DNA from: a bacterium
GTDB taxonomy: Bacteria > UBA8248 > JACPRG01 > G963555815
NCBI GenBank assembly: GCA_965218795.1
Contig: OZ244653.1
Coordinates: 160,001-224,000, forward strand
Length of the DNA: 64,000 bases
Direction: 5' to 3'
The notes beneath the pieces are model-generated. The model made no database searches. It was not told the origin of the DNA and saw nothing but the letters and a program-made list of their open reading frames with translations. Below, one piece after another: positions 1 through 64,000 of this stretch; within the stretch, counting starts at the first letter, position 1; every line of letters begins with the position of its first letter. The position numbers and the translations under genes were made by a program.

Positions 1-849
1 TCGCTGGCCGGAAGGACGGCGGTGTATCATCTGTTTCCATTGAGCCGTGGCGAGATGATGCGTTTTGATCGGCATCCCCAGAGTCTTGAAGAGACACTTC
101 TCGCCGGCGCGTACCCCCGCATATTCGATTATGAACTGGACCCGGCGGACTGGCTCGGTTCGTATGTCGCCACCTATATCGAACGTGACGTGCGAACGAT
201 CAGCAACGTGGGTGATCTTGCGACATTCCAACGCTTCGTCGAATTATGCGCCGGTCGTACGGCGCAGTTGGTCAACTACTCGTCACTGGCGGGCGACTGC
301 GGCATCTCCCAGCCGAGCGCAAAAGCCTGGCTCAGCATACTTGAGACCAGCTTTCTCGCTTTCCGCCTGCCGGCATTTCACTCGAACCTGCGCAAGCGGC
401 TCGTGAAGATGCCGAAGCTGCACTTCTACGACACCGGTCTCGTCTGCTGGCTGCTGGGTATCCGTACGCCCGAACAGCTCCGCACGCATCCTCTTCGCGG
501 CCCGATCTTCGAGACCTGGGTCGTCTCGGAGATCGCGAAATACCGAACCAACCGGGGCGAGACGGGCGTTCGCGGTCTGTCGTTTTACCGCGACCGTAAC
601 GGGGCCGAGGCCGATCTCATCATCGAGCACCCGTCCCGCATCACGCTCGTCGAAGCCAAGTCCGCCGAGACTGCATCGTCGAGCTGGTTCGATGAGGCTC
701 GGCGCGTCCAGCGACATCTCACCACATTACCTCGTCCATGCGACGTGGTCGTCGGCTACGGCGGCGATCAACTCCAGCACCGCGCGGCAGGGAGTCTGAT
801 ACCTTGGCGCAAGCTGTGCGAAGCAGGTTTTTGGGAATCGACGGGATGA
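1..849 (+). CDS. AAA+ ATPase with DUF4143 domain (5'-partial)
   Basis: Frame is open from base 1 (SLAGRTAVYHL). GAYP, YVATYIERDV, KMPKLHFYDTG, GPIFETWV and EADLII..EAK motifs are typical of AAA_14/DUF4143 proteins. Confidence 0.9.
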   Translation, partial: SLAGRTAVYHLFPLSRGEMMRFDRHPQSLEETLLAGAYPRIFDYELDPADWLGSYVATYIERDVRTISNVGDLATFQRFVELCAGRTAQLVNYSSLAGDCGISQPSAKAWLSILETSFLAFRLPAFHSNLRKRLVKMPKLHFYDTGLVCWLLGIRTPEQLRTHPLRGPIFETWVVSEIAKYRTNRGETGVRGLSFYRDRNGAEADLIIEHPSRITLVEAKSAETASSSWFDEARRVQRHLTTLPRPCDVVVGYGGDQLQHRAAGSLIPWRKLCEAGFWESTG

Positions 850-907
850 ACGCGCGGGCGAAGACGGGTCGCGCGATACGCTCGCGGAACGTTGGAGGCG
901 GGAGGGA

Positions 908-1621
908 ATGGAAATCGAGATGAGGCCGGGCCGGTCTCGGGTGGCCGGGCGCTGTCGTCCCGCGTCGTCCGGGATCCCTTTCGGACCTCCGGTTTCGCGC
1001 TGTTGGCGATTCGGGGCCGCCCTCGTCGTCGCCTTTGCCCTGATCGCGGCCGGCTGCGCTACCCCGACGCCGAGGCGGCAGGGCGATATCTGCCAGGTTT
1101 TCGAGCAGTATCCCGACTGGTACGACCATGCCCGCGCGTCCGCGTCGCAATGGGGCACGCCGGTGCACGTGCTCATGGCGTTCGTGCACCATGAATCGAG
1201 TTACCGGAGCCACGCGAAGCCGCCGAGGAGATGGTTTTTGTTCATTCCGCTCGGACGTCCGTCGTCGGCCAAAGGATACGCGCAGGCGCAGAATCCGGTA
1301 TGGGGGGAGTACTTGGCCGAGCGGGGCGGGCTCTTCCGGAGCCGGACGGACATGGAAGACGCCCTCGACTTCATCGGCTGGTATAACCACAAGACCTGGC
1401 GCGGGCTCGGCATCTCCCGGAGCGACGCGCGCAGGCTCTACCTCGCCTATCACGAGGGGCGGGGCGGCTACCGCCGCGGCACCTGGAAAAAGAAGCCCGG
1501 CGTGCAGCGCACCGCGGAGAGAGTGGCCGCGACCGCCCGTCGATACAAGTCCCAGCTCGCGCGCTGCGAGTCGAGATTCCGTTGCGACTCCTGGTATCAG
1601 GTGTGGCCCTTCTGCCGGTGA
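908..1621 (+). CDS. Lytic transglycosylase (SLT-like) lipoprotein
   Basis: Lipobox-like IAAGC, catalytic HHESS motif, SSAKGYAQA, YLAYHEG. True start is probably downstream of 908. Confidence 0.8.
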   Translation: MEIEMRPGRSRVAGRCRPASSGIPFGPPVSRCWRFGAALVVAFALIAAGCATPTPRRQGDICQVFEQYPDWYDHARASASQWGTPVHVLMAFVHHESSYRSHAKPPRRWFLFIPLGRPSSAKGYAQAQNPVWGEYLAERGGLFRSRTDMEDALDFIGWYNHKTWRGLGISRSDARRLYLAYHEGRGGYRRGTWKKKPGVQRTAERVAATARRYKSQLARCESRFRCDSWYQVWPFCR

Positions 1622-2316
1622 GGGCTCGGCGGTGGCGGCAGCCGCGGCCCGCGTCGGCGATTCTGCCCGCGGTCCTGGCGGCGCTCCTCGCGATCCTGCC
1701 CGGCGCGTCGTTCGCGCAAGAGACGGTCCTCGGCCGGTTCTCGGCGGGCGACCTTTTCGGCTGGAAACACGAGCGCTTCGCCGGCCAGACCGTGTACCGC
1801 CAGACCGAAGACCCCGGAGGCGGAACCGTCCTCGAGGCGGTCAGCAACGGGACGGCGTCGGGTCTCGTGCTGGAGCGGAAGATCGATCTCACCGAAACGC
1901 CGATCCTCATCTGGCGCTGGCGGGTCCAGCGTCCGGTCAACCCGCCGGACGAGCGGACCCGGGCGGGCAACGACTTCGCCGCCAGAATCTATTTCGTGAC
2001 GCCCGGCAAAGGTCTGCTCTCCTTCCCGGATTCGGTGGCCTACGTCTGGGCCGGCCGCCAGCCGGAAGGCTCCTCCTGGCCCAACCCCTATACCGGAAAG
2101 GTCCGCATGGTCGCCGTGGATTCGGGCACCCGCCACGCCGGGGAGTGGCGGGCGCATCGCAGGAACATGAGAGGGGACTTCCGGTCCCTTTTCGGCCGGG
2201 ACATCACCGAGATCACCCACATCGCCATCATGACCGACACCGATAACAGCCAGCTGTCGGCCCACAGTTGGTACGGCGACATCCGCGTCGCGCCGGCCGG
2301 CCCCGCTGACCGCTGA
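1582..2316 (+). CDS. DUF3047 domain-containing protein
   Basis: Signal peptide; ILIWRWRV, DERTRAGNDFAARIY, YVWA, IAIMTDTDNS and WYGDI motifs. Start uncertain. Confidence 0.85.
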   Translation: MRLLVSGVALLPVRARRWRQPRPASAILPAVLAALLAILPGASFAQETVLGRFSAGDLFGWKHERFAGQTVYRQTEDPGGGTVLEAVSNGTASGLVLERKIDLTETPILIWRWRVQRPVNPPDERTRAGNDFAARIYFVTPGKGLLSFPDSVAYVWAGRQPEGSSWPNPYTGKVRMVAVDSGTRHAGEWRAHRRNMRGDFRSLFGRDITEITHIAIMTDTDNSQLSAHSWYGDIRVAPAGPADR

Positions 2317-2625
2317 TTCTGGGGACCTCATACTTGATGATTGGCTTTCGGATTGGTGTGCCCCCTGCATGAATACATGCGCAGGGGCAGGCTCTCGGTC
2401 ATTCCTGCCCCCGATAAGAGCCTTCGGGGACAGGCTACAGTTAGGAATCCAGAGCGTCCGTGCATGGCAAGGATCGCACGGGTCGTGTCGTCAGGGTTCC
2501 CCCATCACCTCACTCAGCGGGGCATCTCTCAGGCAGAACACATTGTTCTGTGAAGAGGACTACGGGCAATACCTCCCCTGATGTCTGAGTGGTGCTCCCG
2601 GTGGAGGGTTCCGGAATTTGAGGAT
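2317..2625 (+). pseudogene. 5' remnant of a RAYT (REP-associated tyrosine transposase) element
   Basis: MARIARVVSSGFPHHLTQRG at 2464, then a frameshift. End motif ATTCTGGGGAC. Similar to 5888-6110. Confidence 0.75.
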
Positions 2626-2629
2626 GGCT

Positions 2630-2800
2630 TACGGCGAGGCACACGCCCTCCTTGCCGGTCAGGCGTCCGTACGTGGCCGTCATGAAACCCGCGCATTGCT
2701 CATGCCGGGTCAAAATGAACCGGATCCGGGACTCCCTCAGGGATTCGGGAAAGTCGAGGCTCTCCTCCCCCGGAACGCCGAAGATGTATTCGACTGTCAA
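2630..2800 (-). pseudogene. Acetolactate synthase large subunit, N-terminal fragment
   Basis: VEYIFGVPGEE...LTRHEQCAGFMTATYGRLTGKEGVCLA is the TPP-enzyme N-terminus. The rest of the gene is absent. Confidence 0.8.
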
Positions 2801-2888
2801 AAGATAGGTCAGAAAATCGCGCTTTTCGACAGGAAGAGCCCGTCCGAAGGGTGGAAGGCTCGGCCGCTTTCAGAAGATTCGGTTGATC

Positions 2889-4277
2889 CTACGCCTCGTA
2901 GTCTTCGATGAACTCCCTCAGATCAATTTTGTCCACCCCCGGAACGGAGACCTCCTCGGGGTAATTGGTTTTTCGGGTCGCGTCGATTCCCGTTTTTGTG
3001 ACGAGGTGGGAGCCCTCCGCCGGGTTATAGGAGGCGGGGTCGAGCGGGGAACCTTTGGCATGCGTGATCATGAAGATGTCCCGGTCGGCGCGCACCCGCA
3101 TCGCGATGGCGCGAAGGACCTCTTTGTCGCTGGCCACATCCACGTCCTCATCCACCACAACCACGAATTTAAGATAGGCGTCGGCCACAAAGGCCGCCAT
3201 GGCCGCCTGCTTCGCCTCCCCCTCGATCATCTTCTCGATAGCGATGTAGCAGGTGAACCGGCACAGACCGGACGGAGGCAGAAAAACCGCTTTGACGGTT
3301 GGACAGGCGATCCTGACTGCATTCTCGATGGCGGCGGTTTGCGTGAAGCCGCCGAGGAGAAAATCATCGGCATGCGAGCAAAACGCGTTCTGGTAAAGGG
3401 GATTCTCGCGCATCGTGATGGCCTTGACCTTCACAACGGGGTTCATCCGCTCGGGACCGTACGTCGCGGGATACTCTCCGAAAGGCGCCTCCGGCTCGCG
3501 GAGATGAGGCAGGATTTCGCACTCCAAAACGATCTCGGCGTCCGCCGGGACTTCGAGGGGGATCGTCTCGCAAGGCGTCAATCGGACCGGCCGGCGCATC
3601 ATGCCCCCGGCGATGCGGAACTCGTCGATATCCAGCGGGGTGTAGCTCAGGGCACCCAGGAAAAAGGCCGGGTGGTGTCCGATGACGGCGGCCATCGGGG
3701 TGGGTTCGCCGCGTTTCTCGTACTGTTTCCAGATCAGGTGGCCGTGGGAGGTCTCCGAGATCTGGATTCCGAAGGTGTTCCTGTCCTTGAGCATCAAGCG
3801 GTAGATGCCGACGTTGTTGACCCCGGTCGAGGGGTCTTTCATGACATCCAGGGATGCCGTGACGTACGGTCCGGCGTCTTTTTCATGATAGGTGCAAATG
3901 GGCAGGCGAGTCACATCTACGTCGTCCCCTTTGAGAATCACCCGCTTGACGGGCCCGGTCTCGACGTGCCGGGGACCGACCGGATTCGCCTCCCGCCTGG
4001 CGTACTCTTTCAAAAAATCCTGTACATCCGTCCCTTCGAGCTCCAAGGCCAGACAAAGGCGGCTGATGCTGGCGTGCGTGTTGGCCACCAGGGGAATGTC
4101 CGAACCCTTCACTTTTTCAAAGATGACAAGCGGAAACTTTTCGTCTTTTTCCAGCCGGGCAAGGATTCCCGATACGCCGAACTTCGGGTCGACTTCTTTG
4201 TGAATCCGAATCACTTCGTGCGGATGTCGCTCTTCGAGAAACTCGATGAAACCCCGGAGGTCGCACGTATGATTCAT
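2889..4277 (-). CDS. UbiD-family (prFMN-dependent) decarboxylase
   Basis: DLRGFIEFLE start, HEKDAGPYVT, NVGIYR, EAPFGEY, VVVDEDVD, SPLDP and GIDAT motifs. Start placed at MNHTC. Confidence 0.9.
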   Translation of the reverse strand: MNHTCDLRGFIEFLEERHPHEVIRIHKEVDPKFGVSGILARLEKDEKFPLVIFEKVKGSDIPLVANTHASISRLCLALELEGTDVQDFLKEYARREANPVGPRHVETGPVKRVILKGDDVDVTRLPICTYHEKDAGPYVTASLDVMKDPSTGVNNVGIYRLMLKDRNTFGIQISETSHGHLIWKQYEKRGEPTPMAAVIGHHPAFFLGALSYTPLDIDEFRIAGGMMRRPVRLTPCETIPLEVPADAEIVLECEILPHLREPEAPFGEYPATYGPERMNPVVKVKAITMRENPLYQNAFCSHADDFLLGGFTQTAAIENAVRIACPTVKAVFLPPSGLCRFTCYIAIEKMIEGEAKQAAMAAFVADAYLKFVVVVDEDVDVASDKEVLRAIAMRVRADRDIFMITHAKGSPLDPASYNPAEGSHLVTKTGIDATRKTNYPEEVSVPGVDKIDLREFIEDYEA

Positions 4278-4460
4278 GTTTCGTACCTGGTTTCGGCTCA
4301 TGGCTGGTCTGGATTTCTCACCAAACATTCGTCGTAAGGGGCGAGGAGGGGTCGATATCCTATAAGTGGCGGGTTCACGCATTCACGAAGCGGTGTAGTG
4401 GGGAGGCGCGGGTCGGTTGACCCTCAGCCTCTGCCCATGCGCCGTTCCCAATCTAAAACC

Positions 4461-4540
4461 AGCGGAGGCTGAAGCCTCCGCGCTACACGGCCAAACGCAA
4501 GGGGCGGGGCAGGAGTCCACCGACTCTCGCCCCGCCCCTG
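4461..4540. terminator. REP-like palindrome plus GC-rich hairpin between the binding-protein gene and ubiD
   Basis: GCGGAGGCTGAAGCCTCCGC (4462-4481) and GGGGCGGG..GAGTC-CACC-GACTC..CCCGCCCC (4501-4538). Confidence 0.45.
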
Positions 4541-4630
4541 CATTTCAGTGGGCTTCGAGGTTTTGGCCGACATGGCCGCTGCCATCGCCAATTCGAGCAT
4601 CGGACAAAATCCCAGTGCGCTCCGCCGGCT

Positions 4631-5689
4631 CTAAGGGAGCATGGGAAAGCGGGATTTCTTGGGAACCCGCTCGACGAATTGGTTGGTGTAAACGTCTTTG
4701 GCCGCAACGGGTTTCTTCAGGCCGACGTAGCTTCGAATCAGCTTCATGGCCCGTTCCATCTTCCCCGCGTTGACGTAGCCGAATCCTTCCTTTTTAAAGT
4801 TTTTATCCGTCGACAGCCGCTGCATGTATTTCCACTGCTGATCAGTCAGGGACCGGCTGGCCGCCGCGTTGTGTTTCAGAAAGATGTCCACGCTCTCTTT
4901 GGGATGCTGGTGGGCATAGACCGTCCCCCGAATGCTGGCGTTGATGAACTTTTGGAGCATCTCGGGCTGATTGGCGATGGTGTCTTCTCTCGCCACATAC
5001 GAAGCCCCGTACATGTCCGACAGCCCGTAATCCGACCAGAGGAAAAATCCGGCCTGCTTGCCCATCTTCCGCGCGGCCGCCTCTTTGGGAGGAAGAGAGG
5101 TCAGCCAGCTGTCCACGGCGTGGACCATTCCGGAGGCGAGACTGGTCCCCAAAAGGGCGGGTTTGAGATTAATCATTTCCACCTTGGATCGGTCGATCCC
5201 GTTCACCTTGGCAAAGGCCGGCCAGAATTGAAGGACCGAGGAAAAAATGGGAATGGCCACCTTCCTTCCTTCCAGATCCTTGGGCTTATTGATCCCGATG
5301 CCTTTCATGTAGGCCAGCCCATAGGGCGAGGTGTGCATCGAAACTTTGATGATTTTTGCTTTCGTCCCCGATGCGCGTCCCAGGGCGACGCTCACCAGGA
5401 CCGAGCTCCCGAGGTCGAGGTCTCCGGCCGCGACTCTCTTTAACGTGTCAACCGCGCCATGACCTCGCTGGATGGTCGTCTCAATCCCTTCGGCGGCAAA
5501 AAACCCCTTCTCCAAGGCGACAAATTCCGGGACGGAATCCCCCGCCAAAACCCAGCTCATTGCTACCCGAACCTTGGTCGCCGCCTCTCCAATTCCCGGG
5601 GTGTCGAAGGAACTGAAGAGAAACATCGTCGCCGCAAGGACAAAGAGTGAAAAACAATTTCCCGTTCGCTTCATCGGTGAACCCTCCAA
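4631..5689 (-). CDS. ABC transporter substrate-binding protein, NMT1/THI5/SsuA-like
   Basis: Signal peptide; VALEKGFFAAEGIE and GINKPKDLEGRKVA motifs. Confidence 0.88.
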   Translation of the reverse strand: MEGSPMKRTGNCFSLFVLAATMFLFSSFDTPGIGEAATKVRVAMSWVLAGDSVPEFVALEKGFFAAEGIETTIQRGHGAVDTLKRVAAGDLDLGSSVLVSVALGRASGTKAKIIKVSMHTSPYGLAYMKGIGINKPKDLEGRKVAIPIFSSVLQFWPAFAKVNGIDRSKVEMINLKPALLGTSLASGMVHAVDSWLTSLPPKEAAARKMGKQAGFFLWSDYGLSDMYGASYVAREDTIANQPEMLQKFINASIRGTVYAHQHPKESVDIFLKHNAAASRSLTDQQWKYMQRLSTDKNFKKEGFGYVNAGKMERAMKLIRSYVGLKKPVAAKDVYTNQFVERVPKKSRFPMLP

Positions 5690-5887
5690 TCGAGAGAGCC
5701 TGGACTCCTCAAGGGCATATAAGATGTCCCTTTGAATTGAGCCATACGGTAGTCTACGCCGGAATTCTCAAATACCCTCGGTCCTGACATTGCCAGCGTC
5801 CTTCATGTTGTTGTCGAGGGTTCACATGGTACCACAGATATCAAGGTTTCTTTGAGGCTCCACAGATGGAAGTCCAAGCGGGGCGGG

Positions 5888-6291
5888 ATTCTGGGGACAC
5901 CATCCTTCATGAATGACTTGTGGCAGATTGGTGCGCCCCCTGCCGAAACCATGCAGGGGCAGGCTCTCGGTCATTCCTGTCCCCGATAAAAGCCTTTGGG
6001 GACAGGCTGCAGCAGGAATCCAGAGCGTCCTTGCATGGCCGTGCATGGCAAGGATCCCACGGGTCGTGGCGCCAGGGTTCCCCCATCACCTCACGCAGCG
6101 GGGCAAATCGCAGGCAGGACACATTTTGAGGATACGCCGTCATGAGAGGACAGGCGGCCCCCTCTCCCTCCGGGAGAGGGTTGGGGTGAGGGAGACTAAA
6201 AGGCTTGAGGAGACATTGGACCGTATCCTGAAAAGGCTGAAACCAGAACGAAAAAAGCATAAGCATATATGAAGGATAGTGCCCCCTAGAT
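5888..6291 (+). mobile_element. Internally deleted RAYT element (MITE-like) with terminal inverted repeats
   Basis: ATTCTGGGGACACCATCCTTCAT (5888-5910) is inverted at 6269-6291. RAYT N-terminus MARIPRVVAPGFPHHLTQRG is joined to a C-terminal-like RHERTG...LKP segment. Confidence 0.65.
6157..6192. repeat. REP-like palindrome CCCTCTCCCTCCGGGAGAGGG-TTGGGGTGAGGG
   Basis: Perfect hairpin of a widespread REP-type class, lying inside the RAYT remnant. Confidence 0.6.
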
Positions 6292-6380
6292 AGTGGACTC
6301 CCTGCCCAAGACCGCAGGGGTGACGACTCATGTGTGCGATCGTCCGTGATGCCGAAAGGCGTTGAGCGCCGAATGCTGCT

Positions 6381-6486
6381 GTTATTCCTGCGCAGGCAGG
6401 AATCCAGGGAGGGATGGCTGCATCGGCCCCCCCTTGTCATGGCTCCTCCCTACTCTGTCCCCCGATTAAGACATTCGAGGGCAGGC
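6381..6486. repeat. REP-like elements (GTTATTCCTGCGCAGGCAGGAATCC; TGTCCCCCGATTAAGACATTCGAGGGCAGG)
   Basis: The same two palindrome types occur nested at 2398-2451 and 5970-6022. Confidence 0.55.
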
Positions 6487-7217
6487 ATCCGGGGGGCCTC
6501 CTTCCCCCTTTGAATGATATCGTCTGTTCGGGTAGGTGTATCGATCTGTTTTCATTGGCCATGGGATCCTACTATCCTATTGATATTATTGATGAATATG
6601 AACTATTCCTGATCTCGTCCGGAACCTGCTCTCTACAGTCCGTCATCAAAACGAAAGCGAATTCGTTAAAACGCACGCGCATCCAGGCGAATCCCTGTCG
6701 GTAAATGTTCAGTCGTGGGGTGATGGCGGTCTGGAAAGTACCTGCCCAAACCGACTACGCCGCGCAATACCAACAACTGCCTCCGACGCCGGCGACGATG
6801 TCACCCCTCCACCGAATGATTACCCCTGTCGGACCATTGCACCTTTGGCCTTAAAAAGCCCGAGCCGCAACATCTCGCTTACGGATAGCTCCGGTGCCCC
6901 GCAACGTTCATTCAGGAACCACAGCTCAGCGCCCCATATTGGTGTGCCAGATTCGCGCCCTCGGTGCAGTCGACCATCTCAAACGGTGATTTCGTTTTCA
7001 TGCTCAGAACAGCAATTCTTCAGGTACCGAAGTATTTATGTATCGTTTTGTTTCCAAGTTCCTCGCTGGTGAGGGTGCTCTCTGTCGTGATTTGGAGATT
7101 GACAGATAGCCAAGAACATGCGTCTCAAAGAGAAGTGGACCTGCGGAGTTGTGTCGGGGATCAGGGTTTTCCGGAGACCGCCGGCTAGGCCGCACGGTAT
7201 TCCGCAGGAATTATTTT

Positions 7218-7405
7218 GTATTGCGACGGTAATCCCCTGACAGTTTGGACGTCGACGCGCGACCGTAAGAGTCGGGCGCGCCGGTGGTGGCCACGCCGCT
7301 CCTGGAAGGGGTTAAGATCGTTTTTCACAACATCCAACCTTTCAAGAGAACGCCATGACCACCAGTAACAAGATAGCACGGCGCAAACTGAGCCTGCTCG
7401 AACTT
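7218..7405 (+). mobile_element. Truncated IS481-family left end
   Basis: TGTATTGCGACGGTAATCCCCTGACAG plus MTTSNKIARRKLSLLEL. Paralogous to 10177-10366. Confidence 0.8.
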
Positions 7406-7441
7406 GGGTAGTGGTCTAATTTGAATAGGGACCCTTTTTTC

Positions 7442-7762
7442 TCAATTGCCAGGCTTGATGCTGTACTTGATTGATGGAGATTTGGGTTTCTTGATGTTCG
7501 TCATTACGGCCTTGAATATATGTCCTTCGATAAAACCAGTTTCCACACCCAGGAATTTTCGGTTGTCTCCCATCCCCTCATACAAGCGAAATCGTATCTC
7601 ACCTTGATCGCATGTCGTGCTCCCTTCAATCATGAGCGTGTTGGGAATTGGCGCGTACCAACGCCAGTCTTCAACCTTACAATCCCCTCCTTGATCGTCA
7701 CAGGCCGCAAGAGGGACGCACAACAAAACGATGAAAGTCAATACGGCAACCGTTACCCTCAT
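7442..7762 (-). CDS. Hypothetical lipoprotein
   Basis: MRVTVAVL...PLAAC lipobox. ATG overlaps the TGA of an upstream truncated ORF (7759-7935). Confidence 0.65.
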   Translation of the reverse strand: MRVTVAVLTFIVLLCVPLAACDDQGGDCKVEDWRWYAPIPNTLMIEGSTTCDQGEIRFRLYEGMGDNRKFLGVETGFIEGHIFKAVMTNIKKPKSPSIKYSIKPGN

Positions 7763-7929
7763 GTCTCTACCCTTTCCCAAGAACGAAAGCTGACGTTGGC
7801 CCAGCCCTCATAGCTTATCGAAAGCCTTGAGTTCATTCCATAGAGGATTTTCTCCTTGTTGAATTTCTTGGATCGAATAACCAATTCAGAGTCAAACTCA
7901 AATACATCCTCCCTTGGAAATCCAACGGG

Positions 7930-8667
7930 CAGAAAGCGCTGCTCCCCGGAGCAGATTGCCCATCGCCTCAAGCTCGAGCATCCTGACGACCCCGAGATGC
8001 ATGTGTCTCACGAGACGATCTATCGGTCCTTGTTCGTCCAAGCCCGCGGGGCGCTCCGTAAAGAGCTCACAGCGTATCTGCGAACCCGACGCACACGCAG
8101 ACATTCTCGGCGACGGCTCGACGGTGCCGGCCGGCTGCGGCAACATGGTCTCGATCGCCGAACGACCGCCTGAGGCTTCCGATCGGGCCATCCCGGGGCA
8201 TTGGGAGGGGGACCTGATCATTGGCAAGGTAGGTCACTCAGCCATCGGTGTGGTGGTCGAGCGGAGGAGTCTGTATGTGCTGCTCCTCCACCTTCCGGAC
8301 GGGCGGGGGACTCCTGAGGTTCGGCGGGTCCTCGCCGAACCGTTGACGGCTTTGCCCAACCAGCTCCGTTGCACGCTCACCTGGGACCAGGGCAAGGAGA
8401 TGGCCGAGCACGTCCGCTTCACCATCGAGACCGGCGTTGCCGTCTACTTCTGCGATCCGAAAAGCCCATGGCAGCGCGCAACAAGCGAGAACACCAAGGG
8501 TCTCTTGCGTCAGTACTTCCCGAAGGGGACTGACCTATCCCTCCACTCCCAGGACGAGCTCGACGCCGTCGCTCGAGAGTTCAACGCCCGCCCTCGACAA
8601 ACGCTCGGCTGGATGACACCATGTGAGGTCTTCGCCAAGACCGTTGCGTTGACCCCTTGAGACCGCC
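7930..8667 (+). mobile_element. IS30-family transposase remnant (5'-truncated, frameshifted) with right IR
   Basis: SPEQIA, VSHETIY, PGHWEGDLI, TWDQGKEMA, SPWQRATSEN and LLRQYFPKG motifs. Ends GTTGCGTTGACCCCTTGAGACCGCC. Confidence 0.9.
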
Positions 8668-8745
8668 GGGGTAACTCCACCCCGTTTGCACATTGGATGC
8701 TTTTCGCAACTACGTACCTTCCCTACTTCCGGCGTCCCAGACAAT

Positions 8746-9672
8746 CTACCGAACCCCGGCCGGGTTTTTCTTGTTCGTGATCGACTCCAGCCGCTTGCGC
8801 AACAACCTCTTCAAACCGATAGCATTTTCATATTCCGGGCAGTTGCGATGGGCCACGTCAAAGTGCACCTTCGTGTCCTTCTTGCGCACCAAGATCACGC
8901 GCTTCTTCAGGGCGTGCGCGTGCCCGATCTCGTAGTACACATTCGGGCGTTCGTGCGTAAGATCCGCAATGAGGAACTCGCTGGTTTCGATCTCGGACAG
9001 GATTCGATCCGTAATCGCCTCTTCGTGTTCGATCTCGTTAGCGGTGATCGCCTCGATCCCGAACTCCTTGAACACTTCCTTGATCCCCGTCCTGATGTCT
9101 TCAAGTTCCGGTTTGCTGTCATCTATGGCCATCATGACGAATGCCGTATTGGGTCGGTAGTTCGCCGTCCCCGGCTGCGCCAGCTCCGCAGCATCGGTGG
9201 GTAGGAGGAGATCCGTCAGGTCCAGAGTCTTTGCCGCAGCTTGGTCGAAACGCCTAGGTGCGGAGGAGGCATCTCGGAACGAGATTTCTTCGTGCGTCGG
9301 CGGATCCACCCCGAGCACCGTATCTTCGTCGTGGTGCACGTAGACACCAGTGTGATGGTATTCGCGGAAGTGCACATTCGCGAGCATCTGCCGCGTATTG
9401 TGCCGAAGTTCCTGCATGTCCGCGTCCGCCAGCAGTGGCGAAGCCCGCGCGGCGGCGGCAATGTCGACGCTCAGCTCCTTGATTGTCTGCCGTAGCGCCT
9501 CGCAATTTTGCAGAATCTTCGCGTCCTTTATCTCCCAACTCTCTCGAGGCGGCCAAACGGTGTCGTCCACGACAGATTCGGGGTCTGCCTCGGCGAAATA
9601 CTCCCTGCCCTGTTCACGCACGGCCACGATCCGTCTTCGCATCGCCTCGATGTTCTCTTTCGTCAGCTGCAT
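8746..9672 (-). CDS. Protein with C-terminal nucleoside 2-deoxyribosyltransferase/TIR-like domain
   Basis: AFVMM...ITDRILSEIETSEFLIADLTHERPNVYYEIGHAHALKKRVIL...HFDV signature. Confidence 0.75.
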   Translation of the reverse strand: MQLTKENIEAMRRRIVAVREQGREYFAEADPESVVDDTVWPPRESWEIKDAKILQNCEALRQTIKELSVDIAAAARASPLLADADMQELRHNTRQMLANVHFREYHHTGVYVHHDEDTVLGVDPPTHEEISFRDASSAPRRFDQAAAKTLDLTDLLLPTDAAELAQPGTANYRPNTAFVMMAIDDSKPELEDIRTGIKEVFKEFGIEAITANEIEHEEAITDRILSEIETSEFLIADLTHERPNVYYEIGHAHALKKRVILVRKKDTKVHFDVAHRNCPEYENAIGLKRLLRKRLESITNKKNPAGVR

Positions 9673-10176
9673 CTAGTTCCTGTCCTCTGCGCCGCTCGTT
9701 CCACGGCCGCCTTGCTGCCAGCGTCAACGCTACCTAGCGAGCGTATCTTCGGCGCTTCCCTTGCCAGTGTGCTCATATGACCGAGCACCAATTCATCCGC
9801 CGCGCACTGGGCTACGTCCTCGCGTTCCCACGCGGTATGTCAGCGACTACGTCGCCCCAAATGGATTCCGGAATAGAGCGGTCCCCTCGCGCTGGATTGT
9901 CGAGCCTCGTACCGAGACTCAGCAAGTCCCCTTCTGGCCTTCCGGGCCTCCATCCTTGTCGCGGGCGCGGCAGCGCCTCCCAAGGTGGGTAAGCTCAAAC
10001 GCTTTCGGAGCGCGTTCCATCAGGCACCGCGGTACCAGCCTGCACAATACGTGACCGCGGCGACTTTGGTCCAACATTGTGTTCTGTACGGTAATCACCC
10101 TGTGTACGAATACCCTGAAGCGACCACAATTGCGTGCCCCAAGCCGCAACCTCAAAGAAGCTCTGGATCGCTAATC

Positions 10177-11407
10177 TGTATTGAGACGGTAATCACCTGA
10201 CAGTTGGGCCGTTGGCGTGCGACGTTGAGAGTCTGGCGCGTCGGCGGTGGCCACGCCGCTCCTGGAAGAGGTTAGGATCGTTTTTGCACAACATCCAACC
10301 TTTCAGGAGAACGCCATGACCACCAAGGGTAAGATAGCATGGCGCAAGCTGAGCCTGCTCGAACTTACGAACGAGATGAGCAACGTCTCCAAGGTATGCC
10401 GGATCATGGGTTATTCGCGCCAGCAGTTTTACGAGATCCGACGCAACTATCAGACCTACGGGGCCGAAGGCCTCATCGACCGGCTCCCCGGCGCCAAGGG
10501 TCCACATCCCAACCGAGTCTCCGAACAGGTCGAGGCCGCGATCCTGGCGCATGCCCTAGAGAATCCCACCCATGGCGCGCTGCGCGTCGCCCAGGAACTG
10601 TCGCTCAAGGGCGTCCATGTCTCCTCGGGCGGGGTGCGCGGCGTGTGGTCCCGCCACAAGCTGCTGACCAAACACGAGCGGCTGTCAGACTGGAGAAGAC
10701 CACCTCCGAACGCAGGATCGAGCTCAGCGACGAGCAGGTCCAGCTTCTGGAGCGGTTCAGCCCCGAGTTCCGCGAACGCCATATCCAGACTCGTCATCCG
10801 GAGAGCTGATGGCCGTCGACACCTTCTTCGTCGGTCATCTCAAGGGCGTCGGAAAGGTCTGGCTACAGACCGCCGTCGACTGCCACGCGCGCTATGCCTG
10901 GGGACGCCTGTATCCTAACAAGCTGCCGGTCACCGCCGTGCATCTGATGAACAACGACGTGCTACCCACCTTCGAGGCGCATCAAGCCGGGATCGCCACC
11001 GTGCTCAGCGACAATGGCCGGGAATACTGCGGCCGGCCCGAACGTCATCCCTTTGAGCTGTTCCTCCAGCTCGAGGAGATCGAGCACCGCACCACCAGGG
11101 TACGCCGGCCCCAATCCAACGGCTTCGTCGAGCGGCTGCACAGAACCCTGCTCGACGAGCACTTCCGAATCATGGGAAGGAAGAAGTTCTACGACAGCAT
11201 CGAAGCCATGCAGAACGACCTCGACGCCTATCTGATCACCTACAACACCCAAAGGCCCCATCAGGGCCACGGCATGAAGGGAAGGACACCTGCGGAGGTC
11301 TTCATCCGCTGCCTGCCAAAACCCCAAAGGAGGATAAAATGAAAAAAGCCGCCTGAACCGACCCCAAACAGGAGCGGCTACTGTCAGGTGAATACCCTAT
11401 CTGTACA
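10177..11407 (+). mobile_element. IS481-family element; transposase frameshifted (10317-11342)
   Basis: TGTA...TACA ends with CACCTGACAGT inverted repeats, flanked by a GCTAATC direct repeat (10170-10176 and 11408-11414). SDNGREY and NGFVER DDE motifs. ORF split into three pieces. Confidence 0.92.
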
Positions 11408-11654
11408 GCTAATCCTATCTCTCACCCACCGTCGCTGCGCCCATAAACGTCCTCGTAAGGAGCAAGTTCTAAGAGGTCCCACCAACCCATATCACCGAAA
11501 TCCAACGCTCCCTTCGATAGATCCCACTCGAAGCCAAGCCGAACACTTAGCGTTTCTCCGGTTCGCGAATCTTCTATCACCCGCATGTGTGACAGTGATC
11601 TCCGGCCCAACCGACTCACCAGTTCTTCTGTAAGCCAGTCATATAACATCGGAA

Positions 11655-12991
11655 TGAGGTGGTCCCACTATCTTGGACAGTTAGGCGGCTGAGTGAAGGT
11701 GTATTCGGTTCATTGATCATGCCGCCAGCGTCCTGTTTGACCCGTCTTTCTGTTCTGGTTGAGCCGGCAGAGGGGCAGGCAAGCGGTGGGGCTTGGCCTG
11801 CATCTGCGGCGGCAGTCCTTTTTCGTAGGCCTCGGCCGGGGTAGAGCCAGCCAGGGCGGAATGAGGTCTTTCGGTGTTATAGAAGTCGAGCCACTTGGCA
11901 ATGGCCCTTTGGGCTGCGAAGCCGTCGGTGAGCTCGTGCAGATACACCGCTTCGTATTTGAGCGAACGCCAGAGGCGCTCGATGAAGATGTTGTCCATGC
12001 ATCGGCCCCGGCCGTCCATGGAGATGGCGACGCCGGCGTCTTGGAGGACAGCGGTAAACGCGAGGCTGGTGAACTGGCTGCCTTGGTCGGTATTGAAGAT
12101 CCGAGGCCGGCCGTAGCGGTCCAGGGCTTCGGTCAGGGCCTCGACGCAGAAGCGGGCATCCAGGGTGTTGGACAGCCGCCAGGCGAGCACACGGCGGGTG
12201 GCCCAGTCCATGACGGCTACCAGGTACAGGAAGCCGCGCTGGACGGGGATATAGGTTATGTCCGCGGTCCAGACCTGATTGGGCCGCTCGATGGCGAGTC
12301 CCTTGAGAAGATAGGGATAAACCCGGTGTTCGGGATGTGGTCTGGTGGTTCTCGGCGCTTGGTAGATGGCCTGTAGGCCCATCAGCCGCATCAGACGCCG
12401 AACCCGGTGACGACCGACACGGACTCCCTCGCGCCACAAATGACGGACCATCTGGCGGCTGCCGTAGAACGGGTATTTCAAGAACAACTCATCGATCCGC
12501 CGCATCAACGCCAGGTTCTGCGCACTCTCGCCCTTGGGCGTGTGGTACAGCGAGGATCGGCTGATGGAAAGCAGGCGGCATTGACGGCTCAAGCTGAGTT
12601 TGGGATGGTCGCGACGGATCATGGCCCTGCGTCCCTCCCGGCTCACCACTTGAGCCCTTTGGACAAAAAATCCCGCTCCACCGTCAACTCCCCGATCTTC
12701 GCATGCAGGTCCCGGATCTCCACCTCATGGTCCCCACGTGCCCGCTCCGCCCCCTTGGAGAATACCTCCTTCAGCCCCTCCACCGCTCGCTGCTTCCAGG
12801 CGCTCACCTGGTTCGGATGCACCTTGTGCCGCACCGCGATTTCTTGAACCGTCTTGTCCCCGCGCAGTGCTTCCAGCGCTACCTTCGCCTTGAACTCCCC
12901 CGTGAATCGCCGTCGTGTCGTCATTGCGTATCCCTCCCTCAGTCGGTGGAATACACCTTAGCAACCTGTCCGATTTGCTGGGACCACCTCA
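11655..12991 (-). mobile_element. IS3-family element (orfA 12643-12924, orfB 11717-12649)
   Basis: TGAGGTGGTCCCA terminal IRs. WTADITY, TDQGSQF and DNIFIERLWRSLKYE motifs. No target duplication seen. Confidence 0.93.
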
Positions 12992-14274
12992 ATCCAAAGT
13001 TGAAAATGCTCCTTGTAATCCTTTCTGGCTCCGAACATACGTGCACGCTGAATGTATGTATCCTGCGAGAACTTCCCCTTAACCGTTCTTGTGAAATACA
13101 TCGACAGCAAGTTCTCAAATGTCACACCCCTGGAAATAATGTTGCCGCCGACACCAAACGAGAATAAACTTGTGGGCTTCGCGATTTCGGCGACCTTCCC
13201 TGCCTTCGGTTTGCTAGAATTTATCTCCACGACTACATTTCGATTTATGTTTCTTAGAACAAACTCTCCCAACCGCCCCGAGTTGGAAGTCAGAAAGGAC
13301 TCTGCTACACGGAATAGTTTCTTTCTTAATGGTTCGAATCCGCCAGATGAGGGGGTCGATAGAGTTGCCAATGTAGCCTGTATCAGCTCAACATCCTCGG
13401 CATGTTCATCTCGCTTACCACTGGTATGGACGAGCATCGTGAAGTTTTCTTCTTTCCCTAACTCGTGCAGGTAGGACACGCCACATAAGAAATGTAGAAT
13501 GGCATTTCTGATTTCAGTCTTTTCGTCGCCGGCATCTGCGCTGAAAGTGTGCAAGTTATACTGATAATCATCGTCATCCGGAAAGAAGAACTCTTGACCC
13601 ACATATTCAGCATGCGGCGCGAAGTCGACCCACATCTCACTTTCGTTTTCAAAGGTATTGTTTAGGTTTAGTCGCGCCGGGGTAGCAGTAACCCCAATGT
13701 AGATGCCGTTAGAGTCCAACAAAGTAGAGATAAGAGAATTGATCTTGGTCTTGTCATAATCCGGCTTGTTGACATTACCATCAGGTGACGCGTAATCAGC
13801 CTCGTCGTCAATCACGATGAGCCCTCTTTCCAAGCGCACAAATTCAATTAACTTCTCTAGATCCCTTGCATTTTTCTTACAAAATACAACCCAGTTTCTA
13901 CCCTTCAAACGACTAGGTTCCGTTGGCAAATCGATAAATTGTTTTGGAGACGGATTAAGCCCAGACAATCGAAATCTATTCAGGCTTTGATCAAGAAGAT
14001 CAATGCTGTCTGTCAAAAGATTGATAATAATTGCATAGCGCTTGTCCAACAACCGCGCATTCAACGCGATCATCATTTCTGTCTTCCCGCTCTGCGGTTC
14101 ACCAAAAACAACAAGTGAGCGGGAACCGTTGTATAGCAAGTTCTCAAATGTAGATTGAATAGCTTTTTCTATCGACGTCGTATCTACGCCATCCTTTCGC
14201 AGAGCAGCGATTCGTAGATCATATTGATTACTACCAGTATTGCCAACAATGTTAGTCCAGTCTTTTTCTGTCAT
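12992..14274 (-). pseudogene. Z1-domain SF2 helicase-like protein truncated by IS3
   Basis: GEPQSGKT, IDDEADYAS, VTATP, GGNIISRGVTF and YIQRARMFG motifs. Low GC. Cut at FQLWI by the IS3 end. Confidence 0.8.
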
Positions 14275-14895
14275 GAAAGAGTGATCCTCACCATTTGCAC
14301 CTGTTGGGCTTTTTCTCAGGCTTATCATCAAAACGTCGTGTTTTTCGAGGTTGGCTCCGTTTCAGACACGTTGCTGACGGGCTGGATTTACCTACGACCG
14401 TGCTCGCAGTGCGTGCCACCATCCGCTGACCCCTCGAGTAGAGCGGGGTCTGAGCATAGGGAGACCTAGTGGAACTCGCATTCATTTCCAACACCACATC
14501 ATTGGACTTACTCCAATATGCACGTCAAGATAATGTGCCTTCTCTAGAATGCTGTCAATATGCAGGGGGTCAGCTAGCAGTACGCTGGAAACCTGCGCTT
14601 GGTATTGGAGGAACGGTCGGTCCAGTGGTGGGTAATGCAGGTACGCAGTCTTGGCTCATACGAACGTTGCCGGCACTTCAGGTCAATACCAATCATGCAA
14701 ACCTGCCTGAAAGCTGAGCGGCCGCAGACGCTGTTGTCGCCGGGTATGCAAGCTCGTAGCCAAGCTGGCAACCGGAAAACCGGCAACCTTCTCGCCTGGT
14801 TGGGTTTTCTCCGCAGCAGGCTGGCAAGGGCCGGCGCTTCCGTCATCGTATAGCAATCGGTCAGCTTCCTGGAGTTGACCCTCTAAGTAACTCCA

Positions 14896-15518
14896 GTAGC
14901 GCCGGGTCGCGACGAAGGTCTCGATCAGCACGGGGGTTGTGTTGTATCGCTCGACCCAGTCCTCGGGCAGGTGGCACCGGACGATGTCGAGGATGTACGA
15001 GCCGAGCTTCCAGGCGGTAGTGCTGAAGCCGAGCATGGCGAGCGGCCAGCCGTCGCGGTCGTGGACCGCGTAGCGCATCTGGGCGCCGACCAGGGTCTTG
15101 TATCCGAGATAGTGGTAGCGCGCGACGAACTCGTTCCACACAGCTTGCCCTCGCGGGTGCCGCGCACCCACGGGGCGCAGGTCGAGCGGGCGGACCTCGT
15201 CGAGGATCGTGGGCGCCGGGAACAGCGGCGGTTCGGTGTCCGGTCCGAAGGAGATCGGCCCGGGCCGGTTCTGCCGCCCCTGCGGCGGAGGCAGGGTGAT
15301 CAGGCCGGTCCCTGTGCATGGCCAGTATGGTCGGTCACCCTTGCCATCATGTCCTTGAGCCCGCCGTCAGGCTTGAACCAGCCGATGCGCCGGCAGAGCT
15401 CCTTCGACAGGGCATGGCGGTTCAGTGGCGGAGGGCCAGCGATCAGCGCGCGCAGCAGCGCCATCTCTTCGGCGGTGAAGTCGCGGCCGTAATAGCGGCA
15501 CTCGACTGCGCCGGTCAT
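14896..15518 (-). pseudogene. DUF4338 domain protein, fragmented
   Basis: RYYGRDFT, LSKELCRRIGW, WNEFVARYHYLGY..LVGAQMRY, AWKL and LPEDWVERY..PVLIETFV, with deletions and frameshifts. Confidence 0.75.
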
Positions 15519-15870
15519 TCCGGCGCCGTGAAGCTGCGTTTACGTTCCTCGCTCATCGTCCACGGCAACCAGGGCGACAGGTCGTCGGGTGGTTGCCCGC
15601 CATTGGCCGCGCAGGCGCTCAGCCATGCCTGAAGCCAGCGCAGGACGTCGATGCCGTTCAACGAGAGGGTGCCGATAACCGAGTACATCAGCGCCGTGAA
15701 CCGGGCGCGAGTCTCGCTGTCGGAACCGAACGATAAGCGTCGTCCTATTGCCGGCTCCCTCAACAGCCTCTCCGCAAGATTGTTATCCAGGGGCACCTGC
15801 GGGCGGTCGATGAAGACGCTCAGCCCTTTGCGATGGTTCAGCAGCGAGCGCAGTGCCTTGCTCTGGCAGC
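15515..15870 (-). mobile_element. IS66-family TnpC C-terminal fragment
   Basis: VPLDNNLAERLLREPAIGRR.SFGS and DLSPWLPW. Stop overlaps the DUF4338 start. Confidence 0.8.
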
Positions 15871-15994
15871 CTTGTCTGGCAGGTCGACGAGCGCCTCGTT
15901 CAGCCGGTAAATCGACGCGATCCGCTCGATCCATCCCCGGCACCATTCCGTCAGGCTCACTTGACCGGCCGCGCACTCGATAAAATCTCGCCGT

Positions 15995-16346
15995 TATGGA
16001 ATGGGCGATCAAGTTCCGTCCGATCAAGCCTCGGTCACCCCATCTGAACGGCAAGGTCGAGCGCAGCCAGAAGACCGATCTGCAGGAGTTCTGGTCAACC
16101 GTCGATCTGAAGGCAGTCGATCTTCAACAGCAGCTGGACGAATGGCATCATTTCTACAATTGACATCGACCGCATACGGCCCTGAACGGTCGTTACCCAT
16201 TGATCGTGTTTGCGACCTGCTGTCGAAAACGCCCCTGTCCGAAGACGTCTACGCCGCGTTCGATCCGACCAAGGAGCGAATCCGGGACCAGAACTACGTG
16301 ATGGATCAGAAGCTGCACGAATTGAAATGATCTATACGAACCCCAC
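15995..16346 (+). mobile_element. IS481-family 3' remnant with internal stop
   Basis: IKFRPIKPRSPHLNGKVERSQKTD...FYN*HRPH. Ends ...ACA. Confidence 0.75.
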
Positions 16347-16409
16347 AGACGGAGAAGGTCCGAGCGCCGCGCGGGACCGAGTTCAATGGCCATCGCTGGA
16401 TGCCACACG

Positions 16410-19071
16410 TCATCTAGAATCGCGGACGTGCGCCCCGGATTGCCCGCAAGCCTGCCTCCAGCCTTCGCCCAGGATGTCGACCGCTATGCTCCCGGCGATA
16501 CGCTCCGCAGCCTCCTGCTGGATTTACCCCGTTTCAGTGGACAGTTTATGGCTGTCGTCCCCAGCCCTGAGGTGGGCGACAGCCGGTGGACGTAAAGTCT
16601 TCTCCCTATCCGATAGATAGGGTGCCCCCGGGGGGTATGTCTTGACCTTTGGCTCGCCGCTCTGGGAAGCGCCGGGGACGGCTCGAGCCGGACGATGAGC
16701 GTTGCGCACTGCACGTGGCGTTTCCTTCGCCGCGGCGCGTTCGAAGTCGTTGGGGCTGAGGTAACCCAGGGCCGAATGACGACGGCGTGGGTTGTACCAG
16801 CCTTCGATGAATTGGAAGATCGCCATGCGCGCTTCGGCCTGGGTACGGAACGAGCGCCGGTCGATGAGCTCGCACTCCAGCGTGGCAAAGAAGCTCTCGG
16901 CCATGGCGTTGTCGAAGCAATCCCCGGCCGACCCGGTCGAGGGAACCACCCCCATCTGGCGGCACCGCTTGCCGAAGGCGAGCGAAGTGTACTGCGATCC
17001 CCTGTCGGAGTGATGCACGACCCCGTCGGGGCGGCGCTGTCCCAACGCCATGTTCAGCGCCCCGAGCACCAGTTCGGTGCGAAGATGGTGGGTCATGGAC
17101 CAGCCCACCGCCCGGCGGCTGAACACGTCGAGCACGATGGCCAGGTACACGAACCCCGTCCAGGTCGGCACGTAGGTCACGTCGGCCACCCAAAGCCGAT
17201 CCGGCCCATCGGCCTGGAACTGGCGTTCGACCCGGTCCGGGACCACACAATGGCTCTGGTCCACGCGCGTAGTGCGCATACCTCGGCGTCGGCTCACCCC
17301 GGCCAACCCTGCCTCGCGCATCAGACGAGCCACCCGTTTGCGGCTCACCCGGCAGCCGCCGGCCATCAGCTCGGCATGGACCCGAGGCGCCCCGTAGGTG
17401 CCACCAGATGCCTCGTGGATGGCCCGTATCGTGCCCCCCAACACCTCGTCGCGCTTCGCACGAGGAGAACGCCCACGGCCTCGCCACGCGTAGTACCCGC
17501 TGGGGGAGACGCCCAGCACCCGGCACATCGTGGCCACCCGATGATGGGCCTGATTCGCCTTCACGAGCTCGAGGACTTCGCCCGGACCGAGCCGGTCTCC
17601 CGAGCGAACCAAGCCGTAGCTTTTGCCAGTATCTCGCGTTCTTCGCGAAGCTGACGAACCTCTCGACGAAGCCGTCGCAGCTCCTCAAGCTCGGCGCTTG
17701 TCAGACCATCCTCACGACGGCCTTCGTCCCGGTCGGCCTGACGCACCCAGTTGCGAATCGCCGAAGCGGAACACTCGAACTCCCGGGCCAGCTCCCCGGG
17801 CGTACGGCCCGAGCGAACCAGCTCGACCATCTGGCGCCGGTACTCCGGCGCGTAGGGTGAATGAGTTTTCGCCATCGGAACACCTCCTCCGCACAGTCTG
17901 AAGGTGTCCACTGAAACAGGTCAACTCCATGCACCGAATCCCGCGCCAGATGCGCGTACCGAGCCGTGGTCTCCACCTGGCTGTGGCCCAACAGCTTGCC
18001 GATCATCGGCAAGCTCTCCCCCAGCGCCAGGGCCCTGGACGCGAAGCTGTGACGCAGGTCATGAATCCGGACGTCCTCCAGGCCTGCCCTCGCCCGGATG
18101 ACCTGCCAGGCCTGATCCACGTTGCTCATATGCGTGCCCGGCTTCCGCCCGGGAATGACCCACGGGTTGCCCTCCATGCGCGGCAGACCGGAAAGAAGTT
18201 TCACCGCCGAGGGCGACAGTGGAATCATCCTTGCGCCCGTCTTGGCGTCGGGCAGCCTCAACTCGTTCTGATCCAGCGCCACGTCCTCCCAGCGCAGGGT
18301 CAGGATCTCGTTCTTCCGGCATCCGGTCAGCATCAGCAGACGGATGGCCGCCACCGCCGGCGCCGATGCGCCGCCCTGGGCCTCGACCTCATCCAGCACC
18401 TGCCCCAGGCGGGTGAACTCCCCATCGGTCAGAAACCGTTCCTGCTTGCGCAAGGGATACTTGACGACAGAGCGGCAGGGGTTGCACCCCTCCGGAACGA
18501 GTCCCCAGCCCTCGGCCAGCCTGTACATCAGCGACAGGGTGCGGACCACCATGTTCGCAATGGAAGGTGTCTCGCACAGGCGTTGATGCAGCTCCGTGAC
18601 CTGCGCGCGCTCGACCGCCACGAGAGACAGCCTGCCGAGAACGGGCACGATATGACGGTTCACCACCGTGCGGGTCGATGCTGCGGTACGCGGCTTGCAG
18701 CGCACGGCCACATGCTCTTCGAGAAACCGCCTTGCAAGCTCGCCCACGGTCGGCCCCCCGGACAGCCTGACCGACATCGGCTCGGGCACCGGCTCCGCGC
18801 CCGCCTTGACCCGGGCGATGATCAAGGCCGCCCTCTGACGCGCCTGCTCCGCGCCGAGCACCCCGTGCCGACCCACCGTGACCCGCTTCGGTCCCCCCGG
18901 TCCCCGGGCCTGGGCGATATAGACCTTTCCGCCCGTGGGATAGACCCGCACCCCGAATCCCGTGAGCTCGTGATCCCAGAACACCGTGTCCTTTTGGACC
19001 TTCAGCTTCTCGACCGTGCGGTTCGAGAGCGTCTTGTATGCCAGCTTCGCCATGTCCGGATCCAGCCTCAT
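16410..19071 (-). pseudogene. Tyrosine integrase (Arm-DNA-binding, P4-like) interrupted near its C-terminus by IS3
   Basis: LTGCRKNE, HDLRHS, LLGH and TARYAH catalytic residues. Removing the IS restores ...RDSVQEAAERIAGSIAVDILG...SR*. Confidence 0.88.
16519..17929 (-). mobile_element. IS3-family element (orfA ~17561-17875, orfB 16524-17612)
   Basis: IRs TGGATTTACCCCGTTTCAGTGGAC and TGGAGTTGACCTGTTTCAGTGGAC. TGC target duplication. WVADVTY, HSDRGSQY and DNAMAESFF motifs. Confidence 0.95.
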
Positions 19072-19503
19072 GCCGCCTCGGTGCTCCGCGGCCCGATGTG
19101 GGCCCCGATGCTGTCGCCCACCCGGGTGGCCGCGACCTTCTCCGCATCCCGCATCAGGTGCGCGTACCGCGCTGTTGTCCCCACCTTCCTGTGACCGAGC
19201 AGCTTCCCGATCGTGGGCAGGCTCTCGCCAAGCGCCAGGGCCCTCGATGCATAGGAATGCCGTATGTCATGGATCCGAACGTCCTCGAGTCCCGCCTTTG
19301 CCCGGATGGATTGCCAGTAGTTATCGAGCTTCGTCAGGCCGGTCCCCGGCCTTTGCCCGACAAGCACCCAGGGAGCGCCGTCGATACGGGGAATGCCGTC
19401 AAGCACCGTCAGAACAGGCCCGGTCAAGGGCACCATGCGCGGGCCCGCCTTGGCGTCCCTGAGCCTCAGCTCGCCCGCCGTGCGGTCCACGTCGTCCCAG
19501 CAT
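19068..19503 (-). pseudogene. Second tyrosine integrase, C-terminal fragment
   Basis: DAKAG, HDIRHSYAS, LLGH and TTARYAH motifs. ATGA overlap with the downstream integrase. Confidence 0.85.
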
Positions 19504-19644
19504 TTATGGATACAATTGCGCAAGGATGCTCACACGTACGCAGGAAACGATAAAAAGAACCTGTTTTCAGATGGTTATAAGGATAAACCATGCGTCACGA
19601 ATCGCCGGACACATCCCCCTCTGCACCCTGATTTCTTTTCAGGT

Positions 19645-19691
19645 GTTGAATATCGGGTTGAATATTCCGCGCGCTCCGGTATAATGGCCAC
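19645..19691 (+). promoter_or_regulatory. Sigma70-like promoter with tandem GTTGAATAT repeats
   Basis: TTGAAT (19658) - 16 bp - TATAAT (19680), lying 6 nt before the ATG. GTTGAATAT occurs at 19645 and 19657. Confidence 0.55.
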
Positions 19692-21032
19692 ATGAAAAAT
19701 CACTCTGCAAAACGCGTCGCCAGGGTCAAGCTGACCCTGACCAAACGAACCGTCGAGGCCCTAGAGCCCGCCGACAAGCCCTGGATCGCGTGGGACGACA
19801 AGCTGACCGGATTCGGCGTCCGTGTCCAGCCCTCGGGCGCCAGGACCTTCGTCGTCAACTACCGCGCCGGAGACGGTGGACGCAAGGCCCCCAACAAGCG
19901 CGTCACCCTGGGACGCTACGGGCGCATCACCCCCGACAAGGCGCGGCGCATGGCCCAGGAACTGCTCGGGCGCGTCGCCGGAGGGGAGGATCCCGCCACG
20001 GAGCGCGCCGGGGCGCGGGGAATGCCCACCCTCGGGGAAGCGTTCGAGGACTACATGGCCGCCAACCCCAACCGCAAGTGGACGACGGTGGGGCGCTACC
20101 GCCAGAACATGCGGGTCAATCTGCCCGACTGGCGCGCTCGCCCGCTCGCCGCCATCACCCGGCGCGACATCGAGGGGCGGTTCCATCTCATCACCGAGGA
20201 GCACGGCTGGGCGACCGCCAACCAGACGATTTCGTTGTTGCGTTCCATTTACCGCCGGTCCTGCGTCGATCACGAGGGCTTGCGCAACCCGGTGGAGCTC
20301 TGGCTCGCCGGCGGCGGGCGCTATCACCCCAAGCGGCGGCGGCGCATCTCGGCTCCGGGCGAGGTGCTGCCGCGATGGCGCGCCGGCATCGAGGCCGTCG
20401 GTCTCCCGCCCGCCCACCGTGACATCTTCCTCGTCGGGGTCTACACCGGCATGCGCCTGGGCGAGATCGTCTCGCTCCGATGGGAGAGGGTGGACCTGGA
20501 GCGGCGCATCCTGCGGGTCGAGGAGACCAAGACCGGGGAGCCGCTCGAGCTGCCCGTCACCCGGCAACTGGCCGCGATATTGGTGCGCCGCCGCAATGAC
20601 GGCGATGACCCTGGCGGCTGGGTGTTCCCTTCGTCCATGAGCGCGACAGGGCATCTCGGAGGCATTCACCAGTATTACGTCGAAATCGGGCGCGCCGCCG
20701 GGACCCGGTTCTGGTTCCACGGCCTGCGCAATGTCTTCATCACGGTGGCCGAGCGCGAACTGATGCTGCCGCGCTCGCTCACCAAGCGACTGGTCAATCA
20801 CGCCCGCGACGACGACATCACCGAAGGCTATGCGGCGGACTGGACCGTCGAGCAGCTTCGCGATCCCGCGCAACGCGTCGCCGACCGTATCGATGAACTG
20901 ATGAACGCGGATGCGGACCCGCAGGACTCGATGGCGCAAGCCGTTCCCGGAGCACCTGCTACGGGAGCGCGTGGTGGTGCCGGAGCCGACATCCCGCGCG
21001 TGCTGCGGCTCGGAGCGGCTGTTGGAAGGTGA
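19692..21032 (+). CDS. Tyrosine integrase with N-terminal Arm DNA-binding domain
   Basis: WDDKLTGFGVRV, TGMRLGE, ETKTG, FHGLRN, LVNH and TEGY motifs. Confidence 0.9.
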   Translation: MKNHSAKRVARVKLTLTKRTVEALEPADKPWIAWDDKLTGFGVRVQPSGARTFVVNYRAGDGGRKAPNKRVTLGRYGRITPDKARRMAQELLGRVAGGEDPATERAGARGMPTLGEAFEDYMAANPNRKWTTVGRYRQNMRVNLPDWRARPLAAITRRDIEGRFHLITEEHGWATANQTISLLRSIYRRSCVDHEGLRNPVELWLAGGGRYHPKRRRRISAPGEVLPRWRAGIEAVGLPPAHRDIFLVGVYTGMRLGEIVSLRWERVDLERRILRVEETKTGEPLELPVTRQLAAILVRRRNDGDDPGGWVFPSSMSATGHLGGIHQYYVEIGRAAGTRFWFHGLRNVFITVAERELMLPRSLTKRLVNHARDDDITEGYAADWTVEQLRDPAQRVADRIDELMNADADPQDSMAQAVPGAPATGARGGAGADIPRVLRLGAAVGR

Positions 21033-21115
21033 TCCAGACGGTGCGCGAGAAGTTCGTTTGCCGCGAGGGCGTCGATCTCAGCCTGTCGACCCTGGCCGAC
21101 CAGGTGGGCGCTCAG
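21029..21115 (+). mobile_element. IS66 TnpC micro-fragment
   Basis: VIQTVREKFVCR fused to EGVDLSLSTLADQVGA; these are two normally distant TnpC segments. Confidence 0.55.
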
Positions 21116-21450
21116 GTCGCTCTGTCTCGGAAGACGGTCCTGGCTGTTCGCCAACTCCGATCGCGGCGGGGCCAGGGCCTCCGCATAGAGATTGTGATCG
21201 ATTGTAACTCAATCATGCAGGCCCCAATCCGCTCTCATCTCCACCGTCTCAAACGGTCAAATTTACTGCACAGAGGCACTAGTCGCCGGACGGTCCGACC
21301 ACCGCACGTCCAGCCTGTTGACACCCACGCGTACCGCTGGCCCGGTCGGCCCTTACATTGTCGCGAGTTCCCGCCCCGTACGCATTGGGCTTCCCTTTGC
21401 ACGTCAGCCACGGCTCTGCTTTGTACACCCTTACAGCAGAATTTCGTCCC

Positions 21451-22407
21451 CTATTCGCCTCCAGTCCCAGTATCGCGGGCAGTCAGGTCTTCAAATCCTT
21501 CCAGCAAGTCCAGATGCTGCTCCGGAAAGTGCACGAAGAGTTCGTCATCGTAGCTCAGCTCATCCTTCCGAAGATTGAAAGTACCCCGCTCTTCGCGCAT
21601 CTCGTAGAACTCCACCGATCGACTCCTGTCCTCCAAAGCCTTCATGACCGTGTACTTGACCGACTCCATACACTTCATCCCGAATATGATTTCTTTCAGT
21701 TCCAGGGGCGAACCCTCAGTCCCCCGACGCCCAATCAACCGCCACTCCCGTTCGTACGCCCAACTCTCCGCCTTCCTCAACATCACGGCTTCGTCCACCC
21801 TGGCGCGAGCTTCATCATCTCCGTTCAGCATGGCGCCCACCTCGCTCGCCTTCACCAGCCTAGCTCCATCGTACGCTACTTTATGGACATCCCCTGTAGC
21901 CCGCTCCGGTACTGAATAGCCCAGGCAAATCCCGCGATGCTGGTCCCCATAGTGGCTCCACATCAGCGGGCAGTCGTCCTGCTCTGCAAACGAAACAATG
22001 CCCTTCTCGTATCGCCGAAGCAGTTCCAACTCGATGCGATACCTTAGCGTCATTTCAGTATCGAATTCTGGGTTCATGGCGCTGTACTCGATCTCAGCCA
22101 TTCGCTCATCGGCTTGGCCGCGACTGCGCTTCTCGATCAGATCTGTCGTTTTGGGGCCCTTGAGCCTCATAGCATTCGCTGCCGCGCGCATTTCTGCAGC
22201 GTTGCGTTGTTCGGTCAGCCTCCACAGAATGCTTCCGAGCTCACCGACACCCACATCGTTGTCAAGCGAAGGCCGGGTATCCAGCGGATCGTTGAACGTG
22301 CTCGGGTCGGCAAAATGGAGCTTGTCTCCCACGACCATGTCCAAAGTGCGGGCGGTCAAGGCACGATACTTGTACAACCGCCTCGGCGGTCTCTTCGCTC
22401 TTTCCAT
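21451..22407 (-). CDS. DUF2971 domain-containing protein
   Basis: LYKYR, FNDPLD, PLMWSHYGDQHRGICL and KAESWAYEREWR motifs. Confidence 0.88.
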   Translation of the reverse strand: MERAKRPPRRLYKYRALTARTLDMVVGDKLHFADPSTFNDPLDTRPSLDNDVGVGELGSILWRLTEQRNAAEMRAAANAMRLKGPKTTDLIEKRSRGQADERMAEIEYSAMNPEFDTEMTLRYRIELELLRRYEKGIVSFAEQDDCPLMWSHYGDQHRGICLGYSVPERATGDVHKVAYDGARLVKASEVGAMLNGDDEARARVDEAVMLRKAESWAYEREWRLIGRRGTEGSPLELKEIIFGMKCMESVKYTVMKALEDRSRSVEFYEMREERGTFNLRKDELSYDDELFVHFPEQHLDLLEGFEDLTARDTGTGGE

Positions 22408-22563
22408 GATTTACTGTCCGAATCCGAATACTAACGGTTCCCGAGTCGCGGTGTGCCCCGTCAACAGATCATGCGGCGGAGGTCTGTCGACTGTCGCCTA
22501 TCGGTACGACCTTCGGGGTACGCGCGACACCGCCTGCTTCGTGGGTCCGTTCCAACTGCAAGG

Positions 22564-23372
22564 AGAAGTGGACCCCGGATTTTGGACAGCCCCGTAAGTG
22601 GAATCTTCCATGGTGATCAGGCAGCCATTTCGGGGCGAGCCAAATCGTAGTACACCGCATCCGGGGTGCGTCGGCCCAAGGCGCTATGACGGCGCTGGGC
22701 GTTGTAGAACTCGAAGTACCGGGCCAGCCCGGCTCGTAGTGCGGCCGGGGTCTCGTAGGCGCGCAGGAGGTACACATCCTCGTACTTTACACTGCGCCAC
22801 AGTCGTTCGACGAACACGTTGTCCAACCACCGGCCCTTGCCGTCCATGCTGATGGCGATGTCGTGGCTCGCGAGAATGCCGGTGAACGCTTCCGAAGTGA
22901 ATTGGGCGCCCTGGTCGGTGTTGAAGATGTCCGGCTTGCCGAAGCGCTGCAAGGCCTCCTCGAGCGCTTCGAGGCAGAACGCCGTGTCCAGGGTGTTCGA
23001 CACACGCCATGCAAGCACGCGGCGGGAGTGGAAGTCCATGATGGCCATCAAGTACATGAACCCCTTGGCCATCGGGAGATAACAGATGTCGGCCGCCCAG
23101 ACTTGGTTGGGGCGCTCAACGGTGAGGTCCCTGAGCCGGTAGGGGTACACCTTGTGCCCCTTGCCCGGATGTGTGGTGCGACGCCTTGGATACAGCGCTC
23201 TGAGACCCATGTGGCGCATCAGACGCTGAACCCGCTTGCGGTTGACGCGGTGGCCCCGGTTTTCGAGTTCGTCACGGATACGCCGGCTCCCGTAGAACGG
23301 GCGCTCAAGGTGAATCTCGTCGATGAGCCGCATCAAGGGGAGGTCGGCCTCACCGACCGGCTCCAGCAACAA
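22564..23372 (-). mobile_element. IS3-family orfB, 5'-truncated, with one IR
   Basis: WAADICY, TDQGAQF and DNVFVERLWRSVKYE motifs. IR-like AAGTGGACCCCGGATTTTGGACAG. Confidence 0.88.
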
Positions 23373-23377
23373 AAAGA

Positions 23378-23896
23378 TTATTTTGATTCTACCAAACGCT
23401 CTTGCAGCTCAATGGCTTGCATCAGAACCGCGTTGGCGTGATTGAAATTCTCACACTGGCCACGAAACTTGTCGGCCCACTTTTCGCCATGAAACAGGTT
23501 GTTTCGAAAGCGGTAGACAATGATGAGCAACGCAGCGGCAATCTCGGCTAAGTTCGCATCGTCGCTTTGTAGAACTTTTTTCACCGAGTCCAGTTGGTTG
23601 CCCTGCGGGAGACGGAGCCGAGCAAAATGGTTGGTGAATGCGCCGTTCGCATAATACCGATTTTGAAAATAGGCAAGTTCCGGGCTGAAAGAATCATCGA
23701 CAAGCAGACCCTGGTCAGCCCACTGTTCGGCGACTGCCCGAATCGCATTTGCGTTGCCGCGGGTTTTCAATGCCTTGGCTTCGAACAGGCTCCACAGCAG
23801 CGAGAATTGCATGATCGCATCCCGCTCGACATCCGACAGGTCGCAAAAGCCGGGTGCATTGTCGTGAAGCCAGTCAATTACGTTCATTTGGGTCAA
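23378..23896 (-). CDS. Hypothetical protein with HEPN-like R-x4-H motif
   Basis: FSLLWSLFE and IVYRFRNNLFHGEK. The stop abuts the truncated IS3. Confidence 0.65.
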   Translation of the reverse strand: MTQMNVIDWLHDNAPGFCDLSDVERDAIMQFSLLWSLFEAKALKTRGNANAIRAVAEQWADQGLLVDDSFSPELAYFQNRYYANGAFTNHFARLRLPQGNQLDSVKKVLQSDDANLAEIAAALLIIVYRFRNNLFHGEKWADKFRGQCENFNHANAVLMQAIELQERLVESK

Positions 23897-24079
23897 CTAG
23901 AGCAATAGTATGGAGGATTTTCGCAGTGCTCCTCCAACGTCTCCACCGGAAATGTCCGCGCAATCGCTGGATAGTGCTCACAGCGAGACCTAATGCGCTT
24001 CCAGTCGATTAGCCGGTGGACGAATTCACGCTGAGTTGGCTTGTGTTGAAGCGTGGTCATTGGTCATATCGCATAAGGG

Positions 24080-24285
24080 CGGCTCTCGTGACTCGTGTTG
24101 CTGCAGCTGGTAACGCTCAACCTGGATATGGTCTTCGCCCTAGCGCACTTGCACCAGATGGTAGGTGGTCTGTCGGCATAGTCAGAAACGGCGTTAAAAC
24201 ATCCTGCCTTCTCCAGCCGAATGGCTGTCTCCGGTGGCATGGCCGCATGGGCATTCGGTACGCACGGCCGCCTCACATGCCGGAA
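24080..24285 (-). pseudogene. HigA-family antitoxin remnant
   Basis: NAHAAMPPETAIRLEKAG, then frameshifted F*LCRQTTYHLVQVR*GEDHIQVERYQ. Confidence 0.6.
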
Positions 24286-24286
24286 T

Positions 24287-24679
24287 TTACAGCAGCGACA
24301 CACCCTCAAGCCGTGCCGCCTTCTGATCGAAGGTGTAAAGGGGATGAGCCCCGGATCGTTTCGCCGCCGCCAGAATCATCTGGTCAGAAAATTCGGAGCC
24401 ACCCGTCCGGTATCGGAACGCTGCGCGGGCTACATCGTCGGCCGCTTCGACCACGAGACCCTCGGTCGTCACCAGCTCTTCCAGTATCGTCGCAATCCGG
24501 GCGCGGGAATAGCCATAGGCCCTCTCCAACACCCAGGCGAGCTCAACCGTTACCTCCCGGCACACGTAGCCGGGCCGACCGGCGGTAAGCGATTCCAGGA
24601 GCCTCCGGGCGGCTTCCGCCTGTTCGGCGTCATCACGTACGAGGTAGCGGACGAGGACGTTGGTATCGACTGCGATCAT
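24287..24679 (-). CDS. vapC: VapC PIN-domain toxin
   Basis: MIAVDTNVLVRYL, ELAWVL, FSDQMI and YTFDQKA motifs. Confidence 0.9.
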   Translation of the reverse strand: MIAVDTNVLVRYLVRDDAEQAEAARRLLESLTAGRPGYVCREVTVELAWVLERAYGYSRARIATILEELVTTEGLVVEAADDVARAAFRYRTGGSEFSDQMILAAAKRSGAHPLYTFDQKAARLEGVSLL

Positions 24680-24909
24680 CCCTTGCACGCCCCATCGGCG
24701 ATGGCCCGCTCCATTTCCTCCACCGTGACGGCGGGGCCGTCATGCCGGAGGGCGCCGAACAGCCGGCTGATGGGGCGCACGGGCAGAATGCGCACTTCGC
24801 CATCGGCGATAACGTAGCGCACCCGGTCCCCAGCCTGCAAGCCAAGCGAATCCCGCACGGGCTTGGGCAGGGTCGTTTGCCCCTTCTTTGTGACAGAAGA
24901 TTCGATCAT
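24676..24909 (-). CDS. AbrB/MazE-type antitoxin (VapB)
   Basis: SSVTKKGQTTLPKPVRDSLGLQAGDRV. Overlaps the toxin start. Confidence 0.88.
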   Translation of the reverse strand: MIESSVTKKGQTTLPKPVRDSLGLQAGDRVRYVIADGEVRILPVRPISRLFGALRHDGPAVTVEEMERAIADGACKG

Positions 24910-25059
24910 GACAATTCCTCATTCAGCCTTTCAATATATAGATCTGCCTTATTTTTGTCAATTATCAAGGAACTTCTTGTAATCTCCGCACCTTCGTAGC
25001 TCATCATCTGCCGGTCTCCCTTTCTCCCCGCCCCACTCGACACCGTTCCTTGTGCGCCG

Positions 25060-25254
25060 GTAAGTAACCGCTCAAGACCACCAAGGGGGCTGGTGGCGAC
25101 AGCCCAAACCCGTCCACCAAAACGGGGATTCTCTAAGTAACTCCAATGTGGAAAGTTTCAACGGGAAGCTGAGAGATGAGCACCTGAACGTGGAGGTGTT
25201 GGAGGCGCTGAAGGAAGCCCAGGTGCTGGTGGAGAGGTGGAGGCGGGCGTACAG
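25060..25254 (+). mobile_element. Stacked IS debris (IS66-like end, IS3 IR, IS3 orfB fragment)
   Basis: GTAAGTAACCGCTCA end; GTCCACCAAAACGGGG; VESFNGKLRDEHLN...WRRAY. Confidence 0.6.
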
Positions 25255-25255
25255 C

Positions 25256-26369
25256 TAGTACCTTGTAACAGAGACTTTGCTAGTGGTGATTCGCCGTGAG
25301 CCATCAGTATAGCTCCACTTGATGGGTTTGGGTTTCTTGTTGCACTGTCGAATATAGCGCATCAGTTTTCGAGCCAAATCAGGAACCGAAGTGAAGACGC
25401 CGCGGGCAATGACGTCGCGTTGGATTTTTGAGAACCAGATTTCGACCTGATTCAACCAAGAGGAATAAGTTGGGGTGAAATGCAAATGCACGCGCGGGTG
25501 AGCGTCAAGAAACTGTCGCACGCGGCGGCTCTTATGAGCCGACAGATTGTCTGCGATGATGTGAATTTCACGCCGCTTGGGTTGTCTGGCCACGATGCCA
25601 GAAAGGAAAGCCACAAAGGCCTCGCTGGTGTGCCTCGCTGCGGTCTTGCCGATGACCTCGCCGGTCTTTGTATTCAGGGCCGCATACAGCGAGAGCGTTC
25701 CGTGCCGGTAATACTCGAAACCGTGACGCTCGGCGCGACCCGGAGAAAGCGGCAACACGGGATCGAATCGGTCCAAGGCCTGAATGGCGGTTTTTTCATC
25801 CACACAGAAAACGGCGGCGTGTTGCGGCGGGTTGACATAGAGGCCAATGATATCGGCCGCCTTCTTCTCAAAGTCCGGATCATTCGATGCCATGTAACGT
25901 TGAATGCGGTGGGGTTGCAGACCCGCACGTTTCCAAACCCGGGCCACCATCATGTGGTGGGTGCCCAACTGCCGCGCCAGCTTGCGACTACTCCAGTGCG
26001 TCGATCCGTCCGGTGGTCGGCGCCTGGTCCAGTCCAGAATCCGAGCCTCCAGCCGGGGGGTGCGCTTGTGAACCGCTCGACCGCAATGTCTGGAATACAA
26101 GCCGGCCAGTCCCTCTTGTTGGAACCGGGTCTTCCATCGGCTCACATACCGGGCATCGCAGCCCACGGCGCGCTGGATCCTCAAATAAGACTCCCCGGCA
26201 TCGAGCATCAGAATGACTTGGGCTCGTCGGACGTCTTCGGACCGCAGCACGCGCGAACGGGATCGCCGTTGCAGTTCTTCTCTTTCATCGGAAGTCAGCT
26301 GAATGGGGTGTTTGGCATGCATGATACTGTACCAAACATTACTGGCTATTTCAATGTTACAGTCCACTA
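25256..26369 (-). mobile_element. IS630-family element; transposase 25255-26322
   Basis: CTAG at both ends. CVDEKT, YYRHGT, IADNLSAH and SSWLNQVE motifs. Confidence 0.93.
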
Positions 26370-26548
26370 GGCACCGCCCACTCACCATATTTAGCGGGAT
26401 TTTCTCGCACCCGGTGGTCCAACTTCGAGGGTAAGTGCCCCAGCGCCCGCTCCATTGGGTGGTCCAAATTTCGGGGAGCAGGTCAGTGTCGTTAGCACAC
26501 AAGCGTCCCGGTCTGCGAAGGAACGACCGCAATCACGGATCCGAGAGA

Positions 26549-27187
26549 TCAATGAGGATAGGTAAACACGCCGCGGCACTCCGAATCCGCTAAGGCGCGT
26601 CGCTCTGACGGTTCCGGTGTCTCCAGTTCAAGTCTGACCGGCGTTCCATTGTGCTCGAGTACTACCTCGACCGCATTCAGTCGCGCGCCAATCGTGTCTT
26701 TGTGATCGTGCCGTGTTACCGTATTGCAGTGCGCTAGCACAGTACCCGGCAAGATCGCCGAATAGGATTGGCTCTCACCTCCTGCAAATAGGGTCAGTTT
26801 CTTTATGTCGGTCTTTAATCCATTGATCACAATTGTGTAACTCGCTTTACTGATGACGTCCGATGGAAATTTCGAGCGCAAGACTTTCACTGCATTGTTC
26901 ATTTCCTCTTGGCACTTGTTGATGATCAGTCGCGCGCTAACGCCCATGACTTTCAGGCTGTCAAATGTGTCGTTCGCCGCGCAAACGTATGACGATAGGG
27001 ACGTCATTTCAATTGGCTTGATGGTCACCTCTTTTGGAAACGTCGGCCGATACTGCCGCAAGGCAGATCGGATCAGGCCCTCTGCGTTCAGAAGATCGAC
27101 CAAGAGACTAACCGCAGGGATAACCACCATACCGGCCTTGACCACGGTACGCCATGTTACCTTGGTTGCTCTCATCGCACTTCGCAC
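26549..27187 (-). CDS. Hypothetical protein with an N-terminal hydrophobic segment
   Basis: Long lower-GC ORF overlapping the stop of the upstream ORF. Confidence 0.55.
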   Translation of the reverse strand: MRSAMRATKVTWRTVVKAGMVVIPAVSLLVDLLNAEGLIRSALRQYRPTFPKEVTIKPIEMTSLSSYVCAANDTFDSLKVMGVSARLIINKCQEEMNNAVKVLRSKFPSDVISKASYTIVINGLKTDIKKLTLFAGGESQSYSAILPGTVLAHCNTVTRHDHKDTIGARLNAVEVVLEHNGTPVRLELETPEPSERRALADSECRGVFTYPH

Positions 27188-29085
27188 GGCAAATCGTTCA
27201 CGGTTGCGCGCGCCAACACCTTGACAGCCGTCAAACTCGACTCCAGCAGCGCGTCGTCAAATTCCACATTATCAGCGGCATCGAACAAGGGTTTAATATC
27301 GGCCTTCTCAAAGAGTTGGAGTTCTTCTCCATAACGTCCGAACGTTCCGACAGCCCAAGCGGCTGCGTAGGCCCGCTGCCTAACCTCTGTCTGCAGTTCG
27401 TTCCAAAGACTAGGACTGAGCGACATTAGTCCCAAAATGTACCGATATGACAGCCACCCCGGGTCTCTCAAGTATTGCTTTGTCCGGCAGGCTTGCACTT
27501 GACCTTCCTCCGTCAGCGGTTGTTCCTCAATTGCTTGTCTTGCAACAGCCATATCCTTATCAAACGCAGAAGCTTCAACAGCTACCCCGGTCGCGGCTTG
27601 CTTGAGCGCCCACCCAAATCTTTCAATCCTCTCTTCCAGGACGTCGGGATCTGTGGCGACGGCATTGGCAACCGCAGCCAACAGGGTTCTGGCCATCTCC
27701 TCTCCTCTCCCTGTAGCGAAGATTTCACCAACGAAAGCCGAACGTTTCGCCGAACGTGGGTTCAAGAACGCGTGGTAGAGTTCATGCAGAAGCTGTGCGG
27801 TGACAAGCTTGAAAACCTCAGATTTCCCGCCACTCTCGTTCAGCGTCGGCGTATACAAAGACTTGGTATCCTCACAATAGAACGCCACGCCTAACGGCAC
27901 AGAGATATTCCCGCAATGGCTGTCCGACCTCATATCGTTTCCCAAGAAGATCCACGTAGCGGAGTTCAACAGGTCGTCGAACGAGCGCGCGAGAGACAGT
28001 CCCGCGCTCTCCAATTGTACGGCCGAAGCCAATAAACTGATGGCGGAAATGTTTAGCATCAACGCGTCAACTGATTCATCGGTGGAAAACACCATGACGA
28101 AATTAGTTGGCTGATCGGTAAAAACGGTTCGGTAGGCTTTCGGAAGGTTGGCGAACATGACGATAGATTGAACGAAGTCATGTATCGAGATGTTCGACAA
28201 ATTCGTGCTCACAAGATGCACCTCCGGAACGACCGAAATCAGTTGATCGAACGGTACACCCTTGCGGTACATCACTACATCGTCAGGCGAATACAATTCC
28301 GACAGAACGCGCGCCTTCTTCTGCTGCCGCGAGTCAAAACTTTTTTTAAAGTGCTGCGTGTCTCCTGCAATTCTGAACATTTCACCAAATAACACGTAGC
28401 GACTGAAGGCAAATACGTCGTGCCAATCCGGCTTGTACGAACGAGTTTTTAGAAGCATGTCTTTCAGCATCTGTCGCGCTTCCGGTTCGGTCAAGCCGCC
28501 ATCGCGAACTGCAGGAATCTGGCTGACATCAATAAAGTCTGTTGGGTAAATGTTCTGTTCGGTCGCTAAGGTGTATAACTTCCGAACTACATCCATGTTC
28601 CATGGTCCCGAGCAATAGTACCAGATTTCTGACGGGATCGCGTCCAGAGAAAATTCGCCCAGACTGGCTTCATTGATGCATGCTGCCTGTGAAAAATCCG
28701 TATGCGTCGCGTACTTAAGAGTCACCTTCTCGCCAAGTGTTGGCGACAGACGGGTCTTGAGGGCTTCGAGATTCAATTCCAAAGCGCGCCACTGGTCCCA
28801 GGGTTCTGTGTGCTTGGTAAGGGCCTTGATGACATCATCCACCGGGGTCATGGTCGTGGGGTCGGTCCGGCTGCCGAGATCAGACCCACGAGAGCCACGG
28901 TGTCCTTCCAAATTGATAGTTGGGATCGGCTTTATAGTCTGATCGGGTGTTATCACGTCCTCCACGATTACCACCAGGAAAGCACAAGCAACGATGGCCA
29001 GACTCTTTGCGGCTAACCCCCAACTTCGTGACACAATGAAGGTAAAGCAGATGAAGAAAATGATTAGCTTTGGTGCAATGTCCAT
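27172..29085 (-). CDS. Membrane-anchored putative zinc metallopeptidase
   Basis: Two N-terminal hydrophobic helices; HCG..AFYC, LLHELYH (HEXXH), downstream AFVGE and YAAAWA. Confidence 0.6.
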   Translation of the reverse strand: MDIAPKLIIFFICFTFIVSRSWGLAAKSLAIVACAFLVVIVEDVITPDQTIKPIPTINLEGHRGSRGSDLGSRTDPTTMTPVDDVIKALTKHTEPWDQWRALELNLEALKTRLSPTLGEKVTLKYATHTDFSQAACINEASLGEFSLDAIPSEIWYYCSGPWNMDVVRKLYTLATEQNIYPTDFIDVSQIPAVRDGGLTEPEARQMLKDMLLKTRSYKPDWHDVFAFSRYVLFGEMFRIAGDTQHFKKSFDSRQQKKARVLSELYSPDDVVMYRKGVPFDQLISVVPEVHLVSTNLSNISIHDFVQSIVMFANLPKAYRTVFTDQPTNFVMVFSTDESVDALMLNISAISLLASAVQLESAGLSLARSFDDLLNSATWIFLGNDMRSDSHCGNISVPLGVAFYCEDTKSLYTPTLNESGGKSEVFKLVTAQLLHELYHAFLNPRSAKRSAFVGEIFATGRGEEMARTLLAAVANAVATDPDVLEERIERFGWALKQAATGVAVEASAFDKDMAVARQAIEEQPLTEEGQVQACRTKQYLRDPGWLSYRYILGLMSLSPSLWNELQTEVRQRAYAAAWAVGTFGRYGEELQLFEKADIKPLFDAADNVEFDDALLESSLTAVKVLARATVNDLPCEVR

Positions 29086-29624
29086 TCTTCACTCCGAGCC
29101 TGCGAACATAGTACCATTGAAGTCTGGCGAATCTTCGGTCTGAATGTTCTTTTTGGATGCCGAAACAGGATTGCTCATCTTTTAACTCCAATTACAGGGG
29201 CAAGGCCAACTGATTCTTTCCTGCTCGGACCTTTGATTCAGATTTGACTTCCCGTTTGAAGGGGGAAGGTCAGGGCATACCATTGAAATAGATTACGCGA
29301 TCCGGTTCGCAGTTGATCAGCATTTCCTGTCGCACTGGACACGGATCGGGGTTAACGATGTTTGAGTTGGATTATGCATCGTCAAGACTGGTTTGAGTCA
29401 ACGATCCGGCTGCTTTTCACACCGCTCCTCCCTATGTAGTAGAACTGGCAGCTGCTGTCCAGGATACGAATGAGAATGGCGTTGGCTAGGACCGGTCGGC
29501 GACGAGGTGATCCCAGCAAATAGGACGGGTTGCTCAGGACCATTCGGAGTTTTTTCTCTCACACCCGTCGCCCAGGAGACCACCAATCCGTTCACCGCCC
29601 GGGACCGGATCCTTTGGCGGGAGT

Positions 29625-32567
29625 CTAGTTCCGTAGCCGCTGTTGCCGAACGTCCCGGGTGTAGCTGCAGTCGGGCCAATTCGTGCATCCCAGAAAGCGA
29701 CCGTACTTGCCGGTCCTGGGTTGCAGCCAGCCGCCGCAGTCGGGGCATCCCTCAATGGCCTGACCGCAGTCGCGGCAACGGAACTTGCCCTCCGCCTTGA
29801 CGGGCAATCCCGTCTTGCAAGCAGGGCAGGAGGACTGCCTGTGCCCGCAGTAGGGCCAGTTCGAGCAGCCGTAGAAGGCGCTCCCGTCCCGGGCATTCTC
29901 GCGCCGTTCTAGCCTCCCCTTGACGCATGTGGGACAGGCCACATCGCTTTCCGGCGATCGCCCGAAGACGGTGACGTCGTACCCCTCATCGATCAATTCC
30001 AGCACAAAGGAGGAGGGCGGACCGCCGTCGGCGAGAAGGAAGGCATGGCGTCTGGCCCGCGTGATGGCGACGTACAGCAAGCGCCGCTCCTCGGCGTTCG
30101 GATGCCCTTCGGGTTGCGCGAGAACCAGATCCAGGAGCGGATCATCCACGATCTCGGATGGAAAGCCGTGTCTGCCGGAGCACAAGCCGAGCACCACGAC
30201 GTAATCGGCCTCGAGCCCCTTCGAGCCGTGCACGGTCATATAGGAGAGCCGCAGCCTGGGATGCTCTTTTGCCAGACCGGGCATGTTCCGAGGCCGCGTG
30301 TGCCTGTACCGGCCCAGCAACAGGACGGTCGATGTCCCGTCATGACCGGCCGCGTCGGCCGCGATCCGGTTCAGCGACTCCCCCAGCAGGGAAAGGCGTT
30401 CGTCGCCGGGAAGGCCGACGTGCACACTGGGCCGGTCCGCCTGGCGAACCGAACGGACCTTCTTGCGGATCTGCGCGGGGTTGCCCAGGACGAACCGGCT
30501 TGCGACCCCGCCGATGCGATCGGAGCACCGGAAGGTCGTCTCCAGGTCGACGCGCTCGCTGTGCCCGAAGCGCTCTCCGACCTCGCGCATGATGGCGATA
30601 TCCGACCCGGCGAACCGGAATATGGCCTGCCAGTCGTCTCCCACGGCGAACAGCTGGGCCTTGGGTGACCGGTCCAGCAACGCCTTCAACAGCCTTGCTC
30701 TCCCGGGCGAGATGTCCTGGAACTCGTCGACGAGGATGTAGCCGAACGGACTGGCATAGCGCCCGGACGTCACGTGGTCCGTGGCCTTGTTGATCATGTC
30801 GTGGAAGTCGATCTGCCCAAGTTCGTCGAGGGTTTCCTGGTAGCGCTCGAAGATCGGCGTGAACACGGACAGGAACGCCTCCGCCCGCGGGCGGTCGGAA
30901 GCGGTGGCGGCCCGTTGCGCCACTTCCCGGAAAGAAAGCCGGGACCCCTTGTAGTGCTGAAGAAAGGTCGCCACCAGGCGCGTGAACGGGTCGATCCGGC
31001 CCTGTTCGTCCAGGACCGTGAAGACATCGGCGGGGGGGATCGGAGACAGGGTCACTCCATGGTCGCCGAGTTTCCCGGCCAGGTTCCGGGTCAACGTGCC
31101 CGCGGCGTGTTCGTGGCTGAAGGTCTCGATGAGGACGGTGCCGCGCTCGGCGTGGAGCCGCCGCTTCCAGTCCCTCGACCGGAGATACTCTTCCCGGTCG
31201 ATGAAGGGAGGGGTATTCCCCGATGCGTTGAGCGCGAAATGCTCGATGTAGATCCCGGCGTCGGGAAGGTAGAAATCGGGCTGGTATTGCCGCCTGTCCG
31301 GTGTGGCGGTGTCGTGTTCGTAGGCGCGTTCGTACTCGTAGGGCACGCCGTTGAGATAGAGAAAGTTGGCGATGTCGCACTCCTCGAAGCTCTTGACCAT
31401 CTCGCCCTTCAACGAACGGATTTCGTGGCGCCGGATATAGTCCCAGTATTCGCCAAGAGTCTGGAACTCGTGCTCGCTCTTGTACGGCGCGAACTGATCC
31501 TGAAACCACTTGAGCAATATCACGGAGAACTTCCGGTCGGCGAGCAGATCGGCGACGATGCGCTTCAGCAGGTCGAGCAGGGCCTTGTCGTCCTCGGCCA
31601 CCTTGGCCAGCGTCGGACGCTTGCCCTCGGCTTCTCCGATGATCGACATGCCCAGGCTGTGGAACGTCCGAACGGTCATGCCGCGAGCCGTCTCCTTGTC
31701 AAGACGTCTCCGGACTCGATCCTCCAGCTCTTTCCGGGCGTCCTTGGCGAAGGCCAGGAGCAGCAGTTCCGACGGGCGTCGGTGGCCTCTCCGGACAAGC
31801 CAGCCGGCCTTGGCCACGATCACCGATGTCTTGCCGCTGCCGGCCGCGGCCACGACCAGGTTTCGTCCTTCGTCCACGACGACCGCTCTGCGCTGCTCGT
31901 CCGTGAGGGGCCGCGCCTCGACCTTGTCGAAGAACTCCCACGAACGGGTCAACTCGTTCGCGACAAAGGTCTTGTTGGCGTTCGTCCGAACACGATCGGG
32001 GTCCTTCAGAAAATCCAGAATCCCGTTCAACATCCGGAATTCCGGGGTCATCGGCAGCCTGTCCGACCATCGGGACGGAAACCGGCCGGCCGCCTTCTCG
32101 GCGTCGCGCCGGAGGTCCGAAAAGACGCCGCGCGTCGTGTAGCCAGGCGGGTCCGCGAGCCGATCCAGGCGGCCGTATACGGAACGTAGCGGCCCGGCCT
32201 GCGCCGCGAGCGCCCTCCGCCACCAGTGGACGCGCCCGGCTTCCAGCGCGTCGGCGAGCGCCGTGGCGTCGCCCCGGGACAGACCCGATACGGCCTCTTC
32301 CCGGGACGCACAGCGGATCCTCACGCCCCGCCAGCGCCACCCGTCTTCCAGTTTGACCGTCTCGATCTCCTCAAGGGGGATGTCCACGGATCGGGACGGA
32401 AGCGTCAGCGTCAACGCGTCCGCGTTCAGTGCGGCGGCCTTGGCGTCTGCCGGGCGAACGATCGCGAACAGGAACGACGCGAGCCCGCTTCGTCTGAACG
32501 TAAGAGGGGTTTCAGGCGGTAAGGCGGGCGTGGGTGGATTGGGCATTGCGTCCAAGCGGTATTGCAC
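29625..32567 (-). CDS. helD: HelD/helicase IV-like UvrD helicase with C-terminal zinc ribbons
   Basis: AAAGSGKT, LVDEFQD, VGDDWQ, TVHGSKGLE and EERRLLYVAITRA motifs. Topoisomerase-type C4 zinc fingers. Confidence 0.85.
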   Translation of the reverse strand: MQYRLDAMPNPPTPALPPETPLTFRRSGLASFLFAIVRPADAKAAALNADALTLTLPSRSVDIPLEEIETVKLEDGWRWRGVRIRCASREEAVSGLSRGDATALADALEAGRVHWWRRALAAQAGPLRSVYGRLDRLADPPGYTTRGVFSDLRRDAEKAAGRFPSRWSDRLPMTPEFRMLNGILDFLKDPDRVRTNANKTFVANELTRSWEFFDKVEARPLTDEQRRAVVVDEGRNLVVAAAGSGKTSVIVAKAGWLVRRGHRRPSELLLLAFAKDARKELEDRVRRRLDKETARGMTVRTFHSLGMSIIGEAEGKRPTLAKVAEDDKALLDLLKRIVADLLADRKFSVILLKWFQDQFAPYKSEHEFQTLGEYWDYIRRHEIRSLKGEMVKSFEECDIANFLYLNGVPYEYERAYEHDTATPDRRQYQPDFYLPDAGIYIEHFALNASGNTPPFIDREEYLRSRDWKRRLHAERGTVLIETFSHEHAAGTLTRNLAGKLGDHGVTLSPIPPADVFTVLDEQGRIDPFTRLVATFLQHYKGSRLSFREVAQRAATASDRPRAEAFLSVFTPIFERYQETLDELGQIDFHDMINKATDHVTSGRYASPFGYILVDEFQDISPGRARLLKALLDRSPKAQLFAVGDDWQAIFRFAGSDIAIMREVGERFGHSERVDLETTFRCSDRIGGVASRFVLGNPAQIRKKVRSVRQADRPSVHVGLPGDERLSLLGESLNRIAADAAGHDGTSTVLLLGRYRHTRPRNMPGLAKEHPRLRLSYMTVHGSKGLEADYVVVLGLCSGRHGFPSEIVDDPLLDLVLAQPEGHPNAEERRLLYVAITRARRHAFLLADGGPPSSFVLELIDEGYDVTVFGRSPESDVACPTCVKGRLERRENARDGSAFYGCSNWPYCGHRQSSCPACKTGLPVKAEGKFRCRDCGQAIEGCPDCGGWLQPRTGKYGRFLGCTNWPDCSYTRDVRQQRLRN

Positions 32568-32881
32568 GAGAAGCAGGTAACGTGGGCTTCCCCGCGCTAT
32601 GGTTCACGGTCAACTCCGGGACATGACGGAAATTCGGGCTGAGGCTGCCGCAGGCAAGCGGTGACGGCGCGGTCCGGTCGATGATACGCCTTCGATTCCG
32701 CAAGACTCTTTGTCCGAAGTCGTGGCCGCCGCGCTTCCCATCATCGGGTCGGTCGGTGCTATCGGCTCATTGGAGACCGCGAGCCCTGCGCCGCGCGTGG
32801 GAGCCCATCCAGCCGGTTCGGGCACTCAATACCACGCCAACTCGACGACCGGACGCCTTACGAGCCGGCCCCTAGCGTCCG

Positions 32882-33814
32882 CTAACCAGGGCCGTTGCTT
32901 ACACAATTTACCTCTCTGATTTTTCCTTCGTGTAGCAGCACAAATGCCGGCTCAGCGGAATACACATGACGTTCGGCGCTCCGTGCTACTCTTTCGTTCA
33001 TGAAAGCTACAAGGCGTGGTTCCAGTTTGACGATATGGGGCAGCGGATCCTCGAATACCCCGTAAAACCCAGCTCGCCGGCCAAGCGGAAAGAACACTTC
33101 CGTTTCCCTTAGTGCAAAACCGATCGGTTCTAGCCTTCGATCTTTCCACGTCAGCGCGACGGGACGGTCAGAACATATGAGATCTGGCCCCCCTGTCGGA
33201 GCAAGGAACAGGGACCAGTTTCTTTCGCCAAGAAGCGGAAGCGCCTTGTCGATTGCTTGAAACTCAACTGCGAGGTTGCCGTCGGTAGGAAATTCGATTT
33301 GATACTGTCCTTCTTTCACGAAGCGCCTCATCTCTTCGAACGAAATCTTGTCATCAGTTTCAGGATCATATCCGGCTGCGCGCATGTGTTGGTCCCATAT
33401 CCGTTTGTCTGAAACAAGAAGGTCGGCAATGGAACGAAGTACTTGTTCTCTGGCTCGATTGAAAGAACCGCGCAAGGACGGATGCCGAACAGCGAACAGG
33501 CAAAGAAAATTTAGAATGGGGTTGTAATCCTTGTCCTTCGGGAAAGTTTCGCTTTCGAGAACGTTAGCGATTGCTTGTACCGCTTGCTGTTCAAATGGCG
33601 CTAGGGCCTGCTCGATGGCGTCGGGGGCTACACCCTCGACGTTGACGCGGTTAAAGTCGCGCTCGACAGCAACGTTTTTTGGCGATGTCTGAAAAGAACG
33701 ACCGCTCTCGACTTCCATAACGTAGAATTGGCCATCCTTTTTTCCTGACGTGGTGAATCCAGCCAGATACGAGGCCGACAAATAGTGGTTACGGCGAGCG
33801 CTATGATTTGCCAT
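32882..33814 (-). CDS. DUF4238 domain-containing protein
   Basis: RNHYLSASYLAGF N-terminus, LICSDRPV and FFPLG motifs. Confidence 0.8.
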   Translation of the reverse strand: MANHSARRNHYLSASYLAGFTTSGKKDGQFYVMEVESGRSFQTSPKNVAVERDFNRVNVEGVAPDAIEQALAPFEQQAVQAIANVLESETFPKDKDYNPILNFLCLFAVRHPSLRGSFNRAREQVLRSIADLLVSDKRIWDQHMRAAGYDPETDDKISFEEMRRFVKEGQYQIEFPTDGNLAVEFQAIDKALPLLGERNWSLFLAPTGGPDLICSDRPVALTWKDRRLEPIGFALRETEVFFPLGRRAGFYGVFEDPLPHIVKLEPRLVAFMNERVARSAERHVYSAEPAFVLLHEGKIREVNCVSNGPG

Positions 33815-34245
33815 CTGATCCGCATATGGAAAATGGGTCTCGGTTGCCCAAATAATTTATAGTCATTTGCTGTACAAGCCTTACGTTACCTTCACCACAA
33901 GCCGCCTGTTGATGTACTACCGCAGTATATAAGTATCTACCACCGCATTCGTCCAACTTCCCGATACGGCGTTTGCGTCCTTGGTAACCTTCGTGCCCGT
34001 CGCACCCATCGTCGGCACCACCGCCCAGGAACTACCGCCCGCTCCCGCGAACCGGACCCCCGAGCCTGGCACGCGCCCCGTCCGATCACAGACGATGCGC
34101 CAAGCCGCATCCGTGGCCATCGACAATCACCGACATTCGCCGACTGTCGGGTGAGTCCGGTTGTCAACCGATCTTGTTGCACATATGTTCCCGTCATGGA
34201 ACCGCGCCGAACGCAAGAACGCTCGACCGCCAGACCAGAGCCCCG

Positions 34246-34629
34246 ATGGTAGCCTCGATCGGCAAGATCGCCTCGCCGTCGCAGGGCGCGAGCTACTATG
34301 AGCAGGACGGCTACTACGCCAAGGACGATCCCGCCCACAGGGAAGCGAGCGCCTGGACGGGCAGGGGCGTCGACGCGCTCGGGCTGTCGGGTCCGGTGGA
34401 TCCCGACGCGTTCAAGGCAATCCTCGAAGGCAAGGTCCCGGAAGGTCGACGGCTCGGGCGCAAGGACCTGGGCGGCAACATCCATCACCGCCCGGGCCGC
34501 GACGTCACCCTGTCGGCCCCGAAGTCGGTCTCGCTGCTGGCGCCGGCGGGCGGCGACGAGCGGATCGTTGAGGCCCACGACAGGGCCGTGGGGCGCACCC
34601 TTTCCTGGATCGAGAAGAACGCCATATAG
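34246..34629 (+). pseudogene. MOBF (TrwC/TraI) relaxase N-terminal fragment
   Basis: SYYEQDGYY, WTGRG, RPGRDVTLSAPKSVS and AHDRAV motifs. Ends before the HUH motif. Confidence 0.88.
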
Positions 34630-35169
34630 CAGCAGCGCTGTCCCAGCGCCCTGTTCAGCGCCCCAAACGCCCGAACGGTGCGCAGGAGATGGGCCGTCGC
34701 CCAGCCCGCCACCTGGCGGCGCGACGGCCGGTTTCGAATCATCCTTCGTTCTCCGCCGCCACACCCCATTCCCTCTTCACCGCATCCATACCGGATGCCC
34801 AGTAGCGGTCTATGACTGAACGAAGACCCATGGCTGAAACCCGGCCGCCTGAGGCCGGGGACAGGCGAACGTCGACCGTGTAACGGCCGGCCCGCCGTCG
34901 GTCACTGGATCCAACTGAAGGTCTCTCAAGGCCAAGCTCCAACGCGCACCGAACCCCTTCAACAAACCCGGTCCATAGCACCGGGCCGGACCTCCATCCG
35001 CCCGTTCGGCACATACGGATGGCCGGTCGGGCGCCCGCCAGATTGTTTCCTTGAGACGCGCCTTGCACCGCGAAGAGGCCGAGCCGGGCCGGGAAGGGTC
35101 CGGCGGACGGATGTCCCGGGAGAGGGCATCGCCGCCTCTCTCAATCACCCACCCGAAGGAGACGGCGCC

Positions 35170-35460
35170 ATGAGCACGGTCCAGACCCATCCCGGCAACG
35201 CAAGCACCTTCCTCACCCACCTGTTCGGCCAAGGTCTCGATGACGACCGCTACGTGGTCGAGCGCTTCCGGTCCATGGCCGACGGCGACATCCGGCCCCT
35301 GTCCAACGGGGTATCGGGGACCAACGTGTCCCGGCAGGCTGTCCGGAAGATGCGGCCCGCGCGGGACGAGATCATCGTTGCAACCGGAATCAACCTCCGG
35401 AACTCCGGGGTCCAGTACTGGGGCGAATCTGTCGTATGGCGAAACATGTTGCAGCGATGA
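35170..35460 (+). CDS. Hypothetical protein
   Basis: AAGGAG ribosome-binding site, ATG start, host-like codon usage. Confidence 0.55.
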   Translation: MSTVQTHPGNASTFLTHLFGQGLDDDRYVVERFRSMADGDIRPLSNGVSGTNVSRQAVRKMRPARDEIIVATGINLRNSGVQYWGESVVWRNMLQR

Positions 35461-35529
35461 TCGACGTTCTCAGGGGACTTCCTGCCGGCCCGTCGCCGGC
35501 CGGTCGTCCTTCGTCCCGATCCCAACCGC

Positions 35530-36357
35530 ATGGAGGACATGCCGGTGCCCTACAGGGACCCAGGTAAGGCCCGCGAGCAAGACCGGGAACGCTACCGCCG
35601 GCTCACCAAGGAGCGCCTCGCCAGCGGTATGTGCCCCAAGTGCGGAAGAGAGTCCCTTCCTCCCGGCCGCAGCCTGTGCCATCCCTGCGGCGAGAAGAAG
35701 CGCAAGGCCGAACGCGCCCGGTACGCCAGGGCCAAGGACGAAGGCAGGCTCTACGGCGGCCGGGACCCCAAGGCTCGCCGGAGGATCGGCCGGGAGAGAA
35801 GCAGGAAGCGCCACAGGGCACATCGAGACGCTGGGCTGTGCACGCGATGCGGGAACCGTCCTCCCGTCCGGGGCGGTACGACCTGCCAGGCTTGCCGTGA
35901 CGCCCGGCAGGCGGCCGAACGGGAGCAGTATGCCGCCCGGCGGGCCGCGGGCCGGTGCGGCAGGTGCGGAAGACCTTCTTTTGAAGGCGCCTCGCGCTGT
36001 GGTCCCTGCGCTACTCTCGAGGCCGGGCGCAACCCAAAAAAGAACGCGGCTGGCCGAAGGCGCTACGCCCGCAGGCGGGAGAGGTGGCGTTGCACCGACT
36101 GCGGCCAGCCATCGCAGGGAGCGGCTCGGTGCGTATCGTGCGCGCACCGGTCCTGGGTGCGCTCGGGCCAACATCGGGGCCTTCCGATCCTTCCGCCGCG
36201 CTACACTGTGATCGAGACCGCCACGGGCGAGGGCCACGGGACCTGGGACAGCTGGGAGGAGGTGGCCATGTGCCTGGCCTTCGCCAGGCTGTCCCACGAT
36301 CAGGTGGAGATTATCAGCGATACCTCGTTGATGGCGACCTTCACGGGGCAGTCATAG
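35530..36357 (+). CDS. Arg-rich protein with four CxxC-x(n)-CxxC zinc ribbons
   Basis: CPKC..CHPC, CTRC..CQAC, CGRC..CGPC and CTDC..CVSC. Confidence 0.75.
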   Translation: MEDMPVPYRDPGKAREQDRERYRRLTKERLASGMCPKCGRESLPPGRSLCHPCGEKKRKAERARYARAKDEGRLYGGRDPKARRRIGRERSRKRHRAHRDAGLCTRCGNRPPVRGGTTCQACRDARQAAEREQYAARRAAGRCGRCGRPSFEGASRCGPCATLEAGRNPKKNAAGRRRYARRRERWRCTDCGQPSQGAARCVSCAHRSWVRSGQHRGLPILPPRYTVIETATGEGHGTWDSWEEVAMCLAFARLSHDQVEIISDTSLMATFTGQS

Positions 36358-36860
36358 GCGTTCGGGGGCGGCCCCACGAACAGGCCCTTATCCGTATCGC
36401 CGACCCGCCGTCCGCTAGTGGGAGGGAGCGGACTTCCCGCGGCTGGCCGGGGGGGGGCCGTCGCCCACGCCTCCTGGCGAATTGCCGACCCCTCGCGCGA
36501 AACCCACACATGACCGCGCACACCCTGCCGGAGAGCCCCGACTACGCCCTCTGTCCTTCTTACGACCTCGAGAACGCGCCCCGGGAGATCCGGCTCCTCA
36601 TCGACGGCCGGGAGACATGAAGACACCGCATCGCCCCGGTCCCGCGCTCCCGCCCCGCTTGTCCGTTCATGAACGACCGCAACGGCGTGGTCCGCGAGCG
36701 GCTGCCGGCGTCCGTCTCGCCCTCTGAGCCCCCAGGGTTCCGTCTCCGTCCTTCGTGCCAGAGGGAAGCAAGAGCCGGGCGAACGCCCGGCATGGGAGAG
36801 GGAGAACCGTCTCCCGGTCCCGATGCCGGAAGCGCCAACCCCGGAACAGGAGACCAGCCC

Positions 36861-36986
36861 ATGCTCGACACAGACCTCGAACTCGATGTCATCACCACTG
36901 ACGAACTGCTCGCCGAGATCGGACTCGATGCCCACACCATCCGCAGGATCCGGACAGAAGCCGGAGAAGAAGAGGCGCTCTTCTAG
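36861..36986 (+). CDS. Small acidic hypothetical protein (41 aa)
   Basis: AGGAG ribosome-binding site; MLDTDLELDVITTDELLAEIGLD...EEEALF. Confidence 0.55.
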   Translation: MLDTDLELDVITTDELLAEIGLDAHTIRRIRTEAGEEEALF

Positions 36987-37072
36987 GGTGAACCAAGGGG
37001 GCCGGAGAGAGAGGCTCTCCCCCCTCCCATCACCCGTTGTCTTCCACACCCTCACATAGAAGGAGAATAATC

Positions 37073-37498
37073 ATGAGCTTCGGACTCAATCGCGCTGAAG
37101 TGATCGGACGCCTGGGATCCGACGTGACCGTCAACCACCTCGCCTCCGGCGGACGCGTGGCCAACCTGTCCATCGCCACCGACGAGGGCTACATCGACAA
37201 GCAGACCGGAGACCGGGTCGACAAGACCGAGTGGCACCGGGTGGTGACCTTCCAGCCCGGGCTGGTGGACATGTTCGAGAAGCACGCGACGAAGGGCCGG
37301 CTGGTCTATGTGGCGGGCAAGCTGCAGACCCGTCGCTGGAAGAAGGACGACGAGGACTCCGACCGGTTCTCGACGGAGATCCTGCTGGTTCCGGGCGGGC
37401 GCGTGCAGTTCCTCGACAAGCCCAACGGCAACGGCGCGCCGGTCGCGGGGGCGGGGACGCCGTCCGCCGAAGCGCCCATGGACGACATCCCGTTCTGA
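37073..37498 (+). CDS. ssb: Single-stranded DNA-binding protein
   Basis: LNRAEVIGRLG, TEWHRVV, GKLQTR and C-terminal DDIPF. AAGGAG ribosome-binding site. Confidence 0.95.
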   Translation: MSFGLNRAEVIGRLGSDVTVNHLASGGRVANLSIATDEGYIDKQTGDRVDKTEWHRVVTFQPGLVDMFEKHATKGRLVYVAGKLQTRRWKKDDEDSDRFSTEILLVPGGRVQFLDKPNGNGAPVAGAGTPSAEAPMDDIPF

Positions 37499-37692
37499 GC
37501 GCGCATTCCGTTTCCTCTCTCCACCCGGGCCGGCGCTTCGCGCGTCGGCCCATCTTTTTGCTGCCCGTTCCGAGTCCGTACCCGTTCGGGCATCGCGTCG
37601 GCGCTACGCGCGACGCTTCGCCCTCCGGCGCCGGCCGGAGGCAAAGGCCGGCCGGTATCGGGCGTTCCCCGTCCATCCAGAGGAGGCCCGTC

Positions 37693-38569
37693 ATGCCGCC
37701 CCCATCGTCCCGTTCCGCATCTCCCGCCGCCGACATCGCCGCCGCGCTCGGCGCGCGCGCCGAGGCCGTCTGCCGGCGTTACCTGCCCCAGGGCAAAAAG
37801 CAGGGCCGGTACTGGGTCGCCGGCGATCTCGAAGGCGCTCGCTCTTCGTCCGCCTGCACGGTCCCGGGGTCCCCGGGAAGTGGACCGACGCGGCCACCGG
37901 AGAGCACGGGGACCTGCTCGATCTCGTCCGGCATCGCTCGGGCGCGCCGAGGCCCGCGCCTTCCTCGCCCTGCCGGCTCCGCCGGCGTCGGGCGAGAGCT
38001 ACGACGCAACAAAAGCGGCCCGCCGCCTCTGGCGGCGTTGCCGCGCCATCGGCGGCACCCATGCCGAGGCCTATCTCCGCGCCCGCGGACTCGCGCGCTG
38101 CCGGTTCCCGGCATTGCGCTTCCATCCCGAGCTTCGCTATCGCGAAGGCTCTTCCCTGCGCCGTTTTCCGGCGCTGGTCGCCGCCGTGACCGGCGACGAC
38201 GGCGCCATCCACGGCGTGCAGCGCACCTGGCTCGATCCGCGCTTGCCCGCCAAGGCGGACGTCGCGGCCCCGCGCAAGGCGCTCGGCCGCATCCACGGAC
38301 GCGCCGTGCGCTTCGGCAGGCCCGCCGCCTTCGCTCCGCCTGGCGGCGTCGCGCGCCTCGTCATCGCCCGGGACAACGATTCCGAGGGCGAACGGGCCGC
38401 CCAACGCCTCGCCCGGCGCTGCGCGCGGGCGGGCGTCGCCGCCCACGTCATCGTCTCCGAATACGGCGACTTCAACGACGACCTGGTCACTCTCGGACCC
38501 CGGGCTCTGGCCCTTCGGCTCACCGCCCTGTTCCGTACGCCGCATCGGTCCGGACGGATCGCGCGATGA
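37693..38569 (+). pseudogene. Toprim-domain primase-like protein (plasmid/ICE type), frameshifted and internally deleted
   Basis: AEAVCRRYLP, GKWTDAATGEHGDLLDL, AEAYLRARG, GVQRTWLD, IARDND and DFNDDL spread over several frames. Confidence 0.8.
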
Positions 38570-38570
38570 A

Positions 38571-38759
38571 GTGATCGCGCGCTATCGCGCCGATCTCTGG
38601 CGCCGCATTCGCGCCGCCGAGGTCGGGCTCGACGAACTCGCCGCCCTTCACGGCAAGCCGCTGGCCTGCTGGTGCGCGCCGCTGCCCTGCCATGGGCAGG
38701 TCCTCGCCCGCGCCGCGGCATGGGCGGCCTCCGTTCTGGCGGAACGGAGGAGAGAGTGA
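38571..38759 (+). pseudogene. DUF4326 C-terminal fragment
   Basis: LHGKPLACWCAPLPCHGQVL. Confidence 0.7.
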
Positions 38760-39384
38760 AGCTGGAGAGGGGAGCGAACGCCGCGAGGAGGGAGAGAGAG
38801 CCCCCCGGGCATCGGCAACACGGAAGGAGAACCGCACCATGCAATCCGTCACTTTCAAGTGCATCGCCCCGTACGAGTCGAGGGTCCACCACCATGGCAA
38901 TCGCGTCGGCGAGGTTGCGGATACGCGTCCGTTGCGGTGACGGGCCATGCCTTCGGGCCGGGCTCTCCGCTGCAATCTCCGCTTGCCGGGCCGGCGCCCG
39001 AGACCCGGGTCTCAATTCCGGAACCGCCCAGGGGGTCCGCGCCAATCGCTAACAATATCCCTCTCGACGTGATGGCCCATTGTCCCACACGTGCTCGCGG
39101 CGCCAACCCCCAAGGGGTCCTACTCTCCGCTACGCTCCGTTCCGGCCTTGGCTCGCAAGGCTACGGCGCAAAAGCGCCTAGGCGCGCCAAGAAACGCGAC
39201 CGAGGCTCCGCGCTCCCTGCGGTCGCTTGTGCGCCCGCACCACTCGCGCCCCTCGCCGCGCCAGGCCTTGCGGCCGCGGTGACTTTGCTGCGCGCGCGTG
39301 GGCCACTCAACCATCACGTTCGGAGACTCTCTCCGCACAACGAACCATAACGGTTCTCTACACTCAATCCATAAGGAGAGCATC

Positions 39385-40308
39385 ATGAACGATATCGACA
39401 ACATCCAAGCGCAAGCGCAGTCCGTCACCGCCACCGTCTGCGACCAGGCGGCTCTCTTCGGCGCTACCCCGGAGCAAGACGAATTCGACAACCGGGAGCT
39501 CTGGGACCCGGAGAACGCGATCTCCGCCGTCACGGAAGCCTTCCGCATCATGGCACACGGCGTCGCGCCCGACGGAACGCAACTCGCCGACGAGCGCGAG
39601 AGCCTGCTCTGGGGCTTCGTCAACATGCTCGACGCCCAGACCCAGCGCCTCGACCGCGCGGCCGACAGGCTCGTCCCCGAGATGCGCGACCTCCAGCGAG
39701 AGCAGGACGGCTCCGAGATCCGGTCCCGAGAGCTCGAACTCGTCACCGACCGGACCAAGAACCTCACGGACCGGCGGGACGCCTTCGAGCAGCTCAGAGA
39801 TGCAGCGGCCGAAGCCTACCGGGTCGAGACCGGCGATGTCTGGCGGCCCCGGCGCGGGTCCCACACCAGCCAGACCGGCAAGCTCACTTCGGCCATGATC
39901 GATGCCCGCGACTTCCAGCGTGCCCGCAGGGACCGCGAGAACAAGGCCCTCCTGCCCCAGGGAACCCTCGTGGCGGTGGCAGGCGGCAAGCAGGCCACCG
40001 ACGCAGGCGCCATCATCCGCACCCTCGAGAAGCTCAGGGCCAAGTACGACGATGTGGTCCTGGTCCACGGAGGCGGCCCCGGCGTCGAGCGCATCGCGGC
40101 CAAGTGGGCGGATCGCAACGGCGTCCACCAGATCGTCTGCAAGCCCGACTGGGACGCACACGGACGCGCCGCTCCCTTCCGTAGGAACGACGAGCTGCTG
40201 GACCTGTTGCCCAAGGGCGTCATCGCGTTCCCGGGTTCGGGCATCACGGACAATCTGGTGGACAAGGCGCGCAAGCTCGGTATCCCGGTCCAGTGCGTTG
40301 CCGCCTGA
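39385..40308 (+). CDS. DUF2493 (SLOG/YspA-like) protein
   Basis: VAVAGG, LVHGGGPGVERIAAKWA, AAPFRRND and FPGSGIT motifs. AAGGAG ribosome-binding site. Confidence 0.85.
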   Translation: MNDIDNIQAQAQSVTATVCDQAALFGATPEQDEFDNRELWDPENAISAVTEAFRIMAHGVAPDGTQLADERESLLWGFVNMLDAQTQRLDRAADRLVPEMRDLQREQDGSEIRSRELELVTDRTKNLTDRRDAFEQLRDAAAEAYRVETGDVWRPRRGSHTSQTGKLTSAMIDARDFQRARRDRENKALLPQGTLVAVAGGKQATDAGAIIRTLEKLRAKYDDVVLVHGGGPGVERIAAKWADRNGVHQIVCKPDWDAHGRAAPFRRNDELLDLLPKGVIAFPGSGITDNLVDKARKLGIPVQCVAA

Positions 40309-40564
40309 TCCGAACGACCTCGCGGGTCGTGTCGCCACCCGGCGGCGCGGCCCGTTCTTCCTTCCTTCACGTCCCGCTGCACTGTGCACCGCACCGGTGC
40401 GAACCCCACTGCTGACTCCGTCCCGCACTGCTCCATGCACCGTGCTCCGCACGGCCGCCCGCTCAATCGCCGCGGCGGCTCCACCGCGCGTCCCGCGCCC
40501 GCGGAGATCCCCTCTTCGCTCGTTCCTCGCATTTTGGTCTGTCGGACGCCGGTCGGCGCTTTTA

Positions 40565-40590
40565 CTCTCACACCCCACGCACCTGGGGTG
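40565..40590 (-). other. Candidate MOBF oriT nic site
   Basis: The minus strand reads GGTGCGTGGGGTGTGAG. Its TGCGTGGGGTGTG core matches the F-plasmid nic sequence and overlaps a CACCCCA/TGGGGTG inverted repeat. Confidence 0.6.
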
Positions 40591-40975
40591 CCCTGTGCTC
40601 CATGCGCGCGCTTGTCCTGCAGTCCTGTGCGCAATCGACGACTTAAGGTGCCTCCCTGATGCCGGAAAAAGTCCTACCAATATGGTAGCTCATGGATATA
40701 CGGCGCTATGTCTCTGATATCGTTACATTTATCCAAGCGCGCATAGCGCTCGGAGCTTGAGTGAGATCTCGATGGGCATACGCCGACTATCAAAATGGTC
40801 GCGCGCGGGGATGCGCCGGGCTATAATGGCTACCAATCTGGTAGTCCAGCCTCCGGGGCCGTTGGGAAGCTTTTTCAGTCCGGAACGGGTGCGTCAGGCG
40901 CCAAGGAGCAGACTTTTTGTTGTTATTTCGGGACCGGAATGGACTGAAGTCTTCACAAAAGGATCGGCAAAGCTG

Positions 40976-41275
40976 ATGGTTCGGACACTGCAAAAGAACA
41001 TCCGGGTCACGCCCGGGCAATGGGATCGGATCGAAAAGGAGGCGGAGGAGCGAGGGATCTCGGCGAACCGGCTCGTGGTCGAGCTTGCGATGGAGGCCCT
41101 CGACCACAGGGAGTGGCCCCGCACGGAGCGCGAGATCCAGCTCCTGCGGTCGGCGATGTTCGCGGCCCAGGCCATTGTGCGGGACATGGAGAGGGCCGGA
41201 CGAGAGGAGGAGGTCGAGGAAATCAGCAGGAATATCTCCGCTGTCGTGCCGGAATTGCCGGGCAAATCGTCGTAA
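40976..41275 (+). CDS. Putative ribbon-helix-helix relaxosome accessory protein
   Basis: KNIRVTPGQWDRIEKEAEERGISANRLVVE has an RHH pattern. Next to the candidate oriT; TATAAT at 40822. Confidence 0.6.
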   Translation: MVRTLQKNIRVTPGQWDRIEKEAEERGISANRLVVELAMEALDHREWPRTEREIQLLRSAMFAAQAIVRDMERAGREEEVEEISRNISAVVPELPGKSS

Positions 41276-41497
41276 TCGTCTCAGTTTCGGATCAGATCGG
41301 AACCCGTCGTGAACCACAAGTAAATGTTGCTGCCATTTCGCGGCCAATGATCTGCGTAACCAGTGGACCCTTTACGCGAATCCAACCCGCCACTAAAATC
41401 GCGGGCAATGTAGGCATGAAAGAGTTACCACATAGCGCCTACGCTTCACGATGATTGTCCGATTGGCTCAGGAACTGGCTCAAAAGATGAACTCGGC

Positions 41498-42340
41498 ATG
41501 AAGGAACGAACAGCCGTCAGCGTTTTAGATACTGGCGAAGGACCGCTTGCCCCGTCCAAGGCAGTCATGGTGGTAGCCAACAAAGAGCAATCACTACGGC
41601 CTCGTGCCAAGTCGCGAAAATTACAAAGCCAGCTTGCCGATTGTGTTTCTCTTCCCGACCGTGTTCTTTTTCTCGATATCGAGACGACCGGTCTGAGCCA
41701 CTATCATGACGAGATCACCGTCATAGGATGGTCTTTCGGAGGTTGCGCAAAGACGATCGTCAAAGGGCAGGACCCTGGCCTATTGCGTGATGATGCCACT
41801 CGCGCGAAGGCTCTGGTGACTTTCAACGGGATTCGTTTCGACACCAAGTTCATCACGCGGGAATTTCCGGAGATCATTCTTCCGGAATCGCATGTTGACC
41901 TCAGGTATCTTTGCCGCCGGGTTGGTTTGACGGGCGGGCAGAAGTCAATCGAGAACGAACTGGGCATAGGTTTTCGCGATGATTCCACCAACATGGACGG
42001 TGCTGCGGCAGTCATGTTGTGGCATCGGTACCTTCGCGGTGACCCCGATGCGTTGCGAAAACTCATCCACTACAACCGGGTCGACATCGCGGCCATGGGG
42101 ACAATCCTTGACGAGGCCGTCACTCGTCTTAGAACGCAGTTGGATATCCTCATTGAAAACGTGTGTTTTCAAGACTGGTCGGCGCCGCGAGGCTGGCGGA
42201 CATTGCCCAAGGTCTCGTTGCCACCTCGCGAACTGACGGAGCGACGCTAAGAGCATTCTCCGACCTGTTCGGTGCCGTTTCTTTCTCAAGCTTCGTATCG
42301 TCGGAATCGATCTCACGGGCTCCGAGGAGCGAGCCAGCGG
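41498..42340 (+). pseudogene. RNase H-like (YprB-type) exonuclease, probably fused to DUF429; broken
   Basis: FLDIETTG, TFNGIRFD, GGQKSIE and YNRVD motifs. After the stop, another frame reads RIVGIDLTGSEERASG, cut by an IS3 remnant. Confidence 0.7.
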
Positions 42341-42577
42341 AAAGCTTTAATGGAAGGTTAAGAGATGAATCCCTGAAGGAGGACTGGTTCGTTAACCTGT
42401 CCCATACAACTCTTCCAGACCACATTCGCGCCCTCGGCTATCAAACGCCGGCGATCTGGCCGGGCAACACGGGCAGCTTCGCTCAAGCTACGTACGGGCT
42501 CCGCTCAGCTGTCCTTGAGCCTATGATCGAAACCGAAAACTCTCAAACAACATGGCCCTAAAGACGGGGAAATGCTA
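42340..42577 (+). mobile_element. IS3-family 3' remnant
   Basis: ESFNGRLRDE and ALGYQTPA, followed by an IR-like end. Confidence 0.65.
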
Positions 42578-42594
42578 ACCGACGGGGAGAGCGG

Positions 42595-45126
42595 GTGGAC
42601 TCCATTTTCGATTGGCCAGGCAAGTCCGACAACAATGACAACGAGCGCCCGGCAGTCCTGCACATGATGGATGTGGCGGCGTGCGCTGAACGACTAATCG
42701 ACGGGCACACGGCGTTCGGCGGACTCTCCGTGGCTCAGCGCCGCGCGCTGGTGATCCTGGTTGCACTCCACGATGTCGGCAAGTTGTCCGAGAGTTTCCG
42801 GGCCCTTATCCGCGCCGGCGAGAGGGGAGCACCGCCGCATTGGCAGCTCTCCGACTTTCTGTTGTGTGGGACCTTGGACGAGGTGCTGAGCAGACTCGGT
42901 GCCGATGAATGGGTGCGCACACAATTATACGCTGCCGTGGCCGGGCATCACGGACAGCCGCCGACGCGGGCAAGTGGTAATCGAACCGAGAGACGCAAGC
43001 GGCAGCATGCCGTCGGTAGCGGCAAAGAGGCGGCGCGAGAGTGGGCACTCCGACTGATGGAGGTGTTCCCGGACGCGTCGCTGGAAGGCATTACGTTCGA
43101 CGACGCCAAGGCGCTCAGCTGGGCGTTGAGCGGCCTCACTGTTGCCGCGGACTGGGTGGGCTCGAATACCGACTGGTTCCCGGTTGAGCCGGGCCTTCAC
43201 GATATTGAGGCAGCGCTTGCAGAATCGCGACGCCGCGCCGGTCGAGCGATTGAGTCAGCGGGTCTTGATCCGCCCTGTCCTGCACCGGTCGATGGCGACG
43301 CGCTCATCGGAGTGACCGAATTGCGACCGATGCAGCAGGCGGCATTAACGATTGGGCTGGAGGAAGGACCTCAACTGGCTGTTCTCGAAGACGCGACCGG
43401 CACCGGAAAGACCGAGGCAGCTCTCATCCTGGCCCATCGCATGATAGCGGCGGGCAAGGCGCGAGGGTTGTTTTTTGCGCTCCCCACCATGGCTACATCC
43501 AATGCTATGTTCGAGCGCATGAAAAAGATCGCGCCGGAATTGTTCAAGACTTGGCCGTCGATGGTGCTGACGCACAGCCGGGCGAAGCTAAGCGAAACTG
43601 TTCGGGGTTTGCGCGGAGCAAAGGCCGATGAAACCCCGGAGGCCGATGGCGCCGCTTGGCTTACGGACAACCGCCGACGATCGTTGCTGGCTACAGTGGG
43701 GGTTGGGACGGTCGATCAGGCGTTACTCGGCATCCTCCCCACCCGCTTCTCGACGCTCAGGCTGTTCGGCTTGGCGGACAAGGTGCTAATCGTCGACGAG
43801 GCCCACAGTTACGACCCCTATATGCAAGAGCAGTTGGAGACGTTGTTGAGAATGCAGGCCCAACTCGGCGGTTCGGCCATCCTGATGACTGCGACCCTGC
43901 CGTTGGAGATGCGCCGGGCGTACGTCAAAGCGTTCCGGGAGGGGATCGCGGCGAGAGCGGCAGACCTCTCGGCTATGTACTATCCCGGACTGCATCTTGT
44001 CGGTCGCGGGTTGTGCACCCAAGTCGTTGAGCCCCTGGCCGAGAGTGTTCGTACTGTCTCGGTCGTTCGGCTTCCGAGAGCGGATGATGCAATGGACCTG
44101 CTGAAGGAGGCGGCGGGAAGGGATGCGGCGTGCGTATGGGTGCGGAACGCCGTCGATGACGCCATCGAGACGGCCGAGGCATTGAGGCGGCGGGGAGTGA
44201 ATGTGGACCTGCTCCATGCCCGTTTCGCCATGGTCGACCGACTACGCCATGAACAGGCGCTGCTGGGCCGGTTTGGGAAGAATGGGTTAGGACGCGAGGG
44301 CCGGGTTCTGGTGGCGACGCAGGTGGTTGAGGCGTCGCTCGACCTCGACTTCGACGTTATGGTCTCAGATCTCGCGCCGATCGGCTCGCTGATCCAGAGA
44401 GCAGGCAGGCTTTGGCGACATATGGATGTGCGTCGCGAGGCCGTTCGTCCGTTCCCCGGCCCTATCTTGCACGTAATTTCGCCGGACCCGGAGAAGGTGG
44501 AAGGAGACGGCTGGCTTCACGACGTGCTCGATCGGGGGGCGTGGGTGTATCGACTCGACCACCAGTGGCGGACAGCGAAGGCGATGTTCGAGGCGGGCGA
44601 GATCGTCGCGCCGGACGGACTTCGCGTCTTGATTGAGACTGTACACGGCGAGGGGGAGTTACAGGTCCCCAAGTTACTCGAGGAGGCGCAGCAAAGGGCC
44701 GATGGCCAGGCAATGGCCGAGGCGGGATTGGCGCAGGTCAACGTGGTGGAAGGAGCGGCCGGTTATCTCACCGGAACCCGTGGCTCGGTCGGCAATGACG
44801 CGCTGTTTCCGACGCGCCTCGGGGAGCCGCAAGTGACGATGGTGCTGGCGCGACGCGACGGCGACCGCTTGCTTCCATGGGCTGAAGATGATGATCCGGC
44901 AGTGGCTTGGGCCTTGTCGGAGGTATCTGCCGCCCGTAAGCGATTCGAGCGCCTATTGCCGGATCAGGAAACGCCGGAAATCCGTGATGTCAAGGAAAAT
45001 TGGCCCGAATGGCGGCGTGAGGCCTACCATGTCTGCCCAGTCGACAAGGCTGGAGCGATTGGCGAAAGGATGCTATATGATTCCGAGCGAGGCCTCCATC
45101 TGTGCGCATTCCGTGACCCGTCTTGA
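42595..45126 (+). CDS. cas3: CRISPR-associated helicase/nuclease Cas3
   Basis: LHDVGK HD domain, AVAGHHG, TGTGKTE, VDEAH, ATQVVEASLDLDFD and QRAGR motifs. Confidence 0.95.
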   Translation: MDSIFDWPGKSDNNDNERPAVLHMMDVAACAERLIDGHTAFGGLSVAQRRALVILVALHDVGKLSESFRALIRAGERGAPPHWQLSDFLLCGTLDEVLSRLGADEWVRTQLYAAVAGHHGQPPTRASGNRTERRKRQHAVGSGKEAAREWALRLMEVFPDASLEGITFDDAKALSWALSGLTVAADWVGSNTDWFPVEPGLHDIEAALAESRRRAGRAIESAGLDPPCPAPVDGDALIGVTELRPMQQAALTIGLEEGPQLAVLEDATGTGKTEAALILAHRMIAAGKARGLFFALPTMATSNAMFERMKKIAPELFKTWPSMVLTHSRAKLSETVRGLRGAKADETPEADGAAWLTDNRRRSLLATVGVGTVDQALLGILPTRFSTLRLFGLADKVLIVDEAHSYDPYMQEQLETLLRMQAQLGGSAILMTATLPLEMRRAYVKAFREGIAARAADLSAMYYPGLHLVGRGLCTQVVEPLAESVRTVSVVRLPRADDAMDLLKEAAGRDAACVWVRNAVDDAIETAEALRRRGVNVDLLHARFAMVDRLRHEQALLGRFGKNGLGREGRVLVATQVVEASLDLDFDVMVSDLAPIGSLIQRAGRLWRHMDVRREAVRPFPGPILHVISPDPEKVEGDGWLHDVLDRGAWVYRLDHQWRTAKAMFEAGEIVAPDGLRVLIETVHGEGELQVPKLLEEAQQRADGQAMAEAGLAQVNVVEGAAGYLTGTRGSVGNDALFPTRLGEPQVTMVLARRDGDRLLPWAEDDDPAVAWALSEVSAARKRFERLLPDQETPEIRDVKENWPEWRREAYHVCPVDKAGAIGERMLYDSERGLHLCAFRDPS

Positions 45127-45210
45127 CGAAGCTGTTCCGCTTTTTCGTGACTTGGGACGTTGAGAATGAACCTTTAGTACTCTTCTGGCTGTCGTGCCCG
45201 GAGCCCCCGG

Positions 45211-46719
45211 ATGTCGTTGAACCTCATTACGGATTCATGGATTCCAGCCCTGCGGGGAGGGGACCGCGTCACCATCCGCCCTGATCAGATTGCCGAGTCC
45301 GGCGTCACCACTCTTGTCTGGCAGCGGGCGGATTTCAACCTCGCCTGTCTTGAACTCCTGATCGGGTTGATCTCGATGGCCGATCCGCCGAAGGACGAGG
45401 CCGACTGGTTCTCACGCCTCAACCAACCCGACGCCAAGCGACTCCGCGAGGCGCTGGCGCCGTTTGCGCCCTGCTTTGCACTCGCGGGGGACGGACCGCG
45501 CTTTCTTCAGGATCTGGAAGCCTTCGAGCAGGCGGCCAAACCTTCTGACATCAAGTTAGTGGACATGCTGTTCATCGATTCCGCCGGCGACTCGACCGCG
45601 TTAAAGAACGCCGATCTGATGGTCAGGCGTCACCGATTTGACACTCTCTCGCCCGCAGAGGCCGCAATGGCGCTCTACACGCTTCAGGCGTTCGCTCCAT
45701 CCGGCGGAGCGGGCAACCGGACTTCGATGCGCGGCGGCGGGCCGATGACGACGCTTGTCCAGCCCCTGGATGAGGAAGGCGGGCGCTTCACGTTGTGGCG
45801 GCTGGTCTTCGCTAACGTCCTTCCCAGAGCGCCACTCGCGGTGGAGGATGTGAAAGCCGCGCTGCCCTGGCTACGTCCGACGCGGACTTCGGAGAAAGAC
45901 CAGATCGTGACTCAGGAAGACGCGCACCCGCTGGAGGCGTTCTTCGGCATGCCCCGGCGGTTGAGGTTCGTATTCAGCAAGGAGGACCGGGTCGTGGGCG
46001 TGGTCCAAAGGCCCTACGGGACGAACTACGCGGCGTGGGAGCACCCCCTGACGCCATACTATCGCCAGAAGGAAGACGCCGCTGAATGGCTGCCGGCCCA
46101 CCCCAAGGCCGGACGTCTCAGCTACCGAAACTGGTTGGGGGTTACAATGGAACCCGGCCAGGAAGGAAAAGGGACTCGACGCACCGCTAGAACCGTCCGC
46201 GAGTGCCGCAACCGTTCCCGAACGCCGGACTTCGAGCTCATGGTCGGCGGTTGGACGATGGACAACATGAAACCCGTCAGTTTTTCGCTCGACAAGTACC
46301 CCGCTTTTCCGGGTCTGGGCCAGGACGGCGAGGACCGGGTTCGCCGATTCGTGGAGGCCGCGAACGCCGCTTCACGTGCCCTTCTCAAGCAGATCAAGGC
46401 CGCCTGTCGGCTTGCGGGTACGTCCTCCGATATGGTGGCCGATTCCTTCTTCGCCGAGACCGAGGAGGAATTCATGAGAACGGTTCGACGAATCATCGAT
46501 GGCACAGGGCCTGAAGTCGAGGAAGCATGGCATCGAACCCTCAAAGGTCGGACGCTTTGTATGTTTGACGAGCACGTCCTCGGCGGCCTCACCGACCGTA
46601 ACATCGCGGGGATCGAAAGTCGGATCATCGCCCGGCGCAACTTGCTCGCTACGCTGGTGAGGCAGGTTCGCAAGGAGATGGACCTGCCCCTACCCGGCAA
46701 GAAGGAGAAACAGGCATGA
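45211..46719 (+). CDS. casA: Type I-E Cas8e (Cse1/CasA)
   Basis: MSLNLITDSWIP, RFLQD, GGAGNRTSMRGGGP and HPLTPY motifs; position in the operon. Confidence 0.92.
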   Translation: MSLNLITDSWIPALRGGDRVTIRPDQIAESGVTTLVWQRADFNLACLELLIGLISMADPPKDEADWFSRLNQPDAKRLREALAPFAPCFALAGDGPRFLQDLEAFEQAAKPSDIKLVDMLFIDSAGDSTALKNADLMVRRHRFDTLSPAEAAMALYTLQAFAPSGGAGNRTSMRGGGPMTTLVQPLDEEGGRFTLWRLVFANVLPRAPLAVEDVKAALPWLRPTRTSEKDQIVTQEDAHPLEAFFGMPRRLRFVFSKEDRVVGVVQRPYGTNYAAWEHPLTPYYRQKEDAAEWLPAHPKAGRLSYRNWLGVTMEPGQEGKGTRRTARTVRECRNRSRTPDFELMVGGWTMDNMKPVSFSLDKYPAFPGLGQDGEDRVRRFVEAANAASRALLKQIKAACRLAGTSSDMVADSFFAETEEEFMRTVRRIIDGTGPEVEEAWHRTLKGRTLCMFDEHVLGGLTDRNIAGIESRIIARRNLLATLVRQVRKEMDLPLPGKKEKQA

Positions 46720-47228
46720 CTGTCGGTGGTGTGGTCATCGAATGGTGGCAGTTTTCGCTGCGTCAAGATGACGGTGGAGCGCGGGCCGCACGCGCCCGGC
46801 TGAGGCGTTGTGATTCGCCTGCTGAGGCGCTTGCGGTTTCCGAGACGCACGACCTCAACAGGCGGCTGAAGATGATCGGGAAAACCCCGACGCCCGATCA
46901 GCTGGCACTCCTCACCACGACTTTTGCCGGGCTCAGAGGCATTGACGGCGATAAGCTCGCGGCCCTGTTCGGGAAAAAGGAAAACAGGGATAGTCCGCCT
47001 ACGCTTAGCGAGCTGCGGTTCCAATCGTTGATTCGCATTCGCTCGCGCCGCGATTTGATGGCGCCGCTTCGTCGTTCCCTCGCGGTCCTTGGAGCCAACC
47101 CCGCCTGCGACGGACGAGCGTTGGCCGAAGATCTCTACTTCTGGAACGACGGGGTCCGCAATCGGTGGTGTTTTCAATACTTCGGCGCCGAGTTCGCCGT
47201 AACCAACCAAGAGGAGAGTGTTCAATAA
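46716..47228 (+). CDS. casB: Type I-E Cas11 (Cse2/CasB)
   Basis: RARLRRC and LSELRFQSL motifs; translationally coupled. Confidence 0.9.
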   Translation: MTVGGVVIEWWQFSLRQDDGGARAARARLRRCDSPAEALAVSETHDLNRRLKMIGKTPTPDQLALLTTTFAGLRGIDGDKLAALFGKKENRDSPPTLSELRFQSLIRIRSRRDLMAPLRRSLAVLGANPACDGRALAEDLYFWNDGVRNRWCFQYFGAEFAVTNQEESVQ

Positions 47229-48304
47229 TGCGCTTCGTGCAACTTCACTTCCTGACCGTCTATCCGCCCTCAAACCCCAACCGAGACGACATGGGCCGCC
47301 CGAAGACGGCGGTCTACGGGGGCGTTCATCGGCTTCGGCTGTCGTCGCAGTCATTGAAACGAGCGGCCCGCCTGTCGCCTGCCATGTCCGACGCCTTGAA
47401 GGGCAACATGGGCGAGCGCACCCAACGTCTTGGCGACGAGGTGATGAAGCATCTGCGCGAACGGGGCGCGGACGACGGGAAAGCTCGCGAAATCGCCAAA
47501 CAGGTGGCCGAGGTCTTCGGCAAGTTCGACACCGAGGCGGAAAAGAAAAACCCGGACCATATCCGTATCAGACAGTTGGCGTTCATTTCGCCCGATGAAC
47601 GTCAGGCAGCGATGGAGATGGCGGAGCGGGCCCTGGCCGGCGAATCCCTCGACAAGGAAACCGGGAACTGTAGCAAGGAAATCCTGCGTGCCGCCGACGG
47701 AGCGGTTGACCTCGCCATGTTCGGGCGCATGCTGGCCGATGCGCCGGATTTCAACCGAGAGGCTGCGGTGCAGGTTTCGCACGCCATCACGACGCACCAA
47801 GCTGAGGTGGAAGACGACTATTACACCGCCGCCGATGACCTGAAGAAACCGGCCGAGGACATGGGTGCGGGATTCGTCGGTGAGGCTGGGTTCGGGTCCG
47901 GCGTATATTACCTCTATGTCTGCGTTGATACCGTCCAGCTCGTGGAAAACCTCGCAGGTGATCGTGTGCTGGCACGAAAAGCACTGGAGGCGGTGACCGA
48001 AGCATTCGCCACCTCCAGTCCGTCCGGCAAGCGTAACAGCTACAGCCACCACACCCGCGCATCGTACATTCGTGCCGAGGCCGGAGACCAGCAACCGCGA
48101 AGTCTGGCGGCGGCGTTCTTAAACCCTGTCAAGGCGGATGACCTTCTCGGCGAATCCATCAACCGGCTCAAGAAGACGGTGGACGCTATTGACAAGGCGT
48201 ACGGCGCCTCGACCCACGAATCGGCGGAGATGGATCTGGCCAGCGGTTCCGGCGCCTTGGCCGAGATCAAGGCCTTTGTAGGCAGGCAGGTGGGCGATGC
48301 GTGA
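47228..48304 (+). CDS. cas7e: Type I-E Cas7 (Cse4/CasC)
   Basis: PSNPNRDDMGRPK, SSQSLKR, AMFGRM and EDDYYTA motifs. Confidence 0.95.
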   Translation: MRFVQLHFLTVYPPSNPNRDDMGRPKTAVYGGVHRLRLSSQSLKRAARLSPAMSDALKGNMGERTQRLGDEVMKHLRERGADDGKAREIAKQVAEVFGKFDTEAEKKNPDHIRIRQLAFISPDERQAAMEMAERALAGESLDKETGNCSKEILRAADGAVDLAMFGRMLADAPDFNREAAVQVSHAITTHQAEVEDDYYTAADDLKKPAEDMGAGFVGEAGFGSGVYYLYVCVDTVQLVENLAGDRVLARKALEAVTEAFATSSPSGKRNSYSHHTRASYIRAEAGDQQPRSLAAAFLNPVKADDLLGESINRLKKTVDAIDKAYGASTHESAEMDLASGSGALAEIKAFVGRQVGDA

Positions 48305-49031
48305 GCATTTGGTGTTCCTCCTATCCGGGCCCATGGCTTCGTTCGGCGGCTATGCCGGGCATGAACGTCGAGGGAGCGGGGTGGTCCCCATGCGTTCGGC
48401 GGTACTGGGGCTGTTGGGCGCGGCGCTCGGCATCAACCGGGCGGACGCCGAAGGTCAGGCGGCCCTTCGCGCGTATTCGGTGGCCGTGCAGCCGTTTCAA
48501 GAATCGGCACCGTTTAGGGATTACCACACGGTGCAAACGGTACCGACGGCTGGGGCCAAACGACCGCCAACCCGAAAACATGCACTAGCGCGCGTCGGAC
48601 GCGAGATCAATACGGTCATCACCATTCGCGATTACCGATGCGACGTTCTGATCGGGGTTGCACTTTGGGGCAATGGCCAGTGGACACTTGGCGATCTTTC
48701 CCTTCGCCTACGACGACCCGTGTTTCCCCTCTATCTCGGTCGTAAGTCATGCCCGTTGGCGAGCCCTCTCAACCCTGATGTGGTAATGGCGGCGGGGCCG
48801 GTCGAGGCGCTGGCTCGCATTGAAATCCCGGAGTGGCTGCGCCCCGAAAGGTGGTCCGAACAAGGGCGCGGGCGACACCCCGTCTACTCCGATCCGGTGG
48901 ACGGCCTTGACCCCCCGCCGTCGATAGAACAGGTCCCGGGCGAGCCGCTCGATCGTCAAGTCTGGACCTTCGGCGAGCGGAGCGTCTGGCACATGGGAGA
49001 CCACCGAAGCGGACCGAGGGGCGAGGCATGA
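48297..49031 (+). CDS. cas5e: Type I-E Cas5 (CasD)
   Basis: GPMASFG, SAVLGLLGAALG, DYHT and LYLGRKSC motifs. Confidence 0.95.
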   Translation: MREHLVFLLSGPMASFGGYAGHERRGSGVVPMRSAVLGLLGAALGINRADAEGQAALRAYSVAVQPFQESAPFRDYHTVQTVPTAGAKRPPTRKHALARVGREINTVITIRDYRCDVLIGVALWGNGQWTLGDLSLRLRRPVFPLYLGRKSCPLASPLNPDVVMAAGPVEALARIEIPEWLRPERWSEQGRGRHPVYSDPVDGLDPPPSIEQVPGEPLDRQVWTFGERSVWHMGDHRSGPRGEA

Positions 49032-49753
49032 CGCATTACCTGACCCGCGCTGTACTCAATCGAAAAGCGCCGGAACACGCGCTCAGGTCTTTGTTCGACC
49101 CACTGGACGCGGACGCGGCGTTCGATGCCCATCACCGGTTGATGTGGACGTTGTTCCCGGATCCCGATGCGAAGCGCGACTTCCTGTGGCGCGCTGACGA
49201 CAATGGCAAGTTCTTGATCCTCTCTGCCCGTGAACCGCAGGGCTCGCGCCTGTTCGAACCGCTTGAGTCCAAGCCCTTCGAACCGATGATGGCGGCGGGA
49301 GACCGGCTCGTGTTCATCTTGCGAGCCAACGCCACCAAGGACCGACGGTCCGGGCTGCAAGACGACGTCCCCCCAGGCACCAAGCGCAGGCCACGCAAGG
49401 ATCGCCGTGTCGATATAGTGATGCATGCGATGCGGGAACAGGGAATCAAAAGCGGGACCATCGGCGCCGATTCCCGCGTCTCCCGGCGCATGGATGTGGC
49501 CAGGGAGGCAGCGCAGGCGTGGCTCGCCGCTCAGGGTGAGCGCCGGGGTTTTTCGGTCGACGCGCTGGCGATCGAGGACTACCGAGTCTGCAAATTAAAG
49601 CGCCGGGGTGGCAAGGAGGCAACCTTCGGCGTGATTGATCTCAGGGGCCTGTTGTCCGTTCGAGACCCGAAGGCCTTCACCAGTGCGTTATTCACGGGTT
49701 TTGGCCGCTCCAAGGCCTACGGTTGCGGCCTGATGTTAGTGCGCCGCACCTGA
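49028..49753 (+). CDS. cas6e: Type I-E Cas6 (Cse3/CasE)
   Basis: HRLMWTLF, LRANAT and C-terminal GFGRSKAYGCGLM. Confidence 0.95.
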   Translation: MTHYLTRAVLNRKAPEHALRSLFDPLDADAAFDAHHRLMWTLFPDPDAKRDFLWRADDNGKFLILSAREPQGSRLFEPLESKPFEPMMAAGDRLVFILRANATKDRRSGLQDDVPPGTKRRPRKDRRVDIVMHAMREQGIKSGTIGADSRVSRRMDVAREAAQAWLAAQGERRGFSVDALAIEDYRVCKLKRRGGKEATFGVIDLRGLLSVRDPKAFTSALFTGFGRSKAYGCGLMLVRRT

Positions 49754-49768
49754 ATCGTCGTCATATCG

Positions 49769-52114
<2,346 letters not shown>

Positions 52115-52159
52115 GTCGCCTTTGAGCCCCGGGAATCTAGGGAGGAAACGACCGAGTAA

Positions 52160-52271
52160 GGAATGAGGAACCGCTAAAAGCCATGACCGAAGCTTTGAAC
52201 AAAGCTCGGAAAAAATCGGTAACCCAGGGCGATGCCGAATATGGCTTTTGAATCAATAGGTTCCAGGAAGT
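52160..52271 (+). promoter_or_regulatory. CRISPR leader with IHF-like site
   Basis: AT-richer segment. AATCAATAGGTTC (52251-52263) resembles WATCAANNNNTTR and lies just upstream of repeat 1. Confidence 0.7.
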
Positions 52272-53886
52272 ATGTTCCCCGCCCACGCGGGGATGAACCG
52301 TAATCCTCCTCAATGTGCAAGGCTATGACCTCATGTTCCCCGCCCACGCGGGGATGAACCGAAGGGTTCGGCGACGCGCCATTGAGTACCCGAATGTTCC
52401 CCGCCCACGCGGGGATGAACCGCCAGGGTAGAAACTCCGTGGCCCGCTCCGGGTATGTTCCCCGCCCACGCGGGGATGAACCGGTGCTCCGCAGACCCGA
52501 ATCGTACGTGGCGAGATGTTCCCCGCCCACGCGGGGATGAACCGGGCATGAGCAAAACCCATTTCGCCAGAGAAATATGTTCCCCGCCCACGCGGGGATG
52601 AACCGATACGGATGGGCGATTACTTGGCGGACCCATGATGTTCCCCGCCCACGCGGGGATGAACCGACGGCATGCTGAAGGAGTAAGGCGAATGACAGAT
52701 GTTCCCCGCCCACGCGGGGATGAACCGTGGCAGGTCATTGTATCCGATGAGGTTATCGAATGTTCCCCGCCCACGCGGGGATGAACCGATTGAAGGAGGT
52801 AGAAAATGCAGGGAAACGGGATGTTCCCCGCCCACGCGGGGATGAACCGACTGGGAAAATCGGACGGGTCAACGTTATTCGATGTTCCCCGCCCACGCGG
52901 GGATGAACCGACGGGAACCATCCGCCATAGACGCTGAGGATTATGTTCCCCGCCCACGCGGGGATGAACCGTTATTCAGATACGCTTTGTTTATTGCAAT
53001 CTTATGTTCCCCGCCCACGCGGGGATGAACCGTCTGGTGCCCTTTCATCCGGACCGGTGAGAAGATGTTCCCCGCCCACGCGGGGATGAACCGAATATCA
53101 ATTAGATTTAATGAATCAAGTCGTAATGTTCCCCGCCCACGCGGGGATGAACCGAAGAATATCCGTACTCACAAAGGAGGTGAACCATGTTCCCCGCCCA
53201 CGCGGGGATGAACCGACCGGCAAGATTGGAAGGGTCAACGTGATCAGATGTTCCCCGCCCACGCGGGGATGAACCGGGTTCAAGAGAAGTAGACAAAGTG
53301 CCTATGCGATGTTCCCCGCCCACGCGGGGATGAACCGTATTCGGGTCATCCAAGTTCAAGGCGGCTGCAATGTTCCCCGCCCACGCGGGGATGAACCGTC
53401 GCTTCCTGAGGCTTCCCTGAGCTTCATTAAATGTTCCCCGCCCACGCGGGGATGAACCGATTTACACCTGGTATCGTGATGCAGTTCTCCGATGTTCCCC
53501 GCCCACGCGGGGATGAACCGAAAGAAACTGCTCAATAAGAATATCCTCACTCATGTTCCCCGCCCACGCGGGGATGAACCGGAGGTCGCCCACATCCAGG
53601 CCGGCGCTGGCCGATGTTCCCCGCCCACGCGGGGATGAACCGTCCGTCCAGCGCCTTGTCGCTCCCGCACCTCGATGTTCCCCGCCCACGCGGGGATGAA
53701 CCGGAGGTGATGATGTGGCTTATCACCCGCCTCTGATGTTCCCCGCCCACGCGGGGATGAACCGACAGGAACCGGCTTGACATTCGCCCGTTTAAAATGT
53801 TCCCCGCCCACGCGGGGATGAACCGTGGCAGAAGCGATCTTTGAAGTGATCGCCCATATGTTCCCCGCCCACGTGGGGATGAACCG
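52272..53886 (+). CRISPR. Type I-E array: 27 x 29-bp repeat ATGTTCCCCGCCCACGCGGGGATGAACCG, 26 x 32-bp spacers
   Basis: Exact 61-bp period. The last repeat carries one C>T change in the stem. Confidence 0.99.
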
Positions 53887-54194
53887 ACGAGGGCCGCGAG
53901 TGAGACGGACTTGGGGGCCGAGAAGGTGAGGTCCTGCCTGGGCCGGAGATGGAAGTCGCCCTCCTTGCCCCTGCGTCCGAGCCTGCGGCCGGAGCCGTCG
54001 GGCACCTTGCCCTCCAGGACCGCCTGGAAGAGGTGGGGATCGACCGGGCCTTCGAGTCCGAGGTCCGCAGCACCCCTGCCGGCCCAGACGCTCGCCTGCC
54101 GGTGGGCTAGGTCGTCCCTGGCGTAGTAGCCGTCCTTTTCGTAATAGAAGACGCCCTGGGAGGCCGAGGCCACGGCGCCGATCGAGACGACCAC
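53887..54194 (-). pseudogene. MOBF relaxase N-terminal fragment truncated at the last CRISPR repeat
   Basis: FYYEKDGYY, WAGRG and QDLTFSAPKSVSLAALVG, then repeat sequence. Confidence 0.9.
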
Positions 54195-54195
54195 G

Positions 54196-56210
54196 TCAGA
54201 TCCGCCTCAAACGGCCCTGATGGGGTTTCCGTTGCGGCTCCGTGCTGTTCCCGCTCTTCCCCGGAAGCGAAGGGGCCGGATCGGCCGTACCCGTCTCGTC
54301 CTTTTCGGATTGCCTGTGGGGCCGCCTCGCGGCTTCTCCATGGGGTGTCGCTGAGGCCTGCCCGGATTCCCTCGCCTCGACTTCTTCCCGCGTCCCCTGT
54401 CCGGAACTCCGGGGATGCCTGAGCTTGAGCTCCCCTTGCCGGTCTCCGGTTGCGTCCGCTCCTTCCGATGCCTCCTCCCTGGGCACGAACCGTTCCGCCG
54501 CCCTGGGCCTGTGGACGTAGTCCAGCCCAATCCGGGCCACGGGCCAGGGTCCGGGGAACTTCAGGTACCCCTGCAGGTTCTCAAGCCGCATGATCTCCGA
54601 CGGCAGGGCCAGGGAGCGCATCTCCCGGCGCTGGGTCAGCGACACCCCGTCACGCAGCACGCTCGCCCCGTAGCTCAACCCGTGGGAGTATTCCTCCACC
54701 TCGCCCCGACCCAGGCTCTCGGCCGACCACCGGGCCGTCTCCTGGTCGGGCGCGGCCAGGACCACCCGGGTCCCGCACAGCCCGGAGATCGTCTCCGCCC
54801 CGTTCTTTCCGTAGAGGTCGCGCAAGGCCGAGATCACCTGGATCCCGAGCACGAAGCACCCTCCGAACTGGCGGGACTCGGCCAGGCCGGGCTGGAGGCT
54901 CGGCACCTGGTGGAGGGTGGGCAGCTCGTCCAGGACCACCCAGACCCTTCTGGCGTCGTCCTGATGGAGGGAGAGAAGGGCGTTCACCGCGATCTCCAGC
55001 CAGGTGGAGATGAGCCCCCTCAGGCTCGCGTGCTGGTCCCCCCTCGATGTCAGGAACAGGAACCCGGTCCCGTCCTCTCGGCTTACCCACTCCCGGATGG
55101 AGAAGGGCTCGCCCGTATCGGGCAGGTATTCCAATGCTCCCAGGTGGGCGGTCAGCATGGCCCGGACCGACAGGGCGGTCTTGGGGTTTTCGGGGTCCAC
55201 GATGGACTGGGCCACCGTGCCCTCCATGGCTTCGGCCAGGGATGTCAGGTCGGTCTTGAGCAAATGGTCGACCAGGACCCGGTTCCGGGTCTCCCCCTGC
55301 TTCCAGAGCCCGCCCGCGCCGTTGGCGAACAGCTGCCTGGCCGCCGTGACCCAGAAGGGGTCCACCGTGTCCTTCTGCTGGGGGATGAGGGCGGCCGCCA
55401 TCATGTCGAAGTCCCGGGGGGCGTCCCGGCCTCGTAGAAGGGAGACCAGCAGGGGGCCCGGGTATCGAGGGGGTTCATCAGCACGTCCCGGGCCGGATCG
55501 AAGAAGGAGCGGGTATAGCTCCCCATCTTGTCGTAGAGGATGCAGCGCTCGCCCCGGGCGCGGATCCGGGCGACGAGGTCGGAGATCAGGACGGTCTTGC
55601 CCGAGCCTGTGGTGCCCGAAACGATGGTGTGCTGGGTCTCGGCTCTCTTGGGCCAGGGGATCCCGGCGATGCGGGGGGAGGATCTACGCGCCTTGGGAGA
55701 CAAAGCCTCCATAAGACGCACGGACAGGGGCCGGACGCGCCTTCTCAGGTCCCGTGCCGTGGCCATCTCCGCTCCCCGGACCCTTTTGGCCCGGTCCAGG
55801 CGCCTTCCCCGGACAGAGAACAGGACCGCGCACAGGGCCATGCCCCCCGTTCCGAGCCACAGGCCGAGCCAAGCCTTTGAGTAGATCGTATGGAGCAGGC
55901 GTCTTCGGATCCTTTCGATCCTGGGGTCATTGGCGATATCCACGATCCTCAGGAGTGTCGTTTTGCCTTCCCTCCACTCGTACTTCTGGAGGGAGTGGCG
56001 GGAATACCCCAGTGCGAGCTTGGCCTGGGCGAGGGTGCCCGTTCCCACCAGGCGCCATTCATGGGCGGTGGTGGTTCGGAAGAGAGCTACGGAAGGGACC
56101 AGGACGATTGTCAGCGCGATGCCCAAAAGTCCCCACCTGACCAGCTGGCCCCACATGTGGACGTCGTGGGCCAGGGTCTGGCCGCCCCGGAGCGTGGCGT
56201 TGCCGAACAT
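54196..56210 (-). pseudogene. traD: TraD/TrwB-type type IV coupling protein, frameshifted at ~55416-55421
   Basis: GTTGSGKT, YDKMG, NPLDTR, LDELPTL and ESRQFGG motifs. AAGGAGG ribosome-binding site. Split at a C6 run. Confidence 0.88.
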
Positions 56211-56377
56211 GGCGGATCCCTCCTTGTTCCAAAGGCTAACGGCGGTTCCTGCACCGTTCCGTTGCCACGGGCCGGCAAGAGGCCGGGGCGGGCCGCAGTC
56301 CGGGTAGGGGACGCTTGGGCCGGAGAGGCCCGGTCACGTCCGAGACGCCTTGAACCTCGACCCCGGAGGAACGAACC

Positions 56378-56743
56378 ATGGCCGACCCCAATCCTTCTTG
56401 TAGCTGGCGCGCCCGGCCCTTTGTCCTGGGCGGGCTTGCCTTCGCCCTTGCCGTCACGGTCTTTGCCGTGGCCACGGGGACCGGCATCCGCCTCCTCGGA
56501 GGCGTCTGGTTCTGGGCGGCGATCTGGACCGTCCTGGCGGCCCTGGCGAGCGCCCTGCGGCAAGGGTTCCGCCATGGGGACTGGTCCGCCTTCAGGGGGT
56601 ACGACCTCACGGAAGACAACGGCGACCGGTTCGACTGGGCGACAAAGACCGGCCGCTACGCCTGGCTCCGCGACGCCGAGGACGGGGATCTCCACGACGA
56701 GGATCCCCTTCGCGGTCATGGCCCGAGCACCTGGTCTTCGTAG
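56378..56743 (+). CDS. Hypothetical membrane protein
   Basis: GGAGG ribosome-binding site, two hydrophobic helices, acidic tail. Confidence 0.55.
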   Translation: MADPNPSCSWRARPFVLGGLAFALAVTVFAVATGTGIRLLGGVWFWAAIWTVLAALASALRQGFRHGDWSAFRGYDLTEDNGDRFDWATKTGRYAWLRDAEDGDLHDEDPLRGHGPSTWSS

Positions 56744-57376
56744 AAGGGGCCGTCGCGGGTGCTCGTCCAGGGGCAGGTCGGAGCGGGTGCCGGGCGTTGT
56801 CATGGGAAGGAACATAAGGGGAAGGTTCGTGCTCGCCCACAGGTATCGATAGTGTATGGCCTACAGTTGGTTGACATTCCTGCGCACGTCCGCAATGGAA
56901 TGCGCGGGGGTGCGGCAAAAAACCGGGGATTACGGCAGGTGGAAGGGAAAAGATGGGTTCAGAGAGGAACAGGGACGAGAGGGAGGCGATCAGGCGGGAC
57001 CCGGTCCGGCTCAGGCTGATCTCCGCCAACCCGGACGACGCCCCGTACTCATGCTTCGCCCAGGACGTCGACGTCGTCGGCAAGGTGCTCTGAACTTTGC
57101 GTCAGGTGAGAGAAAAAACGCCGCAGGGCGTTCCCGTCCCCCTCCCTGGCCACTCAAGTCAAGCGACCGGGCGATGCAAACCGTTTTGTATCCGGTGGTC
57201 AGCCCGCGCGGTTCCTGTCGCGGGCCGTGCACGGCATCGGTCAGGGCGCTGTATCGCTTGGGCGAAGAGACGAGCCGGAGCCCGGCGAGGCTACCGCCCG
57301 CGTCGCGCACCAGCGCCGCGAACGCCGGCACGCCGGGCGCTCCGGTCCCGCGGGGCGCGGAGGGAACGCCCCGCCG

Positions 57377-60300
57377 TCACCAGCGGATCGTGCCGCGCAG
57401 CATCAAGCCGTGCTCGGGCGCGTCGTCGTTGGCCGGCTCGCTGCGCGTGCCTTCGAGGCTGAACGTCACGTCCGGCGCCACCAGCCAGCGCGCGCCCGTG
57501 CGCCATGACCGCCCGCCGCCGTCGGCCAGCGAGAGCCCCGCATAGGGCGTCACCAGCCCGAGGCCGCGCGGCACGCCCAGACCGTAGCCGAGCTCGGCCT
57601 CCAGACGGCGCTCCGCCTCGAACGCTTCCTCACGCACCAGCCCCGCCGCGTCGCGCGCCGACCACAGACGCTCCACGCCGCTCGACGGCGTCCCCCACAC
57701 CGGCGCCAGCGTCAGCGAGAGGCCCCGCCCCGAGGCGCCTGGGTCGAACCGCACCGAGCCGCCCGCGCCCCACTCCTCGTAAGACCCGTCCTCGTGCGCG
57801 ATGAGCGCGCGAACGCTCGCCTCCACCGTCAGGCCCGAGCCCGCGTCGGCGAAGCGGATCCGCCCGCCGACCTCGATTCCGGTCCCCGTCTCCGCGTCAC
57901 CGCCGTCGTGGCGCAGGCCCACCTCCAGGCCCGGCGTCAGCGCCACGCCCTCGCCCAGCGCGAACGCCCGCCCGGCCTCCAGCACCAGCCGCAGCCGGCT
58001 CGCATCGGCCTTCGTGGCCACCGTGTTCGCCGCCTTCTCCGACTCCATCCGCACCCAGAACGCGTCGCCGCGAAGCGCCAGGTCGATCCCGCCGGTCTCG
58101 CCCGCCTCCAGCACCGCGCCCCGCGCACCCGCGGCGCCGAGTCGCATCGAGAGGTCGGTGCGCACGGACGAGTTGCCCCGGACCGTCATGTCGCCCGTGC
58201 CGTAGCCCAGGAGGCCCCAGGCCGAGAGCCGATCGCTCAGCGTCACCCGCACGTAGGGGTTCACGCTCGTGAGCGTGCTCTCGATCTTGCCCGAATCCAC
58301 GTCCGGCTGGTCGAAGGCGCCCTTGCCCCTGCTCACCGAGACCGCCACGCCCGCGAGCCAGCGCTCCCATTGGGCGTCGGCACCCAGGATCCCGGTCGTC
58401 ACCTCGCCGTCCAGGCGCACCTTGCCCTTGTCGGCCGGCGCCTTGGCGTCAAAGCCGCCCACCGTCACCCGGCCCCAGGCCGCGAAGCCCGGTCCCCCGT
58501 CCTCGCCGCTCCCGGCCGTAAGGTGGAACGAGCTGCCGAGCAGAAGCTCGCGCCCGGTCAGGGTCCGCGACGTGGCGCCGGCCGTGTCCAGGTCCGCCCG
58601 GGAGCCGGACCGCGCCTCAACGTCTTCCGCGCCCGGGGCCCCGGCAAGCGCCCGCCGGGCGTCGACGGTCCCGGCCGACAGGTCGATGCTCCGACCGCCC
58701 AGCGTCACCCGCGAGCCCTGGGGCGGACCTGACAGGCGTCCGGACACCGCGTCCACCACCTGGCCCGCCACCGTGCGCCCGAAGCGCGACAGCCACATCT
58801 TCTGCAACGGATCGGAGTTCTCGATGGCGCCCGTCGCGACCCCGTCGGCGATCACCGCCCCCGAGGCGCTCGTGAGCCGGAGCGTGAAGGTCTCCTCGCC
58901 CTCGTCCACCGCGTCGTCCAGCACCGGCACCGAGACCGTCTTCGCCGTCTCGCCCGGATCGAAGCTGAGCGCGCCGCCGCTGCGCGTATAGTCCTCGCCC
59001 GCGGTCGCCGTCCCGTCGGCGGTCGCATAGGCCACCGCCACCGTCACCGATGCCGCCCGGCTCAGCGTCACCGCGAAGTCGATGGTCTCGTCCGCGCCTT
59101 CCCTGGCCCGCGCGTCCGCCACCGACACCGCCACAGGACCCCGCACCGTCGTCGAGATGGTGTTCGACAGCGCGCGGCCGTCCGACGTGCAGACCGCCGC
59201 CGGGGTCCGGCAGGCCGCCCCGGCCGCGAGCGTCACCGTCACGTCCGCCAGCGAGTCCGGCTCGACCGTCACCTGCCACAGGTCCCGGCGCCGGTCCACC
59301 CGGCTGGCCGACGTCGCCCGGCCCCCGGCCACCGCCACCACGTCCTCGCGCAACCGCCGGCCGTTCATCCACCCGATCCGCTCGCTGAACGCGATCCTGA
59401 ACGTGAACGCGCTCTCCCCGTCATGCTCCGCCGGCACGTCCTCGAACGACGCCGTCAGCGGCGCCTCCTCCGGGTCCGTGTTCGACTCCCGCGCCTCGTC
59501 GTTCCGAATCGTGCCCACCGCCTCGTAGTTCTTGACGCTCGCGCCGGTGACATTGCTCAGCAGCAGCTTGAACGTCTCCCCGCCGTCTTCATCCGCGTCG
59601 TCCCGGATCGGCACCTCCACCGTCTTCTCGTACTCGCCCCGGGCAAACGTCAGCGTGCCGCGCGTCTCCGTGTAGTCGGATCCCGCCTCCGCCGTGACAT
59701 CCTTCGTCCGGTAGGCAAACGTCACGCCTTCCTCACCCGGAACCCCGTCCAGTTTCACCACGAAGTTCAGGGTCGCGTCCTCGCCCTCCATCGCCTCGGC
59801 ACCGGCCACCGACAGCGCCGCGCGCTGCGCGTACTGCACCGCGCCCAGGTGACCCAGCTCCGCATCGTAGCCCCGCTCGTTGCGGACCGTGGCGCCGTTC
59901 GAGGCCAGCGTGTCGGCCACCACCTCCACCGCGCCCACCCGGCCGTCGCCGGCCGTGACCTCGTACTCGAACACCAGCGTGTTCTTTCCCGAACCGCTCA
60001 CGTACGACGCCCTGCGCGGTTGCTCGCGGTCCTCCCGGTCGCCCAGCAGCAGATCGATTGTCGGGGTGCCCCCGGTATCGTCCACCACCACCTTGTCCCG
60101 GTTCTCCGGCTCGTCGGGGGGCGTATACGGCACCGGACCCGAGAACCGGACCTTCACCCGCACCTTCTCGCCCGCCGTCCACGCGCGCCCGCTTCTGTCC
60201 ACGGTGACCTGCATCACCCGCGTGTTCGTGTACCTCGAGGCGCCGTCCCCGCCCTCCAGCGTGCGGATCGTCGCGCCCCACAGCAGCAAGCCGTCGTCCG

Positions 60301-63238
60301 CCGCCCACGCGCCCCGCGCGCCGTCCTCGGCCGCGCCCACCGTGTAGGCGAACCTCAGCGTGTCCGTCTCCGAGCCGCCCACATACGGCGCCAGCGGCGT
60401 CGACAGGGATTGGCCGTACCCCGGGCGCGCGTCGGATCTGAACGCCACCAACATGTACGGGCCCGACGGCCGGCAGGTCCCGTCGGCGTTGTAGGTCCAG
60501 CATTCCGACTTCTCCACCACCACCGGCTTGTCATAGCGCACCTCGACCACGACACGCTCCCCGGTGCTCCATACCCCGTCCGCGACCGGGCCGCTCACCA
60601 CCGTCACGCTGCGGATGGTCGCCGGCTCGAACGGCGAGACGTCGTCGTCGATGATCGTGCCCGTCGCCCCCGGGTCTCCAATCTGTGAGTTCGACGACAG
60701 GTTCGACAGCCGCACCGTGAAGGTCTCGTTCTCCTCGTCGGTGGCGTCGTCGGCCGTCGCGACGTTGAACGTTCCTGTCCTCGACCCCGCCGCGACCGTC
60801 ACCGTCCCTCTCGTGGTCGACCCGAGATCCGCCGCCGCCGCCGTGTCGCCGCGTTCGATCGAGGCCGTCCAGTCCGCCGTCACGTCCGTCCCGGTCGTCT
60901 TCGAGAGCTGCACCGTGAAGGTCATGTCCTCGCCCTCCTCGGCCTGCGCGTCCCACACGCTCACCAAAGTCAGCTTCGGCACCGTGACCGTGTAGGTGGC
61001 CGTCCCCTGGTTGTAGTCGGCGCTCGACGCCGCGGTGGCGGTAATCACGCACTCGCCCACTCCCGCGAGCGTCAGGGCGCCCGTGGACGGGTCCACCGTG
61101 CACACACCCTCGGGCGCCGCCGAGTAGCTCAAGGTGGTCTGCACCCCGGTAGGGGGGGTGACGGTCGGAGCGGTGTCGCCATGGGTCACCGAGGCGGGGC
61201 TGTAGGCGAACCCCGTCAGCGTCTGGTCCCCCTTGGCCACCGCCGGGAAGGTGATGTCGACCGTGGCGGTGTTGCCGGCGGTGTCGGTCACCGTCACCGT
61301 GGCGGCGGCGGTGTTCGCGTCGGCCGTGTCCGGCGTCCCGTCGATGACCCCGGTGCCGGTGTCGATGTCCAGCCCCGGCGGCAGGCCCGTGGCGCCGTAG
61401 GAGGCGATGTCGGCGTCCGCGGTGCTCGGCGTCATGGCGCCGACGGCCACCCCCACCTGCAGCGACGAGGGCGCCGTGTAGGTCGCCGAAGGCGCCGCCA
61501 GGTCCACCGCGAGAGTGCGCGTCACGTCGCTCGGCGCCGTGTACCCGGTCTTGCTCGCGCTCACCGTCACCGCCACGCTCGTGCCGGTGAGGTAGGCCGC
61601 GTTCGCCGCCGCGTCCACCGACCAGGCGCCGGCGGCGGTCGAGGTCGCCGTCAGCTCCGTCGTGCCCACCGTCACGGTGACACTCACACCCCCCTGCGAG
61701 CCGGTGGCGCCCGAGATCGCGAACCCCGCCGCCTTCTCGGCGATGTTCACCGTGTCGTCACCGGCGATGGTGTCGAGGATCAGCGCCAGCGCCCCGGCCG
61801 CCTGCACCGTGACGGTGAACGCCGCGGTGGCCTCGTTGTAGTTGGCGGCGCCTGCCGCGGTGGCGGTGATGTTGCAGGCGCCCACCTCCACCAGGGTCAG
61901 GGCGCCCGTGGACGGGTCCACCGTGCACACCGTGGCCGGCGTGGCCGAGTACGCCAGGGTGGTCTGCACCCCGCCCGGCGCCGTCACCGCCGGGACGGTG
62001 TCGCCATAGGTCACCGTGGCGGGGCTGTAGGCGAACCCCGTCAGCGTCTGGTCCCCCTTGGCCACCGCCGGGAAGGTGATGTCGACCGTGGCGGTGTTGC
62101 CGGCGGTGTCGGTCACCGTCACCGTGGCGGCGGCGGTGTTCGCGTCGGCCGTGTCCGGCGTCCCGTCGATGACCCCGGTGCCGGTGTCGATGTCCAGCCC
62201 CGGCGGCAGGCCCGTGGCGCCGTAGGAGGCGATGTCGGCGTCCGCGGTGCTCGGCGTCATGGCGCCGACGGCCACCCCCACCTGCAGCGACGAGGGCGCC
62301 GTGTAGGTCGCCGAAGGCGCCGCCAGGTCCACCGCGAGAGTGCGCGTCACGTCGCTCGGCGCCGTGTACCCGGTCTTGCTCGCGCTCACCGTCACCGCCA
62401 CGCTCGTGCCGGTGAGGTAGGCCGCGTTCGCCGCCGCGTCCACCGACCAGGCGCCGGCGGCGGTCGAGGTCGCCGTCAGCTCCGTCGTGCCCACCGTCAC
62501 GGTGACACTCACACCCCCCTGCGAGCCGGTGGCGCCCGAGATCGCGAACCCCGCCGCCTTCTCGGCGATGTTCACCGTGTCGTCACCGGCGATCGCGTCG
62601 AGGGTCAGCGCCAGCGCCCCGGCCGCCTGCACCGTGACGGTGAACGCCGCGGTGGCCTCGTTGTAGTTGGCGGCGCCTGCCGCGGTGGCGGTGATGTTGC
62701 AGGCGCCCACCTCCACCAGGGTCAGGGCGCCCGTGGACGGGTCCACCGTGCACACCGTGGCCGGCGTGGCCGAGTACGCCAGGGTGGTCTGCACCCCGCC
62801 CGGCGCCGTCACCGCCGGGACGGTGTCGCCATAGGTCACCGTGGCGGGGCTGTAGGCGAACCCCGTCAGCGTCTGGTCCCCCTTGGCCACCGCCGGGAAG
62901 GTGATGTCGACCGTGGCGGTGTTGCCGGCGGTGTCGGTCACCGTCACCGTGGCGGCGGCGGTGTTCGCGTCGGCCGTGTCCGGCGTCCCGTCGATGACCC
63001 CGGTGCCGGTGTCGATGTCCAGCCCCGGCGGCAGGCCCGTGGCGCCGTAGGAGGCGATGTCGGCGTCCGCGGTGCTCGGCGTCATGGCGCCGACGGCCAC
63101 CCCCACCTGCAGCGACGAGGGCGCCGTGTAGGTCGCCGAAGGCGCCGCCAGGTCCACCGCGAGAGTGCGCGTCACGTCGCTCGGCGCCGTGTACCCGGTC
63201 TTGCTCGCGCTCACCGTCACCGCCACGCTCGTGCCGGT
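57377..63238 (-). CDS. Giant autotransporter adhesin, 3' part (Ig-like repeats, Calx-beta domains, beta-barrel)
   Basis: [17 protein letters not shown] Ig repeats; several Calx-beta motifs ([23 protein letters not shown]); WLSRFGRT; C-terminal ...LRGTIRW. Confidence 0.88.
61193..63238 (-). repeat. 825-bp near-identical tandem repeat, about 2.5 copies
   Basis: The GTGCCGGT anchor recurs at 61581, 62406 and 63231. Only a few substitutions separate the copies. Confidence 0.92.
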
Positions 63239-64000
63239 ATGGTGCCCTTGGCCGCGGTCAATTCACTCCCCACCCGGGCCGTGCCCGATATCGCCGGCTC
63301 ACCCGTCGCGGCGTCGTTCACCGCCGTGACGTCGATCGTCATGGTGTAGGCCGAGGCGCTCTCATCCGTGCCGTCGCTCACCTTGAAGCCGAAACTGGCG
63401 TAGTCGTCGCCGTTGGCGTTCGCCGGCGGGGTGTAGACGAGCTCGTCCGCATCGATGTCGGCCCTGGAAACCACCTGGTCCGCCGTCACCGCCGAGCCAT
63501 CGAGCATCAGGCTGCCCTTGCCGGACGCCGGCAGGGACGTAATCTCCACGCTCGCGAGCCCATCGCCCGCGTCGGTGTCGGAGAAGTTGAAGTCGCCGAC
63601 ACCGAAGGTGTAGGCCGTGTCCTCGTTCGTCGTGACCGTGCTGTTCAAGGCCGTGGGAGCGGTGTTGGCGGCCCTGACCGTTCCGCTGATTCTCATTCGA
63701 ACTATCACCGCAGAAGGGTCGCCCCAATTTGCTCCATTGTCCGAGGTAGATCGAGCGACGTTGCCGATACTCCAGTCCGGCGCGCTTTCGGAATCCTCTG
63801 CGGGCGAGAGTGTTCCTTTTGAAGAGAATCGCCCCACAGGTGCACGTATGTAGACGAAGTAATTGGTTTGTGCGGCCAGTACCGAATTCGCTGGCGCTGT
63901 GAAAGTGTTGAGGCCGGTGCTGACGGTTGTCGGGTTCAAAGCATATACTTCAGAGTCCGGAATGCCGTTCGAATCACTGTAGATCGCTACCGCTACGGAA
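63217..64000 (-). CDS. 5' part of the same adhesin (cadherin-like domain); out of frame and running off the window
   Basis: Open to the window edge. [34 protein letters not shown] and [13 protein letters not shown] motifs. Confidence 0.8.

Follow-up and report, generated by a model that had tools for sequence, protein, structure and literature searches.

How does a CRISPR array come to end, with no base in between, inside the relaxase gene of a conjugative-type element? The question is raised by a stretch of 64,000 nucleotides (G000:C1:160001-224000; hereafter the window, to which positions refer unless stated otherwise) of the bacterial genome G000, a single contig of 5,174,045 bp. The array, on the forward strand at 52272-53886, has a 61-nt period: 27 palindromic repeats, each 29 nt long and with a 7-bp hairpin, alternate with 26 spacers, each 32 nt long. 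All but the last are identical (26/27). The terminal repeat (53858-53886, forward strand) is full length with an intact 3' end and differs by a single C-to-T, which turns a G-C pair of the stem into G-U; the hairpin is retained, at an energy of -12.0 kcal/mol as against -13.9 kcal/mol for an internal repeat. A search of the 5.17-Mb genome, allowing up to 3 mismatches, placed all 27 of its 27 matches inside 52272-53886, and G000 therefore has no second array and no solitary repeat. Repeat 27 is followed without a gap, at 53886/53887, by the antisense of a TrwC relaxase gene, a junction that a preliminary description of this DNA had pointed out and that the repeat map and frame translation confirm.

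An assembly artefact at the repeat deserves to be weighed first, repeats being classic misjoin sites. However, G000 is one 5.17-Mb contig, and two Logan contigs span 53886/53887 with 0 differences, one of 338 nt from run X1 (53802-54139) and one of 118 nt from run X2 (53802-53919). Both include the array's unique last spacer; the two runs belong to one study and are possibly the source sample. Runs X5 and X6 come from other studies; they cover the stub in part, and none of the pieces listed spans the joint. The relative G004, discussed below, independently shows the same kind of architecture. Given the bridging contigs and the closed assembly, a misjoin is very unlikely, and we can hardly assign it any weight; the misassembly that the preliminary description had named as the outcome to be tested for is answered by the contigs from X1 and X2. 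The array-relaxase joint is real.

What the array runs into is the beginning of a relaxase gene. Read on the minus strand from 54194, the frame is TrwC-like up to ...SVSLAALVG and then enters the array; the fragment (53887-54194, minus strand) corresponds to codons 1-102 of a MOBF relaxase, matching Pfam TrwC (PF08751, E 6e-18) at profile positions 2-91 of 286 only, and has 80-84% nucleotide identity to the six closest copies in G000. That the ORF is cut after its APKSVSLAALVG motif, as had been reported, holds in the translation and in the alignment of homologues. Missing beyond codon 102 are the remaining relaxase domain and the C-terminal helicase of the intact copies (956-1023 aa), and we take the metal-binding His motif of the TrwC relaxase to lie beyond profile position 91. 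Directly upstream of the relaxase start is a type IV coupling-protein gene of the TrwB/TraD type, correctly recognized earlier as a "traD" next to the relaxase. A frameshift near 55420 splits this gene (54196-56210, minus strand; Pfam) into ORFs 54196-55404 and 55401-56210, whose matches span 3-87 and 93-386 of the profile; the frameshift consists of a 2-nt insertion in a C-run and is absent from six other copies. Truncation of relaxases is common in G000, where, besides five long open frames (956-1023 aa), a further copy is split in two and four others are shorter pieces that end at different points, the array-joined stub among them. A second relaxase fragment within the window lies at 34174-34629 on the plus strand.

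On the other side of the joint, the CRISPR-Cas locus is a complete type I-E system. The operon (42595-50969, plus strand) reads cas3, cse1, cse2, cas7, cas5, cas6e, cas1, and cas2, and all eight ORFs are open and match NCBIfam type I-E models (cas1_ECOLI at 8e-106, casC at 2e-94); an RNase_H_2 gene (PF13482, E 2.5e-30; 41498-42250, plus strand) is found directly upstream of cas3. An IS630-family insertion (50948-52111, plus strand; DDE_3, transpos_IS630 at 4e-86), with TA at both ends, sits after codon 92 of cas2 and separates this gene from the leader. It is missing in G004, which is colinear across the insertion site. The leader itself (52112-52271, plus strand), the 160 nt before the first repeat, adjoins the array intact.

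The flanks of the locus place it inside a mobile element. To the left, 34696-41268 was recognized by genome self-comparison as a conserved multicopy block of an ICE-like element family; stretches of it recur, at 82-95%, in at least eight further places in G000, and it contains a YAcAr/SLOG-domain gene (Pfam YAcAr, 39298-40308). Copies c520, c2681, and c2875 have an intact relaxase with this block 4.8-12.9 kb downstream of it, and the relative orientation of the two matches that at the array locus. To the right, homology to a second G000 copy and Pfam matches trace the continuation of the element on the minus strand (56211-64000), with a gene for a 1949-aa Calx-beta/He_PIG surface protein (57377-63226, minus strand; Pfam). 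Between 54473-63238 and G000 2874998-2866235 the identity is 97.7%; homology at 96-98% identity reaches from 54473 to about 69764, past the end of the window. Because the right side has this near-twin, the coupling protein and the 1949-aa protein belong to one element. Since the left block lies downstream of intact relaxases elsewhere and the right side is homologous to another copy, the cas operon and array are cargo of a MOBF (TrwC/TrwB) ICE-like element, lodged in the variable slot between the relaxase gene and the conserved downstream block. The preliminary description had spoken of an array joined to mobile-element DNA; the joined fragment is indeed mobile, but this label is too weak, since the CRISPR-Cas locus is itself cargo of the element. 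At the array locus both the relaxase and the coupling protein are broken, and both are intact in sister copies. No tRNA gene was found within the 64-kb window.

When 40 relatives and G000 were compared, 18 genomes matched 53700-56300 somewhere, mostly in copies of the element. An orthologous CRISPR-Cas locus was found in only one of the 40 relatives, G004, a member of the same family and another genus. Its block and cas operon are colinear with 34722-50947 at 79-92.5% identity (92.5% at the nucleotide level over 11,990 nt for the cas operon), and its leader aligns gaplessly with that of G000 over 160 nt, the two being about 93% alike. The G004 array has 44 repeats and 43 spacers, none of them common to the G000 array (0 of 26 x 43 pairs within a Hamming distance of 12). 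Its last repeat (L025 16806-16834) is full length and perfect, and from it the sequence passes, with 0-1 unexplained base between, into a relaxase gene in antisense at about codon 19; beyond this stub comes a coupling-protein gene truncated at its 5' end, and an intact pair of relaxase and coupling-protein genes is seen 12 kb further on with orientation unchanged. The two genomes thus have the left side of the insertion in common and different right-hand joints, each placed by the alignments at the exact end of a repeat. In a coupling-protein tree, the G000 remnant groups with c2875 and c2924 (support 100/99 and 100/100) and not with the G004 remnant, and the 343 nt at 54138-54480 are 88% identical to c2875 and 80% identical to the G004 remnant. 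As the right side is so nearly identical to c2875, recent exchange between copies could mask orthology of the G000 and G004 stubs.

Is a state preceding the joint preserved anywhere? A Cas2 scan of genomes, with one genome per species, returned 80 loci. Among the 79 other than that of G000, a match to the coupling protein or relaxase follows the array at the G004 locus alone, and the undeleted state was seen at none (0/79). Judged by eye, many of the 55 array ends inspected have a full last repeat with nothing repeat-like beyond, so that an intact terminal repeat is not unusual by itself. A metagenome Cas2 scan also returned 80 loci, and the sole relaxase-bearing contig among them, L121 (one contig under two names, L120/L121), has Cas2 at 89% identity, a cas operon at 83% nucleotide identity, and a 43-repeat array followed by a 240-nt trailer, a 233-aa ORF, a nearly complete same-strand TrwC relaxase, and then block-like sequence. 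This arrangement differs from the undeleted state sought. In G035, of another family, there is an orphan leader with one repeat, a trailer of 80% identity, the same 233-aa ORF, and a relaxase, with no cas genes within 14.7 kb upstream. A second G004 locus (L031) retains only cas6e, cas1, cas2, the leader, and one repeat. To judge from L120/L121, G035, and this second G004 locus, linkage to MOBF relaxase genes recurs in the CRISPR clade, and collapsed arrays occur within it.

We regard the array-relaxase joint as a recombination scar, most likely that of a short-homology deletion, and hold this reading with about even confidence. A complete type I-E locus would have been riding in the slot between relaxase and block of a MOBF ICE-like element when a deletion joined the leader-distal end of a repeat to the interior of the relaxase gene, removing any older spacers and trailer, the relaxase from codon 103 onward, and everything in between. 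The joint probably formed on a shared CCG by short-homology illegitimate recombination or by replication slippage. Having lost the helicase and all of the relaxase domain past the break, and with its coupling protein frameshifted as well, the element would be unable to nick its own oriT, and the CRISPR-Cas locus would thereby have become fixed in place. Read-through from the array would yield an antisense RNA over the relaxase stub rather than a working crRNA. The joint itself, the element around it, the decayed transfer genes, and the second joint in a relative are observed; from them we infer the deletion as an event, as well as its joining chemistry, since no relative with the undeleted state was found.

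Several observations are consistent with such a deletion. The CCG at 53884-53886 is common to the repeat end and to intact relaxase genes, and the breakpoint falls within these bases. When the joint is aligned with eight homologous copies in G000, homology begins at the last 3 bases of the repeat, and the bases just before the joint are CCG in six of the homologues and CCC in two; the shared microhomology is therefore 3 nt at most (CCG), which agrees with the approximately 3 bp suggested earlier. No Ku homologue was found in G000, whose genome is 98.9% complete, and this fits microhomology joining rather than NHEJ. The frequency of relaxase truncation in G000 also fits a deletion, as do the failure of any spacer to match an element copy and the lack of AAG-like bases at the PAM positions of the source sites. 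No reciprocal product of recombination was found, there being no other repeat in the G000 genome. Against a deletion, random breakpoints should only rarely fall at a repeat's exact end: if the breakpoint is uniform within the 61-nt unit, the chance of a joint of the G004 type (0-1 nt from the repeat end) is roughly estimated at ~5%, and G004 was chosen without regard to its repeat-end joint. Moreover, in a GC-rich genome a microhomology of 3 bases is weak evidence.

Three other routes to such a joint were considered and rejected. A TrwC-type nick at a hairpin-plus-8-nt site would join an oriT, and the joined DNA is the interior of the relaxase ORF, at two different codons. The same position within the ORF, at two different codons, speaks against integration of an att site into the repeat. 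For an adjacent deletion mediated by an IS, there is no IS at the joint.

The exactness of the joint would follow by construction if the array had once held a self-derived spacer, taken from the element's own relaxase gene a few kilobases downstream and tolerated because CCG is presumably non-permissive. Recombination between this 32-bp spacer and its protospacer in direct orientation would delete the intervening DNA, so that the repeat and the "spacer" continue into the gene. Such a history would account for both G000 and G004; the orientation is the one required for deletion, and a non-functional PAM, as in the observed CCG, is what a tolerated self-spacer would be expected to have. The bases just before the joint in the homologues are also those at the PAM position next to the 32-nt stretch, and the repeat-like CCG PAM predicted in the preliminary description for intact relatives holds in six of the eight, with CCC in the other two. 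Yet neither array retains a spacer of this kind. Protospacer searches were negative for the 26 G000 spacers plus the pseudo-spacer in the G000 genome, for both the G000 and G004 spacer sets in G000 and the G004 loci, for the G000 and G004 arrays in the whole G004 genome, for 2,631 spacers from 71 related arrays in G000 and all loci, and for the G000 array and a related array of 141 repeats (L038) in plasmids and phages. The element copies in G000 or G004, in particular, match no spacer of either array, and the sole non-repeat hit in these searches was a partial one, of spacer 22 at G000 3205566-3205590 (24/25 aligned bases). A 15-nt identity to the pseudo-spacer after the L058 array, where there is no relaxase, was set aside as chance in GC-rich DNA.

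These searches yielded no protospacer from which the PAM of the system could be read. The base after the G004 repeat (G) also differs from the G000-type homologues that the joint otherwise resembles, and recombination over 32 bp is rare. Spacer-target recombination is reportedly documented by Varble and colleagues (2019) for phages and staphylococcal type II/III loci; it would leave a repeat and target running into target DNA, and the G000 spacers give no evidence of it, the hallmarks that were looked for being a matching spacer, seen in neither array, and an intermediate with a repeat after that spacer, seen in none of the relatives surveyed. Large deletions that follow when type I systems target their own chromosome, said to have been described by Vercoe et al. 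in 2013 and Csorgo et al. in 2020, resemble the present case in the loss of DNA beside a targeted mobile element and in microhomology joints. They differ in that no self-targeting spacer was found in G000 and that the PAM position is presumably non-permissive. We thus consider recombination through a self-derived spacer rather improbable. Taken with the missing spacer match, the CCG/CCC bases seem to lend no positive support to a spacer-guided or PAM-processed origin.

The repeat boundary is also where Cas1-Cas2 attacks. A half-site or aborted reaction at the leader-distal boundary might have ligated a long stretch of DNA directly, or produced a nick that turned into a break; repair would have linked the repeat end with the relaxase gene, and the array would have collapsed to that one repeat and been refilled later. 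In favor of such a sequence of events, the joint is exact at the Cas1-Cas2 attack site in two genomes, the terminal repeats are full length with intact 3' ends, and cas1 and cas2 are open. The leaders of G000 and G004 are about 93% alike and the spacers wholly unshared, which fits collapse and refilling, as do the collapsed single-repeat loci in the clade (L031, G035). However, it is quite usual for spacers to be unshared and for last repeats to be intact, many array ends closing with a full repeat, and there is no trace of an AAG-type PAM at either source site: the bases at the PAM positions are not of this type in the G000 homologues or at the G004 joint. We know of no in vivo joining of kilobase-long DNA by Cas1-Cas2, and no report of it was found in full-text searches of open-access papers. 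An origin through Cas1-Cas2 is, in our estimation, improbable. The preliminary description had set a Cas1-Cas2 event and a microhomology deletion against each other as alternatives; the former has left no positive trace, although the second exact repeat-end joint in G004 favors it.

Through either a Cas1-Cas2 half-site or nick or a self-derived spacer, the repeat/spacer boundary would itself be recombinogenic, arrays would have been joined to the relaxase of their own carrier at least twice, and the CRISPR machinery would have immobilized the element that carries it. We think this unlikely, while keeping it in serious view. Were it true, recombination at the repeat boundary would be a route to the domestication of mobile CRISPR-Cas loci. 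The two boundary models together receive a clear minority of our confidence, and what remains beside them and the deletion goes to other or mixed histories.

Could the joint instead serve a function, with the relaxase stub supplying one more guide? The preliminary description had proposed that Cas6e, by cutting the terminal repeat, would release an extra crRNA; in its fullest form this would be an RNA of 53887-53918 and beyond that loads Cascade against related relaxases. An 8-nt 5' handle could be obtained from the terminal repeat, which is full length and keeps its hairpin; no terminator-like site lies downstream on the plus strand, and the 32-nt stretch is identical to the resident copy c2875 but for one position. 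Nonetheless, the 3' end of a type I-E crRNA is the hairpin of the next repeat, bound by Cas6e, and no repeat that could furnish this 3' handle, or a Cas6e cap, follows 53886 in the window or occurs elsewhere in G000. The PAM position is CCG or CCC in all eight homologues, from which the 32 nt differ by 1, 5, 6, 7, 7, 7, 10, and 6 bases, and the single mismatch to c2875 falls in the seed, at position 3. The array locus, furthermore, coexists with five long open relaxase frames. Because there is no downstream repeat and all eight targets have CCG or CCC at the PAM, a working extra guide is highly improbable: Cas6e cleavage would give the 5' handle, but the claim of a crRNA is weak for lack of a downstream repeat to provide the 3' handle.

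The reading of the joint as a deletion scar can be set beside known systems. In the parts of their survey considered here, Pinilla-Redondo et al. (NAR 2022, PMC9071438) describe CRISPR-Cas as cargo of conjugative plasmids and ICEs, together with orphan and eroded arrays. The present locus is similar as a complete CRISPR-Cas cargo on a conjugative-type element, with orphan or eroded arrays on related elements (G035, L031); with respect to those parts of the survey it differs in that the end of the G000 array cuts the relaxase of the carrier and that no G000 spacer was found to target plasmids or elements. The sections consulted of a review of terminal-repeat stability and of array collapse and refilling (PMC8047081) offer a similar picture of a lasting repeat/trailer boundary beside spacers that turn over, as G000 and G004 share leader and repeat and no spacers, and single-repeat loci occur in the CRISPR clade of G000, too. 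In those sections, terminal repeats are usually 3'-degenerate, whereas G000 and G004 each have a full-length one next to a broken gene. Integration of prophages into CRISPR repeats of the Streptococcus pyogenes type II-A system, according to the portion used of the preprint bioRxiv 10.1101/2020.10.09.333658, likewise joins mobile-element DNA directly to a repeat and affects the array; there, the event is integrase mediated, with an att core inside the type II-A repeat. The joint in G000 and G004 is no att site, because it falls within the relaxase ORF, and at a different codon in each. Full-text searches of open-access papers turned up no description of an array whose end truncates the relaxase of its own carrier.

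Carriage of CRISPR-Cas on conjugative elements is known; fixation of such loci in the chromosome and loss of the trailer ends of their arrays are poorly documented. Here, the end of the array is the exact breakpoint that disabled the relaxase of the carrier, and a relative has a second such breakpoint. Most likely, the joint is a scar that disabled a CRISPR-carrying conjugative element and not a device, a meaning that departs from the emphasis of the preliminary description. Only the second, different repeat-end joint of G004 calls for further study. Should the repeat boundary take part in the mechanism, these loci would be natural evidence that the adaptation machinery or stored spacers remodel the DNA beside arrays. 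If it does not, they would offer a clean example of ordinary mobile-element decay around a retained defense locus, and a caution against taking the sequence after a last repeat as a guide RNA.

Collapsed arrays of a single repeat occur at related loci in other genomes. In G035, a relative from another family, an orphan leader and a single type I-E repeat (L200, 14749-14777) are followed, approximately 1 kb further downstream, by a small ORF and a complete TrwC relaxase gene; no cas genes are present within 14.7 kb upstream. On a metagenome contig (L121, 10434-16829), the same trailer, ORF, and relaxase follow an array of 43 repeats that is accompanied by a complete cas operon. G004, a genome of the same family but another genus with an orthologous cas operon and leader, carries a decayed second I-E locus on its contig 7 (L031, 8047-10421), in which a helicase-like fragment is followed by cas6e, cas1, cas2, a leader, and a single repeat; an additional solitary repeat-like match is present in this genome at C7:1025399-1025432.

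In the window, cas2 is interrupted after codon 92 by a 1,164-bp IS630-family element (50948-52111) with TA at both ends, which replaces the Cas2 tail, sets the leader apart from the cas operon, and is absent in G004. Only one of the array's spacers, spacer 22 (53582-53613), matches anything outside the array: its partial match, with 24 of 25 aligned bases, is to positions 3205566-3205590 of the same genome.

The conjugation genes show decay. When compared with six other genomic copies, the TrwB/TraD coupling-protein gene is frameshifted by a 2-nt insertion in a C-run (55415-55425). A second truncated TrwC relaxase N terminus (34174-34629, forward strand; Pfam 7e-31, profile positions 2-120) is of a more distant type (70-76% at the nucleotide level); it faces the cas region, and a gap of about 70 nt separates its end from the multicopy block, the conserved part of the element family. 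A gene for a 1949-aa Calx-beta/He_PIG surface protein (57377-63226, reverse strand) also belongs to the element. In the twin copy of the element (2860257-2868494 of the genome), sequence matching 60979-63238 of the window recurs in steps of approximately 825 nt, and the twin therefore has more internal repeats.

Immediately upstream of cas3 lies an RNase_H_2 (PF13482) gene (41498-42250, forward strand) that has no match in NCBIfam; at another surveyed locus, L122, related sequence occurs in inverted orientation, likewise upstream of cas3. Immediately left of the second relaxase fragment, genes for a UvrD-type helicase (980 aa), which carries a topoisomerase zinc ribbon at its C terminus, and for a DUF4238 protein stand side by side (29625-33814, reverse strand), and these may constitute a defence gene pair.

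What the first reader, a model, noticed from the sequence alone, without database searches (positions are those of the whole stretch)
52850..53247. Two spacers encode the same peptide with only synonymous differences
Spacer 10 (52850-52881) reads ACT GGG AAA ATC GGA CGG GTC AAC GTT ATT CG. Spacer 16 (53216-53247) reads ACC GGC AAG ATT GGA AGG GTC AAC GTG ATC AG. They share the same register and differ at 8 of 32 positions, yet both read TGKIGRVNVI(R). An AAG PAM would be an in-frame Lys codon. Inference: the spacers were acquired independently at one PAM from two diverged relatives of the same invader gene under strong purifying selection, recording synonymous escape and re-immunisation.
Basis: partly seen in the sequence, partly recalled or inferred. 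Interest (0 to 1): 0.7.

Follow-up and report, generated by a model that had tools for sequence, protein, structure and literature searches.

The report
Two spacers, one microvirus capsid site
Two spacers in a bacterial CRISPR array were captured from the same conserved spot in the coat-protein gene of two different small single-stranded DNA phages, a neat but not unprecedented record of repeated encounters with one phage group.

Summary
Spacers 10 and 16 of a 26-spacer type I-E array match at 24 of 32 bases in register. All 8 differences are synonymous in one frame (about 6 in 100,000 by simulation).

I found the target gene family. The peptide (K)TGKIGRVNVI(R) is codons 11-22 of the major capsid protein F of an uncultivated, phiX174-like group of microviruses. 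Lys precedes the site in most relatives, and the codon is AAG in 12 of 22 genomes.

Spacer 17, which is next to spacer 16, also comes from conserved F motifs. Spacer 20 probably does too.

No exact protospacer exists in any collection searched, so the two source viruses are inferred, not seen.

Eight of 11 codons differ between the two spacers. That equals synonymous saturation and matches what relatives with under 70% F identity show. The sources are therefore most likely two distinct viruses, not a virus and its escape mutant.

"Same gene, same PAM, two diverged relatives" is supported. "Synonymous escape and re-immunisation" is not.

Three of the 8 differences fall on guide positions that Cascade does not pair. 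One of the other five lies in the seed. The older spacer could plausibly have primed capture of the newer one, but this is untested.

This is a new member of a known kind and of moderate interest.

The parts
42595..50969 (+). Type I-E cas operon: cas3, cse1/cas8e, cse2/cas11, cas7, cas5, cas6e, cas1, cas2
   Evidence: Pfam matches above the curated cut-off for all eight ORFs; ORF coordinates.
50979..52115 (+). IS630-type (DDE_3 plus HTH) transposase gene lying between cas2 and the array leader
   Evidence: Pfam DDE_3 9.1e-23 and HTH_23/HTH_32. No terminal inverted repeats of 14 nt or more were found.
52116..52271 (+). Leader-like stretch upstream of the first repeat
   Evidence: GC is 0.51 over 52100-52249, against 0.605 for the genome. 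No sigma-70-like promoter match. Its role as leader is inferred from position only.
52272..53886 (+). CRISPR array: 27 repeats of 29 nt and 26 spacers of 32 nt; the only array with this repeat in the genome
52850..52881 (+). Spacer 10 (the newer of the pair). It reads TGKIGRVNVI(R), which corresponds to codons 12-22 of microvirus capsid protein F.
   Evidence: Peptide score 47 against F proteins, above all 1000 shuffles. Best DNA identity to a relative's site is 25 of 32 (L013, L117).
53216..53247 (+). Spacer 16 (the older of the pair). Same site and same peptide, with 8 synonymous differences from spacer 10.
   Evidence: Best DNA identity to a relative's site is 23 of 32 (L024, L029). An exact repeat-spacer 16-repeat contig is present in run X6.
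53277..53308 (+). Spacer 17, next to spacer 16. It reads GSREVDKVPM(R), which corresponds to F codons 209-219 (conserved GSREVD[QK]VP motif).
   Evidence: Score 51 against 140 F proteins, above all 1000 shuffles, with an exact 10-mer in P0018. Site alignment.
53460..53491 (+). Spacer 20, probably F-derived. It reads IYTWYRDAVL(R), which corresponds to F codons 107-117, the motif just before RIYNEWY.
   Evidence: Score 39, p=0.005 uncorrected for 26 spacers tested. It matches the homologous position in several loci, and the trailing CG fits the conserved Arg or Lys that follows.
52606..52637 (+). Spacer 6, only possibly F-derived. IRMGDYLADP resembles the F motif LGDY[LMV][VA]D.
   Evidence: p=0.033 uncorrected. 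The preceding residue is Ser in 19 of 20 relatives, so no AAG PAM is seen there. Not counted as a hit.
53643..53674 (+). Spacer 23, only possibly from the ORF after F (G-like). SVQRLVA... resembles its C-terminal motif S[VI]QR[LM].
   Evidence: The motif was found in 12 of 20 loci. The peptide score is not significant, p=0.17. Not counted as a hit.
53858..53886 (+). Degenerate terminal repeat (one C>T change), marking the trailer (old) end

Best explanation
Spacers 10 and 16 are two separate captures of the homologous protospacer. That protospacer covers codons 12-22 of the major capsid protein (F) gene, directly after an in-frame Lys codon read as an AAG PAM. The captures came from two distinct, long-diverged members of an uncultivated phiX174-like microvirus clade that this bacterium meets repeatedly. 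Spacer 16 is older, being farther from the leader. The adjacent spacer 17 and probably spacer 20 come from other conserved motifs of the same gene.

The guides have the sense of the mRNA. In phiX174-type phages that is also the sense of the packaged strand (recalled textbook knowledge). They can therefore pair only with the complementary strand of the double-stranded replicative form, which is also the only form a type I-E Cascade/Cas3 system attacks.

The identical peptide with saturated synonymous change reflects extreme conservation of this N-terminal capsid motif, not an arms race at this site.

What is shown: the array, the cas genes, the frame, the gene family, and the conservation of the Lys codon. 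What is inferred: that the PAM is AAG, that there were two source viruses, the direction of time in the array, and the stage of attack.
For: 1. The system is type I-E, with 29/32-nt repeat-spacer units.

2. The all-synonymous pattern is far from chance: 122 of 2,000,000 simulated cases in any frame.

3. An 8-residue degenerate pattern found 7 places in the viral contigs. One of them, L008, carries AAG plus KTGKIGRVNVLR at codons 11-22 of a 420-aa ORF. That ORF matches Pfam Phage_F (1.5e-16, 60.7 bits against a cut-off of 25) and phrog_514 major head protein. It sits on a 5,420-nt contig that also has a replication initiator and a scaffolding-like gene. It aligns to phage G4 gpF over residues 8-350 (E 5e-21).

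4. Twenty-two related genomes carry the site. The peptide there is K[TS]GKIGRVN[CV][ILV]R, and the codon before it is AAG in 12 and AAA in 10. Lys precedes the motif in 182 of the 189 motif-bearing proteins among 207 F relatives.

5. Independent spacers hit the same gene. Spacers 10, 16 and 17 score above all 1000 shuffles against 140 F proteins, and spacer 20 has p=0.005. The same three also exceed all 300 shuffles against six-frame translations of 21 loci.

6. Divergence calibration. The 17 pairs of relatives that differ at 8 of 32 bases at this site have F identity of 50-67% (median 58%). Pairs with the identical peptide and at least 7 differences have 64-67%. Codons differ at 68% of same-residue positions when F identity is under 70%, and at 35% when it is 90% or more. 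The observed value is 8 of 11.
Against: No exact or near-exact protospacer was found.
- The full degenerate pattern for TGKIGRVNVI gave 0 hits in viral, genome and metagenome contigs. It matched only the spacers themselves in the own genome.
- It matched nothing else in the 6 other genomes of the family and order.
- The exact 10-mer occurs in 0 of 207 F relatives listed.
- Patterns for spacers 17 and 20 gave 0 hits in viral contigs.
- The closest DNA sites match only 25 of 32 bases (spacer 10) and 23 of 32 (spacer 16).

The 'two viruses' conclusion therefore rests on 11 codons and a calibration from relatives. F pairs that are 96-98% identical already differ at 3-4 of the 32 bases, so a long-lived single lineage is not excluded.

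L008 was found with a pattern built from the peptide, so 8 of its matching residues are there by construction. The independent support is the flanking residues, the frame, the gene context and spacers 17 and 20.

The AAG PAM of this system is inferred from relatives and from E. coli, not measured. No member of the host's phylum (0 of 51 genomes) carries an F gene, so there is no prophage link.
Confidence: 0.85

Rival explanations
1. Primed updating. The older spacer 16 still guided Cascade weakly to a diverged relative. That triggered primed adaptation, and the same AAG site was re-captured in its new spelling as spacer 10. This is a sub-mechanism that can coexist with the best explanation; it explains why the same site was hit twice.
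For: Three of the 8 differences (positions 6, 12, 30) fall on guide positions that do not pair in E. coli Cascade (passage in PMC6212716). That leaves 5 effective mismatches, one of them (position 3) in the seed 1-5, 7, 8 (seed as given in the figure legend read). [quoted passage not shown] Spacer 16 is older than spacer 10. Spacers 16 and 17 are adjacent and hit one gene. All three independent F sites lie on the same strand. A chance repeat of one site is not likely: genomes of this clade have 54-102 AAG on the coding strand and 48-167 on the other.
Against: Nothing here shows priming. The neighbours of spacer 10 (spacers 9 and 11) show no similarity to any microvirus protein, though non-conserved targets would not be detectable. 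Three sites on one strand is a small sample. Behaviour of this Cascade is extrapolated from E. coli. Undetected microvirus spacers in the array would raise the chance of a coincidental repeat.
Confidence: 0.3
2. One reading: one viral lineage escaped spacer 16 by synonymous changes and the host then re-immunised at the same site.
For: Same site, same PAM position, only synonymous change. The older-to-newer order fits.
Against: One seed or PAM change suffices for escape, yet 8 of 11 codons differ. That is the saturation level (7.75 or 7.5 expected) and about twice the 3.8 seen between relatives with F at least 90% identical. From those frequencies, my own arithmetic gives about 0.012 for 8 or more of 11 at a rate of 0.35. 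Three of the changes are at positions the guide does not read, so they cannot have been selected as escape.
Confidence: 0.08
3. The target is not a microvirus but some cellular or plasmid gene that happens to encode a similar peptide.
For: Spacer 16 matches an Arthrobacter megaplasmid at 27 of 31 bases (E 0.06). That place reads LTGKIGRVTGTI in frame. A Jannaschia rhaS gene reads AGKIGEVNVTG.
Against: Those three plasmid places lie in non-homologous contexts. None has AAG before the site (CTC, CCC, GAT), and their peptides depart after 7-8 residues. E values are 0.06 to 9. The F family matches 11 of 12 residues including the Lys in 24 of 207 members, and two further spacers hit the same protein.
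Confidence: 0.03
4. Duplication of a spacer inside the array, followed by drift.
For: Same length and register.
Against: Spacers are not translated, so drift would not be confined to synonymous positions of one frame (20 of 2,000,000 in frame +0). All flanking repeats are identical. The peptide is a conserved viral motif.
Confidence: 0.005

Closest known systems
Legionella pneumophila CRISPR spacers against Gokushovirinae (Deecker et al., bioRxiv 10.1101/2021.03.08.434514; abstract and sections 17 and 19 read)
   Same: Arrays of a bacterium with no known phage record repeated encounters with microviruses. Most spacers map to the conserved major capsid gene (25 of 35 there). Adjacent microvirus spacers were read as multiple exposures or priming. 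The authors note that conserved regions are over-represented among detectable hits.
   Different: There the systems are types I-C, I-F and II-B and the targets are gokushoviruses. Here the system is type I-E and the target is a phiX174-like clade. In the sections I read I saw no report of two spacers from the homologous site differing only synonymously. I did not read the whole text, and supplements are closed.
Primed adaptation in E. coli type I-E (Kunne et al. 2018, PMC6212716, passages read; Fineran 2014 and Semenova 2011 appear in its reference list and are otherwise recalled)
   Same: Same subtype and same repeat/spacer geometry. Guide positions 6, 12, 18, 24 and 30 do not pair. Mismatched old spacers can drive capture of new ones from the same element.
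   Different: Priming is shown there by experiment. Here it is only a plausible route. Re-capture of the very same protospacer from a diverged relative is not something I found described: searches returned one paper each, neither on this.
Register of Tn7-CRISPR (I-F3) homing guides (Petassi et al., bioRxiv 10.1101/2020.07.02.184150, passages read)
   Same: Guides to conserved genes sit in the reading-frame register where every sixth, unpaired guide position falls on a codon wobble position, which buffers synonymous variation. Spacers 10, 16, 17 and 20 are all in that register.
   Different: Those are transposon homing guides to host genes, not defence spacers. The authors only presume that 'any guide RNA would benefit'. 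Here the sample is 3 independent sites against a null of 33% (260 of 782 AAG sites), p=0.037.
phiX174/G4 (Bullavirinae) and Eel River basin pequenoviruses, i.e. Suborder I of Kirchberger et al. 2022 (PMC9239249, passages read)
   Same: The target clade has genomes of about 5-5.6 kb and an F of about 420-430 aa, as in phiX174, without the long gokushovirus insertion. Gene order is Rep, then a D-like scaffold, F, a G-sized ORF and an H-sized ORF. A 122-aa ORF is overprinted on Rep.
   Different: F is only 20-23% identical to the nearest named phages. Pfam gpD is below its cut-off (18.3 against 25 bits). The G-like and H-like ORFs match no family. The CRISPR-implied host is not an enterobacterium.

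Membership tests
Type I-E CRISPR-Cas | Gene set cas3 (HD plus helicase), cse1/cas8e, cse2/cas11, cas7, cas5, cas6e, cas1, cas2 (CT1978 type) | tested here: met
   All eight ORFs exceed the Pfam cut-offs, in that order, on the + strand.
Type I-E CRISPR-Cas | 29-nt repeat, 32-nt spacers, repeat ending in ...AACCG | tested here: met
   The likeness to the E. coli repeat is recalled, not tested. Rfam gave no match.
Type I-E CRISPR-Cas | 5' AAG-type PAM next to the protospacer | tested here: inconclusive
   No exact protospacer was found. At the homologous site AAG occurs in 12 of 22 relatives and AAA in 10. At the spacer 17 and spacer 20 sites AAG occurs in 1 of 20 each.
Microvirus major capsid protein F/VP1 (Pfam PF02305) as the target | The target ORF matches the family model and solved F structures | tested here: met
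   For relative L013: PF02305 at 60.7 bits (cut-off 25), phrog_514, and G4 gpF at 5e-21. PF02305 is precomputed on all 207 listed relatives.
Microvirus major capsid protein F/VP1 (Pfam PF02305) as the target | The spacers match the gene at DNA level (exact protospacer) | tested here: not met
   The best matches are 25 of 32 and 23 of 32, with 0 exact hits in all collections. Membership of the true targets is inferred from peptide matches above all 1000 shuffles.
Bullavirinae / Suborder I microviruses (for the target clade) | External scaffolding protein and spike protein, the hallmarks named in PMC9239249 | tested here: inconclusive
   The 159-aa ORF before F matches phrog_1386 'head morphogenesis' at 2.5e-13, but Pfam gpD is below cut-off. 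The roughly 172-aa ORF after F has no family match. F identity to named members is 20-23%.
Primed adaptation | An older, partly matching spacer against the same element; new spacers from the same strand; clustering in the array | tested here: inconclusive
   Spacer 16 is older and has 5 effective mismatches. Three of 3 sites lie on one strand. Spacers 16 and 17 are adjacent. The process itself cannot be tested with these tools.

The most novel reading that the evidence does not exclude
The array may preserve a natural case of spacer updating. An old guide (16), blunted by synonymous drift in a diverged microvirus, still primed adaptation, and the same Lys-AAG protospacer was re-captured in its new spelling (10). 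All capsid-derived spacers also sit in the one register where Cascade's unpaired sixth positions fall on codon wobble positions. Type I defence arrays may therefore preferentially keep, or acquire, guides in that register against conserved viral genes. So far this has been noted only for Tn7-CRISPR homing guides.
Probability: 0.15. Interest if true: 0.6.

Novelty: new member of a known kind. Interest (0 to 1): 0.4.

Why it matters
It links a sizeable uncultivated phiX174-like microvirus group to a bacterial host. The group has 347 and 361 F proteins at E no greater than 1e-30 in the two searches. The host belongs to a small, poorly sampled phylum with 51 species genomes held, none carrying the virus.

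It is also a clean natural example of how a type I-E array re-samples one conserved capsid site from diverged relatives. And it yields a testable idea about the reading-frame register of defence guides.

It does not reveal a new mechanism. Repeated targeting of conserved microvirus capsid genes and priming are both known.

Tried and rejected
Searches for the exact protospacers
- The back-translated pattern for TGKIGRVNVI matched only the spacers themselves in the own genome.
- The same pattern found 0 hits in viral contigs, genome contigs and metagenome contigs.
- With 2 mismatches allowed, it matched nothing else in the 6 other genomes of the family and order.
- blastn of spacer 10 against phages found no match. 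Spacer 16 against phages found 7 records, all at E of 3 or more and covering at most 69%.
- Against plasmids, spacer 10 found 4 records at E=9 and spacer 16 found 7 records, best E 0.06.
- I fetched the three longest plasmid hits. They lie in unrelated contexts, none has AAG, and I rejected them.

Other searches that led nowhere
- The whole array as a query against phages and plasmids returned only repeat-to-repeat matches with other arrays.
- Six of the 7 viral hits to the 8-residue pattern sat in unrelated or stop-ridden contexts and were dropped.
- Back-translated patterns for spacer 17 and spacer 20 found 0 viral hits.
- A second locus search with a 14-protein alignment added only 2 new viral loci.
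- No spacer resembles the microvirus Rep protein (120 proteins, minimum p 0.07).
- Spacers 6 and 23 have suggestive but non-significant likenesses and are not counted.

Naming the host failed
- A UbiD look-up gave only 'Pseudomonadota commonest'.
- The conjugative region found no plasmid match.
- An RpoB scan gave at most 64% identity among the best 80 of over 600 matches, spread over Nitrospirota, Thermodesulfobacteriota, Myxococcota and Acidobacteriota.

Smaller negative results
- Rfam found no family on the array.
- No promoter-like site was found in the leader.
- No inverted repeats were found around the transposase.

Sequencing runs
- Runs X1-X3 held about 0.05 of the sampled words. X2, when laid, showed only repeat-level pieces with other spacers, so no habitat is claimed.
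- Parts of the array without a listed contig in X4-X6 are not evidence of absence.

- Supplements of the papers were not seen. The host tables of PMC9239249 and the spacer tables of the Legionella preprint may bear on whether this clade or this kind of spacer pair is already listed.
Full report
What is there

The finding lies in a CRISPR array at 52272-53886: 27 repeats of 29 nt and 26 spacers of 32 nt, with a 61-nt period. Twenty-six repeats are identical and the last has one C>T change. Upstream on the same strand is a complete type I-E operon: cas3, cse1, cse2, cas7, cas5, cas6e, cas1 and cas2, all above the Pfam cut-offs. An IS630-type transposase gene (50979-52115) sits between cas2 and a lower-GC leader-like stretch. 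It is the only array with this repeat in the 5.17-Mb genome. The degenerate repeat at the far end and the cas operon at the near end put the newest spacers at 52301 onward. Spacer 16 is therefore older than spacer 10. That order is an inference from how type I-E arrays grow.

The observation

Spacer 10 (52850-52881) and spacer 16 (53216-53247) share 24 of 32 bases in register. The next best of all pairs, strands and shifts is 18 of 31. P is 1.4e-6 over 325 pairs. The differences are at positions 3, 6, 9, 12, 16, 27, 30 and 31. Only frame +0 gives the same peptide, TGKIGRVNVI; the other five frames give 3-7 changes. Eight random substitutions were all synonymous in frame +0 in 20 of 2,000,000 trials and in any open frame in 122 of 2,000,000. 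Drift of a duplicated spacer inside the array is excluded, because spacers are not translated.

Finding the target

The full back-translated pattern found nothing outside the array in any of these:
- the own genome;
- viral, genome or metagenome contigs;
- the other 6 genomes of the host's family and order.

blastn against phages and plasmids gave only chance-level hits. I fetched the three longest plasmid hits. They lie in unrelated genes without AAG.

A shorter pattern for GKIGRVNV found 7 places in the viral contigs. Six were in unrelated contexts. One, L008 (5,420 nt, a whole contig), reads AAG followed by a 32-mer that encodes TGKIGRVNVLR, at codons 11-22 of a 420-aa ORF. That ORF matches Pfam Phage_F (1.5e-16) and phrog_514. 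The contig also encodes a replication initiator and a scaffolding-like protein, all on one strand. The ORF aligns with phage G4 gpF over residues 8-350, and the spacer peptide lies opposite G4's AGKIGRLKTIS.

Because L008 was found with a pattern made from the peptide, the independent evidence is:
- the flanking residues (Lys as AAG before the site, Thr, Arg after it);
- the frame;
- the gene context;
- the further spacers described below.

The clade

Locus searches gave 22 related genomes that carry the site. One further record is a duplicate of L015, and one is a permuted copy that lacks the N-terminus. The peptide is K[TS]GKIGRVN[CV][ILV]R. The codon before it is AAG in 12 genomes and AAA in 10.

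Protein searches found 347 and 361 relatives at E no greater than 1e-30, and 207 distinct ones were listed. Nearly all sit on contigs of about 2-7 kb. Lys precedes the motif in 182 of the 189 that carry the motif. Twenty-four of 207 match KTGKIGRVNVIR at 11 of 12 positions, and none exactly.

The nearest named phages are a Ciona-associated microvirus and the Eel River pequenoviruses (23%) and phiX174-type phages (about 21%). Gene order is Rep (with a 122-aa ORF overprinted in another frame), a 159-aa D-like ORF, F, a roughly 172-aa ORF and a 250-335-aa ORF. This is the phiX174 layout. Kirchberger et al. name the external scaffold and the spike as hallmarks of their Suborder I (passages). I leave membership open because the D-like match is weak and the later ORFs match nothing.

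More spacers from the same gene

I translated all 26 spacers in six frames and scored them without gaps.
- Against six-frame translations of 21 loci, spacers 10, 16 and 17 scored 47, above the maximum of 41 in 300 shuffles.
- Against 140 F proteins, the scores were 47, 47 and 51, above the maximum of 42 in 1000 shuffles.

Spacer 17 (GSREVDKVPM) is the conserved GSREVD[QK]VP motif at F codons 209-219, and it is adjacent to spacer 16. Spacer 20 (IYTWYRDAVL) fits the motif before RIYNEWY at codons 107-117, with p=0.005 uncorrected for 26 tests. Its last two bases fit the Arg that follows. Spacers 6 and 23 are only suggestive. No spacer resembles Rep.

Only conserved motifs are detectable with relatives this distant. 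More spacers may therefore come from these viruses. The Legionella study reports the same bias (section 19).

Escape or two viruses?

Eight of the 11 codons differ.
- With equal use of synonymous codons, 7.75 would differ at saturation.
- Relatives with F under 70% identical differ at 68% of same-residue codons at this site, which gives 7.5 of 11.
- Relatives with F at least 90% identical differ at 35%, which gives 3.8 of 11.
- The 17 pairs of relatives that differ at 8 of 32 bases have F identity of 50-67%.

The two sources are therefore most likely distinct viruses, not a virus and its recent escape mutant. The caveat is that 11 codons is a small sample, and F pairs that are 96-98% identical already differ at 3-4 bases.

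How it likely works

All F-derived guides have the sense of the coding strand. In phiX174-type phages that is also the packaged strand (recalled textbook knowledge). The guides can therefore pair only with the complementary strand of the replicative form, which is the double-stranded target a type I-E system needs.

Positions 6, 12 and 30 of the 8 differences are positions that do not pair in E. coli Cascade (passage). Five effective mismatches remain, one of them in the seed (position 3). By E. coli rules, guide 16 would probably fail to destroy the virus that gave spacer 10 but could still prime adaptation.

A chance repeat of one site among 54-102 plus 48-167 AAG sites per genome is not likely for a handful of spacers. 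Priming, acquisition hot spots, or longer retention of guides against invariant motifs are the candidate reasons. None is tested here.

All three independent sites are in the register where the unpaired sixth positions fall on wobble positions. The null is 260 of 782 AAG sites, or 33%, giving p=0.037. Petassi et al. described this register for Tn7-CRISPR homing guides (passages).

Host and population

The host's phylum holds 51 species genomes in the collection, and none has an F gene. Its RpoB is at most 64% identical to the best 80 named matches, so I could not name the host. Three runs of one study hold 0.60, 0.27 and 0.21 of the array's sampled words. One holds an exact repeat-spacer 16-repeat contig, and all show other spacers between the same repeats.

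Verdict

The 'synonymous escape' story is not supported. Repeated targeting of conserved microvirus capsid genes is known from Legionella. This case adds a type I-E host, a phiX174-like target clade and a clean homologous spacer pair.

Noticed in passing
window 50979-52115 and 25255-26532: Two IS630-type (DDE_3 plus HTH) transposase genes. One sits exactly between cas2 and the array leader, so it may separate the array from upstream signals. No terminal inverted repeats of 14 nt or more were found around it.
   Followed up: partly
window 54196-56210 (- strand): A TrwB/TraD-type conjugative coupling protein is split into two adjacent ORFs (55401-56210 covers profile positions 3-87; 54196-55404 covers 93-386). 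This suggests a frameshifted or broken gene. It begins about 300 nt after the array's last repeat.
   Followed up: partly
window 12958-32567: Island-like content upstream of the cas operon: a Z1/ResIII-domain protein, two tyrosine integrases with Arm-DNA-bind_3 domains in divergent orientation, and a 980-aa UvrD-type helicase with a C-terminal topoisomerase zinc ribbon.
   Followed up: no
window 57377-63226 (- strand): A 1,949-aa open frame that overlaps several + strand ORFs of 240-722 aa. I did not determine which of these is real.
   Followed up: no
L013, L014, L021, L025, L027, L028, L031, L032, L116 (e.g. L025:1066-1431): In 9 of the 11 microvirus loci examined, a 122-aa ORF lies inside the Rep gene in another frame. 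This recalls gene B overprinted on gene A in phiX174. Homology was not tested.
   Followed up: no
L013, L021, L022, L025-L028, L034: In this sub-group AAG is about half as frequent on the coding strand (54-92) as on the other strand (108-167). L014 and L031-L033 show the reverse. Whether this is codon usage or PAM avoidance was not examined.
   Followed up: no
12 of 20 microvirus loci, C-terminus of the ORF after F (e.g. L028:2950-3000): A conserved C-terminal motif, S[VI]QR[LM]..KPPQ[YF]ASA[VS]S, ends the roughly 172-185-aa G-like ORF. Spacer 23 (53643-53674) shares SVQRLVA with it, but not significantly.
   Followed up: partly
runs X2, X4, X5, X6 laid on window 52100-53900: Many contigs join this array's repeats to other 32-nt spacers. 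Arrays with the same repeat and different spacer content therefore coexist in those samples. X2, a groundwater metagenome, shares only repeat-level pieces.
   Followed up: partly
window 46716-47228 and 47165-48304: The listed cse2 and cas7 ORFs overlap by 64 nt. The cas7 start (GTG at 47165) is probably called too far upstream, since its Pfam match begins at residue 25.
   Followed up: no
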